A stretch of DNA of 64,000 nucleotides from Raillietiella orientalis (taxonomy: Eukaryota), in the NCBI GenBank assembly GCA_036172245.1, contig JAYWIR010000036.1:186001-250000 (forward strand), given 5' to 3'. The translations under genes and the position numbers were made by a program. The notes under the pieces are model-generated. The model had not been told where the DNA came from, did not search any database, and worked only from the letters and a program-made list of their open reading frames with translations. How positions within the stretch are numbered: the stretch's first letter is position 1; every line of letters begins with the position of its first letter. Of this stretch, positions 1-64,000 are shown one piece after another.

Positions 1-187
1 CCTACCACTTGGGGCCGCCAAATGCTCCACAACAGCCTCCAGAGATGCAGAAGCCCCAGCACCAACGGTCGGCCCCGCGCAGCAGCCGGTGGATACGGCC
101 GACGGGAAACTGCTGCGAACCGGCGCGGCTGGAACGCGGTCTGGCCTCACCGGCTCTCACTCTTCCTCCTCCGCCTCTGGCTGACAT
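1..187 (-). pseudogene. Histone H2A pseudogene (5' part; runs off the window edge)
   Basis: Minus strand from ATG 187 reads [38 protein letters not shown], matching canonical H2A [37 protein letters not shown]. After a deletion/frameshift the homology resumes in another frame as VGAGASASLEAVVEHLAA (canonical VGAGAPVYLAAVLEYLAA). The original frame stops at TAG 2-4. Confidence 0.85.
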
Positions 188-1489
188 CGCGGTACTTCTT
201 CACCACGAGCAACAAGATCAAATCGTCGACCGCACCAACGCGCAAGCGCTCACAATGCAGCACAAACGAACAGGAACCTGCCCAGCTGCCGCCGCTCCTC
301 TTCCGGAGAAGTTTGCCACGAGCGGGGCAAAAGGCGATGACGGCAGCCATGTTCGGACGGGGGAGCAGCAAGCAGCCCCAACGTTTTTTAGTGCGACCCT
401 GGGGAGACCGGGAATCGCAACGATCGACCGTTTTCGCTGGGAAAACCCGCTGATGCAAAACAAAGAAAAAAAATATCGCCAGGCCGCACGCTCAAAGTCA
501 ACAGAGCAACTTCCTCGACTTCCTGTCAAACAGAGGATCCTGGCAACCGCACAGGATGTTGTTGCTAGCGCACCGACATCCTCGCGCCGAGACCGCGAAC
601 CCTTCTTCTAGCCCGGGGATTTTCAACGTGACTGCCGCATCTGCGTGCAGGGCAGGCACCCTCCGAACCACCCCCAAAAGATGCACGCGCACGACGGGGC
701 AATGAAAAATAATTCCCGCTAAGCTCCAGCATGTCTTGCAGCAAAAGGGGGTTGGAGAGGGAGGTCCCTTCGTTCGGCGGTGAGTCTGCTTTTCCCGCTG
801 CGGGGAAAACTGAAGTTCTACCGCAAGGCACCGAGCACACAGAAGAAGAAGGAGGAGCAAATAAAAGGAATCGCTCGTGAGGACCGAAGCAGGTCAATGC
901 GGGCTGCAACGAACCCTGCAGTTATCGACAAAACCTCGGAGCGAAGAATCACGATAACCCACATGCGAGCCATGAAATCGGTGGGGATAATTGCAGGACA
1001 CCTCGCACCGCACTCGGATGGAGAGAGCCCGTGAAAGAGTCGCCTTGTGGGAGGAACGTCGAAGCTCGGGCGAGGTTGCCAGCGCGAGTCGGCTTGGCCC
1101 CGCGGAGCGCGGCGCAGACCTGACCGGTCCGAACGACCCGCACGTCGAGGAGGGCAGAAGCAGCTCTTTTTTGTCCTCTTCACTCTGGGGCCTTTACGAA
1201 ACGGCTCGGTTGTCGGTCCTTCTATCGGCAAAGGGGTGAGGTGCGCTTTCACCCCAACGCATGCCGGCTGACGGTTCCCGCTGTGGGAAAGAGCTTTCTC
1301 CTGCGAAATGGACCCGCAGCAACCAACCAGCACTCTGAACTGCCTCGCCAAACACTTCCGGAAGAACAGGCTACCTGCTGCTCCTGGAGAACACCACTTC
1401 GCTGCGGCGTCTCCGCGTGCAAACTTCCCACGAAGTCGTGGTTCCGTCGTTTTCGAGCAACTCTGTTGCCGCTGTCGCTTTTATTGGAA

Positions 1490-1960
1490 TGGGAAACCGA
1501 TACGCTAAACTTCTTCTGTATGACCCGCGTTAACGGCAAAACGTCAAAGCGCTTCCAGGGACCCAAAGAGATGAGAACCCGTTTACGGCTATGGAAGCCA
1601 ATCGAACCCCCGAAATGGGGAAGAACGCGATTTCGCTTCGAGATCCGGCATTTTAAGTACAGCTCTGTGAAATGGGCAGTGCCGGCCCACTTTGAGAACT
1701 TGAAAATGAAACTTCAGGGCCCCATAGCGTGAATCAACGCGCTCCATTTCATGTCACTGCCCGCCGAGCAAAAATCAAATTGCGGCAAAACCGGCGGCGT
1801 TGCCAGCAGCGACCGAGCATATTCCCCGCGCCACAACGGACGGATGGGCAACCACCGGGACACGCGGGAGCGAAACGTCAAGAGCCTGGAAGAGCTGGAA
1901 GCAGGCTTGCAGGATCTCCTGAAATTAGGTCGGGAATTCCGCTATTTCGCGCCGCGTTCT
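1490..1960 (+). mobile_element. Possible highly decayed Tc1/mariner transposase relic
   Basis: Mariner-like motifs appear in the expected order across shifting frames: TD...LLYDP (cf. TGDEKWxxYD), RLWKPIEPPK (cf. WxxPGEPP), HFENLKMKL, NA...HVTARRAKIKLRQ...AYSP (cf. DNARPHTA...KL...HPPYSP), MGNH...KSLEELEAGLQDLL. There is no intact ORF and I found no TIRs. Similarity was judged by eye only. Confidence 0.3.
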
Positions 1961-2060
1961 CGGAGCGGCCAGGAGTTCACATTTTCAGCTTCAATTAATC
2001 GATTTGCACGGAGGCTTGTTCGCGGGGCGCCCAATTGCCAGCTGGGTTTCATAACAAGAC

Positions 2061-2106
2061 CTACTTCTACTACTACTACTACTACTACAACAACAACAAC
2101 AACAAA
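2061..2106. repeat. Compound microsatellite (CTA)n(CAA)n
   Basis: ctacttctactactactactactactacaacaacaacaacaacaa read directly. Confidence 0.9.
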
Positions 2107-3050
2107 AATATCCTTCCTCAAGAAGGCGTCACAAAGATGCGCGCTCCGTTCCCAATTACGTATCGTTCATGGCGTCTTTCCCTCGAAAATGAACCGCGTA
2201 GGGCCATCAGCACGGCCCAATGATGGGGAGGGGGGGGGGGGGAGTCTTCACGACCAACAACTTCGCGTTTCTGATGCGCCACTTCCCCGCGCTCATACAA
2301 AAATATTCCAAATTCGTAATGGGCCGCCGTACAAGAACACGTAAATCCATAGGAACCAGCAGCACTCTACGTCTGGTGCGCATTCTGGGTGGTGAGGGGG
2401 AAGGACGTCGGTGGCACCGATCCTTCGCAAACACACACAGAATAGGCGCACATCAATGTTGGCTTTTCCATGTTTTCATAACCGTAGGGAAGGCGAAGAA
2501 GCTCTTTGGCCCGGAAGAGGGCAGGGGACCTACGCGAGGAAAGCGAGCCCGAGGAGAAGGCAACCCGACGAGCGAGAACCGCGGTTTCATTCAAGAGTTC
2601 CCCCGTCTTTTCGCTCCCCTCCATAAGTGTTTCGTGTTCGACGCTATCTCCTGTTCGCTTTCCTCTGGGCCCGCGCTCCCAGCATTGACAACTCGAGATG
2701 GATGGCCGACCTAATAGTTGGACAGGTGGAATTGCAGGGAGGGGGCACACGGGGGGGGGGAGGAGGGCACTGATGCAAAGTAAAAAAGGAATAAACGGAA
2801 AAATCAACAAATAAGCGAGGTGGCTGTTATCAACTTTCGATTTAGGAAAGCGGCGTGCGTCGCGTTGGAACGGTGTGACCTGCAGCAGCGCGCTCGTTTC
2901 CCTTAAGCGGACACGCGGGGTTGGCTGCCACAAAAGGGTGCCCCGCGGCTGCCGTAGCCCGTGTTCCGAGCGCGACGCGAGTTGCGTACGGGAACTCTTG
3001 TTTTTCTGCTCTTTCGCCTTCCCCTTCTTTTCAATTCTCCCCTCCCTCTT

Positions 3051-3053
<3 letters not shown>

Positions 3054-3083
<30 letters not shown>
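3054..3083. repeat. (CT)n microsatellite
   Basis: About 15 CT units read directly. Confidence 0.9.
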
Positions 3084-3086
<3 letters not shown>

Positions 3087-6000
3087 CCCTCGAACCATCC
3101 CGGGCCTGCGGGGACCCGCGAGAGAACGCGGCGAAAATCGCAAGGGTTCCTTCGCCCGCAAACAAACGCACCCCAAGTTCTCACGCACGTACGAAAAAAA
3201 AAAAAAAAAAAGAGGGCAGGATGCCCGCGGTCCCCAAAACAGCTTCCACGTTCCCCCCCCCTCCTCCCTCCCTCCCCCCCCCCTCCCCCAACAATGCAGC
3301 AGCTTCCGTGAAATTTCACACCGCCTTCTATTTTCGGCGCCTTTTTCCGCGCCACTGGAAACCACGCCGCCGCGAAACGGGCGCGGCCGCCGGTGCGTCA
3401 CAGCCGCCGTCGCACCACCTGAACGTTCCCGGAGGGGGGTGGGGGAAGCAGTGCTGCGGTGGACCGATGGATCCGAGGGTAACCGGAAACCCGCAGGCAG
3501 AGGGGGGGGGGGGGGCTTGGCTCCCCGTGCCCTTCTCCTGGTGGTGGTCGTCTCGTTTTCCCCTCTCGAGCGCTGCGGGAGCAATCCGACGCGCGCACGC
3601 GAAAGCCGCGCGCGCTTCCGAGAAGTTTCCCGACCTCCGCGGCAGGCAGCAGCACGCGAGCGAGGGATTCCCGGGACGCCGGGGACCCGTTGGCACTCGC
3701 CGGTTCCTGCCACGCGCGTCGCCCGCCTCCCAGCCCGTTAGGGGCGCGGAACGGAATCCGAAAGGTGCTGGCGGTGGTAGTGGCTGTACCAAGCGGTGTG
3801 GTAGACACGCAAGCAGTGGTGGCTCGGAACTCGACGGTTTCGGGGCTCTCCACACTCGGCACTCGTCTCGTTTTGACGAGGAAAAGAATGTTTCGACACT
3901 CGGCGCACGCTCGGAACTCGACACCACCCCCGCTCTCGCGCTGACACACGTGAGCGCTCGAGTCCCGCGAGCAGTGCCCAACACTTCCATGCAGTGCCTC
4001 CCGAAGCGTTCCTTTTCGTGTGCTTTCCGTGCATTTTAAGCGTGAATCGCGAGTCCTAAAGTGGTTAAAAATGATACCACGGAGCCTGGAAAAGGAGCTC
4101 GTTCGGTACTCGCCGGTTTCGGCACACGTCGTGAATACCGAGGTACGTGGAAGGAGGAGGAGCAGCGAAAACCTGAAGGCGGACTGGTGACCGGGGCAGA
4201 ACGGGAAGGGCGACCCGCGCATACACGCACGAAATGCTTCCGCTGGCGAGCCACCGGCGAGGCGGTACGGGGCGGCGCATGAGCGCCACATTTTCGGATA
4301 CGCAGCTACGCGGCGAATTCGTGAGGCCACTGGGCAGCAGCTGCCAAGCGATCATTAGGCAGGGACGCCCTGTCGGCTGCGCTGTGTGCCCTGTGACACC
4401 GGCGCGCGTACGACCTCGAACACGCGAGGCCAACAACAGAGACCTCCCCGGGGTCGGCGACGACAGCGTCGCGCCGCGCGAGTCGAAAATCCCTTGCGAA
4501 GAGACTGGCAAACGGCCCGCGGCCCCCCGACTGAGGGACGTGCGGTGGTCGCGGCGTCACGGGATGGCGAAAACATCGCTCCGCCAGAGCAGAAGAATCC
4601 TCTCGACCGGCGCCTGACGAGTTTCGGATCTTGCGGGGACACTTCCGTTCGGACGACCGGAAGATCACTGCCACGCAAGCCGCTCTCGCCTGGACCAGGG
4701 AAAACGTGCAAGAGAATGGTGGGAGGCAAAGCAAAGCGACCGTGGGCGACGATCTTCCAGCGGTACGGAAGACCGCGCAGAAAAGGAGACGGAGGGGCGG
4801 TGCCAACCAGTCGTGGGGATGCTTCGCGACCGACGGGCCACGCGCACGCGGGTTCCCCTTCCGTCGAATCGCGCGCTCGACTACAGGCGAGCGCCACCGG
4901 GAAATGCACTTGCGAAGGGAAGTGGTAGCGGCTTGGCTTCGGCGAGGGAAGAAGCGCTCCCCGGGAGTGGCGGTGCAGGTTGCTCCCCCTTCCCCTGCCC
5001 CCTTCCTGCACGAAGCAACGCTGCCAGAAGAACACATGAGCACAGCGCACGTCCGAAATGCGGAGGGCCCGGGACGAGGCCGCGAACACGGGCTCTTCCG
5101 CTCGTTCGGCCGAAGTAAGGGGTGCAGGGAAGCAAGGATGATGGGCGCCGTCGAACCCTAGGAAGCGGCGGCAGCTTCGCGGGCAGAGGAGTCGAAACGC
5201 ACCGGTGCCCCAATCCCGGCTGATGATGAAAGCAGCGTCTGAACGTGCAGACTCCTTGCGGCGGCGCCCTGTTGTTCCCTCTCGACGCCTGGCCGCGCGG
5301 CTCCTCCGAACGGGAGACAGACGTCTCCGGAGAGGGCGTCGTCACCCGAGAAGATTTCGGGCCATTTGCAAAGGAACAAAGCTGCTCCGATGCGAAACAC
5401 ACAATGCCAATTAGGGGCGCAGGATAAACAACGCAAACAAATTCCAGATGCTCCCGAAGGCGTGCCCTCCTTCAAGGAACACCGGGAACGCCGCTCCACA
5501 GCGAAGTATCGAGGAGGGGAGCCGCGCGCTGCAGCTGCGCGGCACATGCGGCGGCCGGGAGAGGTGCTGCTGCTGCTCTCCCAAAAAGGTCCGCGCGCGA
5601 GAAGAGGGTGGTGGACAGGCGCGAGTCCCACGGTCCGTCCGTCCGTCAGCGCTCTCGCCTGCAGCATGCATGCACTGCCGCGTGGAGGGAAGGAGCACAG
5701 AGGGAACGTGCATTTTCAGGTTCCCCCAGAAAGAGAGAGGACGCCGCGATTCGAAGCAGCAGCGTCCTTTTCCGCCGGAAACCAAAAGCGCGAGCGGACG
5801 AAAACCTTCGGCACAGAACCACTTGTCGTCCCGTTCTGGGAAATTGCGCGGCACGGCTTTCCGAAATCCACGTGGTAGACCACACACTTCGGAACGCCGG
5901 AGGCACGACGTCCGGACGTGCTCGTTCCCTCGTGTGCTCCTTCCAGGGCGGAAGGGGAAGGGGAAGGGGAGGGGGAGCCGCAGAGATTCCTGCGTTCCTC

Positions 6001-7846
6001 CTCGTCCGGTCCTGCGGTGTTTGCTGCAGCGATAGAGGCGGACGCCCGCGGGCGAGCGATAGGAGGGTTCTCCCTGCCTTTCTTCCCTCCCCGGAACCAG
6101 GAGCGTACGGAAGGAAACACCTCCGCGTGATCTTTTTTCTTTTAGCGTTCACTTTCGGAGGTGTGAATGACCTTTGCGATTCCCCGACCTTCCAAGTTGC
6201 CGACGCGCACCGCGGGAAGACCAATCAAAAGCGGCTCAGCAAAGGGAAGAGGGAAACACCCTTTGCCACCTCGGCAGCTACGGCACTCCTTTCCCTGGGC
6301 GGTGCGCAGGGAGCCCCAGCGAAGGGCGCTGCAGCGCGAGGTGCGGAGGCGCTTCGCCGTAACGACGGCAACGGACCACGCGCGCGCTCGACTGAGGAGG
6401 GCACGGTGGTCGCCGCCAGCCTGGGGGCATCACAGTCACGTTGCTGGTAGGAGAGGACGCGGCAAGCGCTCGGATGATAATTGGAGGGCAATTAAGGGCG
6501 CGCGTCCCGTTCGCTCCGGCGACGGCAAAACTGAATGCCCCGGCAGAGCGCTTCGATTCCCCAAGGAAACGAACCCGGGGGGGAAGCCCGAAGAAGCTAC
6601 GAGAAAATCGGGGGAACGGAAAGGGGGAGAAACTCGGGCTCACGGTCCAGCCTCCTCCTCCCACTTGCGCCTGCTCAACTAGCTAGCTCCAAGGGGATTT
6701 GCGCGGGGAAAAAGGATGCTTACGATGATTTCTTTTTCTTTTCCTCCTTGTCTTGTCGCACCCCTGCGGCACGAAGAGAGGGAGGCGATGCACGGGACTC
6801 AGCGACTAGGACGGTAGACATCTGCTGCAGCAGCCGGCCGCCACTGAACGGAAACGCGGAACGTCCGTCGAGGAGAATCAAGCGAAAGAGGGTGGGGGTC
6901 AACACGCGCCATGGGAACACCTAGGGAGGAGAATGCCGCGCAGAATGCCCCGGGCGCGAGGGCATCGACACGACTCGTGCCGCCTCCGACCTCGCTGGGG
7001 CAGCGCGCGCGTCGCACGGTGGGACCGGTGGCGAACCAACAACACCGTCCTGCAGAGAGAAGCACGTCCAAGGGGGCGCCGACCAGCACGGCTACGAGTG
7101 AGAAGCAGGGAAGGCCAGGAAGGAACGCGGTGCGTCCGACCTGCCCCCACGAGTTAAGGGCCAAGACGTCCGAGCGGAAGTGGCACAGAAATCCGGAGGA
7201 AACACCGCACAAACACAAATGGCTGAGGGGAGGCGTTGAAGAGTTACTTCCGCGGTCCGTGGAGCCCCCCGTCTCCTCCTTCGCCGCCTTGGCTCCGGGG
7301 ATCTTTCGGGCCGGTCTCGCGCGTGATCCGGAGGAACAGACGAGAGACGGGGCGCGCGCGCGTCCGATAATCCGCGCCTCCTGAGGGAGGCAGGAGGTTC
7401 CTCGAGTGCTGCACCCCCGAGGCACCTTTACTCACTTTGTCCGCATCCCCTCCCCGCTCCGAAAGAAGCTGAAGAAAAGGAGCCATCACCTTCCACCCCG
7501 GGGAAAAAAAGACGAAGATGAAAAAAAGAAAGAGGACCATACTGACCAGCGCGTCCGCGGAACGGCAGGACGAAGGACAGCAGACAGATGAGCAGCTCTC
7601 GCAAATCCATTGACCGCAACCTGGAAAAAAAAAAAAAACAGATGCAATGCGTCAGGATGAAAAGAAATCGATGAACCGGCGTGCATCCCATCTTCCCCTG
7701 GGAAGACGCTAATATTCTCGGCAGTAGAAAAATAGCCCCTCCCCCTTCTTCTCCTCCCCCTTTCCTCCTCGTGCAGAGGCGAAAGGAAGGAAAAATGAAT
7801 TCGATCGTGAGGAATTTCATTTTGCACTTCGTGCGCTCTCGCGGAG

Positions 7847-7900
7847 GAGGAGGGAGACTGATCTTCGGTTCCTGAGGAGGGAGACTGATCTTCGGTTCCT
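7847..7900. repeat. Perfect 27-bp tandem duplication
   Basis: gaggagggagactgatcttcggttcct occurs at 7847-7873 and again at 7874-7900. Confidence 0.9.
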
Positions 7901-10900
7901 GGGAAGGGCGCCCGCTCCCAGAAACCTCCAGCGGACGACGGTACACGCCCCGGTGCAAGGAACGAGCAGAGAGAGAAGTACGCGCGCGGAAGTAGCTGAC
8001 GACGACCGACGCCCGCAAGGCGTGCCCCTCCCCCTCGCCAGCAGCAGCAGCACGCCCGCGCGGTCTCCGCATGGAAAGTCGCAAAAGACGGTCACTGTTT
8101 ACTGCCGAAAGTTTTTTTTTTTTTCTTCTTCTTTTTTTTTTTTTTTTGTGTGGTCTGACACAAAGTGATTTAGCTGTCGGCCATTAAGCGCGGGATATAA
8201 GAGGCGTGGGAAGCTGGGGCAATAATTCTTCCGCCGGTGTCAAGCATTTGTGGAAATGGCCGACTTTATTAGCGGATCTAATCGCCGATGCCGAGATGGG
8301 ATGGAACGATACGCAGGGAACCAAGCGAGCCTCTGGCGAAATCCTGCCTGCTAGTTAACGAACGGCACAACAGCGACGAGGATGGGGGCCGACGGCATGA
8401 CGACGGCAGCAGCACCCACTCCCGTCGCGTCTCCAGGACGCAACGTGCCGCCGCTGCCTTCACTAATGATGGCCGGGCGGCACGTACGCGCGCGACCTTT
8501 TTTTCCCTGCGGCAGCTGCTGCAGCAGCAGCAGCAGCAGCAATAGGGAACCGGGAAAGAAAAGGAGAAGCAGCAGGAAACAAAAGCACAATTGACCCGGA
8601 TCGCAGCAGAAGCAGCAGCAGCAGCAGCAGGCTTCGGTGCGCCCAGGAGAGGAGGGCGCGCGACACAGGCGCGAACGGTTGTCACTCAATTCGCAACTCG
8701 AGGGCGACGCGCGCACAGACCGTCAGGAAACCAACCGCGCAGGACACGCACACACACGTGCGAGGCGAAGCAGACAAAGGCCGAGGAGACGCGCGCGCGA
8801 GCGTGCGAGGCACCCCGCCCGCTGCTGCTGCGCGTTGCACGTCGGCACGCCACGGCGTCCCGAGAAACCGAAATTCCTGGCGTTGACGAGGTACCTCGAC
8901 GGTGCAGCTGGAGGGAACTTCACGAGAAGCACACGCACGCACACACACGGGGGGGGGGGGAGAACTCGAATCCGAGAAGTCTCGGGCGCATCTCTCTCGA
9001 TCCGAAGAGCCGTCCTCTCCGAGGATGGCACGTTGCCCGCGACGCCGCCACGGGCTGCGCGAACCAGCGTGACACCGATCTTTTCGATTCCCCTGAGTAC
9101 CGATGGAGGGACGAGGCGAACGCGATCCCCGAGGGGCTGCCACAAGGGAAGGTGGCACCTCCCTCCATTCACCTTTGCTCTCTGCGAGCGGCGCTCCGGG
9201 CGGCTGGTGGGTGTTCTCGCTTCCACCCTTTTCCGCTTTGCACGGCGACGCACGCGCAGGCGCGAGTGAAAGAAAGAGAGAAAAAAGGAAAAAAAAGGAA
9301 AAGAAAGTTGGTGCACAGACGCAAGGATGCATAAAACAATCCCCCACTCTAGGCAATTCTCTCGCTCCGGGTTCGAGGGCAGCCCATTCACACCCTACAG
9401 AAGGAGGACTACCGGGTGCGAATGGCCTTGGGGCTGATGAGAAATTCGTGAGGGCTCGCGTCGCGGCATCGCGTGAACTTTTTTTTTTTTTGGCTGGTCA
9501 TCGAAACGAAATTCTGAAGCATCCGTGGAGACGTGGCTGTGCACAATGCCCGACCGACAGGAGGGCGCAGCTGCCCTTCCCAAACGGGCAACCTCGGGGG
9601 AGGGAGGGAGGAGAGCCGGCAACGAGTGGGACCCACTTCTTTCAACGTCTTTTACCTGTTTACGCTCGGGATGGGCGCGAATTGGACGGCGGGAAGACGG
9701 AAAGCAGGGTCCGATGGACAGATAAAGCCTCCGAAGGTTTCGTGAGATGTCTAGCTGCACAGCTTCCCGAGATGCGACCACTAATGATGCGCTCCCGTTT
9801 CCAGCGTGTCGCAGCTGTAACGGCGAAATTTCGTGGGTCTTTTGGGGGGGGGGGGAGAAGGGGGGGGGGGGAAGCTTCAAAACATGGGCTGGAAGAACAC
9901 GCCACTGCCAGTTAGCACCAACGGCAAACAAATTTTAACTTTTTTTTTTTTTTTTTTTTTTTTTACTAATGACTATCTCGGGATGAAAAGCGGCACCAAC
10001 AGCACCAGATACAGAGCACGACGAAATTGCGATGACAGCTTCCAAAACAGATGACCGGGCTCGCGGAGCATAAACAAGTAACGTGGTTCGGCGATGCGGT
10101 TTCACAGTAAGGAATTTCGGTGATAATTACAAAAGACACCACGCTGTAAAAAAAAAAAAAAAAAAAGAACTCTTAGCGCATGCTGACCAATAAATCATTC
10201 CCGACATTCGCAATACGCCGAACGCATCAAAACGAATGGCATCGCAGCGCCACATCGCGCGCGCACGTACCACTTCCACTTCCAACGCAACACCTCGCAA
10301 CACCAAAACACCAAAACACAAGGAGGGAAGAAGAAGAAGGATCTTCCTCCACCGCCACCTTAGGCTACGACGGGCCCACGGTAATAAACCGCTCCTCCGT
10401 CAGTCGTGCCAACATCACAAAATGAATGCTCCGAATACTCTCCGCCGTGCTCCGGATTTTATTTGCTCCAAAACACCGAAGCAAAATATCGCATTACAAT
10501 TGAAAGCACAGGCCACACTACAACGGGGAGGGGGAAAAGGAGGAGAAAAAAAACCACCAATTAAGTTTCCACTGCGCTTTGGAGCAACTTTTTTTTTCTT
10601 TCTTTCTTTCTCTCCCCCCCCCCCCCCCCCATGAATAGCAATGGCTCTCTGTCAAGAACACATAACAAGTGGAGTTTATTCGAAAACCAGTTTGCCAGGC
10701 AAAACAGTCGCTCGGATCAGCTGTGTTTCTGCAGAAGAGGGAAAAAATGCACCGCGTCTCGAGTGGGCTGCATTTCACAAAAAGTTACAGCCTGTAAAAA
10801 CGAAATCAATTTTCCTCCCCCCTGCCTGCAAGGGCAGCAGAACCCAAGTAAGCGTGGATCCGGGCGTGCAACGGTTAGCCCTCCACTTCCCCACTCTACA

Positions 10901-13900
10901 CGGGACGAATTGGTCAGAAACGAATTTCTGGAATGTGTGGGACACGTGCACTGGCAGCTCGGATAACGAGCCCCTCGTCCGAGCAGGAAAAACAAAAGGA
11001 AGGAAGGAAAGACCGCGTCATCCGCGGTCTCCAGCCATCGAGAAACCTCCCGGTCCACGGAACGTGCGGTCCTTCGCCGAAGGGTTCTCAGGTCACATCC
11101 ACTCTCACCTTTTACTTTTCGATCCGAATCCAAGCCCGCAGCCTCCTCAGGTCTGCACCATGTTTTCCGGAACAAGCTCGACTCAGTTGGCGCTCGCAAG
11201 GGCCCGATCCAGCTGCTGTATCATCCCGCGTCCACAGGTCCACTTTTCTGTCCACAAACAAAACTTCCCACGAAGCCAAAAGGACACACACTCGCTCGCA
11301 CGCAGAGGCCACGCAGGCTTTTGTCACCAACGTTGCAGCAGCGAACGCGGAGCGCGGCGGCACCACTCCAGCTGCGAACCGCTCTCGCTCTGCCAAACAA
11401 AGCGGTGTGTGCGCGGGGTGACATCTTGCGTGGGGAAGGCCAAACTGCTCCGATGAATGGGGGGAGAGCTCGGCTCAATGAAACGCGCCAGCCGGGAGGA
11501 AAGAGAGAGGGGGAGGGGGAAGGGAGAAAGAGAAACGTGGAGTCGGCGGAAGTCTCCTGGGACGGCGCGTGGCGTCCACCTTGTTCCGGAGCTGGACCGT
11601 CCAAGTGGACGTCGGGCGTGAAGCGTTCATCTGCAACAGGCTCGACGGCCAGATGCTCGATGACTCCCGTACATGTGAAACCGAACGACAATCTTTTTCC
11701 GGTTCGTGACTGCTGTTTCGAACGTCTCGGCAAAATTCAGCACTCCCCACGAAAGTACGTAGCACCTAAAACGGTATGGTTCGAGCATGCGGGTGTTTTC
11801 AGGGAAAGAAAGTCGCAAATCATGTTCAGACCTCAGACTCGGCATCGGCCACCAAGCACTTCGGAGGTTTCTTTAACACCTTGTTGAAATTTCATTTACC
11901 CATTCGACATCCCCGGAAGGGAGTCTGCTTGCCGTTCGTGTGGTTTATACCGTCCTTTCGGATTGAGCACACGCAGTTGCCTTCACTTTATCGTTTTGGT
12001 TTGAGTCTTGGCATGTAAAGTTTCCTAACCAGAAGTACATGATCTCACGATCCGTACATCCTTTCCTTAATGGAAAGATTTTCCTCTCACAGCCTCTAAA
12101 TTGAGTGGCCATTCACTGTGGCATTCAGTGGCAAACTAGAGTGGGAGTGTCAGGGTTGAAAGGATTAGAAACAAGTAATATTGTAATGTGGAGTTTTCTG
12201 GATGTTTTGAAAGCCAGATTGATGTTGGTTGAAATTATGTATGATGTACTTTTCTGTACTGAAAGCATATGAGAATGTGGAAGCATTTGAGTACAAATAA
12301 GCAGGCAGTGTTTGGCTTCTGGGTGAAAGATGGCAACCTAAGCATTTTAAGCCCAATTCTTAAAATTTTGTTATTGCAACAAAAATAGGCTACCCTTCTA
12401 TATTGCTCTTAGCAGTTTCCATCATTTCTAGCAGCAAGGTTAACAAATACGTGTAAAATTGATCAAATTCTGGCTGGCAACTAGAATTTGATCAAACGAT
12501 CATGTCATTTGTAAAAGGCCTTCATTTTAAAAATGCTTCAAAAAAATTGAAACAGTTCATGATGCTATTAAAAAATGAATGTGGTGTGCAGTATTAGCTT
12601 ACTCCTTTGGTGAAAACCTTCTCAAGCAAAATAGTTTCCCATCACTTACATGTGAAGTTTAGTTAAAAGAACAAAAAATATAACATATTGCATACTGACA
12701 CATCCTTAAGGATTTTGCATGATTCGTTTTCTTATAGAAAGGAGTTTAAAGTAAATTTCTCAGTTGACAAATTTATCAATTCCTTGTACAGAATTCTTTT
12801 ACCAAATTACTTATATTAAAAGATTTTATAATTTGAATCCTTCAGTGGAAATTGTAGTTGTTAGTAACTGCAGTTTTTCTTTGATGGTTAAATTGAGGAG
12901 TATATCATGATGCAACCTTGTGGTGATTAAATCATGTTTTGAACTTAAGTGCACTGGCCTAAGCTAAAGTGATTATATAAATGCATTTCAGTGATTCACT
13001 TCCTCACAGTTATCTGCAATTTGTTTTCTAAAAACTAGTAGCAATGGAAGTGTTTGGAAAAAAATGAAAAAACAAGGTAAACATTATATTCAAAAGTATT
13101 CCTCTGGACCAATCAAGTGATTCCATAGATCATGTATTCATGTAAGTAGGCCCTCTGTAGAACTGAATTCAATTGTAAGCAGGTATTTTAACAAACGTAG
13201 TGAGAAACCATTTGGTGATTCATTAAGATACAAGTAACAACTGAAATCGCATATTTGGTTCCAAATGCATGCAGCCCATATTTTTGAAAGGACTTTTCTT
13301 TGACCCATTTTTCTAGAGAATTAAATCGTGCAAAATATTTTCCAGCATAGAACTTCTTGCATGGTGGCATGGTTTTTTAATTTAAGGAACACATAAATAA
13401 TGTAAATCTAAGAAAACTAAGCCAGAAGCTGCTCTTAATATATTATATTTTCTTGCATCATTATATAATAAAAATTTGCATTTAATGGTTTTCCAAGAAA
13501 ATCTTAAACTTTCATCCCATATTTAATTTTTTTTAATATGTGTTGTAATGGGTTTTAATGGACTTTTATATTTTAGCATTCCCCTAAGCTAAGTAACCTA
13601 TATAAAGTTGTAAGAATGAAAAGCTTGAGTAACCAATCTGTAGAGGAAAAAAAGAAAAAAAACTGTATATAAACTCATTCTTACAGTTAAGATTGAAAAT
13701 GAAAACAAAAGGGTTTTGAAATCAGGTTTTCTCATTCACTGCTGAACTTCTGCTTTAAACCTCATATATTACTTACTAATGTGATTGAAGTACTAAAGAA
13801 CTACTGCATGAAAGACATGTATCTGTCTTTATGACAACTGTTTCAAATAAAATCTTGGATGAGAGTTTAAGACTTTGTCACAACTATTGCATGGTTATTG

Positions 13901-15986
13901 ACAAAAACTATTGTGCAACACGTGTGGACCTTTGGAGAAATTTTCCAAGGTTCTGTAAAATAATGATGTGAAAGTATGATCCTTGGAAAATATTTGTTTT
14001 GTAATAAATATCATGAGGGAGAACTTTTCCAAACACATTTGAGGAGTAAAATTCATGTCGAGAATTTCATGTGATGTATCAGATTATTGTAGGTTTTTTT
14101 TTTTTTATAAACTATTGAAGGCCTTAGCCCTGATTGTAGTTACTTGTTTCCACAGTAAAATAGTAAGAAAATGAATTTTTCCGGACTGTAATCAAAAAGA
14201 TATCACTTCAAAGCACTCTTGGAAACATTTCAAACTTTTGTATTTTGAATTAGGTAGATTAATGCATTATGTAGTGAAATGATGCAAGATGTTCCCCCCC
14301 GTGAGCTGGCAGGTGTTTAAGAGAAAACTCAAAGCACATGAATGGAAGTACATTAAAGAGTACATAAAACCGTTTAAAAAGACTGTCCTGAGGGAAACAA
14401 ATATCGATGTTGTCTAGGTTGCCGAGGATTCTGAATCCAAAACAAGCTAAGGAAACGGACATGGTTGAATTTGTGCAGAACATAAGCTACAGTTTTTGAA
14501 ATATGTACAATCTTTCGCATCAGGTTCGGACTCCAGAATGAAAACCCTGTAAGGAAGAATTGTGCATTTGTAATGCTTAGCAGACGACAAACAAGATTGC
14601 GATTACAATCGAGCGATTTTTTCTTCTTCTTCCTCCACCGACTACCCCGTCTTGCAATTTCACCCGGAAAGAAATTGCGGCAAAGTATTTGGAGAAACTA
14701 AAAAGAATTCTTATGCATTAGAAATACAGCAACTTTACGTGTCTTGGATTTGACAACCCTGCTATCCATGCTGCTCGTGAAAGACTGCGTTTTTTTTTTT
14801 TTTTTTTTTTTTTTCTCAAAGAGTGACATGCAGCATTCTTTGAACCCTAGTATGAACCGTGACGTTCCGTAGAAAGATGGTCAGAGGAAAGTTGGATACC
14901 CCCTGGGTCCGCAGTTCCAATGTGAGAAATTTGGTAGATCAAGCCACGATATTAGTTTCTCCGGATACCTTCCTGCCTGACATTCACGGAAGCTTGTTGG
15001 CATTTTCTTCTGCATTTTGTCCATGCATGAGCAGCAGCCCACGTGCAGGAAATGAAAGTGGAGTTTCGCGGTGCCTGCAAGACGACACGAAAGGCTTTCG
15101 AAATTCCAATCGTTTTCTCACGACTTTTGTAAAAGCCCAAGCACTTTGTTCAAAACTTTTCGAGGCTTTCCAGTCGAAAGGATGCGCTTCAAAACACGAA
15201 AGTCATCGAAACAGCAGGGCTGCAACGGAAGCTTCTGATTAAAAAAGCGGGTGACAGGGTTGTGGCTTTTGTGCTGCAAGAATAATCCGAAGGGCAGGAA
15301 CACCACGAGAGATAGATGATGAGGACCAGCGAGGCGTGTCCAATAGAGAGGGGAAGGATTGCACCCCCAGATTGCCCGCGCTTCGAGGAAGTGCTGCCCC
15401 GAAAGTGAACTGCTGTGAACTAGAGTTTGAAAATCCCCCCCCCCCCCCGAGTTGTTATTTCCACACTTTTTGTGCATGAAACCACCTTAATGCTCCCATG
15501 AATGAATGCGTAGGGGTTTTCGTATTCCTGGTTGCAGCTGGTTGACTCGGGAACGTATGGCAGAGTGAACCGTATGGGCAGATTCTTTTCCATTTCGCGC
15601 CATCCGGAGAAGGGGAAAACTATGCACGCAGAGCCAACACAACTGCCGTGGCCTTTGCAACTGTCGCGTCCACACAACGGACAAGCGGAAGTCTCCCTCC
15701 AAGGAACCCAACACAATGACACCCTCCTATCACGCAAACGTATGCCTTTATAGCTGGAGGCTTTGACGTGCTAGTTCGATTCCTGATGCTCTGGCATCGA
15801 AAGGTTGCATTTAAAAAATGAAAAAGGAGTCTCATCTTACAAGAGCATGATAAAGGAGCGAAACAGACCCTTTGCTTCCGTGAAGGGTGCATTTTTACTG
15901 CTGAAAGTACATTTACCACTGCAAATATTATTGAAAAAGCAGTTAATGATCTTGGGCAGAATACAAGACCATAATTTATTTCTGTA

Positions 15987-15992
15987 TTTCAG
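15987..15992 (+). promoter_or_regulatory. TTTCAG acceptor 60 nt upstream of the ERCC8 ATG (5'UTR intron acceptor or SL trans-splice site)
   Basis: A U-rich tract (atttatttctgta) is followed by TTTCAG, the nematode consensus 3' splice site. Function is inferred. Confidence 0.35.
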
Positions 15993-16052
15993 GTATCTGT
16001 TGTTAATGTGTGGACATACAAGCAAGAACTCTCATTCACGTACCAAAAAAAA

Positions 16053-17221
16053 ATGTTGCGTAATTTGGAAAAAGTGGAAATGGGACTGTTGTCCCCATCA
16101 CATGTCCAGAAAGTTTTCTATTCACAACACTGTCAAAACTTGAAGCTCAATAACAGATTTGACTTTGAAATGGTGAATACATCAGCCATCAACCATCTGG
16201 ATATGGAACATAGCCATTGGCGTTAGTAAGTTCAAATCAGGGGCCCCTAAAAATTATGGCACACATAGTCTGCTTACTGGAAATGAGGATGGTAGCTTGA
16301 TCATTTACGATTTAGCCAACATGACTGGATCACTGATGCATACAGCTCGTGCTATTTGTCATCTCAAAAGGTAAGGTGGTACCATCAAAGTCATTAACAG
16401 AGTGCAGCAGACAAGCTCATAAAAAGGCTGTCAAGTGTGTCCAATGGTATCCTCAAGATCCGGGGATGTTTATATCCAGTGGGGCAGACTGCTGCTTAAA
16501 AGTGTGGGATACAAGTACACTACAGCCTATTGAAGTGTTTCCCACACAAGGTTGTTGTACTCAACATCACCTGTCAACTAGACATGCCTTGATTGCAATA
16601 GCAAGTGGCTCATCCAATGTTTCACTTGCAGACCTAAGAACAGGAGCGCACATTCAAGAATTACGCGGCCATTCAAGGCCTGTTCTTTGCTGTCAGTGGT
16701 CACCCAGGGATGACTTCTTGGTAGCAAGTGGAGGACTGGACAAGCAGCTTTTGCTTTGGGATGTACGGGCCAGCTTTTCATGTCTTGCGAAATTACAGTT
16801 TGAAGACAGAAATGCTATCCAGCAATCTTCTGATGGAATTCACAATGGTTGCATCACTGGACTGAAATTTCTTTCAGATGGGTTGAGAATCCTATCTGTA
16901 AGGCTGAACAGGTGCATCCAGATTTTCTGCATGCTAACCCAATGTAGTTACCAAGGAAGTAAAAAACCCATTCGTGGTGCAGATTATCAATGTACACAGG
17001 TGGCTTTAGCTGAAGATGGCATCCATCCATTGTTATTTGTCCCCTCAGCATGCACAATAGATGGTTTCGAGATGGACAGTGGTCTGCAATTCTGCAGCCT
17101 CGAGGCCCACTTTCAGCGTGTTCTCTGCTGCGCTTTTGATGAGTCCAGGCAGCAATTGTATAGTGGAGGGCAAGACTGCAATTTACTTGCTTGGGCCTGC
17201 GAGCCTATGGCGACTATATGA
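16053..17221 (+). CDS. ERCC8: DNA excision repair protein ERCC-8 / Cockayne syndrome A (CSA) WD40 protein, about 361 aa, 3 exons
   Basis: Exons are 16053-16225, 16269-16370 and 16411-17221 (an alternative in-frame acceptor gives 16408), with GT-AG introns of 43 and 40 nt and 1086 nt in frame. The N-terminus MLRNLEKVEMGLLSPSHVQK...LKLNNRFDFE...AINHLDME...YLLTGNEDGSLIIYDL parallels CSA (MLGFLSARQTGLEDP...LELNKDRDVE...GINTLDIE...YMLSGGSDGVIVLYDL). It continues with HKKAVKCVQWYPQDPGMFISSGADCCLKVWDT, LRGHSRPVLCCQWSPRDDFLVASGGLDKQLLLWDVR and QQLYSGGQDCNLLAW. Confidence 0.93.
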
Positions 17222-17267
17222 TGAGGCACATATGCCTTCTGCATTGACTAGAAATATCACAGTGATC

Positions 17268-20200
17268 TCAAATCTGAGTGCCTTTGGGGTGAGAAAACGG
17301 TATGATTTGGGATACATGATGTGTCCTAGACATGGAGCCCCTCACATAAGGAGCCAGCTTGTGAGCTGATATTGAATGACTGTCTCCGGATGTGAGTAAC
17401 TGGACATGTCTCTCCCAGGAAGCTTGGCTTTGCTCAATCTCTGCATAAATGGGGTCATCCCCTCTGATTTCACTATAGGTATGAACACCAGGAAATAACT
17501 GGCAATGTTGCTGGTGACTATAGGTGGGCTCTTGATGACTGCAACAAGCATCCACATGGCATAATTTACTTGGGACAAGAAGAGGGCAATGAGGGTGCAT
17601 AGGGTACATTTCAAGTCTTCGATCTATCCTAGGATGCCCCAACAGATCTACAGGCATGATACGTGGTGATTCTCCTTGCTCTGAACTTCCGTTTCCAGAA
17701 TCTCTTCCCAAAGAACATGATGAACACTCCTGCTTTTACAGCATGATGGCAGTATGCAAGCTGAAAAACTTACCTCTCCTTCTGCTACACGCTCATTTTT
17801 TCTTCTGACACTACTAGCACGTAAAGAAGGATAAAGATGCAACACAGCATGATTCACATTTGTGACAGGCTGCTGCTCCCTCTGCATCAAAATTGTACCT
17901 GACGGTGTCATCAGGGCTGGAGCTTTAGGTGCTGTACAATAACATGGAACAGAGCTACGCTCTGAAAAACACAGCAGCAACAAACAAGACTTATCTACGG
18001 ACTGCAAGCAGCGTTCCCTGATCTATCGTTTAAAAAAAGGGGGGCAGTTAGAATAATACTTTGAAAAAAAAAGTTTGGACTCACTTTGCTGTTCTTTTGA
18101 CAAGAGTACAGGATAACAGCAGGCATCAGAGATAAGTTAAGAATGACAAATAAATATGCCAGAGGCAGCCGGCGGACCAGAACAAATGCGAGTCCCGATG
18201 CCCATGTGGATAGTGTCAGTAGCACAAATATAGCAGCCATGCAGAATTTGCCTTGTGGCATTTCATCAATACTCATCCGATGGCAGGCAGTACAGGCACC
18301 AAGCAGGAAGAACAAAATTAGCATCTGATGTAAATAAATAGCCTCCGAGCATCTTCGAATGGGCTCTTACCATAACGACTATAATACTGGGACCCACAAA
18401 ACTAAAGATGAAGAATCTATCCAACTTCAGCCAACAGTGGGTTTTTCCACCAAATGCAAATGGATCCACAAGAGCCGTGATGGCTACAACAAGGGATGGA
18501 CAGCCATATGCCAAGATATACAGCCACCAAGACTGCAAGAATTCTCCGTCATCACGTACAGATGAATACAAAAGAACCACTGAAAAGACATGATGATGAC
18601 GACGAGCGCTCGCAACGCGGAGCCCTCTTTCTTTACCTTCCAGAAGCAACCAACAAATCAGGGATAGTAGCACCAATTCTAAACTACCTGCCAGCATCTG
18701 ACAGGCGAGCCCATTATCCACTTGGGACAGTCCAATTGCGAATAAAAGTTCCGATAAGAGGAGACAAATGCACAAATTTTGATGAACCACGTGCTGGACC
18801 TTGGGGAGGCGAAACACGGAGAGAAGAGTGACGATGCATATAAGGCACAGTACTGATACGGAACACGAAACATAAATTAAAAGCAGTCCGGTCGACGCGC
18901 TCTTGCTGCTGGACGGAGGAACTTCTTCCATGCGCAGAGCAAAGTTGTTCAGACGATAACAGTAGCAGATGGTATGACTGCTGTTCGAACTTACTGCCTG
19001 GCACCCATCGTGCGACCACCAACTGAAAGGGGAGAGGGATGGGGGGGGGAGAGATGCAATTGGGAGGAGGACCAGGATGCAGCAGTTACCGCGCTTCGTG
19101 ATCCCAGTAAACGCACGAGGGGCTCGATCCATTGGGAGGCTTCCTGTGCCGGAAAATCAACTGGACCGGCCTTTCCACTTTCACGTGCTTCCCGTAGCTC
19201 AGGGACGCTGACACCATCTGCGAGTTGATGACCGACGATTTGTCAAGGAAATCTCCCAGCGTGCGATACGCGAAAAACGTAAGGCGCGTCAGGCCGTTGC
19301 GGCTGTTCTCTGAAATGACGTCGGGGGGCAGGATGAGAGCCGCATCGCTCCAGAAATCATTTCTTCTGCCAGCAGGGAAGAACACCGACCCGGCTTGCAC
19401 GGAGTGCATGATCAACACAGACAACACTTCATTGAGCAGGAAGAAAAGAAAGAAAAAAAAAAACGGGGCATAAGAGGGAACACGGAACGCGCATTTCACT
19501 CACAGATGTTGGACTCTTCGAACGCCAACTGGCGCCCTAGACCAAGGACGTTGGCAAGAAGCGACGCGTTTTCCTCAAGGCCGACGAGCATGTCGCTGGC
19601 TGCCTTTTTCTGCTGCTGCGGGGAAAGGTCATTCCACGCATCCCTCTGGGTCTCCTCGAGGAGGTTGCTGCTGGCACGAACGACCATCTGCACCAGCTCG
19701 ATCACCAGCTCCGTGTCCACGTGACCGGAAAGATCCCACGTCAGCTGGGATGCGACGTGATTGAGCACGTCGATGGCGGAAAGGAGGTCACCGCCGTGGA
19801 GGTGCTTGCTGGCGGCCACCAACACAAGATCGGCAGCCACGCTCATCACAGCCTCCCCGTTTTGCAGCTGCACAGGCAGTTGTTGTTTCCCACGGAATAA
19901 CCCCCGCCACGGTTTACCCTGTTCTCCAGACTGGTGAGCCAGGCCGACTTGCACTGGCTGAGATTGGGATAAGGGGTCTTCCAGTCTCCCACGCCGCACT
20001 GCCAGTACGCGTTTCCGGTGGCTCCACTGGGGCAGGGCTGCGTAAGCGTCTCACCGAAACCAGTCCACATCCACATCAGCCCTCTTGCCACTTTGGGGGA
20101 ACACCCTTCTTCAGGTACGGTTACCGAAAGGTTCCAAACTGAACGGAAGAACCGCAACAGTAAGCACCACAGGGAACGGAAGAACCCGATGCTGTCGAGC

Positions 20201-23200
20201 TCTCACCATCGGCGGCGCTGCTCTCCTCCTGGCGTACACCTTCCGAGTTTGACAGGAAATGAGGGTGCAACGCGGATGTGCGTTGCCTCGGCACTTCGGT
20301 AGCCAATACTCTCTTGATGTCGTCGGGCAAACGTATCGTAATGGCTGACGTGAAGGTCGTGGGCTTTGGCGTTGTCAGGACGGAAGTGCTTGGAATGAAC
20401 TCGGAAACTGCCGTTTCCTGAGCTGAGTGTTTCGACGGCTCCGTAGTGTTGAACGCTACAGAATCCGCAGATGCGTAGTGCAAAGAAGACGGCATCACTG
20501 CAGCTACTGTTCTTTCATGAGTAGACGCTATCAAGAATGAAAAGCCAGCAATGAAAAATCGGGAGGAAACAGGAAAAGGAGGAGCACCCAGTGGAAGAAT
20601 TTCATGCAAAGAAGTAGAAAAGAGGATCAAAGGACCAATACCTGAAATGCAGAGGAAATGAGTCTCTAAGTATTTTCGAGTGCCTGGGCATGGATCTTCG
20701 AAAAAAGAGGAACTGGCGTCAACTTCACAGTGGCCTCGAAAGCTACATCTGGTCATACAACATGAATGAAATCAAGAGAACCACGACAGAATATTATTTC
20801 TGCATATATACATATACGTGTGTGTGCGTGTGTGTGTGTGTGTCTTTCCAAACAGCAATTCTAAGCAGCGGTCCGGCGGCGTCCATGGTTTGGTTTCGAG
20901 GAACGATTTCATCTTTCTTTTCTCTTTTTTGTTGCTGTTGTTTTTAAAGACTACATTTTATGAGATTCTGAACGTTTCGTTTCCGTCTGACCAAAGGGAA
21001 CCGTGCAGAAGGGGGAAAACACTTCAGGTGCGTGTCCGTGGAAGAAGACGGGAAACGAAGCTGTACCTCCTATGCGTCCTTCGCCGACGCAGAAATGCAG
21101 AAGAGCACGGCGTACGGTGCCTACGATTCACGGAATGCAACCAGGAAGGACTTGAGGTGCTGATATTCCCGTGAGGAACGCGTTTTTGCCCGGAAAAGGG
21201 CACATCAGGATGGGGAGAAAAAAAAAAAAAAAAATGTTAGCGAATGGAAAGTTAGTGGAAACAAAGAAACCCGAATGCAGAGCTCCCGCACAATGGAGAC
21301 CATACCAACCTATGATGCACGCATAATGGACTTCTATGTACTTGAACGTTCCCGGGCAAGGATCGGCAAACAGGTTACTGCTGACGTGCATGATACAACT
21401 ACCTTTATATCCACATCTGATCACAGAAGACAACATAAAAAAAGGAATGCACACAACACACATCCTTCACCACACAGACTGCAACAACATGCTTGCACAC
21501 AAACAACGGCCACCTACGAGATCCTTGTTCACCGAGGGCAGCACCGGAGGTCCCCCAAAGAAGTCGCGCACAAAAAAAAAAGAAAAACCTCGGAGTCGTC
21601 GTGGGAAAACTTACGATCTTCCAGAAAGCGTGCAGGGAAGCAGAAACTGAAGTACAACTTACACGAGAAGCTTTCAGGAAAAGGAAGGAAGGAAGGAAGG
21701 AGATCGAACTGTCCAAGTGACCACGGACGCTGACCCACAAGCTCCAATGCTTCCCGAACTATGCGCCAAATCATGCACACTACACGTCTAGGTGCTCGGG
21801 CAAGGACGTCCTCGTATTAAGGGGCCGTTGCCATCCTCGATGTTCGCACCGACGGGGGACGAAGGCCCGAAGCTTTCAAAAAAAAAAAACCCGCGCGCCC
21901 AGGATGCTGATTTCTTTCAGCTACGCGTGCGAGCAGATCTTCTTCGCACGCTGCCGCCGCCGCCAATGGCGTCAGGGAGCGCGTGCGAACTCGTTGGGGA
22001 AGATCACAGCAGGCACCTCGCAACGTCACGCGCAGATCACCCTTCATCCCGCCGTTGTCATGTCTTTCGCCCGTTTTCTGTCTCATCACTCCGCGGAGGA
22101 CCACGGTTGCTTCGTCTTCTGCCCTTCCGCCCCGCCTTCCTGCCAGACCCGCAAGGTCCGCCCTGCCCTGCGAGCGGCGATGACGCAACAATGGAAAGGC
22201 GAGCTAAATCTGGAAAAGCATCGTTTCTTCCGCGCCCGTACTTTGGCATACACCACCATTAAATAACGAGGAGGAATGACCTTTCGTTCGAACCTGCAAG
22301 CACTCATTAAGAAGCCAAAAAAAAAAAAAAAAGAAAGAAAGAAAAGGCAAAACGCAAGAAAACGGAACCAGGAGTGCCAGTGGAAAGCAACAGCAACGGG
22401 TACGCATTTCCGTGCTTGGGGGGTGCTCACCTGCAAGGGACTCGCTGGGGTCGCATACGAATTGAAGTAACACCTTCAGAGAGTGTTCCCTCAAATGGGC
22501 GCGCGGAGCAGAAGGGTGGGAGGGCGAAGGAGAAGGGGGGTGGACAGAGAAGCAGCTCGAGCACCAACCGCGGCATCTTCCTGCTCCAGGAAAACGGGAG
22601 AAAAAAAAGAAAAAAAAAAAACCTGACGCACTGACCTCTTGCTCAACACGGACAGGGTATCTGGATACATGCAATTCACACTCCAGTCGGTGTTGCCGTG
22701 GTTATTGCAGATCGTGATCGAGAATCGACCGTAATTGGCCCGAATCAACTGTATCACATAGTCTTCTTCGCACTCCAGTCTAAGACGGCTGCCCTCGCAG
22801 GCATATGCGGTCCGGTATTTTGATGCATCTAAGGAGAAAGAAAGAAAAGAAAGAAGACAAAAAAAACACATGCGTTTTCAAACAAATCGAATTTAAGAAA
22901 CCAATGGAGACAAATCTGCTATTGAATTTTACGCATGCACGCGGCCCCGTACAACATAAAAGATGAGTAATCGGTTCTTCTGGTACCACATTTTCGTCTG
23001 ACCGAACGCGGCACAAGAGCAGCAGGATGAACTAAAAAAACAACAGCAGCAGCAGCAGCAAAAACAAAAAAAAAAAAAGAGAGAGAGAGAAAGGCTCCAC
23101 AAAATCCCACGGTCGTGCCCATGGTCCCAGCCATGCGCATCATCCTCAAACAGCACCGAGTAACGACAAGACGAAACGGTCATCCGGTCAATGCATCATG

Positions 23201-26200
23201 ATGTCACCGAGGCGATTCCTCGAATTCACCTTGGAAAACCAGCTATCTTGTTCTAGAATCTATTTTTTGAAAGCCCAGTCCAAAAAACAAAAAAAAGACA
23301 ATATACACGGTTTGAAGCTGCGTCAATGAAATGGCAAAATGGCGGAACAGCTGCAGTTTGACGAAGAGATAAGGACACATAATCGAAAGAACGACGCTAG
23401 CGATGCTGATGCATATCCACAACATCTTATCTCGGACCAAGCATTCGGAGTGCTGTAAATTGATGCAGCTACTGGTTAAAAAATGGGGGGGGGAGGAAAA
23501 ATTTGAAAAATCTTCAAAAGAAAGGGGGAAAAAAAAAGATGCTGGTTCCTCCACCACTTGCCGTGATCGATAGGGAAAAGAGAAACTTCCGAACGTGGAC
23601 GTAATAGGTGCCTTTTCTTCCAGCAAAGGGTGAAAGCGAACTGTGCTGGCGGGGAGAGGTCTCGGCACAAAGGCAGGCACTCTGTCCCGAGTTTGGTACA
23701 AGGAAACCCTGGAGGCATGCAAACGCTTTCAGAAGAGGCAAAGAAGAGTGGCATCGGAACGACAACAACGTCCTGGAGGCAACCAGATTTGAACCTTACG
23801 CGTCCCTGCACATCGCGACTGAAGATGGTACGTACAAAACTGCAGCGCCCGGAATCGTAGGAAAAGGCGCGCACAACCGGAGAGCGTTAAAGAAAACGGC
23901 GCCGTGCATGGAAATGGAAGCAGCACCGGTACTGCCCCCAGCTTGGCTGGTCAAACCACTAAATGTCCAGGACGCATGTGCCATGGATTTGACGCATATC
24001 GGAATACTCACCATCGAATACGACCGACAGGTAAAGGTCGATGGAGGGCACCAAGATAAGACTGCTCCAGCGTTAGAGAGCCGAGCACTCGATGGGAAAA
24101 GTTGGTTTGGGAACGACCTACGTGACGGAGGATCAATACGGACAGCTGGTGACATGGGGCTGAAACGGCACGGCGGGCCCCGAAACCTGCGCGTAAAACT
24201 TCTGCAGTTGAATGTTCCTAAAACTGGGAAGTCAAGTCGAACACCAAACACGGAAAACACCCCACCGAGCCAGTACGTGCGATGCAATCCTGGAATGCAC
24301 GTCTTTTTGCGCCCGATGGCCACTCTGCTCTCTCTTTGCTCTCTACGCAAACGGGGAAGCGGAAGTCTGCTCCCCCTATGATGCAGTTCACCCGCTCGAT
24401 GGAACACAGGGGCGCGCCTCGAAAGAATTATGGGAAAGCGATACGAGGAGAAAATTCTGTGAACAGAACCGCAAACCGGACCGACGACCACGACCAGCCC
24501 GAGAAGAGCTGCGGAGAAAGAGACCAGTCAAGTAAACAAACACGAAGAGGGCAAGCAGATGACCTCCTCCAACGCGATACAGCTTTCTTGCAACGGATGA
24601 TCACGGTTTTTCCCGAGCAGCCTTTCATCTCTACCTGCATCCCGGAAATCAACTCTTCTATGAAAGGGAGGGGGGGACGTTGGCACCAAACTCGTAGGCG
24701 TGCCAGGGCACTTTTACGGGTCTCGCGGTTCGACAACTACCCAACTCCCACCGGACAACAAGGCACCTGACCAGCCAGGTTCTGGGACATGCGAAGAACA
24801 CGTCGACGAGTGCCGACGTGTTCCTGAATTCACGAGGATGCACGAGAGGGAAGTTCGGCACGCTGTGCAGTCGACGAGACGCACACCCCAGACCGAAAGA
24901 CAAGGAAAAGACAAGGAAACCAAGGCAAAAGTCCCGAAAGGTGACCAGCCAGCCCACTGACTCGCTACTCGCGCGACCGGACCAAAGACTGAACACGTTT
25001 CGCCCGAGATGCACACGGACCGAGTTCGCGTGCCACCACCACCTCTCCTGAAAGCCTACACGGTGGCTGAACACACGCACGTGTGTGTGTGCGTGTGTGC
25101 ACAGCCTACATCATCCAGCACGTCCATGGGGGGGGGGGAAACCCACCTCGACTCCGAGTGCAGCAAGAAGGACGGATGCACTCCTTTCCTTCCCATTTCC
25201 TTTTCCTGAACGGTCCCGATTCTCATCAAGCTTTCACGTTGGGAATTGCCCGTGGAAGAAAAGGCGTTTATTGCCAGGGCAGAGGCACGGCTCGACTCCG
25301 TTAATTGAATCACGAACGCGCGGGGACCAACGTGCCCCGACGGAGAGCCCCACGATGATGCGACAAGGATTTATGAAGGATCGGTTCTCTTCCCGCCGAA
25401 ATCGTCCAGGAAACGCGACAGAGAATCACCACCGTGCACACCACCCCCGTCCGACCACGGGGATCGCGTGCTCCTGAAAAGATGACTCTTTTCATCTTGA
25501 GAGGAGCTGCAGCCACTATCCCATCAAGATAATCAAAAACCGCGGCAACCGGATTCGCGCGTTTGGGCTGAGTTACGGGATGCAGAAAGACGAGGGCGAG
25601 GAAGTTGTCAGCTGAGGGGTCATCGCCGAGCGGTGTAACAGAGAGAACGAAGGGCACAGCAGCTGCGATCGGGCACGAAAGTGTCGCCTGCGGGACTGGA
25701 ACGCAGTCCCAAGTTTGCTCAGCGCCACCGACCTCGCGTCAACGAAGCGCTCGCGCAAACATCTGCCTGTGATCCCTTCCCGAGACTTCCTTTCTCTCCT
25801 AAACACACACAGATCTCTGTCCACGTATGTATCTATTTATTTATTTACTTGTTTTCCTCTTCGTCTGTCCCCTTTCGTTGCGGACCTTGCCGGCCTGCGT
25901 ACCGGCATCTTGGCAAGTTCCGAGCACATTCGGACGCGCGGTGGGACAACAAAAAAAAAGTCCCACCACCGCCTTTTACGCGTGCTTGCTGTGCAAGCGG
26001 GTGGTAGGTCCACGCGAATGCCTGCAGTGAGTGACCGTCGGCGCCTGAAACCAACGAGACGATCCGCTTCCTCGAACGTTCTTTGTGTTCAGCGCTTCCG
26101 AGACCCCATTTGCAACGCCGCGATTTCCTCTTCCTTCGGAAGTGAGCGGCCGCGAGGTCAGGAGGCGGTGGTCCGCCACCCTGGAAGTGCGCGCCCGGAG

Positions 26201-29200
26201 GAACTTCTTCGTCGCCCTCTGCGGCGCACCGGAAGATGTCCTGCAGGACTGGACGCAGTGGTGGTCCCGGGTCGCTGCCGCCTGGCTTTCAGATCGGCAC
26301 GCTGCACTTCACGCCGATTTCCCGAAATTTCGCGAACCACCGCTGGCTGGATGCAAGAGCAAACGAGCGTCGAGACGATCCAACCTCCCACCATCGCTCC
26401 CATCAGCTGTTGGAAAAATTCAGACTCTTAACAAGGGAGTCAACAGCCAGATAATTTCATCGAGCCTCCCGTGAACTCTTTCGGATTCCTCTTTTCAACA
26501 ACGGTCTGTGTTTACATGATTCTCCGCGTGAGACCAACATCAAAGGGTCGTCAAGTAAAAGAAAAAAACGAGGCATACGAACCGGGATTCACCGACTTCT
26601 CAGAGTCCGTAAGCGTCTTCCCCCACATCGTGGCAAGCAGCGCAGATGGAACGCCCAAGGGACCGAGTCGAGCTGTCCTGACACACGCAGGCTGCACGTG
26701 CGTTCGGAAGCTTCGTGTGCATTCGTCCAGAAGCCCTCGAAATGTGCACACGTGCTGCTCTTCCGACAGCCGCTCGAACACGGAGCGGAACGGTCCGGCG
26801 AAACGGTTGCCTCCGTCACGCAGGCACTCGAACAGAACGCCACGCCGGAAGACACCCCGTCCGCCTCCCGGAAGTTGGGCCGCAGCCCGGTACACCTTCA
26901 AAGTTTGCACGGGAATCGCGCGGAGAGGGTGTCCGCCGCCACTTGGGAGATCATTCAGAACAGCAATCTCGAGACGCGGAGAACCACTACGTGAGCCGAC
27001 TCTTGGAGTACCCGGGACAAAAGGATAAATGGGCGCCAGCCGCCTCCGGAGAAATCCCAACGCACTCCTCCCGACGCAGGAGCATGGAACACGGTCGCGA
27101 ATCTGAGGTCATTTCCGCTTTGCGCACCCCTAGGATGGCCAAAGCCCACCTTGGGACTGAGGCCACCTCGGACTACTCGGCAACTCGTTCCGCACCGGAA
27201 GAAGAAGAAAATGATGAAAATCATCGTTCGAAAGCACGCGGCCACAAGTCGACCCGCCTGGGGGGGGAGCGCGTCCGACTTGCCACCCCGCACGCAGTAC
27301 GCGTGAAACGAAAGAGGACGCTGCCTTTGCCAAATTCTGGTCACTCGACTGTGTTTCCACACATCCAAAGGTATCAACAGATTCCCACAAGAGCGATCCA
27401 CTCATTTGGCTGGAGGACTGTCCACAAACGCGAGGCAAGCGGAAGGCAACAGGAGAAAGGATCCTCAAAAAAGTCCTTCCCGCGTTTCTTGTCAGTTCCA
27501 TAAAAACCCACGAGACTGGAAAATACCAGAAGCGAAAATTCAGGTCCGCAGTTTCCGGCTCCAGTAGTGGTTAGATGAGAAAGAAAGAAAGGTTTCTTCT
27601 TCACCTAACCACTACGTGGACTAACGACGACTTGCGTACGCGACAAATTTCGCCCGCAACAGCACGCACCGATGGCCGCTCAAGAAACGCTGCGGACCGA
27701 ACGGACTGCGGATTTGCGAGAGGATCCGCGTGGGGAGGAGAAAATGGATGGTCTCTTCCCCCCCCCCCCTCTCTCCCCCCCGCGCGCTCGCTCGCTCGCT
27801 CCGTCGAACGCAACCCCGCGCGCCGCGAACTGCACCAAAACCCGCGGCGAATCCGAGCGCTTCCCACTTGACAGGGCGCATTTGTTCGCCAAACCGCGTC
27901 CATTCTTCCCGGAGAGGGAGCCAGCCAGCCAGCCTCCTCCTTCCAAGAGATCGGCAGCGCGGATCCACGTGTGCGATCTCCGAAACACGCATTCCCGGTA
28001 GATAATCGCCGTGTGAGGGGTGTGATGTTGTTTCCTGGACGCCAGACGTTATCTGGAAACCGAGGCGCACTGTTCGTCCCTATCGCTTCACCCACGCCGA
28101 ATGCGTGCGTTTCTGACGATGCAGTGATAAACGGAGACCGAAGCGGCAACTTCGCGTTGGCAAACTCCGCGCATCTTCCGTTAACTCCGCGTCCGCCAAA
28201 TAAACGAGGTCAAATGAGGTTGACAAACCAAGGAGGTTCCGACGGTTCGACGGCGCAACCGAAGATGGGCGCCGCCGAATTCGAAGACGGAGAGGCCGCC
28301 TGCATCGTTCTCGCGTGATCGCACGCGCGCGCGGCCGGCGAAGACGCCCCCGGCGCATGGCAGCCGCGCGAAGCGAGCGGGCACCAGCCGGCACCCGGCG
28401 ACGGAGGTCCCCCCCCCCCCCGTGAGGCCGAGCTGCCACCGCTTCCCGTCGGCAGAAAACTCGACAGCAGCTGGAAGACGCACCAGCAAGCAGGCCCAAG
28501 GATACGCCGCTCGCCGAGCGAAAGCACAGCCTGCGGGCCTTTTCCCAAACGCCCCCCGCTACCACCGCCGTCCTCTCGAGGCAGGACGGGGAGGGAGGGG
28601 GGGAGAGAAGTCACTCGAAATGCAGCTGCGGCACGCTTCCGACGGGACGAGGTCGGCGGAGTCAGGCAAGGGTCAGAACCCCAGGCACGAAATTCCACAG
28701 GGGACTTGCGACCGCCTAAAGTGATCCCGGAGCCAAACAGTCGCCGCCAGTCCTCTCGCTTCGGAGCGCGGTCTCGGAAGGACCAGGCCCCGCGTACGTC
28801 GTTCATCCTCTCTCCAGACCGGGTTTTCATCGATCACGATTCGGGGGCCGGAGATCACGGAGGGAGAGACAACCGCAGAAACTGCCACATCTACGCGCCC
28901 AGCTGTCCGGAGGGGGAAGGGGGGAGGATTCCCTGCTCAGACGAATGGGTGAGGAGGAGGCACGCCTCTCGCGACCCACGTGCGGCTTCCTCAGTGCCAG
29001 GGTGCGGAGACGCGGAGGAAAAGGAAAGAAAGAAAGAAAGAAAACGATTCTGTCCCGAGGACGCTTGCGCTGTCGCTTTAAAAAATGAGATGCGCCAAGC
29101 TGAAACGGATTCCGCGGGTGTTCCGCACCAGCGACCGACGAAACGGGAACTTTCTCGAACGAACAATCCTTCGTTCCCGCGAGACTCGGCCATCTTTATG

Positions 29201-30253
29201 GCGATCGCTGCCAGGACGCCCCCACGCGGGCACAAGTTGGGCGAACGCGCGATCCGAGGCCATGGTGACCCCAAGGGCAGCAGTAGCAGCCGTGAAAACA
29301 ATTCCGACGCGGAATGAAGCTTCACGCTTTCCATCAACCAAAGCTAACAGCGTGCATAAACGTGCCTAAGAGGAAACACAGAGAACGAATAGGTGTGCCG
29401 CGCGACCACCCAAATCGAACACAGACTCTCCCCCGCCTTGGAAGCGTCCACATGACTCGGGATGGAGGCGGCTTCCGAATGAGAGGAGACAGCATGGGCA
29501 GGCGACCATCGAAGACCGCGAGGTAAAAGAAACGGGGGGCTGAGCGACCGTCGAAGAAGCGTCGCGGAAAATGAGGAACGAAGGTCAACAAAATAGGGAA
29601 CAGGCGCACGGAAAGTTCACGGGATTTCCAGTCGTCCAGCCGTGCATCCCTGAGGTTCGAAGAGACACGGTTCACCCCCTTCCCACCCCGTCTCCCTCGT
29701 TGTGGACTGCACGCATCAGTGAATAGGCGTCTTGGGGAACACACGACTTCGAACACGAGGAGCACGAGATCACGAGATGGACGAGCGATAGCTGGAAGCC
29801 GTGCTCATCCCTGAGAGGGCGCGCTTTGCTGGGATGCTGCAAATCACATCTTCAAGAACGCGTCAAGAAAAAATCCATCCCGCATTCCCCCCTCCTCCGC
29901 CTAGCAAGGTGCCCCATAAACAAATGGAGCAGGAGGACCAGCGGTTTGAAGGGCCGAGGTGCAACGTAAAAGACACGGCAGCGAGAATCGAAAATTATCG
30001 ATTTATCTGCTGGGAAACCAAAGTTCGCCTCCATGACCAACATGACTGCGAAAGAACCGAAACGTATCATAAAAAAAAAAGGAAAAGGAGAGAACGCTTC
30101 GCAACACATCAATACCCAAAGCGCCCGAACGAGGTCACAAATTAACGGGTTGGAGGGCTCCTTTAGCGCCTGTGACTCGAATGTCATTAATAAACTTCGC
30201 CTGGTCCTGACCGTCCCGACTCTTTGCAGAGAGACTCTGCAGAGAGTGCAGGC

Positions 30254-30299
<46 letters not shown>

Positions 30300-31899
30300 C
30301 CGAAGACCTTCTGGGAGGAACTGATTGCACACGCAGTGTTCAGAAAATTCCACACGCAGCCCATTACCGGTACAGCGAGAGATAACCGACGACCTTTCCA
30401 TTCGATCGGCTCGCGTGCATATTTATGCAATTCCAGAGAGCCTTCGCTTTGGAGGTCAAGGATGGCAAACGCAACCCTTGCCCTCCAAACTGGGCAGAAG
30501 GTTGCCAGGACAGTTTGGTCGTCTAGCAGAACAAAGCGACGCGGCGGCAGTAGGCGACAGGAAGACTTCTTGTCGGAAGTCAGCTCCGAGGGCGCGGGTG
30601 AAACCACCATTTTTCCTCTTCGCGGTTTCGCGCCAGAGCTGTCACAACAGCTCTGCTCTTTGCCGTCTCTGCAAAGAACGCCTCGATAATTCTCCCTTCG
30701 GACTGCACCCTCTCCTCCCTGTGCGTTCCCACGCGACCTTCCTCGCACGCTCGTGCGCACCGCGAACGACGCACACGCAAAAGAGGAGTTGATGGCGGCG
30801 TCCCTGCGCCCACAGGCGTCGGACAGGTCTTCGGTCCTTTTCCGGTTCGCGTGCACCGCAGAAGGCGGATGCGGAGTGATTCTTCGGCAAAAGAGCACAG
30901 CAGGCGTGCTGCGGATGCTGCGGACCCGCGCAGCTCGGGAAAACGCCCCACCGCAAGAAAATGCAAGCCGGCCCGAGGCGGCACGAAGAAACCACCAAAT
31001 TGCAACACGCTGAACAAACAAAAGAAGAAGAAGAAAGGGAACGCGTGCGCGCAGCATCCACCTCGGAATGCTTGGCGCCCCGGCGTCAGGCAAGACTGGC
31101 GCATGGCGAAGCTGCTGGCGCACCTTCCGACTGACCTTGGTCCCACCCGAGTTGGATTCGGTTGCGAACGGGTGAGCTGCAAATTGCTGCGACCCGACGC
31201 AGGGATTCGGCCGTTCCGAACAAAAGGGGAGAGGGGATATCCAGTTGCCGGGACTCTGCCGGTAATAGAAAAACAACGAGCAGCCGTGCAATAAAAGGAA
31301 AAGCAATTACGCCACGTGACCTTTATGTCCTTTATTTATTTATTTTATTCCTTCCCCCCCGCCTCCCTTTTTGCAGAACATGCAGATTAATGAAGCTTAA
31401 ACGAGAAAGCATCAGGGATCTCTACATAACGGAAGAACGCTGATTTTTCTGCCTGCAAAACGTTCCCGAAAAAACAATGGGAAGAAACGCTTCCCCTTCA
31501 CTTCCTTTCAGATGGCTGCATGCACCGGAAGGAAGGAAGAAAAAACGTTTTAAAGTAAAAAAAACCAAAGAAAAAAAAAAAAAAAAAGGAACTGGAAAAC
31601 CAAAAAAAAAAAAAAAACAAAATCTCGCATGGCCGGAAGACAAACACAACGCCACGCGGGCCAACGGCGATTTTGAAACGCCGCTGCGGCAGAGAGCAGA
31701 ACGCGGGTCAAACCGCGGTGTTGGTGTTGGAAGAAGAAGAAGAAAAAAGAAAACGAAGGCAGCCGAAAGTCGCGATCTCGGACAAGGTCGGTGGCGCCGC
31801 GGAGCAAGCGAACGAGAGAGAGGAAACAGTCTTACCCAAAGCTGAGGATGCTGTGGACATCAATCCCAGGAACAGCAGCAGCAGCACTGTTATGCGCAT
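17268..31899 (-). CDS. Latrophilin/Cirl-like adhesion GPCR (ADGRL family, invertebrate type without olfactomedin domain), about 1050 aa
   Basis: Phase-consistent GT-AG exons in transcript order: 31836-31899 (signal peptide); 22636-22828 (RBL lectin YACEG...[26 protein letters not shown]); either 21310-21416 or 20642-20748 (DPCPGT.KY); 20207-20527 (S/T-rich linker); 19918-20138 (HRM, W.WT...[15 protein letters not shown]); 19504-19867 and 19090-19426 (GAIN, ...CVYWD); 18637-19022 (GPS plus TM1-3); 18371-18579 (TM4-5, CWL); 18085-18324 (TM5-7); 17774-18022 and 17268-17729 (tail with [22 protein letters not shown], ending in a class I PDZ-type motif TQI). The total is 3153 nt, divisible by 3. 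Confidence 0.93.
20642..20748 (-). CDS. Latrophilin lectin-domain alternative exon B (107 nt)
   Basis: cag|A TGT AGC ... ATT TCA G|gtattg encodes (R)[35 protein letters not shown], phase 2 to phase 1. Confidence 0.88.
21310..21416 (-). CDS. Latrophilin lectin-domain alternative exon A (107 nt)
   Basis: cag|A TGT GGA ... ATC ATA G|gttggt encodes (R)[35 protein letters not shown], phase 2 to phase 1. Confidence 0.88.
27560..27620 (-). ncRNA. Pre-miRNA-sized hairpin in latrophilin intron 1 (candidate only)
   Basis: A 61-nt fold-back with an approximately 27-bp stem. On the minus strand it has one bulged C, one A-C mismatch and two G-U pairs. It matches no miRNA family I recognise. Confidence 0.35.
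30258..30298. repeat. (AC)n microsatellite
   Basis: About 20 AC units read directly. Confidence 0.92.
31836..31899 (-). CDS. Latrophilin first coding exon (signal peptide)
   Basis: ATG at 31899 reads [21 protein letters not shown], then G|gtaaga (phase 1), which joins the phase-1 lectin exon at 22828 (G|AT = Asp). A polypyrimidine tract and AG acceptor lie just upstream (exon start 31929). Confidence 0.75.
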
Positions 31900-32666
31900 T
31901 TGTTGCAGCTCACTGATGCATCGGAGAATCTTGTGGGAACAAAAAGAAGAAAAAAATCGTGAATCAGTAGGATTCATGGAGCGTGCTGCAAGAATCTTCA
32001 TCATTTCAGAATGAGGAGCGATTACGGTAATTGAAGCGAGCAGCCAATCATCGCGCCGGCACCATTTGCAAGCGGATCGTGTCACACGAGAGATGATATC
32101 GCGACGGACGGAATCCATTAATGGCCGCAGCAGCAGCAGCAGCGCGGCAAGCAGGAGCGGACGTGGTATGGACGACGATGCGGAATGGTAGGAGGCAGGC
32201 TGGCAAAGAGGAAAGTCCGAAGGCGAAGACACTCGCGCGTGCGCACAGCCGCCACCGGCAGCAGCACCACCGCCCGCTCGGAAAGAAAAGACGGAGAAGA
32301 AGAAGAAGAAGAAACCGGCAGCATCCGCCGTCCCGCTGATCCCCGGCCGGAGCGAGCGGCTGCTACTGCGACCTGCCTGCCTTGCGCTTCCGTGAACTCG
32401 CAAGCCACGCATCGTCCGTGGCGAATCGTTGCCGTGCCAGCAGGGGGGGAGGGGGGCGGGGGGGGAGGACTGACTGCGGCGTTTCGGCGAAACGCAGCCG
32501 CAATCTCGAAAGCCTTCCGCCGATGACGACGTGGTAATCACGGCGGAGGGCCTCCCTGGAACGGGAAGACGGCGCCGAGCTCACCAACGACAGCCACCTG
32601 CCAAAGCAACACGCCCGGCCTCCTCGAGGCTGGCAGGCCGAAAGCAGGTTGGACCGGGCGCGCGCT

Positions 32667-32750
32667 GGAAGGGGGGGAAACTCTTCCAGGCTGACGCGCG
32701 CAGCTCCGGGAAGGGGAGAAACTCTTCCGGACTGACGCGCGCAGCTCCGG
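32667..32750. repeat. Near-perfect tandem duplication of about 42 bp
   Basis: ggaagggggggaaactcttccaggctgacgcgcgcagctccg is followed by ggaaggggagaaactcttccggactgacgcgcgcagctccgg. Confidence 0.85.
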
Positions 32751-35410
32751 TGGGAAGCGCAGCGAGCGTTTCCGCGCGCGAGCCGGAGAGGGAGTTCGGC
32801 GGGCGGCAGCAGCACGCGATCGCGCGAAACAGCGCCGAGGAAAGACCCTCCTGCCGCGAGGGGGCGGGAGAGCCCCTGAAGAGTCGGAAACACTGCACAC
32901 GCCGGATTACTCCCGAACACCCAAACACGGGCACGGGATCCATTCCCACTTAACTCTTTTCGGCCTACGCGCCGGAACAGACAAATTACTCCCGGCACAT
33001 CCCGGCGCGGCTCCCGGACCAAACAGCGCCTCGGACGCTGCTCGATACGGGGAAAACAACCGCCGGAATCATTCGAAAGATGACAGCCATCGTTTTTGGA
33101 TGGAAGATTTTTCCACGGGCTCTTGCAGGAAAACAAAAACGGAAGAAAAATCAGTTAAAAATAGCGCTTCTCTCGAAACCGTCACAATACGACTATTTTT
33201 CGCTCTCCCCCGAGAAGTGGGCTGCTCGAAAAAACGAGTTTTGATGACAAGCCTGGATGCTGGGATTCCAGCAAGGGGGAGGGAGGATTCGGAAGGGAAA
33301 CACAATGGCGGCGCGGGTCCGCGCTGCTTAATAATTCATGCTGGGAGCGCCAGGAAGCGGCGGTCGGCGCACGGGAGCGAAAGGCACGCACCGTTTGATG
33401 ATCCCGGAGGCCGAAACGCCGCCGCGGATCCTCCCGAAAACACGACGCGGAAAGACCACGGGATCCGAAAATTTCCGGGAGTCCTCGGAGCGACGGGAGT
33501 TCGCTCCGAGGCGCCCCGACCTCCCCCGGTGACTCTCCCCAGCTGCGACACGCGAAATGTTCCAAAACAGGTTGGCGAAGCTCCTACGACTTAATGGTCC
33601 GTTCGACGCGTTCGTCATTCCCAACGCTCCACACAGCATGATGGATGATCTTTTAGTGATCCATTATCATCATCATTTTTTTTTTCTTCCTCTTTAATAG
33701 GCATTGTTTTTCCCAAGCACCTTGAGGATAGCTCGTCGGCCGGCCGGCCGGCCTTCCTGGGTCCCCCAAATCTAGGATTCTTCCCGTCACACCAGCACAT
33801 TTTTTTTCCTATGTATGTATGTATGCATTGCCTCTTCCACGGGGCGTGGTTTCCTCTTGATGTGTAAAGGACATCATTTCTTCACCTGGCACGAAGTACC
33901 GTTGACGCCTCACAGATGGCTCCACAAGTTTTCGGAAACTTTCGCCGCCGGCACGCACTCCTCCTGCCTGGCTGGCAGCCCCCGCTGCGTACGGCTGTCG
34001 CTGCCAGCGTGCCGCGCGGAACACGAACACGGCTACCAACGACACGGATCCCCCCCCTCCCTTCTCCCCCCCCTCGTCTCACACCGACGATCACCCGGCG
34101 AGCCGGGGGGGATGCGAAGCAGCCCTTCGCCAGGGACGTGCCGCCGCCGTTTGCTGGAGCGATCTTCGTAGCTTCCCGAGAACTCCCACTACTCGGCTAC
34201 CGATTTTTCCGCAATGAATTCTGGATGGATTCGGGCGCGATCCGGGAAGGGGTAAGAATAGAAAGAGATAACCGGGAATGAACTCGCGAGCAAAGAAAGC
34301 TTGCATGAACGTGGAACACATTAACGTGCTACCAAAGCGCCTGGAATGCCTAATGAAGGCTCCTCCAGCGCTGAAGATAAATAAGAAGACGAATTTGAGA
34401 ACAACTTTTTGCAAACCCATTACTGCCTCGGATTAAATGAGTGATTGAACTTGTGATGGACTGGAATATCCTTCCGTTTCGTGACGAACAGGAGCAGGCG
34501 ACGCTCTATTCCTCCGCTCGTTCGACGTTTTTGTCGGAAGAAACAATTAACCAGGGCGTTGTTGAAACCCAAGTGGTTGCGGAGGACCCCCCCCCCCCCA
34601 ATGCACGTTTGGTACATTAAAAGAAAAAGCAAAGAAAATTGAACCACATGTTTTTCTGGCAGATCCAATCATGAGTGTGACTCTTTCATTAGAATGCATG
34701 AAAACATGATAGGGTCAAACGGCTCGAGATCCACGCTGGGAAACGTGACCTTTTTCAAACTCTCCGCGAGGCCAAAGTGTGAAGGGAAAAAGAACCGTTC
34801 TGCCTGAATCTGGGCGAACAGATAAGATAACCATGATACAGCACGTTGGCTAATGGTGGGGAGGGGGAGGACAATGGGTCCTGCAACAGGAAACGAGTCA
34901 CGAAGGAACTTCGAGCAAGCATACCGCGACGATCTCGCCCAGAAGCCCAAGTCGACTCCACCGTCACCAACATCAAACAAAAGAATACGTTCCGGGCGAG
35001 CGATGGAGCGCCACCACCCCGTGCACGCGCAATCCGTGAGACGAGGCGCTCTTCCTCGAACTTCCTCCGCTCGCTTACACCAAGGTTGTCAGGAATGGCA
35101 GCCTTGGCGAGTGAGCTTCCACGAGGACAAGACGGGAATCGGCTCCCCTCCCTCCCCTCCCGTGAAAGCCACGGCACACACCGGCCTTCCCTTCTGCTTG
35201 TGGACGCCCAAGTTCCTTGGACGTCATGCAGCCCAAGAGCCACTCGGTCCGCATCCCTATGGCTCTCTGCAACCGCACCGGTCGCCGTAAAGACGACCGA
35301 AGCGTTTCGAAGACGGCCGGGCGCCAAAAGGCCTCGGGACGACAGCCACCTACCCATGGTCGTCGCGGTGACACCAAGCGCAATGTGAGGTGTGCAGAAA
35401 AAAACGCTAG

Positions 35411-35429
35411 CACCACCACCACCACCACC

Positions 35430-35497
<68 letters not shown>

Positions 35498-35504
35498 CAC
35501 TACT
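35411..35504. repeat. Compound microsatellite (CAC)n(TAC)n
   Basis: About 31 trinucleotide units read directly. It produces the poly-Thr and poly-Val stretches in the ORF track. Confidence 0.93.
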
Positions 35505-36368
35505 GCCCCTAGTTGGAACTCATTTCTGTCAAGACAAGCGACCGGACGGCCGCCGCTGAGCATCTTTTCCCTCGAGGTTCTTCGCTGCCATCAGAGCTCG
35601 CAACGCAGAAAGAACGATGCGCTAAAAGGGAAGGAGAACCGAAAGAGGGGGGATGGCACTAAAAAAGAGCGTGGAACCGATTTCCCTTCCACTTCGGACG
35701 CAATTTCGTGCACTTCGACAGAACCGGGGAAGTCGGAATCATCAGGGTGATTAACAAGAGGTGCGAACACAAACGCTGGATTCACCTTGGAGATTCACAC
35801 TTTGAGAGAAATCCGGAATTTTTATTGCCGGCGATAAATCAAAAGAGGAACGTGAAAAATCGTCCGGAACCTGCCCGCGCCGTGCTCACAGGCGAAAATC
35901 GCGCGCGTTGCCATGGCACCCGGCAAGCCGGCAGCGTCGTCCAAGCAACGCGCCTGCCGCGTGGCATTGTTGCGGGGAGGCGCGGGCGGCGGCGGACGAG
36001 GAGGCTGCAACCGCCGAAGACCGCGCGGGCGGCAGGCACGGAACGGTATTGTTGCACTTCGGAGCCGTTGCCTTGGCGAGGATCTCCTCCGGAGCGTGTT
36101 TTGAATCACGAAGCGGATCTACAGAAAGGACTTCTTGCGATCGAGTGCCCCGCGCGGGCGTTCCCGAGGGAGGGGCGGGGGGGGGGGGGCAAAGCCCTTG
36201 CGAAAGCTCCCTCCGCGTTGAAGTCGCGGAAAAGACAGTTTCGCAAAGAGCGGCTGGCAAGACGACGGTACTTCTCCGCACTCCCTGCCTGGGCGGGCGG
36301 CGGGAGTGATGGAGACAGAAAGCTCGCATCCATTGCTACTCGCCCAACTGCGGAACGCTCCGCATTTC

Positions 36369-36401
<33 letters not shown>

Positions 36402-39400
36402 CTTTCTTTCGAAAAAGCAAAACCGCAGCAGCGGCAGCGATGCCCTCCCGGAGAACTTTCTCGCGGGGTCTCTTTCCACAGACACACGAAGAGCATTTGC
36501 TTACAGGCAAAATGGCTTTTTCCTTGTTGCTTTCCGGTGCGCAGCTGTGTGCGTTCCTTCTTCCCACTTGCTTCCACCACCACCACCACCACCACCACAC
36601 TAGGCAAACACTACAACCCCTGAGGCACCTCCGCTTCGAAGGACAGGAAAAAAACGACCGGAAAACCTGGTCCTCAGAGCATATCGCAGGTCACTCCGCG
36701 GGCACGGGGCAGCAGCGCACGCACAACTGGGCAATAGTGGCTCGGGAAAAACGGGAGGAAGGGGGCACCTCCCGGGGGACAAAAAATTCTTCCTTTTTTT
36801 CTCCTGCTCCTCCTTGCCGGGAGCGGCGGAGGCATTCACGCTGGCCAGGGAGCAGCAGCAGCTTCGCGAGGCGACGACGTCGACCACCACCAGGAACAGG
36901 AACAACAACAACACCGCCGCCGCCACCACCACCACCACCACCGACGGGCTCTCGCTTGGTCGCTCGCGGCCACTCTCGCCGGCTCGGTGACACTCGCCGC
37001 ACGCCCGCCCGCCTTCGTGCGGGTCCAACGCTCAACTCGGAACTGGTCCGTCCGACAGCCTGCCTCGTGCGTTTCCTCGCCTGCGTCGGGAGGGGGGGGG
37101 AGAGAGAAAGGGAAAGAGAGCGGGAGGAGGAGGAGGGGGGAGGCAAAGAGCGCGAATGGAACGCGAACCTGTGCCGCGATGTCTCTGCCGCTGAGGCTTT
37201 CGCACTCGCCCGCCCGAGGGCGCGCGAGAGGGCACACGCTCTCGAGCCTCGCGCACAGGGGCGGGAAGGCGCGATGCTGCGGGGAGAAAAAGACGCGGAG
37301 GAGGAGGAGGAGGGGGGAGCATGGTGGACGCGAGGGAGCCACGGGATACGCGCCGTCTCCGCAAGCGGGCACGCGGGAACGAGGCACCACCGAAAGGGGT
37401 ACGCCTCTCGCGCGGGGTCCGAAATCCCCGCGCTGCCGTTTCCAATCACGGCGGCCGTGGCGGGAAAATCTTCCAGAGCGAACGCGCGCCGCCGAAAAAC
37501 CTTCTTTCCACTTCGGTTTTTTTCCCTTTTCCGTTTTTAATTTATTTTATTTATTATTTTGTTGTTTTTTTTTGTTTTTTGTTCAGGGGAGGGGGGGGGA
37601 TTCGCCTAGGCGTCTCGTTCGGCCGCTTCCAAAGCAGCGGGACGCGCCAAAGGAACGAGGCGAAGGGTCGATCTCCTCCTCCTCCTCCTTCTCCTCCTCC
37701 TCCTCCTCCTCTTCTTCCTGCCCGGCGCCGCCGCTCCTCTCGTGCGTGCCGCCCACGTTCCGGGTGGCGGCGGAATCCCCACGGAGAGGAACCCTGGCAG
37801 GAGACAAGGCAACCGGCTGGGGAGGCGATGCCTCGTCGCCGTGGGAACTCCGCGTTGCCGCCTCCGGGAGATGAATCGGTGGTCCACGCCCCGCGGGAGG
37901 CGCTTCCTGGAAGGGGAACGGGGGCGAAGGAACCGCCAGACCCTCCCTCCAGGTCCCTCCGCTGCGGACGCACGAGCCGTGGCGTCTTCGCTCCCTCCGG
38001 TCCCGTGTCCTCCACCCTCGGGCAGGGGACCCGCGACGCGGTCGTCCGCGCCTATAGAGTCGCCGGAGTCGGGAAGGGCCGCATCGGGCGCCGGTGGGCG
38101 GTGGTCGTTGCCCTGGGAGACAGCAGGGGGGAAGAGCGCCTGCCAATGCCCCAGGAGGAAAGGCAGCGTGAGCTCCGGCCAGCCGGCCCCTCCGTTCGGA
38201 AGGCACCACGCACGAGCGATGGCGCACTCCCCGAGCGGCCGGCGAGAGTCGCTACCACTGGATGGGGTGGAAGCGACAGGCCCGCCTGACCATCTCCACG
38301 GGGTCGTGCGGCGGCACGGCGCTGCCGCATGGACCTCCAGAAGGGTGAGGTACTGCCCGTCGTCCCTCCTTTACCCATCCGGATTTTTTGTGTATGTGCT
38401 TCTATTTTTAGAACAAGCGCGCCCCGGCGTGACCGGTCAAAGACGCTGCTCGCCTCCTTCGTCCACCTCCGTCCCGTCTTCTCTTCCCCGCCTTCTCCCC
38501 ACCTCCCACTGTGCCTCGCCCCCCTTCCTTGGCTGCGTCCTGACCCCCTCGTCCACCTTGTGCTTGGCGAGGGGCGGGGGCAGCGTGCTGGACTACCGCC
38601 CCCTCCTGGGAGGTGAATGCTGGGTAGACCCCGCGGACCCCTGGGCTCTGCCCCGGGAGCAGGGTGCAACAGCAGCAGCAGCAGCAGGGCGGTCGCCAGC
38701 CGGTGACCCCCTCCCTTTTCCCTTGCGGGGAGGAGCTCATCCCGCAGATGGAGCGGAAGAACGCGGAAACGGACGGGCTGGGGTCTCCTCGGGTCAAGCC
38801 GCAGGCACCCCTGCGACCTCGGGTGACGCTCCCGCGGTTCCCTCGCTGCGGCGGCGGCCTCCGCGAGGTCGAGTGGGGAGACCTTCCGCTTGGGACGGGA
38901 GATCGGCTGGCCCCCCTCCCACCAGGTCACTTGCACTCTTCCTGACTCTGATACTGCCCCGATCCCTCCCCAAGGGTACGCGCTGGCGTTGCAGCTCGCC
39001 AGTCTGAGAAATAGTGCTCAGGGATGGGGAGGGGAGCTCCTGGCACACCCGTCTATGACTGGGTACCAATGTCGCCGCTGCCGCCGCTCCTCGCCGTTGG
39101 GGGTCCCCCTACGGCGTGCCACGCGTGGGCGGGAAGATCGGCGACCGGCCACGCGACCCCACCTCCTCCGCGGCGGAGCGCGGGGCATTGGGAGGGGGGG
39201 GGGAAGGCGGCAGCACCCTCTTGCGTCCCCTGGGGACGGGGCACCCTGCAGAGGGCAGCGACCGGCGCGCTGCGTCTCGAGAGCGGCGGCGGGAGGAGGG
39301 AGATTTACGGCCCTGCCGGCAGGGACCCGCTCGACCGGGAGTCCCGCTGTTCTCAAGCGGGGGGCCGCTCGCGAGGAGCGCGTCGGAGCAACTGCGTAAA

Positions 39401-42400
39401 TTTCGCAGGAATCGCCGCTGCGCGAAGGACGGCGATCTCCCCCCCCCTTCGCAGGGAGGCGCCGCCCAGCTGCTCCGACGGGGGTCGCGCAGGCACATGT
39501 GAGGAAGGACGGGAGGGCCAACAGGTGAGGGTTGAGAGTGACCGCCGGAGTCTCACAGAGGAGGGGAGCGATGGCCCACCTCGCGGGCAGCAGGGGGCGA
39601 AGGCAGAGAGTGTGCGCGCGTGCGCGGTGGTCCAAAGAGCGACCGTCGTGGGCTATGCTCTCGCAGCACTCCCACCGCCGCGAACGGCCGGCCGACGACG
39701 GCGGAGTTCCTTCTCTTTCGGTCGCCATGTTGGCATGCGGGGTTGCGTGCGGTACGTGGAGCAAACAGCAACAATGAAGGGGAAAGAGGAAGGGGGGGGA
39801 GGGGGTAACTGCAGAACGAAAAGCGCATGTGAGTTTGTGAGCTGCCTCATCGTTCCCCCTGACCCCTCCTCCCCCATATTGGCACGTGCCCCATGACTCG
39901 GTCGCTGCCGCCGCCACCACGGAACGACCCACAGGAATGTCCGCGCGCTCTTCTAGGGACTCTCCTGGAAGAGCGAGCGTAAAGAGGAGGGGATAGGGGA
40001 TCCTCCGACAGGAGCAGGCAGTTCCTGCGCGTCCCCCTCCCCCCCCCCAGCATGACACCGTAAGCGATTGTGACGCGTCCCGGCAGCTCCGCGCCTCCTC
40101 CGCCGCCGCCGCATAGCGCCACGCGCGGCGGCTTTTGAGTAACGGCAACCGAAAAGAGGTTCCCTGGACGCGTCGGGAACAAGTTCGGGATCTCACCGGG
40201 ACCTCTGCGAAGGAGAGAAGGGATGGGAGGGGGAAGAGGTGGAAGAGGTGGAGAAAATGGCGAGCGCGCTCACGCGCGAGGACGGAATGACGAAGGCAGG
40301 GGGAAACAAGGATTCTTCGTTCCCGGGTTCAAGATGGCCCGTAGGCGGAGGGGTTGGCGCCAAAGTAGTCACCGCAGCCCGCCGAGTCTTCGCTTGCCGT
40401 GCCTGTGCCTCGTTCGGTGCTCCCCGTTGCCATGACGCTGCGGCAAGGCACGGGATCGATCCCGCGGCGGCCGCCAGTCCTCAGCGGTGCCGAGGTGCTG
40501 AGGCGGCGACGACTGCCCTGCCGTCGTTGTCCCTGAGGTCCCCATCCGGCTCGCTCGCTTTGCCCCGACCCTGCTGTCGGTAAAGTAGCCTCCACTTCCC
40601 GGAGGAACCTCATCCCTGAGCGCTAATCGCCCGAAGGGACCCGGACTGTGACGTTGCCTGGTGGAGGGGAAGGAGAACGAAGGGGAGAGGGTGGCCGATG
40701 AGAGAGGAACATTCCCGTGGGCACGTTATGTCGTCCTCGGGACGCTGGGACGTCAGCTGCCGGCCTCGTTAACAAGGAAGGGCGACGCCCGCTGGCGGCT
40801 GTGCCGCCTTCGGGACGCGTAGCGCTGGGTCGGCAGCGTGCGCGTGCATATGAGGGCGTGCTTTGCGCACAAGCCGCTCCCTCCGTGCCGGGGCTCACTC
40901 GCGCGACCACGGCTGCCTGTCGTGCGCACAAGCGGTGCTTCCCCTTCCGGCCCGCTGGCTCGTGCGGGAGGCGCCTCTGGGAAACTCCGGAGTCACCTGG
41001 CTGTTGCTGCTGCGGCTGCTGCGCGAACGCATCCTCGGCGTCCCCTTTGCCTTGAGTCCCCACTTTCACTACGCGCGCGCGCGGGGGGGGAGAAGCCAAA
41101 AAAAGAAAAACAGCAGCAGCGGCGGCGGCGGAGCGCGGCGCTGGGTGGACGCAGCTGCTGGCACCTCCCAGGAATGCGCGCGGGGGCGAGAGGTGCCTTT
41201 TCAGCTTCGTCGCGAACGCACCTCGAGGGGGGCAGGGCCGATAGCGCCTCCAGGCGGACTGCTGGCCGGGCAGGGAGGGAATGAAGCGGGGAGGGAGAGG
41301 AAACCTGTCTTCCTCTAGGGAGGCGTACAGCAAGCAGCAGGAAAGGCGGGAAACGCGTCCTCCCCTCCCGGCAGGGAACGGTAACGAACAAAGCGAACCG
41401 GTCCGACGGGGTCCGACACCACTGCTTCCAGAGGGCGGACAGGGCACTGCCAAAGGTCCCGGATGATTGTCGCTGCTCTCCCTGGCGGATCCAGGAGCGG
41501 ACCCTCCGGAAGAGGGTCTTCACGGAAGGAGGGTCGCTTAGGAAGAGACCCTGGCTTCCCTTTTTTTCCCGAACCCTGCGTGCAGTATCGGAGGTCACAG
41601 GACGGGGAGGCGGCTCCTCCCCCTCGGTCGCCGGGTTACGGGGTCCCTTCCCACTTCGCTGTGCCGATGCGCCACCGCCACTCTAACCGGTGGTGAAGAC
41701 CGAAAGCGGGGACTTCCGAGGCGGAAACCTCGAGTGTCGACTCATCCGCTCTGCTCCGCCCGCCGCATCCCCGCGCGCGCGAGCGTCCGAGGAGGCGCAT
41801 TCCTGCCGCCGGATCGCCCCCGCCCGCAGTCCGGTCCCTGAGGGCGTCCCAGCATTCGCACCACTCGCGCGAGCGGCTCTCTTCCCTTTCCCGGTTCTCC
41901 AGAGGCTCCACTTTTCTTTTTTGTTTTTTCTTTTTCTTCCTCCTTCCCTGCGCCCGTAGCTACGCCCGCCACGACGTGTTGACCGCGACGGTCGTCTCCC
42001 TCCTGGCAGATCGCGGACCATCCTGTGGCTGAGGAACCCAATGATGCGGCAGTCCTTTTCACACTCCCTATCGATCGCCAGTCGGGTGAGGGCAAGGGAG
42101 GTTCTTGTCCCCAGAAACTCGGAAAAGCGACGCACCGAGGTCCCGAAAATGATGGGCGCCGCTCGAGGATCGCTGGGAAAACTCCGTTGCGGCCATCCCG
42201 AAGGGAGTCGGTGACCGGAGGAGCAGACTCCTCATCCCTGCTCCCCCTTTCCCTCTTAGAGGAAGGGAAGGAAGAGGAGGAGAGGAGGAGAACGTCACCG
42301 CAACTTCCCTGGCTCAGTTGCGCAGGACCGGGCACCGGGGAATCCAGAAAGAGAGAGGCCCTTGCGACGGATTCCCGCCGGGATAACAATCGCGGCACCA

Positions 42401-43000
42401 TCCTGCAGAACAGCGATGTGTCCCTTTATTGTTCTTCCCCCTGAGAGATGATGGTGCTTCCAGCTTCCATATCCGTCCGTCGCGCGCTCACAACAACGCC
42501 GGCAGGAAATGGAAGAGTCCGGCCCGAGACGGAGCCTCCTCTTTCATTTCCTCGATGCTTTTCAGCTGCTTTTCTGGCGTATGCCTGAATGGCGGCAAGA
42601 ACTTTGCTGCCGGGCTGAGGGTGAAACCGGAACGCTGGCCTTTCGAGAACCCACGGGGCGCGAGGAGCTCATTGTGTCCGAGAGGACGCCGCCGCTTTCA
42701 TCGTTTTCCGACGTTCCTCAAGGAACACGCTGAGCTACGAAGACAATGATGATGCGGTCCTGAATCATCTCCCCCCCCTCCGCCCCTTGCTTTTCTTTCT
42801 CCCCCCCTCCCCTGTACTGCGACGGGCACGTTTTTCTTTGCTCTGTCGTTTTTTTTTTCCTTCCCTCCTCCCCCCCGCTCGGCAGAGGTTCATTTGCAAA
42901 GGATACGCCGATTTTCCATATCGAATTCGGTTTTCAAGCATCGCGTGCACCGCCACAAGTGAAGCGATCGCCTAACAGGGCGAAGCGATCTCGGGTTCGC

Positions 43001-43210
43001 GACAATTTCGTTTTTCTTTGTGTGCGCTCTTGATGGGCGAGTGTTAACAATGGTTTTCTTTCGGAGAGCGTGACGGGAGTCTCAACAATGGTTTTCTTTC
43101 GAAGTGCGTGAAGGGCGAATTTCAACAATAATTTCCCTTCGGCGTGCTCCTGCGTGGCAACAATGGATGTGAGCGACTGGACTTGTCGTTTGCAACAATG
43201 GTTTCTTGTG
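43001..43210. repeat. Degenerate 35-40 bp tandem array with a recurrent AACAAT(G) core
   Basis: AACAAT starts at 43046, 43084, 43124, 43159 and 43194. The first two units share aacaatggttttctttcg exactly. Confidence 0.75.
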
Positions 43211-46200
43211 TGTGTGTTTTTTCTGCGGGGCGTGCAGGAAGCAACGAACGAATCGTCGCCCCCTACGGTCGGACTCGGCAGCAGCGCTGACGTCATTTCG
43301 GAGGGGGTGAAGAAGCCTTTCGCCCTCCTCGGAGCAGCGGAGCCTGGGCAATCGTCACACGAAACACCAAAGGGGAAAAAGGAAGGAAGGGAGGGAGGGA
43401 AGGGGAGGACGATGCTCTCCGGATAGCTTCGACAGTGCGGATGACACTCAGCTCCAGCTACACGCATTCTCCGAGCACGGTTGTTTGCGTTTCCCTAACG
43501 ACGTGTCAGTCAGCTTGATAATTCAAGTAGAGGGAATGATAAACGGGAGCGCCGCTGCCGGGGAACTCCGGCTCGGGAAGAAAGCCTCCTCGACCGGAGC
43601 GGGGTACGCTGCTGGGTGCAGTCGGCGCGGATCCCCGGCGGGACGGGGGCGGAACGGAGATCTTCCGAAGATTCGGCGGAAGGGAAGGAGGCGGCGCCGG
43701 TGCAGCTTCCGCAGAAGCGGAGGAGTTCCCTTCCCTCCTCACCCCACTCTTTTTCAACCTTTCTCGCGTGGTCTCCTTTTCTTCGAGCTTCGTTCCCCTT
43801 GTGCTGGGACCTCTTCCCCCCCCCCTCCCTCGCTACGCGTGGAGGAGGGCGACTACTTTCGCGACGCTTCCCAGGCGATCCATTCCGCTACGAGGACGAC
43901 GGCGTTCCCAAAGAAACCCCAGAAGTTCCTCCGGGCTCCGACAGGAAGCCCCAAGGCAAAGAAGGCAAGGACGAACGCGCTCTCCCTCCTGCTCCTTACG
44001 CAGCAGGAAGCGTGGGTTTCAGGTTTCCTGACTGCTCCCCTTCTTTCCTTTCTTCTTTCCCCTCCCTTTCCTCTCCCTTTTCACAGCAGGTAGAAATAGG
44101 CTGACCGGGCGCAAAGTACTCGTCCTTTTCGAGAAGAGAGTCGTCCCGACCCAGGCATGTCCCGGGGAGCGACGCTGCAGTGGGCACTGCCGTTCCGGGA
44201 CTGTCCCTGAGGAGCCCCCCCGGGGGTCCCTGAGGTGACCTGTCTCGAAATCTGGAAGGGACGTGTGAAGAGGGACGGGGAGCGTCCGTTCGAGCGCTTT
44301 GAAGCGCCTCACTGCCAGAGGCTGCGCTCGCCCGCGCAAGCGGAAGGTGGCGGCCGAATTACGCGTAGAGGAAGGGAAGTGGATGCTTGCTGCCCTTCTC
44401 TGATCCGGACCTCAGCGGGCCGCGGGCGAGAATGGACCCCTCCTTTGAAAGAGAACGCGCTCATTCTGGGAACGCCTCTTTCCGCGCGACGCCGACCGCG
44501 GGCGGGAGCTGCCGCTGCCGAGGGGTTCGCGCGTGCTCCCAGAGGCCGGGCCCGATGGGGAAGAAGGACGCGTTGGCGTGCGTTTCCTCTCCTCCTCCTC
44601 CTCGTTCTTCTCCCTCTTTCCCGTTCGGCGCAGCTGCCGTTGGGGAATGTGGGTGGGGGTGAGGGGGCAGGGTTGGGGGGGGGAGAAAAGGTGGACGTCA
44701 GACGCCCTTTCTGTGCTCTTTCCTTCCAGTCAACCCCCGTCGTTCTCCAGCAAGCGCTTCGCGGAAGAAGTCGCGCCTCCTCCTCCCCCTTCATCCGTCG
44801 CGGTTCGGATAGCCACCCCACCGCGGCCCGCGGGCGGACGGGAAAGGAAGGGGGGGGAGGGAGAGGGCGCCCGACCTTGGGAAAGAAGCAACGGCGGGGG
44901 CGACGGGAGAAGGCGTCTCTCTCTCTCTTGGGTGTTCAGCAGCCCCTCCCCCGGCAACGAGCATCCTCATCACCCGGCGGACCTTGCGGCGTCTGCCGGA
45001 ACGCAGCCGCCTGCCAAGCGTCACCGCCCCTGGTGGTAGAAAGTGAAAGCTCGGAAGGTCTTCAAGGACGGCAGCGTGCGCCGACGCGTGCGAGGAGGGC
45101 GAGACGAGGGGAGCCGGTACGTTTGGAAGTGTGCGGTAGCGGCAAGCGGGACAGACCCCCGGAAGGGATGGAGGAGGAGGAGGGCGTGGCGACTATGAAG
45201 AGAGACTCAGGAGACGGCCAGCAGCTGTGCCTCCGGTGCACGGCGTCTCCCGGGACGGAAGCAGCAGCTAAGCGGCCATCGAGGCTGGGTGCGCGCAACG
45301 CCCCACAGCGTCGGTCCGGGAGGAAGGGCGGCCGTCCGTCCCTTCCGAAATTCGGGAGGAGGTCACGTGACCCGCCTCAACTCGCGGAAGAATTCCCGCC
45401 GGATCCCTCGACCACCGCGAGGAGGAGCAGGGCAGGGTAGGGGTCAGGATGGGAGTCTTCCCTGTGCCGCCAGCAGTAGCAGCGGCCCTTGGGTGCGTCC
45501 TCGCCCGCAGCTCTCTGCAGTCCGGGCCAGAGGAGGACAGCGTAACTCGGAGCCCCCCCCCCTCCTCTGCGCGTAACTCGGCGCCATCATCCGCTCCCTC
45601 CAGGCGGCACGCAAGTCGTCCGCCTGGTCCCGAATGCCTGCGCGCAGCCATGTACGACAACTCGGAAAAAGGCAGGAGGCGGTGAGTCGGAGCCATGCAG
45701 GGCGCGCACCCCGAGCGCGATGCAGGGGTGGCGAAGGTGGTCGCGGTGGTGAAAGGCTGTCTCGCTGCTCCCTCCCTCCTCCGATTCTTTTCTTCCCCCC
45801 TTTGCCAGGGGAAAAAAACAAGAACCACGAGATGGGGAGGAGTTCGAGCCATCCGGACGAGCAGGGCGGACGACGACTCGCGAGTCGAGAGGGACGAAGG
45901 TGCCGCCGCGGCACGCGGGGGACGGGAGGGTCGCGCCAACGCTAACAAGGCCACCTCGTGAACATGCGAGCGTGGCACCCTTTGGGGTGGGGAGCGTTTC
46001 TCTTTCGCCGAGAGAAGCCTCCGCGGTGACGCGGCGGCCGCTCCCCGAAGCACCGATGGCGCGCGCGAAACGCAAGGGGCGCACAGCGCGAGCGGCCCGT
46101 CGGCTTCCTCCCTTGAAGTGCGTGTCATCCGAACGTAATGCCACCGTCGAAGAAGCATCCCTTCGCTTAAGGGACGCTTTTCCGCCGACCGGGGGCGTCG

Positions 46201-46585
46201 AAAATCACAACGGGATCGACGTTTGCTTTGCTATCCTCCCCCCCCCAAGTTTCAGACTGCAGCCACAGGGAGACGGCGAACCAAACGCATCTTCTCTCGT
46301 TACCGCGGCAACGTTTTCGGTTGCGCGAGCGGCGGCGTTTTGAACGAGCGCTGGCCAGCCGGGCTCCCCCCCACGCATGCTCAGCACGGGGCGAGCGCCC
46401 GCGGGCGCGCGCTGCGCCGAAGGGCACACGGCCGTGCGGAACGAACGGCGGCGGTGGGTGAGTGGGTGATTGCGTTGCGTTGCGGTGCACATCGCATGCA
46501 ATGATCGCGGGAGGACTCACGCGAACACGCCGCCGCATGGGGAAGGCACGGAGCGGCGGACCACCGACGGCTTGTTCCTTCCTGC

Positions 46586-46624
<39 letters not shown>

Positions 46625-49600
46625 CCGCCCCCTCCCCCTCCCTCTTGCTCGCGAGCTCCTCCCCTCTCCTGTTAACAAGGTAGCAAATATCGCGTTTGTA
46701 ATTAGAAGAGGAGGAAGAAGGAAACAAGCGACGGTAATGCAGGCCAACGCGCGCTCAACGCTCTCTTTTTTTTTTTCCTTTTCCTGCATCCCCTCCTCCC
46801 CTCACCCGCCCACCCTCTTCCCCTGCCTTCTCCTCCTCCCCCTTCCTTTTCCCTCTTTCTGCTTTTTCATGTTTCGGCGCTGAAGGCCTCCGCGCGCGCA
46901 CTAAGCCGTTTCCTCCCGCCGACAGATGAACTCGGGGCCGTTCCGAATACTAAAAGGCTGTTAAAGCAGAAAAGTAGCGCCGCTCCGGTCGTTCAGCTCT
47001 TTTTTGTCCCCCCCATATTCACAGGTGACAAATGATAGCAAATCATATGCGTGTCGTTTCGGTGAATGCATCACCTGATCGGATCTATGCGCGTATCAAT
47101 CACTCCGGGAGGAGGGAGGGGGAGAGGGAAGGGGAGGGGGGCGACGCGCGCTTTCCCCCCTCCCCCGCCGTGGACCGTGGAAGATCCTGCGCGTTCGCGC
47201 GCGACTTCTGCCCTTTCAAAAGAATCTTGCCAGAAGCTGAGCTCCCCCACAGAGGGCCGAAAAGGAACTTTCGGGGGGTGGAAGAGGAGGAGGGGGGGGG
47301 GGGAGGAGAGCTAACGGACACGGCGGCGTCAAGGAGGGCATTGTTGCCGTGCGCGTGAAGGGGGCGGACGCACTGCGCGCTCAACAAAGCGCGCGCGTCG
47401 CCGTGGAGACGAGGGAGAGGAGAATGAATAAAAGAAAAGGAAAAAAAAAAAGGAATGCTCTCGGGCGCAATTTTTCTTCTTTTTTCCTCCCTTCGCCCCG
47501 GACCGGCCGAGCGTTCCCCGTCGTCTTCCCTTTCGACGGACGAGGGTGCCTTCGCGGTCTGGACGCTGCCGACCCACACGCTTTGGAAACGCGCGCGCCC
47601 GTCCGAATCCAAGTCTCCCTCCATCGCCAGCACCACGTACCCACCAGCAGCTCACTGCTCCCCTCCCCCTCTCCCCTCCCACCCCTCGTAGAAGAGGCAG
47701 GGGGGAGGGGAAGGGGCTCGCTGCCCATCATGATGGTCGCTCCCCGAGAAGCCAAAGGATGCTTCGCCGTCCCCGTGCGTGCGTGCGCGCGTCTGTTTTC
47801 TCCCTCGCACGCGTTTCCCAAGGGAGAGGGAGGGACGGGGGGGGGGGGGGGGGAAGGGGGCAGGAAAGGAAGAAAAAAGAAAAAACGCGCTCGGCCAATC
47901 GCGAGAAAATCCCCGAGTGCGCTGCAGCTCAGCTTCGCTCGTCTGTGTGCGGCAAGGCGCGAGAGCTCCCGCGCCCACGCCTGCGTGAAGGGGCGCGCGT
48001 CCCCTCCCCCCCTCCCTTCCCCTCGAGTAGACACCCGGAAGCATTTGAAGCATCCGAATTGAAAAATTCCTGCCGACCGCCGTATCTACCGAGGACCAGT
48101 TTTCGGGGGAACGAAACTTCCGGCGTGCTGGGCGCCTGGAGCGCTTTTGCCTCGGCGGCAAGGGCAGGGAGGGAGAGGGGAGGAGACGCGCCGCCTTGCG
48201 GGGAGGACTCGCTCGGATCGCGGGGAGCTGCTGCCGGACCTCCCGGCGCGGAGGGAGGAGGCGCTGGAGCGCGGGTTGGCGTTGGGCGCCACCCGGTCCG
48301 TGGAGGAGGAAGCAGGGCGCGAGATCCCACCGGGTACCCCTCGCTCCAGACCGGCCGACCCCGGCGGCGAGCCCTGAGAGGTGCGCTTGCCGCACGTGGG
48401 CGGGGGCCTCCTCTCTACTCCTGCTGCGCCGGAGGGGGCACCACCGCGAAAGAGGTGAAGGAGGGCGAACGGTCGAACGGCATCGGAGGAGGGAGGAAGG
48501 GGAGGGGAAGGGGGAGTGAAAAAGCAGGAGGGCAGCAGCAGCGTCCCCGCGCAGGCAGAGAGCTGGCAGGATCTCCCCGGGCCGTGGTCATCGCTCGCTG
48601 AGGCACTCCCCCCCTCCCCTGCCTCCTCCTCCGTTCCTCTCCGTCGTCCGCCACCTCTCGGAACGAAACCGCAAGAGAAGCGGCTGCAGCTCCCGGGCCC
48701 ACCCTCCAGTCGTCCCTGGCAACGACGGTCGGTACCCACGGGAGCAGAGAAGCGAAGCAGCGGAAGGTCCTTGGGTGGCCTCGACCTAAAGTGACCCCTT
48801 GGTCCTTGGACGGGGCGTCGACTCCACTGCACTCGAGCGACCTTCCGTCCCCCAGAGACCCCTGCTTTACCGGAAAGGCGGAGGCTCGTCCGCCCGGGGG
48901 TTCCTTCCTATTCCTCGAGATAAAAAGAAAAGGGGTGGGTGCGGGGATTTACTGGGACGGGGTGGCCAGCGGACTTGTACGAAGAGAGAGCGGGAGAGAG
49001 AGGGGGGACGCGCCCTCTTCCACGCGAGACGACGAAGGCTCCGCCTGGAGGAGAGCAGCCGGTTTCCCTGGAGACCACGCGCATTAGCCGGGCAGTGAAT
49101 GAGACAAAAGGGGACGCTCCCGATCCCCCTTCCCCCCCTCCCCCATTCCTTTTCCCGGACCGCTCGACGGAAGTGCTTGGCGCACCTGAAGAAATGTCCA
49201 GCGCGGACTCGGCTCCTCCCCCCCGCCCCCCTCCCGCCGCCTTTCTTTACCCGCGCGCACGAGAGAGCGTGGAAGCTTCTGCTGCTACGCGACGCTCCCG
49301 CTGCGCGCGCGCCGGGGGAAACGCGCAGCCAGCCCGGTCGCACTTTTCTCGTCGTTGCCACTGGCCCGTCCCCGCCGGCGGCGGCTGGGGGCCCCCCTCC
49401 CTCGCTCCCCTCCTGCCTGCCGCCGCCGCCGCCGTCGCGACGACGACCACCTGGTCAGCTGCCTCCTCCCTCCCCGTTTCGGTGCCGGCGGCGGCGCAGC
49501 GAGCTCCGAGCGCCGCGTCGCCGTCTCGGAAGCCGAGGAGAGGCGCTGCGTGCCGGCGAAGCGCCTCCCGGGCGGCTGCGACGCGGCGGCGGGAATCTCC

Positions 49601-50960
49601 CGCCAAGCGTCGTCGCTCATCCTGTCAGAAGCGGCAGCTTCCTGAAGATGATATCGCTCGAGGGCAGCCGGCCCGCCGCCACCGCCGTTTTCTGCCGACT
49701 TCCTCCCTGGGCCGAGAGGTGCTTCTCCCCGCGCCTGGCCCACGACGCCGGGGGCTCGCTTTCCCGAGAAGGGGCGCGGTGCCCCCGTCCTCCGCTTGCG
49801 TGAATCCCCCCGTTGCCGGGGATACCGCGCCTCTCGGTTCCAAGTTCCATGTTTCGCGCGCTTATCGCATCCATCTTTCGAACCTGAAAGCATCCCGCGT
49901 ACGGAGCTGCTGTCAGTTTAATCACTGCTATTATTGTTTCTTACATCTCTTTAGTGCCCTTCTCAGCTCGTTAGTCACGGGGCAAAAAAAAAAAAAGGAG
50001 GGGGGGGAGGGGGGAGGAGGAGGAAACCGGATCGATTCGGTCGCTCGCTATCTGTTGCGTCATGCAATGCGACCGGACTGGCAGCGGTCGAGGCTTCTTT
50101 CCCCCCCCCCCTTCCTCCGCGTCGCCGTCCCTCCTCCTCCTCCTCAGGGCGCAGCGGCTTCGAGCAAACTGCGTGGCCCTCTCGGGGCTCACGCCCCTCC
50201 CCCCCCCCCTCAAGTGCCGCCGCCGAGAGGGAAGGAACGCATACGCGCGCGCGCACACCGCGCCCCGGCTGCGGCTGTCGAGAGAGAAGGGAGAAGGCCA
50301 AATCAAAATAATTAAGCAAGTTTGGACCGCAAGGAAAGACAAGGAAGCTGTAAATCACGCCTGGCGGCCGGCCGCCTTCTCCCCGGGGAACGACGACGTA
50401 ACGCAGCATTGTTGCGGCGCCGTTCCCCTTCCCTCCCGCCCTCTCCCCCTCGCTCACCCCGCGGTTTCCCCCCCGTTTTCACTTGTTGCTGAGCTCGGCG
50501 GCCTCCCGCCCGCCCTCGCCGGCCATTTTTTTTTCCCGGGAGACGCCGAAGAGAGACTCTTTCCCGTCCGACACGTTTTGGTGCGCGGGAGGAATTTCTC
50601 TTCTTCTTCCCCCCCCCCCCCCTCCCACCTCCCCTCGTCTTATCTGACCGGCAACTTCCCGTTGCGGGACGGACATTTTCCCACTTTCCGCAATAATTCA
50701 GCCGTTGGCTTTCCTACACCAAAGAGGCCAATTTTTGCGTGATACGGATCGTCGTGATGAATGGCTCCGCGGATCGGATCTTCTCGAATTGCAGTGTCGG
50801 TTTCCCAGACAGCAAGACGCAAGCTGCTCCGTTTTGTCTTCTCGCCCTACCGTGTGTGTGCGGCGGCGGCCCGCCCCAAGCGAGGTGACCACCGAAAAAG
50901 CGTTGCCTTCTCGTGCTCTGTGCGCGCAGCAACCCACAGCGTAGCACCTTTTGTCCCTCT

Positions 50961-50994
50961 CTTCTTCTTCTTCTTCTTCTTCTTCTTCTTCTTC
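50961..50994. repeat. (CTT)n microsatellite
   Basis: About 11 CTT units read directly. Confidence 0.9.
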
Positions 50995-51504
50995 AAGTGC
51001 ACCGAAGTCAAGCGTACACCATTCGGCGACCGAAGTTCCAACTGAGGACTCCTACGCCTGCAGCGAAGTTTTCGCGTACGCACCGACAAGCCACGGGTCA
51101 AAACCAGAACCTTTGTTCCAGGACACTTTGGAGCTCCGGTTTTCCCCGTGGAGCAAGCAGGACTCGTTGCCTTTCTTTTTTTTTTTCCTGCCCACGAGAG
51201 GCCTTGACCCTTCGCTTTGGGGATTCCGGCAACGTCGCCTCCTCCGCTAGGAGATCGGAATCGCAGGCTCAGAGATTCCTTCGATCTCACATGACGATGA
51301 ACATTCCTGTTACACTGGGGCTGCAGCAGCCCCCGATCCCCTTTCGGACGGCCCCTCGCCTAAGGTCTTTCGTTTCCAAGGCTCCGAGAATACCAAGGTT
51401 TCGGACGCGCCGGGGATCCGGGACGAAAGCGACGGGAAGATCGGTGCCATCATGAAGTATCCACATTTTTCGTATATGTACAGACGAAGCGTGTACTTAC
51501 TTAC

Positions 51505-51544
51505 CTGGCTTCACGGTGATTTAATGGTGCCCGGTTTCTGGAAT
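51505..51544 (-). other. Candidate isolated 40-nt exon (possibly 5'UTR)
   Basis: Minus strand reads tctctttgtttccggcag|ATTCC...GAAGCCAG|gtaagtaagt, a pyrimidine-rich acceptor and a perfect consensus donor. Two of three frames contain stops. Confidence 0.3.
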
Positions 51545-53216
51545 CTGCCGGAAACAAAGAGATAGTGAGCTGGAAGGTGAAGGCAACACGAAAAAGAGGT
51601 CTCTACGGGAGCGGGAGGCGCGTTGAGGGAACCCGGAACCAGGGCGATGTCACCGTCGAAATGGACCCTGAGGTCGCCTTCTTTTTTCAAGCCGTGTGAA
51701 TCTCTTTCGCACGGGTGAGGAGCGGGGATGGGACGCCTCGTAGGGAAGGTGCGAGCAACCACGGTAGCTTTCCCCGAGGTGGGGACGACCTGCTGGATGG
51801 GAACAAAAGACGCTGGGACGGACAAGTGAGCTGCCGAGAGACAGCCGGAGCAGTCCACGAGTTATTCGGGAGAAGTACCCTAGGTCAAGCGTGACCAATC
51901 CGACTGCCCTTCCAAAGACTCGGATACAGCCAGAGCGCTCAAGGAGCCCTACGCTGCTTGTTGCTGCAGCAGCAGCACGCTGCAGCCGAAGTCCTTGAGC
52001 GACAAAGTCATAACAAACATGAGCATGTCATGTGGCACCATTGGAGGCAGGGGAGGATGTTGACTTCTTCCCGGGTGAAGAGATTCTTCCAAATGGATGA
52101 AAAGGAAGTTATCGTGATTAAAGAGGCATTTTGGATCCCTACCCTCCCCCCCTCCTTCTTTGCGTGTTTCTGCTCCTCCCCTGAGGGTGTGTACTGCAGA
52201 GAGGGTTTTGAAAAGGCTCACCTTTTCTTCCTCTTCCATCTTCATCCCAATATTTTGGCGTCGCAGACGGTGAAAGTCAGCGGAACGCCCCTCACTAACG
52301 CTTTGCGAGACGACGGAATCTTCTTCTGACCCCCCACGAGCCTTCGGAAAGTCTCGACAAGCAACCGCCGTCTCCACCATCCGTTCTTGGGACAGAGGAA
52401 GTGGGTCCGACATCGGAGAATCGCCCGTCTTTGCCCCCGCGTTCGGCATCATCCGCGACCGCCGCCCCGGGCCGGTTCCCCTTGAAATCGATGTCCCACC
52501 GTGTGGACGGCGACTCCGCTGCGGAAAGCGGGGAGGAAATGACGCGGGTGTTTTGAGGAAAAATCCGGGTGGCGATCCCGGAAGAGCGAACCATTCCCGG
52601 AGTGTGGGGGAGAGGGATACGGGAGCAAGGAGAAAAAAGGCAAGGGTACGTGGCCCCTTTTCGGAAAGATCTGCCAAAAGGCAGCGGCGGCGCCAGGAAC
52701 AGATGGGCTTCCTTCGGGCGTGCTTCTCTCTGTGCACACAGAGGAACTCTTGCATCCCTCCCGAGGAAGGAAGGAAGAAGAAACGGTTAGCGCCAGGATC
52801 GCACCGACACGTGGCGCTACGGAAGCGGAAAGAGATGGGCTTTCGATCGGCCGCTGCGCCTGGGAACTGGACTACGACGGCGGCACGCCGCGACTGTGGT
52901 GCGTGCGGCATCGCCGCCAGCGCCAGCAACGCGTTCCAGCCCGAGAGGGCGATGCCCACCCGAGAGACGACGACGTTCCCTGGAGACCGTCTACCGCGAG
53001 CAAGAGCCACCTAGCCTTCGGAATGCACAGCCACTGTCGCTGCTGCTGCTGCTGCTGCTGGCGACGACGAGCCGCCGCAGAAGAGAGGGCAGGAGGCGTG
53101 CCGACGGCCCACATGCTTCGGGCGAGAGACAAAGAAGAAGGAAAAAAGCATTGCTGTTGCTGCTGACGAGCACCCCCGCCGGAGACCTCTCGACGCAGAG
53201 GTGCGTGGTCGAAAGC

Positions 53217-53248
<32 letters not shown>
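53217..53248. repeat. (GAC)n microsatellite
   Basis: About 10 GAC units read directly. Confidence 0.9.
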
Positions 53249-53249
<1 letters not shown>

Positions 53250-56200
53250 AGGAGTCCTGCCGGTTTCCACGGACACCTCTTCACGTGAAGCCAGCCCGGC
53301 GTTCGCATCCGGCAGGACCCAAACATCCCGGGGAGGGCCAACCGCATCACGGAGGAGGAGGAGAGCATCCCTACAGCCATATTTTCGTTCAACCCCCTCT
53401 TCCTCTCTCGTTCTTGTCAAAAATTTTCAAATCTCGTGCTGTAGCAGGGATAGCAAATCACAGGATACTAAATAAAAGCCGTGCACGATTTTCACTGCGA
53501 GGTGAAAAACGATCGCTGTCAAGAGTGGAGTTATTTGACGTTTGCATGACTTACCCAGTCATCTGAAGCAGTCGACGGGGAACAAAATCTTGGGAAAATT
53601 ACCAATGTCGGGAGCAGGAACCCCATCATTAATTTAAAAGTTCGATTTCTTTTCTTTTCTACTGTGAAGCTTCCAGAAGGACATCAATAAAATATTGATG
53701 ACGATCCACACAATCGTAGCAAAAGAAAGATCAAAAGCGCGCCAAGCAACGTTTCCGAGAGCTCTCTGCGCTTGGAGGGGGGGGGGGGGGAAGACGACGA
53801 CGCAACCGAGCCAGGATACCGACGTGCGTGGAAGTCAGGAATGCTCCCAGGACGGATGCCGCCTTCCGGCGCGGGTTGCTGCTTGCTTCACCACTTCCTC
53901 GTTCTTACCGTTAAGTAGCTGTTTGTGACCACGTCTGTCCTTATGCAGAGACAAATTTGGCAGCGCGCGCGAGCCCGGGAGGGAGAAGGGGGGGGAGGGG
54001 AACCAAGGGAAACTGCAGCTTACCGTGCAAATAGGAAACGGATCTGTGCTCATGTGTGTGGTATCCACCCATCTAGAGTTCGGCACAGATGTGCACGCAA
54101 GCACTTGTGGGGGGGGGGGGGGAAGAGAAAGAGGGGGAAAAAAAAAAAAAAAAAAAACAGCAGAAATCGGTGGTGCAAGTGAGGAATCGGTGTCCGACCT
54201 TTCGTCTCGGCCCCTCGCGCTTCGAGTGCAGGAAGGGACGGGGGGAGGGAAAGAGCGGAGGACACTTTGCAGTGGGGACCGTGCCCGCCGAGGTGTCGTC
54301 GCCGAGCAGGCACGCGCGCCGCAGCACGGAGAGTGAGGAGAGGAGGGGCGACGGGACGCACAACAACGGCAGCTGAAGGATCTCCTGCTCACCGGCAAGA
54401 TGGCGGCGGTCGACGCTTCATCCGACGGTTGTTGCCGTGGCTGCGATGGTGGTGCGTCGGGCAAGGCGCGCGGCTCCTAAGCACGCCGTCGTCTCTCGGC
54501 GTTTCTCTTCCGTGTGGCTCGTCAGACGACCAACGCACGCACGAAAAAGTGCACTTCCCTCATTCCGGGGGAAAGGGTGGAGTGGGTTGGGGCAGAGGGG
54601 GGGGGGAAGCGGTCCGCCTTTGAATTTTCTCTCCCCTCCCCCCCCCCCCCACTTTAAAGCGACGACGTCGATTCCGCAGGGTTTCCCCTTTCCTTTCCCC
54701 CCCCCCCCCCCGTACCAGAAGAACGCGCGCACCCGGAAAAGCAACTTCCCGTAGGGCTTGTGAGTGGCTCCGCAGCTTTGTTTGCTCTCTTGTTTTTGGC
54801 TCTCGACAAACAAACGGAGCGCTCTCTCACGAAGAGTCGAAAAAAATGGTAAGAAAAGCAACAGGAAGGAAGGTCCGATTCCCTTTGAGGAATCCGGGAG
54901 ACGCGGGTGCGGGAAGAGTTCCCGAGGACAAAAAAAAAAAAAAAAAAGGAAGAAAAAATGCAAAGGAAATGATCTTGCAAAAATCCCGACTGAGAGAAGA
55001 GCACCGGTGAGAGAGAGAGAGAGAGCGTCGGGTCTAAAAGTGGATTTCCTGGGACAATCTCGCCAGTGGCTCTCTTTGTGTCGGTCCGAAGGATGGAAAA
55101 GCATTAAGGAGTTGCCTTTTTCGTTTCGTTCTGCCTTTACGACCGCGTTCAACAACTCGAACCTCATCTTTATTACGATCCTACTCGGTCGATGGGATTA
55201 ATTTCTTTTTGAATGTCGCCGAAGCGTTTCGAGCTCCTCGGGACATTTTTCTTTGGAAACAGGAAGAGGCCGGAAAAGGAAGAGGGGGGGGGGGGAAGGA
55301 ACATCCTCGCGGATCTCGGAAGGCCGAACCAGCAGTTTATTTGCATTCTCGCAAGCCATGACCGATGGGAAACATTCCAGCGACTCCGGGACGCTTTATC
55401 AGAACAATTACTCTAATTGACGCCAAAGAGCGATGCGACGGACACCAATTTTACGATCTTCGGAGGGAGTGGGGGGGAAAAAAAGGAGAGGAAGAAATTC
55501 GGAATGCAGCCATTATTGGAGATCACACACTTCACGGGACTCATAAAAGTTGCAGATTCCAGACATGCGTAACGTGACGGATGATCTCTTTTTCGATTTA
55601 TCGCTGCGTACGGTTTTCGGACGAGCGTTTCCAGCTATCCGCTGCCGAAACACCGGCTGATCCGCCGCTCGCGTGACGGCGCTAAATCACAAGGAATCTC
55701 CTGGCAACCTCATCACAGAGGAGGAGCATCGGCGGCTTGCGCAGGAGGAGGAGAAGAAAAAAAAGGGAAAGAAAAAAAAAAAATTTTTTTTTTTTTTCCT
55801 TTCCGCCAGCATCCAGATGATCGTTCGAGATAGGAGATGCTCCCGCGGCACGTCTCGCAGCTTGCAAAGGGAGCGAATACGACTTCGTGACGGAGTAACC
55901 CAGCAACGGCACGCGCGCGTGCATACCTTTCCCTGCAATCAACGCACGGCGGAATTTTCCCCCGCCGACCGAGCTGCGCGGCAACCGGTCGGCGCGTCGA
56001 AGTGACCACCGCAGGTACGGCGGCGTGAAGGCCGCCGAGTCGGCACCCCTGGAAACAGCAGCTGCAAGAACGGCCGGCCCTACGGAGCGCGCGCGGGATG
56101 GACGCCTGCCCTGCCCCCCCCCCCTTTCCCCTGCGGAGTGCGTGCGTGGGGGGAGGACTGCCAATGGGTGATGGCCGTCCACAGAGCTCGCGCGAACGAC

Positions 56201-59200
56201 GGCGGCGGGGCTCCTCGAAACCCCACCTGCTCGCAGCAGAGAGACCTACGGACGCTGCTTCGCCCGCCCTGGGACGGCCCAGCCGCGCGCCTCCCCGCTT
56301 CTAGCCCGCCAAGGTCCCCTCCGGTCCTTCCGTTCGGCGGCAGGCGCGCCGTTGCTCTACGCGCCCGCGAGCCCCGCGGCGATGGAGCTCGCAACAACAA
56401 TGGCAGGGCAGAGGCTCGCAGCGGCCCCTCACCAGCCGCAGCAGCTCTTTCGTAGCTGCGGCGGATGGGGCAAGCTGCTGGATATCCTGCACAGTGTCCG
56501 TCTGTCCCCCGGGACAGACACGGCCTCTCATCAAAGTCTCCCCTCCCTACGCGGCGCCCTTCGCCCGGCAGCTCGCTCGCAGCTCCCCGCTGCCTCCACG
56601 GGATGGCGGCTGCCTGGAGCGACGCAAGAGGACGGAGCGACAGGGGTGCCACATGCACATCGCCGTCCGATTCATGAGGATGGCAACGCGATGGCCCAGC
56701 CTGAAGAGCGGCATGCAATGAGAGCTTGCCGGTACCCTCCAAAGGATGCAGAGGAATGCCCCCAGCAGGACGTGCCCCTCCCACCACCCCCGTGTTCATC
56801 CATTTATATTTATTTATTTAGTTTTCATTTTTTTTTGTTTTTGCTTGCCCCTCTCCTCTACTGCCGTGGCGGACCTCACCGGTCTGCGCACCGGCTACCC
56901 GACAGGTTCTCCTTGAAATGGGCGTGGTTGGATCACTGGTCCTAGCGCAGACTTTGTCCATGTTTACTTTTGTTTTTTTTTATAGAATAAACGCTCCGGC
57001 GCACCCGGGTGGAAATCCGTAGCGGCGGCGGCGATGCGCGCGTGCGTGGGAACGGACGGAGGCCGATGCGCGGAAATCGTGAGGCGGCGGTGGAAGCTTC
57101 GCTGGCACCCTCCCCCGGCTGGACGCGGGGCTAAGGGTCGCTGCCGGCAGGCCGCGGAGAAAGGTTGCAAAGGGCAGCCGCAGCCGTCGGCCGACGGGAC
57201 GAGTGAGCGGGCAGCGGCGACAGCGGCTTCGCGGACGTGCCCCCCGACCGGCCGGCGCTGGGGGCCACTCGCGGGGGTCGTGGACCCACCCTCGTCCTCG
57301 GTGTCTCCCGAGAGAGGCCGCCGCCGCCACCTGCTCCTCCCCCCGTTCCTGCCCCCTCCCCCACCTCTTTCCTTCTTCTCCCTCTCCTCTTCCCTCCCTC
57401 CCCGCTACCCGGATTTCATTTCGTGCGTTCGCTCGGAACAGCTTCCCAGATTTTTCCCGAGATGAATTCCCTCCTGCTTTTTCCTTTTTCTTCCTTTTTT
57501 TTTTTTTTTTTCCTCTCTTCCCCCCCCCCCCTTTTTTTTCGTCTCCTTGGAAAAGCATTTTGTCATCCTGTATTAAAAGCGCGCGCCCAAGAAAAGGAGG
57601 AGCAGGAAGAGCTGGCGGATGCAGGGAACGGGGAGGAGGGGGGGGAGGAATTTTTCATATTTCACGGATCCCGAGCGCATCGGATGGAGAAAACTCGTTT
57701 CGCCTCTTCCGCCTGTGAGCGGAGGCCCTTCGTGCCTCCCCCTCCGCCGGTCCCGAAAGGGCGCTCCCGCTGCTGACGCGGGGGCTTCGACCGTCCAGGG
57801 GGGAAGCCGTGAAGTCCACTGCGACGAGCAGCAACTCATCCTCCCCCTCGCCCCCAAGCCGACCCACCTCCCTCCTTCTCCTTCAAAGGCTCCGACCGCC
57901 CCCTCCGGTGTTCTCGGGGGAGGCAGGGAGGAACGCGCTGTCGGATCGGCCGGTGCCGGGAGAGTGAGGGGCGAAGCCGAGACGGAGAGGGCGTGCCGGC
58001 ATTTCTGCCGGGACGCGGATGCCGTAGGGGAAGGCGGCGGCGGCGGCGACGGAGGTGCGCACTCCCGCCTCCCCCACCCCATTCCCCAGGGACGCGCTGC
58101 GCGCCACGAGAATCCTCCCCCCCCCCATCCTAGAAGGACGAGCGTTAGGGATGGGAGGGAGGAGGCCATGCTTGCGGCACGGGATCGCCCGGCGTCCCCG
58201 GGAGAGAGAGCTCTGCCCTCCGTCGCTCGGCGGGTCCACGCGCCTCGCCCCGCTCCCGGGAAGGCCTCAGCATCTCAGGAGGGGACGAGAGGGTCCCCCT
58301 CCACCCAATGGTCGCTGCTGCTTGCCTTCCTACGCCAGTTCCAATCGATACGCGGCCGCCGCCGCGACGGTCGATGGGGGAGAAGGCAGATAGGCAGCGA
58401 GGGAAGGGGAAGGTGGAACTCCCAGGTTCTCCCTCCTTCCCTCCCTCTGCCTGTTTGTTCCCGGGCGATCGGAGCCGACCGGGAACGCCCGCCTCCCGCG
58501 CACGCTCCGTCCGCGCGCGGCCCGCGTCCTCCGCCGACCGTCGATCACCGCGAGTCAACGGACGGAACCTCCGCTCCTTTGTTACTCCCGAAAGGCACGG
58601 AAAGGAAAAGGAAAAAAAAAAAAAATTCCTTCGCCGCCTTAATCGATTCGTGGGCTCCATGGGAACGCGCCGGGGCGAAAACTCGTAAAAGCGTGACGCC
58701 CGGGCGCCACCAGCTGCTGTGGCGGCCCGCCGAAACGAGCGCGTGCCGCCGCGATGGAGAAAGGTCGGTCGACCTCCTCCCATCTTCGCTCCTGGCGGCG
58801 CGCGCGCGTTCCCCCCCCCCCCCCTCCTCCCCTTCTTGGAGGGAAAGGGGGGAGGACGTTCGGTAGGGACCGCTCGCTGCCGCGGGGAGAAGAACGGGAT
58901 CGTTCGGTGGGAGGGAGAAAGAAAAAGGAAGGAAACGTCTCGCGGTAGCTGCCGTCTCAGCAGCAACAGCAGTAGCAGCAGAAAAAGAAGAAGCAGAGAC
59001 AACGCTGGGCGACGCCATCTTCCTCCGAGGAAGAAGATGCGAACTCGCGTGGACGCCTCTCTGCTGCTGCTGCTGGCGAGCCGCGTGCGTGTACGCGCCG
59101 CGCAGTGGACTTCAAACGGACCGACACGCCAAGGCAACGACATAATCGATTTCGGGACACACGCTGGGCAGCTTGCCATAAGCCGTGTCTGGACGTGGCG

Positions 59201-62200
59201 TGGAGCAGGCGAGCGGACGGCTCTTTGCATTCGGGGGGGGAGGGGGCATCCTTTGAGCCGGACCAGGCTGGTGCTTAACCCAGAAGATTAGAACAACAAA
59301 GGGGAGAGGAAGGGACGAAGATCACGGGAACGTGCGCACGCGGGGAGCGCGAGCGGACTGCAGAAGATGGAGGAATGTGGAGAGGGCACGCTTGAAGGCG
59401 CCGAAGGACGTGTCCCGGGTCCCCGCGTGCTATTTCTTCTTCCCTCCCCCCCCCCCCCTCCCCACGAGGGAGGACCACGAGCGTGCACGAGAGAGAGAGT
59501 AAGAGAGAGAGAGAGAGGGGGGGGGAATGATGCACTGCCCTGAAGAGAGCGGTGATGTCAAGGTAACTCCTCGCGCAGCAGGTAGCGGCGTGGCCCTCCT
59601 CCCCCTTCCTCCTTGCGTCCCCATATCGAAAGGATTCGAGGGCGGACGCGGTGGAACCCAAGCCAAGTGATGAGCGACCTCTGCCTGCCACGCATCGTCG
59701 TCCGTCGGCCTCTTCGCCTCGCTCCCCCATCACACTCCCTCCTCCTCTTTCCTGCCCGGAGGAGAAAGCGTTCCCGGAATCGGCGTTCAGAGTAGGGGAA
59801 ATCAGCAATTATGGGTTCCAGCGGCTTCCTTCGCAAACAGTCCAGAAGTAAGTAGATCGTCCGGGGGGAGGGGAGAAGGATCAGCATTCTGAGAATGCTG
59901 CCCGGGAAGGGTGGTCGCCGCCATTGCTACCCACGTTGCGGTGGCCACCGTCATCACCGGCACACCCGGCGGTGGGCGTTTTCATTTTGGACCGCCGTCT
60001 GTGGTCGACCCCAGGTCTGCCGCCACGCGACGACCTCGTCGGCCGGGATTTCCGATTGGCCACGCTGGGCACTTTGTTTCATTCTGGAGGAAAATCGCCA
60101 CGAGAGATTTTCCTTACGAGCGTCGCTCAGCGTCGGAAAGGTACTTCCAGGGTTGGTATGAAAACCTGGAAGGAGAATGCGTGGTTACATCCAATCTCTG
60201 GATGCTGCCGACGTCGTGAAGTGGAACAGAAATTTCCGAGGAATGCGGCATGCGATGCTTATTCATCATTGGTTACGACGACTGCTTATGACGAACGATG
60301 ATGGTGAACTCGAAATGGAAAAGGCAGAGGAACAAGAAGAAGAAAAGGCAATCGGCTGGAATCAGATTTTCATTACGACGGAGAGGATCACGCACTACCT
60401 GAAGCCCAAGTCTCCTGCTGGACTTCGATCCGTCCTTTTTCCTTATTCGTAGAAAAAAAAAAAAAAGGCTTCGGGAAGACGACCTCCTGGCACAAGTCAT
60501 CTCTGCCCGGTGAAACAAAGGTAAACAGCGAATGCGAAACTCTGCCAGAAGAACGGCCACGCTGTTTGGCCAACGGTCGGGAACGCACCCTCCTCCCGTT
60601 CTACGGACGCGGTTCTTCGCGTGGAGAGAAACGTTTCCATTTTAAAACCCATATTTTACGAGTTTGGACAGCAAGAGAACTTCGCGGAATCGGCAACAAC
60701 CGCGAGAGGGTATTTAATAAGAAGAGTGATAAAGGCGGTTCCGAATGATTTTCAGCTTGTTCCCACTCGAACCACTTGATGAAACATGACTAAAGAGATT
60801 TCGGAAAATTTAATAAAAAAGAGAAGAAATGCCCTCGCGAACAGCGGCTACCTACACTTTCCGCTCTCCTCGTGCCGCGTGGACCGAACGCGGAATAATT
60901 TAGAGAATCGTAAATTTAATGAGAATCATTAATGAGCGACAAAAGGAACGGGAAAAAGAAATGCAGTCGATGTGGATGCACACCCCGTCATTACTTCGCT
61001 GCTAGTGGCGAATCGCAAAAACAATGATGATTTACACAGGTAAATTACACTTAAGTATAGCATGCATATTATATATTACGCGGGGTCGGCGGTTTTACGA
61101 GGAAAACGTGAAGGCCTCCGTAAATGCACAAAAATCGATGCACCTTCCGGTTGGTTCGATGCGGCCGCTCGACCGGACGGAGAGCCATGGTTTCCGCGGT
61201 TCCGGCGAAGGCGCCACTCATTGTTGCCGCGATCGCGCGCGGTTGCCTGGCTGCCGAGAGCACAACCAGCACGAACCCTTCCTCCTACGGTAGGCAAGCT
61301 GCTTAAGGCGTTCCGTCTAGCGATGCTCCGGAATTTCCAATTTGTAGACTTTCGGGTTTCCGTGCCATCGCGAAATGTCATGTTTGGGAACAGCGGCAGG
61401 ACGGGTTCTCTCCCCTCCTCTCCCTCCCTCCCCCCTCCCTCCTCCTCCTCTCTCCAGCGCACACACCGCGCTCGTCAACGCTTCCTTTCCTCCCCCCCCT
61501 AACGTCAAGCAAGGGGAAAACGGCGGCGCGCGCGCCCTCTTCCAAAGTCCGGGAACCGTATAACCGTTGCGGGAGTTTTCAACATTTTTATGGCACGGTC
61601 AAGCGCAACAAATGACACGCTGATAAGCGTGGCCGTCGACGAGGGAGCTCGGAGAGACCGATCGTTCCTGTGGGGGGGGATCTCGCTTTTGCGAGAGGGC
61701 ACACAGACATAATTGACCACGCCTGGCTCCGCTAGAAATCAAGTCGTAATGTCGTCTCTGGACACTCCAACACATTGGAGATGAAATACACTTTTCTCTC
61801 CCTCCCTCTGCCTTCGCCGAAGGTTTCCTTATTTCTTTAATCGCTTTGGCAGTTTCTTTTGTGTGTGCGTGTGCGCGCGCGTGTGTTGCATCAACTTTCG
61901 CTGGCTTGGAAGAAATTTTGGGTCCGAAAGGTCTGGACATACGAGAACACCGTTCCTCCCAGCTTCCTCGTCCCCCACGCTTTCCGTGCGAGACCCTGGT
62001 TTCCCTCTCTTCGAGAAGCGGAAGGGAGAAGGAAGGGAAGCTTCGGAATTTCGAAATTCTTCTTGGATCTCGTGCCTTCGCTCCGTTCTTGACGGAGACA
62101 AGAGTCACAGTGGAGAAGGGAAGAAGCGTCCGGGAAGGGAAGGGAGGAGGGGAAGAGAGAAAGCAAAGATGCACACCGGTAGGGGACGAACACCTCTCCG

Positions 62201-64000
62201 CCCCTCCCGAGCGGGCCTCTCGTGGAGCATCCGCCGGTCAGAAGATGAACATCACGACTGTCCCCCGTTTCCCACAGCCCCCAGGAATGGGAACGTGGAG
62301 GGGGAGGCGTAGGGAGGGAGGAGGGCCGCCTCTACACCCTCTCTCCCTCAAGACCACCCCTCCTTCCCCTGTCAGCTCCTCGAGATTCCGTGCGCGCCCT
62401 CGCAGACGCTGCCGCCATCCTCACGGAAGGCAGAAACCGGCTGGAGGCTGAGGAGAGCTCCTTCCTGAGGAAGGAAAGAGGGGTGAGAAGGCGTGGCGCA
62501 GCCCCCTCCCTCTTACGCCTCTCTCCCCTTGGGATTCACGCCGTCGCCAGCATACCCGGCTTCTCTGCTGACGAAGCTTCAGGACGCTCACGGACTCTGG
62601 GCGGCTCCGGGGAAGCGAAAAGCTTCCCGAAGAGGAGTTCGTGCCTACAAAACTTCTGATCCCGCTTCGCCTATCCCTGCCCCTCTCCTCACTCTTGGGA
62701 AAGTTGGAAAAAGAGATGGGAAGGTACAGCACTCCTTCCGAGAAAGCCACGGCCTCTACAAGTCCGCCACTCGACCCCCAAGGTGTGAGGAGCCTTCTCT
62801 TGGGAAAGAGTGGAGAACAGGAGAGAAGGCGGTGGGGGAGGGGGCGAAGGAAAAAAGGAGAAGGAACAGAGCCCTTCCGGGGGACACGGAACGTCCCCGG
62901 TCCTGCCCGAGGAGGTGTCGCGAAAGCCAGGGGTTCCCCTTCGCCCCCACGAGGAACGACAGGGTGCAGCCGTTCCTGAAGAGCCAGGGTTTCCCCTCGA
63001 TCCTAGAAGTTGCCCGGGATTTCCCCCAGCCCCAACTCTTTCCGATCCCTTTTCAACGCGGGGAGAGCGGACGAGAGAGTGGAGGTAGCGGGAAAGGTGG
63101 GGAAGTCCGCGAGTGCTCTCCTTCCCCTTTACCCTTTTCCTTAGTCCTGCCCCCTCCTCCAGAGGATGGGACGCAGGCGTAGGCGATCGGGGGCAGCAGA
63201 CCCCTACGAACGTCTCTTCGAGATCCTACTGGTTTCGCCTCAAGGGCCGGGACGGCCTACCCCTTTCCATCGATGTAGGAAACAGAGTGTGGCGGCTATG
63301 GGCTCCCCTCTCCCATTCAACTCTCGCCCTCTCCTCACGTCGACATGAGTCCCGGGGGAAGAATTTTTCCCCTTTCCTCCCCTCTTAACCCCCCCTTCCC
63401 TCCCTTTCCGAAAGGGGGAAGCAAACGAGAAAAGAAACCGGACGGCCTTTCTCCTCCCGAGGGGACTCGGCCTTTTTTTTTTTCCAGAGGGGAGACATGG
63501 GAGCTCGGTGGCGCGCGGCAGAGTGCGAGGAAGGGTGAGCAGTCGAAGGTGTCGCGGGGGGCAGGCGCGAGGTCGGCCTTTTCAGAGGGTACTCTCTGCT
63601 AAACGGTTCTACCCTCCCCCTTCGCAGTGGGGACCAACTCTGAGCTTCGGGAAACCGCCCGACCATCCTCCCTTTCCGGAGATGCTTCCCGGTCAGTCTT
63701 CCCCCTTTCTCTCTGGACGGCACATTGGAAGCCCCCTTTTGGCTTCCTTTTTCCACTAATGCTTTTCCCGTTGCGTGCCGCCCGGTATCCAGCCGAGGAA
63801 GAGGGGGGGCAGGTGCCACTGCCATTCCTCGGAAGGAGGGGAACGGATGGGCCATCTTCTCAGAAGCGAGCAGGGGGAAATGGAGTAAGAGCAATGGAAC
63901 ACTCTTGTCGCACCATCTTACCTTCCCTGAGTGAGTGGACGGAGGGTCGGGCCAGATTACAGAGCTGCGGCCCCGAGTGCCCCACCTCGAGGACTTCTGC

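Follow-up and report, generated by a model that had tools for sequence, protein, structure and literature searches.

In self-cleaving adhesion GPCRs, a histidine deprotonates the hydroxyl of a serine or threonine, and an N-O acyl shift leads to cleavage (PMC13062082). The aromatic residue that stacks against this histidine is F803 in rat ADGRL1, where the F803Y substitution is described as tolerated (PMC13062082). Fly Cirl is efficiently self-cleaved, and H>A and T>A substitutions each abolish cleavage; the uncleaved H>A receptor is reported to be fully mechanosensitive and the T>A receptor to be null in mechanosensation (PMC5548486). The Tollo-linked neurogenesis role of fly Cirl is described as requiring cleavage in a review that also covers 7TM-independent, ectodomain-only functions of latrophilins (PMC13197933). 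In ADGRL3, replacing the leucine at Stachel position +6 with alanine reportedly causes partial impairment, which becomes full when combined with a change at M+7 (PMC11849108). Debate continues over whether adhesion GPCRs depend on cutting themselves and on releasing a tethered agonist (PMC13197933; PMC11849108 versus PMC5548486).

Vertebrate adhesion GPCRs as a whole have been reported as non-canonical in 30.6% of 13,611 sequences, with none among ADGRL1, 2 and 3 (0/311, 0/706 and 0/455; 0/1,472 in total) (PMC13470171). The same source gives leucine as the modal residue at position 0.50 (+6) in every group except E1 (Ile) and V1 (Tyr), including the non-cleavable groups A3, B1-3, C3, F2 and F4, where it is modal at 95.7-100% (PMC13470171).

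Within the window (the whole 64,000-nt stretch of Raillietiella orientalis DNA analyzed), we identified an intact minus-strand latrophilin/Cirl gene encoding lectin, HormR and GAIN domains and seven transmembrane (TM) helices (Table 1). Nine exons running from 22828 to 18085, with GT-AG introns throughout, make up a frame of 792 codons free of stops, whichever of two alternative lectin exons is used. When both are joined in, the frame breaks at codon 126, so that the two, which are identical at 18 of 34 residues, are mutually exclusive by frame. Domain profiles PF02140 (both lectin halves), PF02793, PF16489, PF01825 and PF00002 score above cut-off, the named matches of the lectin are arthropod Cirl almost throughout, and hydropathy gives seven helices after the GPS, the same as in two canonical controls. 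We saw no olfactomedin domain between the lectin and HormR domains. A tail motif of the DPIYAEIE type, present in 154 of 204 full-length canonical rows, is kept in this gene and, as EPVYEEID, in the neighboring paralogue described below. No signal-peptide (5') exon was found for the window copy. By every structural criterion tested, the gene is a latrophilin; its sequence departs from the self-cleaving site and from the F-x-x-L-M core.

Table 1. Predicted features of the window latrophilin and its neighbor (positions are those of the window unless a contig is named).
Feature	Position	Strand	Basis or remark
N-terminal half of SUEL/RBL lectin domain	22636..22828	-	at most 76% identity to arthropod Cirl among matches listed
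Alternative exon 1, C-terminal lectin half, 107 nt	21310..21416	-	Pfam, exon model
Alternative exon 2, C-terminal lectin half, 107 nt	20642..20748	-	Pfam, exon model
Ser/Thr/Pro-rich linker exon	20207..20527	-	predicted boundaries
HormR (HRM) domain exon	19918..20138	-	Pfam, exon model
GAIN subdomain A exon	19504..19867	-	Pfam, exon model
GAIN subdomain B exon, CVYW at end; Tyr 19109-19107 at His-stacking position	19090..19426	-	
Exon with second GPS half, Stachel, TM1-TM3; Glu GAA 18679-18677 in TM3	18637..19022	-	
GPS triad R(-2) L(-1) / N(+1); canonical H-L/T	18947..18955	-	codon translation, Pfam, ADGRL3 alignment
Stachel core NNFALRM	18929..18949	-	F+3, A+4, M+7 kept; +1 Asn; +6 Arg
Exon with TM3 end, TM4, ECL2 (CW kept), TM5 start	18371..18579	-	
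Exon with TM5 end, TM6 (toggle Trp kept), TM7 (kink Gly to Met)	18085..18324	-	
Cytoplasmic tail exons, 8 candidate splice chains	17268..18022	-	last frame with DPIYAEIE
Tandem latrophilin paralogue	C36:184358-181571 (locus to 181110)	-	same strand; six exons, open frame, seven helices

The surroundings of the gene have features of their own. A GC-poor block spans window positions 12000-18600 (32-44% GC versus 50-68% elsewhere), and GC3 of the latrophilin exons drops from 0.78 to about 0.45 toward it. An intronless ERCC8/CSA-like WD40 frame lies at 16337-17221 on the plus strand (E 1.6e-52 to human ERCC-8). Its end lies 47 bp short of position 17268, the predicted stop of the latrophilin, and the two genes, which converge, probably share part of their 3' UTRs. 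A Pfam scan of 139 other window ORFs, picked by a crude coding score, gave no family.

Across the site, the minus-strand codons read TGC (18967-65, C), TAC (Y), TGT (C), TAT (Y), CGT (18955-53, R), CTG (18952-50, L), AAC (18949-47, N), AAC (N), TTT (F), GCT (A), CTG (L), CGC (18934-18932, R at +6, position 0.50) and ATG (18931-29, M). The site is thus RL/NNFALRM, with His-2 replaced by Arg, Thr+1 by Asn and Leu+6 by Arg, and each of the three changed codons is one base from a canonical codon. The frame that contains it scores 30.8 bits to Pfam GPS (cut-off 22.5) and 68 bits to 7tm_2. In the alignment to human ADGRL3, the best solved relative (E 1e-32), H-L-T aligns with R-L-N and the leucine before methionine with the arginine. 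The Arg-Leu-Asn codons at 18955-18947 of the original prediction proved right in coordinates and residues on codon-by-codon translation, as did its Stachel segment with arginine before methionine on translation and ADGRL3 alignment. Its claim that the triad is lost stands for His-2 and Thr+1 but not for Leu-1, which is retained, so two of the three residues are lost. A single-sequence AlphaFold model of the GPS-TM2 stretch, with a pLDDT of 67 that is too low to build on, places strands on either side of the site.

The window copy therefore lacks His-2 and a Ser/Thr at +1 and keeps an aromatic at the His-stacking position, where spacing matches a tyrosine to F803 of rat ADGRL1. Asparagine has no hydroxyl or thiol to serve as nucleophile. 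With neither base nor nucleophile, the protein is expected to stay one chain, canonical self-cleavage being very unlikely. The residues present, together with the published mutagenesis of fly Cirl and ADGRB3, support the earlier claim that this latrophilin is uncleavable, as far as the canonical mechanism goes: ADGRB3, which carries RL/S, is uncleaved in HEK cells, and changing R to H restores 6.5% only (PMC13062082). The further claim of a weakened tethered agonist is plausible from the motif, which keeps F and M of the F-x-x-L-M core; the loss seen with the single L+6 to Ala change in ADGRL3 is described as partial, not total (PMC11849108). No alternative exon that could supply a canonical GPS turned up when all six frames of the window and of three 10-kb flanks were scanned; the two matches obtained lacked the Cys scaffold and are put down to chance.

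We compared the site with 224 arthropod Cirl rows (the best 120 of 439 and the best 120 of 197), an isoform-redundant and insect-heavy set with a parsable GPS in 192 rows and no GPS in 32 (106 distinct strings). HL/T was present in 192/192; position +6 was Leu in 191, Thr in one (Cyprideis) and never Arg or Lys. A wider set comprised the best 150 of 1,573 representatives at 50% identity, of which 145 could be parsed and 46 were lectin-bearing. H-x-S/T was absent from 10 of the 145. Among the lectin-bearing 46, the site was H-x-T/S in 44, HL/G in one (Varroa) and NL/R in one (Tachypleus), and +6 was Leu in 36, Ile in six, Met in two, Val in one and Ser in one, with no Arg or Lys. Arginine at +6 did occur in P0206, a non-lectin protein and one of the five unparsed representatives. 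These arthropod counts and the vertebrate ones bear out the prediction that such a site is unusual for the family, though Tachypleus and Varroa make it not unique. Judged from sequence motifs, loss of cleavage is common in the adhesion GPCR class but seldom met in latrophilins; a basic +6 is even less frequent.

Neither of our searches found a close relative: the best GPS-TM5 identity was 43% among the best 150 of the 1,573 representatives, and a word-based search returned 19 distant rows only. No report of a naturally non-cleavable arthropod latrophilin was found in the literature searched, which was mostly without subscription papers. The Cyprideis torosa latrophilin (P0399) keeps HL/T and has Thr+6 and Ser+7 in its Stachel, which could reflect either a mistake in the gene model or a Stachel core that is labile near this lineage.

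A tandem latrophilin paralogue adjoins the window just beyond its start, about 22 kb from the window copy. Its site reads C-T-C-D-Y-L-T-T-F-A-L-K-M: His-2 is replaced by Tyr, Thr+1 is kept and Leu+6 is replaced by Lys, and the His-stacking position, mapped by spacing, is Ile. It has a single lectin C-half exon and, from linker to TM7, three introns fewer than the window copy. With the nucleophile kept and the base and stacking aromatic lost, we infer that it would at best be cut very slowly. In both copies, then, His-2 is gone and +6 is basic, by different codons; at -2, a single base change, at a different codon position in each gene, separates the Arg and Tyr codons from a His codon.

We searched the genome with eight queries: the gene's own GPS-TM and lectin exons, the Pfam profiles GPS, GAIN, 7tm_2 and SUEL, and two canonical Cirl proteins. 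No third latrophilin was found by any of them (top candidates scored; 491-contig assembly, completeness not stated), and the expected class B receptors were recovered. A distant third GAIN-type receptor, possibly Mayo/Ketchup-like, lies at C63:269653-273846 (+) with a canonical HL/TNFALLL and no lectin match there. Since the same searches reached this HL/T receptor, they should also have picked up any canonical Cirl that the assembly contains. The case is strongest in that neither of the latrophilin copies found in this genome is canonical at -2 or at +6; that the neighbor is also non-canonical and that no canonical latrophilin was found were missing from the original prediction. The paralogue is changed likewise, with YL/T, Lys+6 and the loss of pocket residues, which makes it probable that the animal is without a self-cleaving latrophilin. 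As both copies found lack His-2 and the peptide leucine, the animal may do without the family's usual activation route.

The genome searches also returned other receptors. A Flamingo/CELSR-like gene at C16 about 1608565-1609104 (-) has the GPS region C-T-C-Q-L-R-L-P-V-A-V-V, which appears to lack H-x-S/T and F+3 and is unmatched by Pfam GPS. Only two TIR matches were returned (C27:1887235 and C9:861442), both in long single-frame LRR-TIR Toll genes; the C9 gene presumably resembles the long-Toll (Toll-6/7/8) type, the class of Tollo, Cirl's fly partner. Identical GPCR frames, which we take to be Methuselah-like, occur at C93:227078 and C99:177701, which suggests uncollapsed haplotigs or a recent duplication.

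Both latrophilin copies fell inside pancrustacean Cirl, next to ostracods, in three trees, with support of 94/93 (unstarred) for the grouping with Darwinula and Cyprideis; the nearest row is the Darwinula latrophilin, at 41-42% identity. A grouping of both copies with chelicerates was rejected (p-AU 1.5e-6). The window copy and paralogue were not recovered as one clade, nor was that grouping rejected (p-AU 0.47). Their branch lengths are 1.2 and 1.7 changes per site, and because both branches are long, the exact sister group is unsure and relaxed selection is possible. The Tachypleus and Varroa sequences fall in a separate clade, so the losses here are independent of theirs.

To weigh targeted loss against general decay, we took the alignment columns in which 36 arthropod latrophilins are conserved to 90% or more. 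Of these near-invariant columns, 114/124 are kept in the window copy and 101/124 in the paralogue, compared with 123/125 in Darwinula and 112/127 in Drosophila sechellia Cirl; by this sequence measure the window copy is no more decayed than fly Cirl. It also keeps 37 of 39 invariant lectin sites. H-2 and T+1 are two of its 10 near-invariant losses (hypergeometric p about 0.006), a value weakened because it is post hoc and because loss of one residue frees the other. General decay as sole cause is not favored by these counts for the window copy and is possible for the paralogue.

Within the 7TM domain (position numbers assigned from the alignment, counts from 55 aligned relatives), the window copy keeps Trp 45.51, Trp 6.53, Phe 7.42, His 2.50 and Glu 3.50, and changes Gly 7.50 to Met (Gly in 53/55) and Phe 3.44 to Ile (Phe in 52/55). 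Position 3.37 in TM3 is Glu, where relatives have His (48), Gln (5), Tyr (1) or Asp (1). Such positions are described as the Stachel pocket and activation kinks (bioRxiv 10.64898/2026.03.05.709805). The window copy lacks both glycines, 6.50 and 7.50, of which 6.50 is variable in arthropods. The paralogue has lost Trp 6.53 (to Val; Trp in 53/55), Phe 7.42 (to Leu; Phe in 55/55), His 2.50 and Glu 2.60, and among W45.51, W6.53, F7.42, G6.50 and G7.50 keeps only W45.51 and G7.50.

Set beside known receptors, the window gene shares with arthropod Cirl (Drosophila, Darwinula) the RBL lectin, HormR, GAIN, 7TM and tail motif and the apparent lack of an olfactomedin domain, and differs in its site: the 192 parsed arthropod rows are all HL/T with no basic +6, and fly Cirl is efficiently self-cleaved (PMC5548486). 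Tachypleus XP_076371339 and Varroa XP_022656988 are likewise lectin-bearing with a catalytic GPS residue lost, but their +6 residues are hydrophobic (Ile and Leu, respectively) and Tachypleus has canonical sisters. ADGRB1 and ADGRB3 also have Arg-2 and are uncleaved in HEK cells (PMC13062082); unlike the window copy, they belong to another subfamily, keep the Ser nucleophile and have Leu 0.50 at 100% (PMC13470171). CELSR1/3, of yet another subfamily, offer a parallel in coupling to Gs without cleavage or an intact tethered agonist (PMC10592476). ADGRV1, with a divergent Stachel position 6, a lost kink glycine and weak constitutive, Stachel-independent Gi coupling (bioRxiv 10.64898/2026.03.05.709805), would by analogy serve best as a model of how the window copy functions, although its +6 is Tyr and not basic, it loses Gly 6.50 and not 7.50, it mostly keeps H-x-S, and its ectodomain is unrelated.

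Our preferred reading, with a probability of about 0.55, is that the window gene encodes a single-chain adhesion or scaffold latrophilin of a pancrustacean, with at most weak, Stachel-independent signaling. The reading frame is unbroken, and neither catalytic residue is left. The GAIN domain would still fold without self-cleavage; because it could not cut itself, the Stachel strand would stay covalently locked inside it and no ectodomain would be released at the GPS. The Stachel would no longer be a proper agonist, its agonism probably weak or absent, because a charged +6 would sit where leucine packs between two tryptophans and because the TM7 kink glycine 7.50 is lost. The receptor would serve in adhesion and scaffolding by means of its cytoplasmic tail and its conserved ectodomain (lectin, HormR, GAIN), a role that fits because selection appears still to hold ectodomain, seven helices and tail, and it could retain weak constitutive signaling as in ADGRV1 or CELSR1/3. 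A likely order would be loss of the Stachel first, after which each copy was free to lose His-2 separately. Motif loss is no proof of silence, because Drosophila Cirl is equally diverged in its 7TM yet signals. The kept residues of the Stachel pocket also count against this reading, as do the mechanosensation lost in fly T>A and the cleavage-dependent Tollo role, functions that an animal left without a cleavable copy would by analogy lack.

An uncleaved receptor might still depend on its Stachel, through a non-dissociation route with a re-tuned peptide and pocket in which Arg+6 is possibly paired with the TM3 glutamate. The window copy does keep much of the pocket, including its aromatics, as well as F+3, A+4 and M+7, and ADGRL3 L+6 mutants are described as partial agonists; Glu 3.37 is opposite in charge to Arg+6, uncleaved fly H>A Cirl is fully mechanosensitive (PMC5548486), and worm LAT-1 is described as requiring the GPS and not cleavage. 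The pairing is putative, however, and we found no paper on a 3.37/+6 contact. Loss of Gly 7.50, a paralogue in which Lys+6 has no matching Glu and Trp 6.53 is gone, and the null phenotype of fly T>A (PMC5548486) leave Stachel dependence unlikely. That both genes are dispensable duplicates, drifting under relaxed selection while a canonical latrophilin is missing from the assembly, has a precedent in Tachypleus, where the NL/R copy stands beside at least two HL/T copies, and would suit the long branches, the paralogue's eroded near-invariant sites and a 491-contig assembly whose completeness is not stated. We consider it distinctly unlikely, given that eight queries recovered the expected class B receptors and, among the top candidates scored, no third copy, and that the paired alternative lectin exons, intact frame and conserved lectin sites make the window copy fit a main gene and not a spare.

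Shedding by other means, with a sheddase acting elsewhere or slow Asn-driven breakage near the site, would change the chemistry and leave the biology as it was. CTF-size fragments of RL/S ADGRB1/B3 have been seen in brain (PMC13062082), a cleavage-deficient ADGRL3 mutant is described as shedding about 20% as much NTF, and ADGRA3 is reportedly cut away from its GPS; against this, no specific alternative site is apparent in the sequence, the Asn route is speculative, and the basic +6 of both copies is left unexplained, so that we rate such shedding highly improbable. Scarcely credible is a sequencing or assembly error, or repair at the RNA level by an alternative exon or editing. The codons come from the assembly and each lies one base from a canonical codon, but three separate codons are involved, and a second gene departs from the canonical site at -2 and +6 as well, through other codons. 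The GPS exon has only 67 and 57 nt of intron on its two sides, and a six-frame scan of the window and 30 kb of flank gave no canonical GPS; A-to-I editing could turn AAC into AGC (Ser) but never CGT into a His codon.

The window case, a single-chain latrophilin on our preferred reading, is real, intact and rare as read from DNA; its weight is limited because non-cleavable adhesion GPCRs are common in other subfamilies and because both copies come to us as genomic sequence. Latrophilins are among the most strictly cleavable groups, so two natural, intact copies that lack the site are ready-made reagents. Swapping their GPS/Stachel into fly Cirl would allow the mechanosensory role, which is independent of cleavage, to be scored as well as the Tollo role, which depends on it. 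With both copies expressed and uncut and a basic +6 in each, this would be a lineage without any self-cleaving, Stachel-activated latrophilin, a proposition that we hold tentatively, with the odds somewhat against it. If true, it would amount to a natural double knock-in, an arthropod nervous system built with latrophilins that neither shed their NTF nor use the canonical agonist; alternatively, it would provide the first charge-re-paired Stachel and pocket.

Follow-up and report, generated by a model that had tools for sequence, protein, structure and literature searches.

Tandem-duplicated and probably mutually exclusive lectin exons in a latrophilin/Cirl-type adhesion GPCR gene

The mutually exclusive exons IIIb and IIIc of FGFR2 encode the C-terminal half of the receptor's ligand-binding domain, and mRNAs that include both of them are out of frame and decay. 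An exon length that is not a multiple of three is a known route to exclusive products, and a stop codon far upstream of the last exons usually leads to decay of the mRNA. In Dscam1, clusters of variable exons come with selector sequences and a docking site. Few adhesion GPCRs are common to vertebrates and invertebrates; the latrophilins belong to these few, and it is through the lectin domain that they contact partners on other cells. As cited in PMC6422961 and in a preprint, a splice site between the lectin and olfactomedin domains of vertebrate latrophilins alters partner binding (Boucard et al., 2014). Drosophila Cirl, according to the consulted sections of a recent preprint, occurs in 7TM forms, in 1TM forms made by intron retention and with a truncated 'RBLneo' N terminus (10.1101/2023.01.11.521585). 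Here we analyse a stretch of 64,000 nucleotides of DNA, hereafter the window, whose minus strand carries a receptor gene of this family with two candidate alternative exons, A and B, for the second half of the lectin domain.

Gene anatomy and the two cassette exons

Judged by its sequence, the minus-strand gene is a compact latrophilin/Cirl-type (ADGRL) adhesion GPCR of the invertebrate form. Pfam domains lie on one strand in the order SUEL lectin, HRM (hormone receptor motif, 38.7 bits), GAIN (59.2 and 30.9 bits) with GPS (30.8 bits) and 7tm_2 (68 bits, over profile positions 7-171 only), and the later 7TM helices gave weak tblastn matches only. Five arthropod Cirl proteins match the window collinearly, down to position 17397 (tblastn). 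The N-terminal lectin half is 59-77% identical to proteins named latrophilin Cirl, among the matches listed, with values of 69% for Darwinula Cirl and 60% for Tribolium Cirl and leaders of similar length. For the 7TM part, an exhaustive search of 1.84 billion representatives returned nearest relatives at 37-41% identity; the best matches include Cirl of Lycorma, Darwinula and Sitophilus at 38-40%, and most of the others are unnamed. A word-based search with the same part instead gave a snail protein and fish ADGRB2. Long proteins screened through a word filter with the exon-B region yielded no candidate, an outcome that carries no weight as to relatives. Identity to Tribolium across GPS and 7TM is 35%.

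The probable first coding exon (22636-22871, minus strand like all features below; donor GT at 22635-22634) encodes a leader and the constant N-terminal half of the lectin domain, its open reading frame matching SUEL_Lectin profile positions 1-46 with 24.5 bits. The initial annotation had placed this half at 22828-22636. Its identity as the lectin N half holds, but an exon start at the AG at 22830-22829 is improbable given an upstream in-frame ATG at 22871-22869, which opens a hydrophobic leader of 15-17 residues that abuts the lectin domain; the Darwinula protein shows the same spacing. The N-half exon is thus likely to be the first coding exon, read from this ATG. It is followed by a GT..AG intron of 1219 nt (21417-22635), exon A (21310-21416), a GT..AG intron of 561 nt (20749-21309), exon B (20642-20748) and an intron of 114 nt (20528-20641). 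In the second of these introns lie a (CA)n repeat (20818-20845) and a tract rich in purines (20907-20945). The third is in frame and without a stop, so that an open reading frame (20124-20771) spans it and its retention would add 38 residues. A Ser/Thr/Pro-rich linker exon comes next (20207-20527, donor GT at 20206-20205), whose frame by eye fits that of the HRM exon (19918-20138). The limits of the remaining exons (17397-19879) are approximate, being drawn from Pfam and tblastn with arthropod Cirl: GAIN lies at about 19879-19071, GPS and 7TM at about 19024-18362 and 18237-18070, and the C-terminal tail at about 17735-17397. Elsewhere in the window, Pfam's sole find among 132 further long open reading frames was a neighbouring WD40 frame, which falls with generic WD40 protein clusters, and an Rfam scan of the window gave no match.

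Checked base by base, exons A and B are both 107 nt long, lie between an AG and a GT, and share the same phase, the first base of each completing a codon and the last opening the next, in agreement with the initial annotation and its translations. They are identical at 58/107 bases and 18/35 residues and keep all four Cys and the DPCPGT.KY motif, with A ending in KYIEVHYAC and B in KYLETHFLC; the remaining 17 of 35 positions differ, and B is two units more acidic than A. The disulfide pattern of the lectin fold implies that two of the four Cys of the cassette bridge to the constant half. Both exons match the second part of the SUEL_Lectin profile (A at positions 46-80 with 33.6 bits, B at 45-80 with 28.0 bits), and of the three half-domain reading frames A alone exceeds the whole-domain cut-off of 31.4 bits, as expected for halves. 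When the three peptides were searched against the whole window by tblastn (E up to 50), two cassettes and one N half were recovered at E<0.1, with no third cassette copy or second N half in the 64 kb, which bears out the earlier claim of a single N-terminal lectin half. An assembly artefact, already deemed unlikely, or a haplotype copy is ruled out by the 49/107 bases at which the exons differ.

Reading frame, selection and alternative explanations

Joining the exons by their coordinates gave the same outcome as had been claimed, namely that only single inclusion yields a full receptor. The reading frame stays open through the N half, exon A and the next exon, and likewise through the N half, exon B and the next exon; N+A+B runs into a TAG within exon B, and direct joining of the N half to the next exon, with both cassettes skipped, meets a TGA after four codons. 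Double inclusion and double skipping are out of frame because each exon is 107 nt long. We consider it probable that A and B are tandem-duplicated, mutually exclusive cassette exons of this latrophilin/Cirl-type receptor gene. Its constant first exon would encode the leader and begin the SUEL/rhamnose-binding lectin domain, which either exon A or exon B would complete with the second half. The A-only and B-only mRNAs alone would encode the receptor, and mRNAs with both exons or neither would shift frame, stop early and be expected to go by nonsense-mediated decay. If both exons are used in the source organism, as their sequence leads us to infer, the outcome would be two receptors with the same Cys frame and DPCPGT.KY sugar-site motif whose lectin domains differ at about 17 positions, on the surface and in the core, and which may bind different partners or glycans.

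Between the two exons, synonymous sites are saturated (pS 0.96) at a pN of 0.34, and 13/35 third codon positions are identical. Both exons have long been maintained as coding sequence under purifying selection, since 18/35 residues, the four Cys and DPCPGT.KY are kept despite this synonymous saturation. When neutral evolution of exon A was simulated 200,000 times with the observed 49 substitutions, none of the copies kept at least 18 of the 35 residues, all four Cys survived in 0.10% and DPCPGT in 0.011%. These figures weigh against the view that the duplication left one exon (B rather than A) as an unused remnant and that a single receptor is made. Of the two, exon B does score lower in Pfam, and its polypyrimidine tract is weaker, but its frame, both splice sites, four Cys and motif are intact, and the type-1 cassettes of insects (see below) are slightly nearer to B than to A, which is unexpected for a dead exon; a relic appears quite improbable.

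How exclusivity would be achieved is a separate matter, and the reading frame suffices as an explanation if out-of-frame mRNAs decay. Steric exclusion is ruled out by the 561 nt between the exons. The initial annotation had concluded from this spacing that a regulatory mechanism is implied; the dismissal of steric blocking stands, but the further step is weakened, as the frame rule can already give exclusive products. The donors read GTCAGT, GTTGGT and GTATTG and all acceptors are AG; none of the donors fits the U12 consensus, which excludes an incompatibility of U2 and U12 sites. Competing RNA pairing between introns, with docking and selector sequences as in Dscam, could set exclusivity beyond frame and decay alone, and candidate duplexes do exist: the purine-rich tract of the A-B intron has possible partners in several U-rich tracts and contains 14 nt (20931-20944) with 93% complementarity to 22384-22397 of the upstream intron, and a G-rich segment at 22200-22090 pairs with a C/U-rich one at 21113-20985 at about -38 kcal/mol. 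These candidates are, however, of low complexity. When 40-nt windows of the upstream intron were paired with those of the A-B intron, the best duplex reached -37.8 kcal/mol, an energy also reached by 17 of 26 control segments of matched composition taken from other parts of the window. The search for docking/selector pairing that had been suggested for the flanking introns thus yielded nothing above background in the sequence of this one species, and we hold control by such pairing to be unlikely. Alternatively, the A+B mRNA might itself be a product, encoding the leader, a complete lectin domain (N+A) and a frameshifted tail of 27 residues as a secreted lectin-only protein. The reading is open up to the TAG in exon B, but an mRNA whose stop lies so far ahead of the last exons is normally degraded, and we regard this outcome as very improbable. 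In its favour, Drosophila Cirl and C. elegans LAT-1 both have receptor forms that lack the 7TM region, according to a review and a preprint.

The same cassette in insect Cirl proteins

A search with the N half found 302 proteins, of which the best 120 were examined and 116 had a readable cassette. Among these 116, 93 carry a very conserved cassette, here called type 1, and 23 a variable one, type 2. The two types occur as alternatives in single species: isoforms X5 and X3 of Tribolium castaneum, X3 and X2 of Zophobas morio and X3 and X2 of Agrilus planipennis have identical flanks and about 34 swapped cassette residues, and two Brassicogethes aeneus proteins likewise differ in the cassette between identical flanks; the two members of each pair sit on contigs of equal length. 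These insect isoforms are predictions, with labels as given by their sources. When all 155 proteins with both N half and cassette were grouped by identical 45-residue N halves, 4 of the 107 groups carried two radically different cassettes. Type-2 forms are also found in Vespa, Nasonia, Bemisia and Chrysoperla, and Drosophila and other dipteran proteins are of type 1 only, both statements applying to the best 120 of the 302 proteins. One version is almost invariant across insect orders while the other varies freely, a contrast that suggests two different selective regimes. Because the same cassette alternative occurs in labelled beetle isoforms, the alternative lectin cassette, as far as these annotated sequences go, is a conserved feature of arthropod Cirl and not private to the organism of the window.

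How A and B relate to these types of insect cassette is less clear-cut. In tblastn, type-1 proteins matched B better than A (52.8/49.7, 51.2/45.4 and 53.1/45.1 bits), and one type-2 protein matched A marginally better than B (46.2/45.8 bits). By identity, 44 of 52 unique type-1 cassettes are nearer to B and 12 of 18 unique type-2 cassettes nearer to A. Profiles gave no separation, A and B both scoring higher on that of type 2, and the identity between A and B (17/33) is the same as their cross identities to the insect types. Since both exons favour the type-2 profile and are no closer to each other than to the insect cassettes, the A/B pair may stem from a duplication independent of the insect one. 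It is tempting to speculate that the two-state switch is instead ancient, arthropod-wide or older, with B derived from the invariant type 1 and A from the variable type 2, but we consider this doubtful. If true, the two cassettes would have persisted over several hundred million years despite drift of the 7TM region to 35-40% identity, and one adhesion GPCR would have two recognition modes picked by splicing: the invariant version would recognise a partner that is itself conserved, the variable version a glycan or a partner that evolves fast. That the Drosophila forms examined lack the switch would then explain why the field overlooked it.

The initial annotation knew of no such exon pair in latrophilins. 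In the open literature, including PMC6422961, PMC13197933, PMC3303723 and two preprints, we found no Cirl lectin cassette described, and to that extent the statement stands; the alternative is, however, already present in public insect isoform annotation. The cassette therefore seems new as a discussed phenomenon but not as data.

Ligand recognition and relation to known systems

The cassette had been interpreted as a ligand-specificity switch, with A and B receptors binding different Toll-family receptors, teneurins or glycans. This reading is plausible, although we would put it somewhat short of probable. The lectin domain binds TOL-1 in C. elegans and teneurin in vertebrates, with published structures of the LAT-1/TOL-1 (8SUF) and Lphn3/Tenm2 (6VHH) complexes; the cassette makes up about 40% of the domain, with 17/35 positions and two charge units differing; and the pairing of an almost invariant with a freely varying insect version suggests two selective regimes. 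Set against this, the published LAT-1 contacts to Toll, F69 and D79, align to the constant N-half exon (YGRF motif and long loop), the offset of the LAT-1 numbering being taken from the F-to-D spacing. The published teneurin contacts of Lphn3, S38, R44, D49 and D67, likewise fall in the constant half: the Cys pattern of the fold places them and the C36-C66 bridge before the cassette. Within the cassette, A and B have the same sugar-site motif. Of the proposed switch, what holds is that the variable residues may tune binding; the named Toll and teneurin contacts fall outside the swapped half. A splice choice that rebuilds 40% of the lectin domain would nonetheless be a simple genetic handle on what this domain recognises, and the question is testable in a model insect, since Tribolium carries an annotated cassette and both RNAi and genome editing work there.

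Compared with the described systems, Drosophila Cirl belongs to the same family, is heavily spliced and makes forms without the 7TM region, but a swap of lectin cassettes is not mentioned in the portions of the preprint consulted (10.1101/2023.01.11.521585). The vertebrate latrophilin splice site likewise places alternative splicing in the N-terminal adhesion region, but, as far as the consulted text describes it, through an insert of 4-5 residues outside the lectin fold and not by exchange of half the fold. The closest likeness is to the predicted insect Cirl isoforms, which belong to the same family and in which the cassette follows a ..VL..R/K codon from the fifth Cys, spans 33-35 residues to the last Cys and has identical flanks in both isoforms. 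The receptor of the window, known from DNA alone, is distant from them elsewhere (35% to Tribolium in GPS/7TM), and its A and B exons are without confident assignment to the insect types. Dscam1 resembles the present gene in that tandem duplicated exons swap part of an extracellular binding domain, one per mRNA; here there are two variants only, intron pairing does not rise above background and the frame rule can suffice. FGFR2 differs in being a vertebrate receptor tyrosine kinase with an Ig domain and in that its ligand switch and tissue-specific regulators are established, unlike any that the window gene may have, but IIIb and IIIc share with A and B both the half-domain swap and exon lengths that are not multiples of three. 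The putative A/B pair would thereby add a case to the short list of receptors that swap half a binding domain by mutually exclusive exons.

Two cassettes within one receptor gene

We read the minus strand of 20400-22900 and joined exon pieces by coordinates in a script. The two 107-nt exons that it carries, A (21416-21310) and B (20748-20642), have AG directly before and GT directly after them and are separated by 561 nt. They share a phase in which the first base closes a codon and the last base opens the next one. Identity amounts to 58 of 107 bases and, at the protein level, 18 of 35 residues; the four Cys and DPCPGT.KY all line up. The frame is open from the upstream exon (donor 22636) to the downstream linker exon (acceptor before 20527) with A alone or B alone; joining A to B gives a TAG inside B, and skipping both cassettes gives a TGA four codons on. 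Relaxed tblastn with three peptides found two cassette copies and one copy of the N half, the constant first half of the SUEL lectin domain, with no further copy of either at E < 0.1 across the whole 64 kb. The initial annotation, which described two equally phased exons that give a full frame only when included singly, next to a single N-terminal lectin half, is borne out on each of these points.

The motifs TTCTTTG and then TTCCACT occur in both introns approximately 35-60 nt 3' of each cassette (21254-21275 and 20582-20612, minus strand), and upstream of A and B the last 12 intron bases agree at 9; these shared flanking motifs may be left over from the duplication or may form a common splicing element. 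The intron after B (20528-20641, minus strand) is 114 nt long, a multiple of three, and stop-free in frame; if retained, it would lengthen the linker by 38 residues in the B form only.

A Pfam run on 129 minus-strand ORFs from 11-31 kb assigned SUEL_Lectin profile positions 1-46 to the N-half ORF, 46-80 to the ORF with exon A (33.6 bits) and 45-80 to the ORF with exon B (28.0 bits), followed by HRM, GAIN (two pieces), GPS and 7tm_2 (profile 7-171); no olfactomedin domain was found in the receptor gene among these ORFs. Five arthropod latrophilin Cirl proteins gave collinear tblastn matches from 22865 to ~17400, and the junction of the linker and HRM exons is in frame by eye. Domain order, collinearity and this joint together argue for a complete receptor of invertebrate latrophilin type downstream of either cassette. 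An in-frame ATG (22871-22869, minus strand) precedes a hydrophobic stretch of 15-17 residues directly ahead of the lectin domain, at a distance equal to that in a Darwinula protein, and is probably the start codon, with a signal peptide at 22829-22871. Because of this leader and its spacing, coding sequence probably starts in the N exon, which would then not be an internal exon beginning at 22828, as initially annotated; the pyrimidine-rich region taken for its acceptor may be coding.

Against pancrustacean Cirl proteins, the N half shows 59-77% identity (among the best 120 of 302 matches), whereas the GPS/7TM ORF (18269-19156, minus strand) reaches only 35-41%: 37-41% for the best matches in an exhaustive HMMER search of 1.84 billion representatives and 35% against Tribolium Cirl by BLASTP. 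Relative to Tribolium, the 7TM ORF carries an in-frame insert of ~17 residues, which may be a small unspliced intron. Convergent with the receptor gene and near its 3' end lies a WD40 ORF (16337-17218, plus strand; 294 residues, 81.6 bits, apparently one exon), the sole other Pfam match among the 132 long ORFs of the window. GC content swings from 0.32 at 12-14 kb (12001-14000) to 0.58-0.69 in long stretches, e.g., 1-10000 and 36000-50000, with receptor exons at ~0.50; the long GC-rich stretches gave no Pfam match, and their long ORFs look like chance frames.

Constraint and alternative cassettes in other arthropods

Synonymous differences between A and B are saturated (proportion 0.96, with third positions identical at 13 of 35), and the non-synonymous proportion is 0.34. 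When 49 random substitutions were put into exon A 200,000 times, 23% of the simulated copies were stop-free, 0.10% retained the full set of four Cys, 0.011% retained DPCPGT and not one of the 200,000 still matched exon A at 18 of 35 residues. The saturation, the low non-synonymous proportion and the neutral simulation argue that the duplication is old and that coding status has been maintained in both copies, and it is unlikely that one cassette is a dead copy. Present-day use of both exons in R. orientalis is predicted, constraint being no proof of it.

Searching longer proteins with the N half gave 302 matches, the best 120 of which are nearly all labelled latrophilin Cirl and come from insects or crustaceans. 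Among these 120, a readable cassette follows the N half in 116, and the four proteins that lack one look like mispredictions. We name the two cassette classes type 1 and type 2. Type 1 (93 of the best 120; ..NCSI.ASTSMFGDPCPGT.KYLEAHYQC) is near-invariant from dragonflies to flies, plus a shrimp, and is carried by all dipteran proteins in this set. Type 2 (23 of the best 120; ..NC.V.VNN..FGDPCP.T.KY[IV]E[AV][HQ]Y.C) is variable; it occurs in beetles and in wasps and bees, as well as in a whitefly and a lacewing, and one copepod-like and one ostracod protein are similar to it.

In global alignments, isoforms predicted and labelled as such by their source exchange ~34 residues between identical flanks in Tribolium castaneum (X5/X3), Zophobas morio (X3/X2) and Agrilus planipennis (X3/X2), as do two Brassicogethes aeneus proteins. 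Additional differences lie far downstream only, and both members of each pair are recorded on contigs equally long. Predicted isoforms of such annotation are usually based on RNA-seq. When 155 proteins that have both an N half and a cassette were grouped by identical 45-residue N halves, 11 of the 107 groups contained more than one cassette; seven of these reflect small between-species variants and four (tenebrionids, Agrilus, two scarabs, two Vespa species) radically different cassettes. The A/B pair is real as gene anatomy, a reading supported by the long-term constraint and by the homologous alternative isoforms of insects. Three further protein representatives (P0145, P0154 and P0158) have very similar N halves (..GNTEWSVNCQS..) joined to an A-like (KYIEVHY.C) or a type-1/B-like (GTRKYLEAQY) cassette, hinting at a two-cassette arrangement in a further arthropod group.

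By tblastn, type-1 proteins score better against B than A (52.8/49.7, 51.2/45.4 and 53.1/45.1 bits), a type-2 protein marginally better against A (46.2 vs 45.8 bits) and an ostracod protein clearly so (56.6 vs 45.8 bits). Ranked by identity, B is the nearer exon for 44 of 52 unique type-1 cassettes (A for 2, 6 ties) and A for 12 of 18 unique type-2 cassettes from insects (B for 2, 4 ties); the sequences being mutually related, these counts are no test. Other scores speak against such an assignment: the split is weak when ranked by alignment score, and the type-2 profile outscores the type-1 profile for both exons (55.8 vs 47.4 bits for exon A and 54.4 vs 50.4 bits for exon B). A and B resemble each other (17 of 33 residues) as much as either resembles insect cassettes, and an ancient origin common to A/B and the insect types is possible.

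Ligand binding and previous descriptions

The residues that distinguish B from A sit in the hairpin that joins the first two Cys, in the strand after it and in the final strand; B is also more acidic, by two charge units. For C. elegans LAT-1/TOL-1, a preprint (10.1101/2023.05.04.539414) reports that F69A abolishes binding and places D79 at the apex of a loop of 24 residues; for Lphn3/Tenm2, another (10.1101/2020.01.13.901090) names lectin residues S38, R44, D49 and D67 and the C36-C66 bridge, and both describe interfaces larger than the named residues. In an alignment of the N-half ORF with chain 8suf_E, the F of YGRF and a D ten residues on fit the F69/D79 numbering, so the equivalents of both would lie in the constant half. 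Judged by the disulfide arrangement of this fold, the named Lphn3 residues and bridge presumably lie upstream of the cassette. Since both published interfaces exceed the named residues, cassette residues may also contribute to partner binding. The ligand-specificity switch proposed in the initial annotation is still a reasonable hypothesis, although the best-documented contacts appear to fall in the constant half and not in the swapped part; any difference in binding between A and B is hypothetical.

Our full-text searches of the open literature, covering main texts, turned up no mention of alternative lectin halves in Cirl. The same holds for passages of a 2019 invertebrate latrophilin review (PMC6422961), a 2026 consortium review (PMC13197933), the main text of a 15-insect survey of mutually exclusive exons (PMC3303723) and a Drosophila Cirl splicing preprint (10.1101/2023.01.11.521585), which reports eight transcripts that include 7TM and 1TM forms and an N-terminally truncated 'RBLneo'. 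The suggestion that the arrangement had not been described for latrophilins thus holds for the literature searched, but alternative cassettes already exist in public insect annotation; the lectin-half cassette is therefore annotated, yet undescribed as far as these searches of open main texts reach.

How exclusivity may arise

Steric blocking is ruled out, as initially argued, because the 561-nt intron between A and B is far too long. U12 incompatibility was likewise rejected, the donors GTCAGT, GTTGGT and GTATTG not resembling U12 donors. For docker/selector pairing, which the initial annotation had suggested looking for in the flanking introns, the candidate duplexes do not rise above background: inverted repeats between introns mostly pair a purine tract with a U tract, and the most stable 40-nt duplex that the upstream intron can form with the A-B intron (-37.8 kcal/mol) is equalled or bettered in 17 of 26 composition-matched segments elsewhere in the window, so these pairings give no pointer to a docking and selector system.

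The distance had been taken to imply a regulatory mechanism; it does exclude steric hindrance, but the simplest account of exclusivity would be a frame rule combined with decay. Double inclusion and double skipping would carry early stops, and the out-of-frame mRNAs should be removed by nonsense-mediated decay, leaving single-inclusion forms, while the choice of A or B in a given cell would rest on ordinary splicing regulators. The donors of A and B are both non-consensus, and the pyrimidine tract is poorer for B. The pair joins the tandem-duplicated, mutually exclusive exons that exchange half of a binding domain. Loss of wrong combinations by nonsense-mediated decay is known for other exon pairs with lengths indivisible by three, and the mutually exclusive IIIb/IIIc exons of FGFR2, also of such a length, are a close analogue to A and B for exclusivity through a frame rule.
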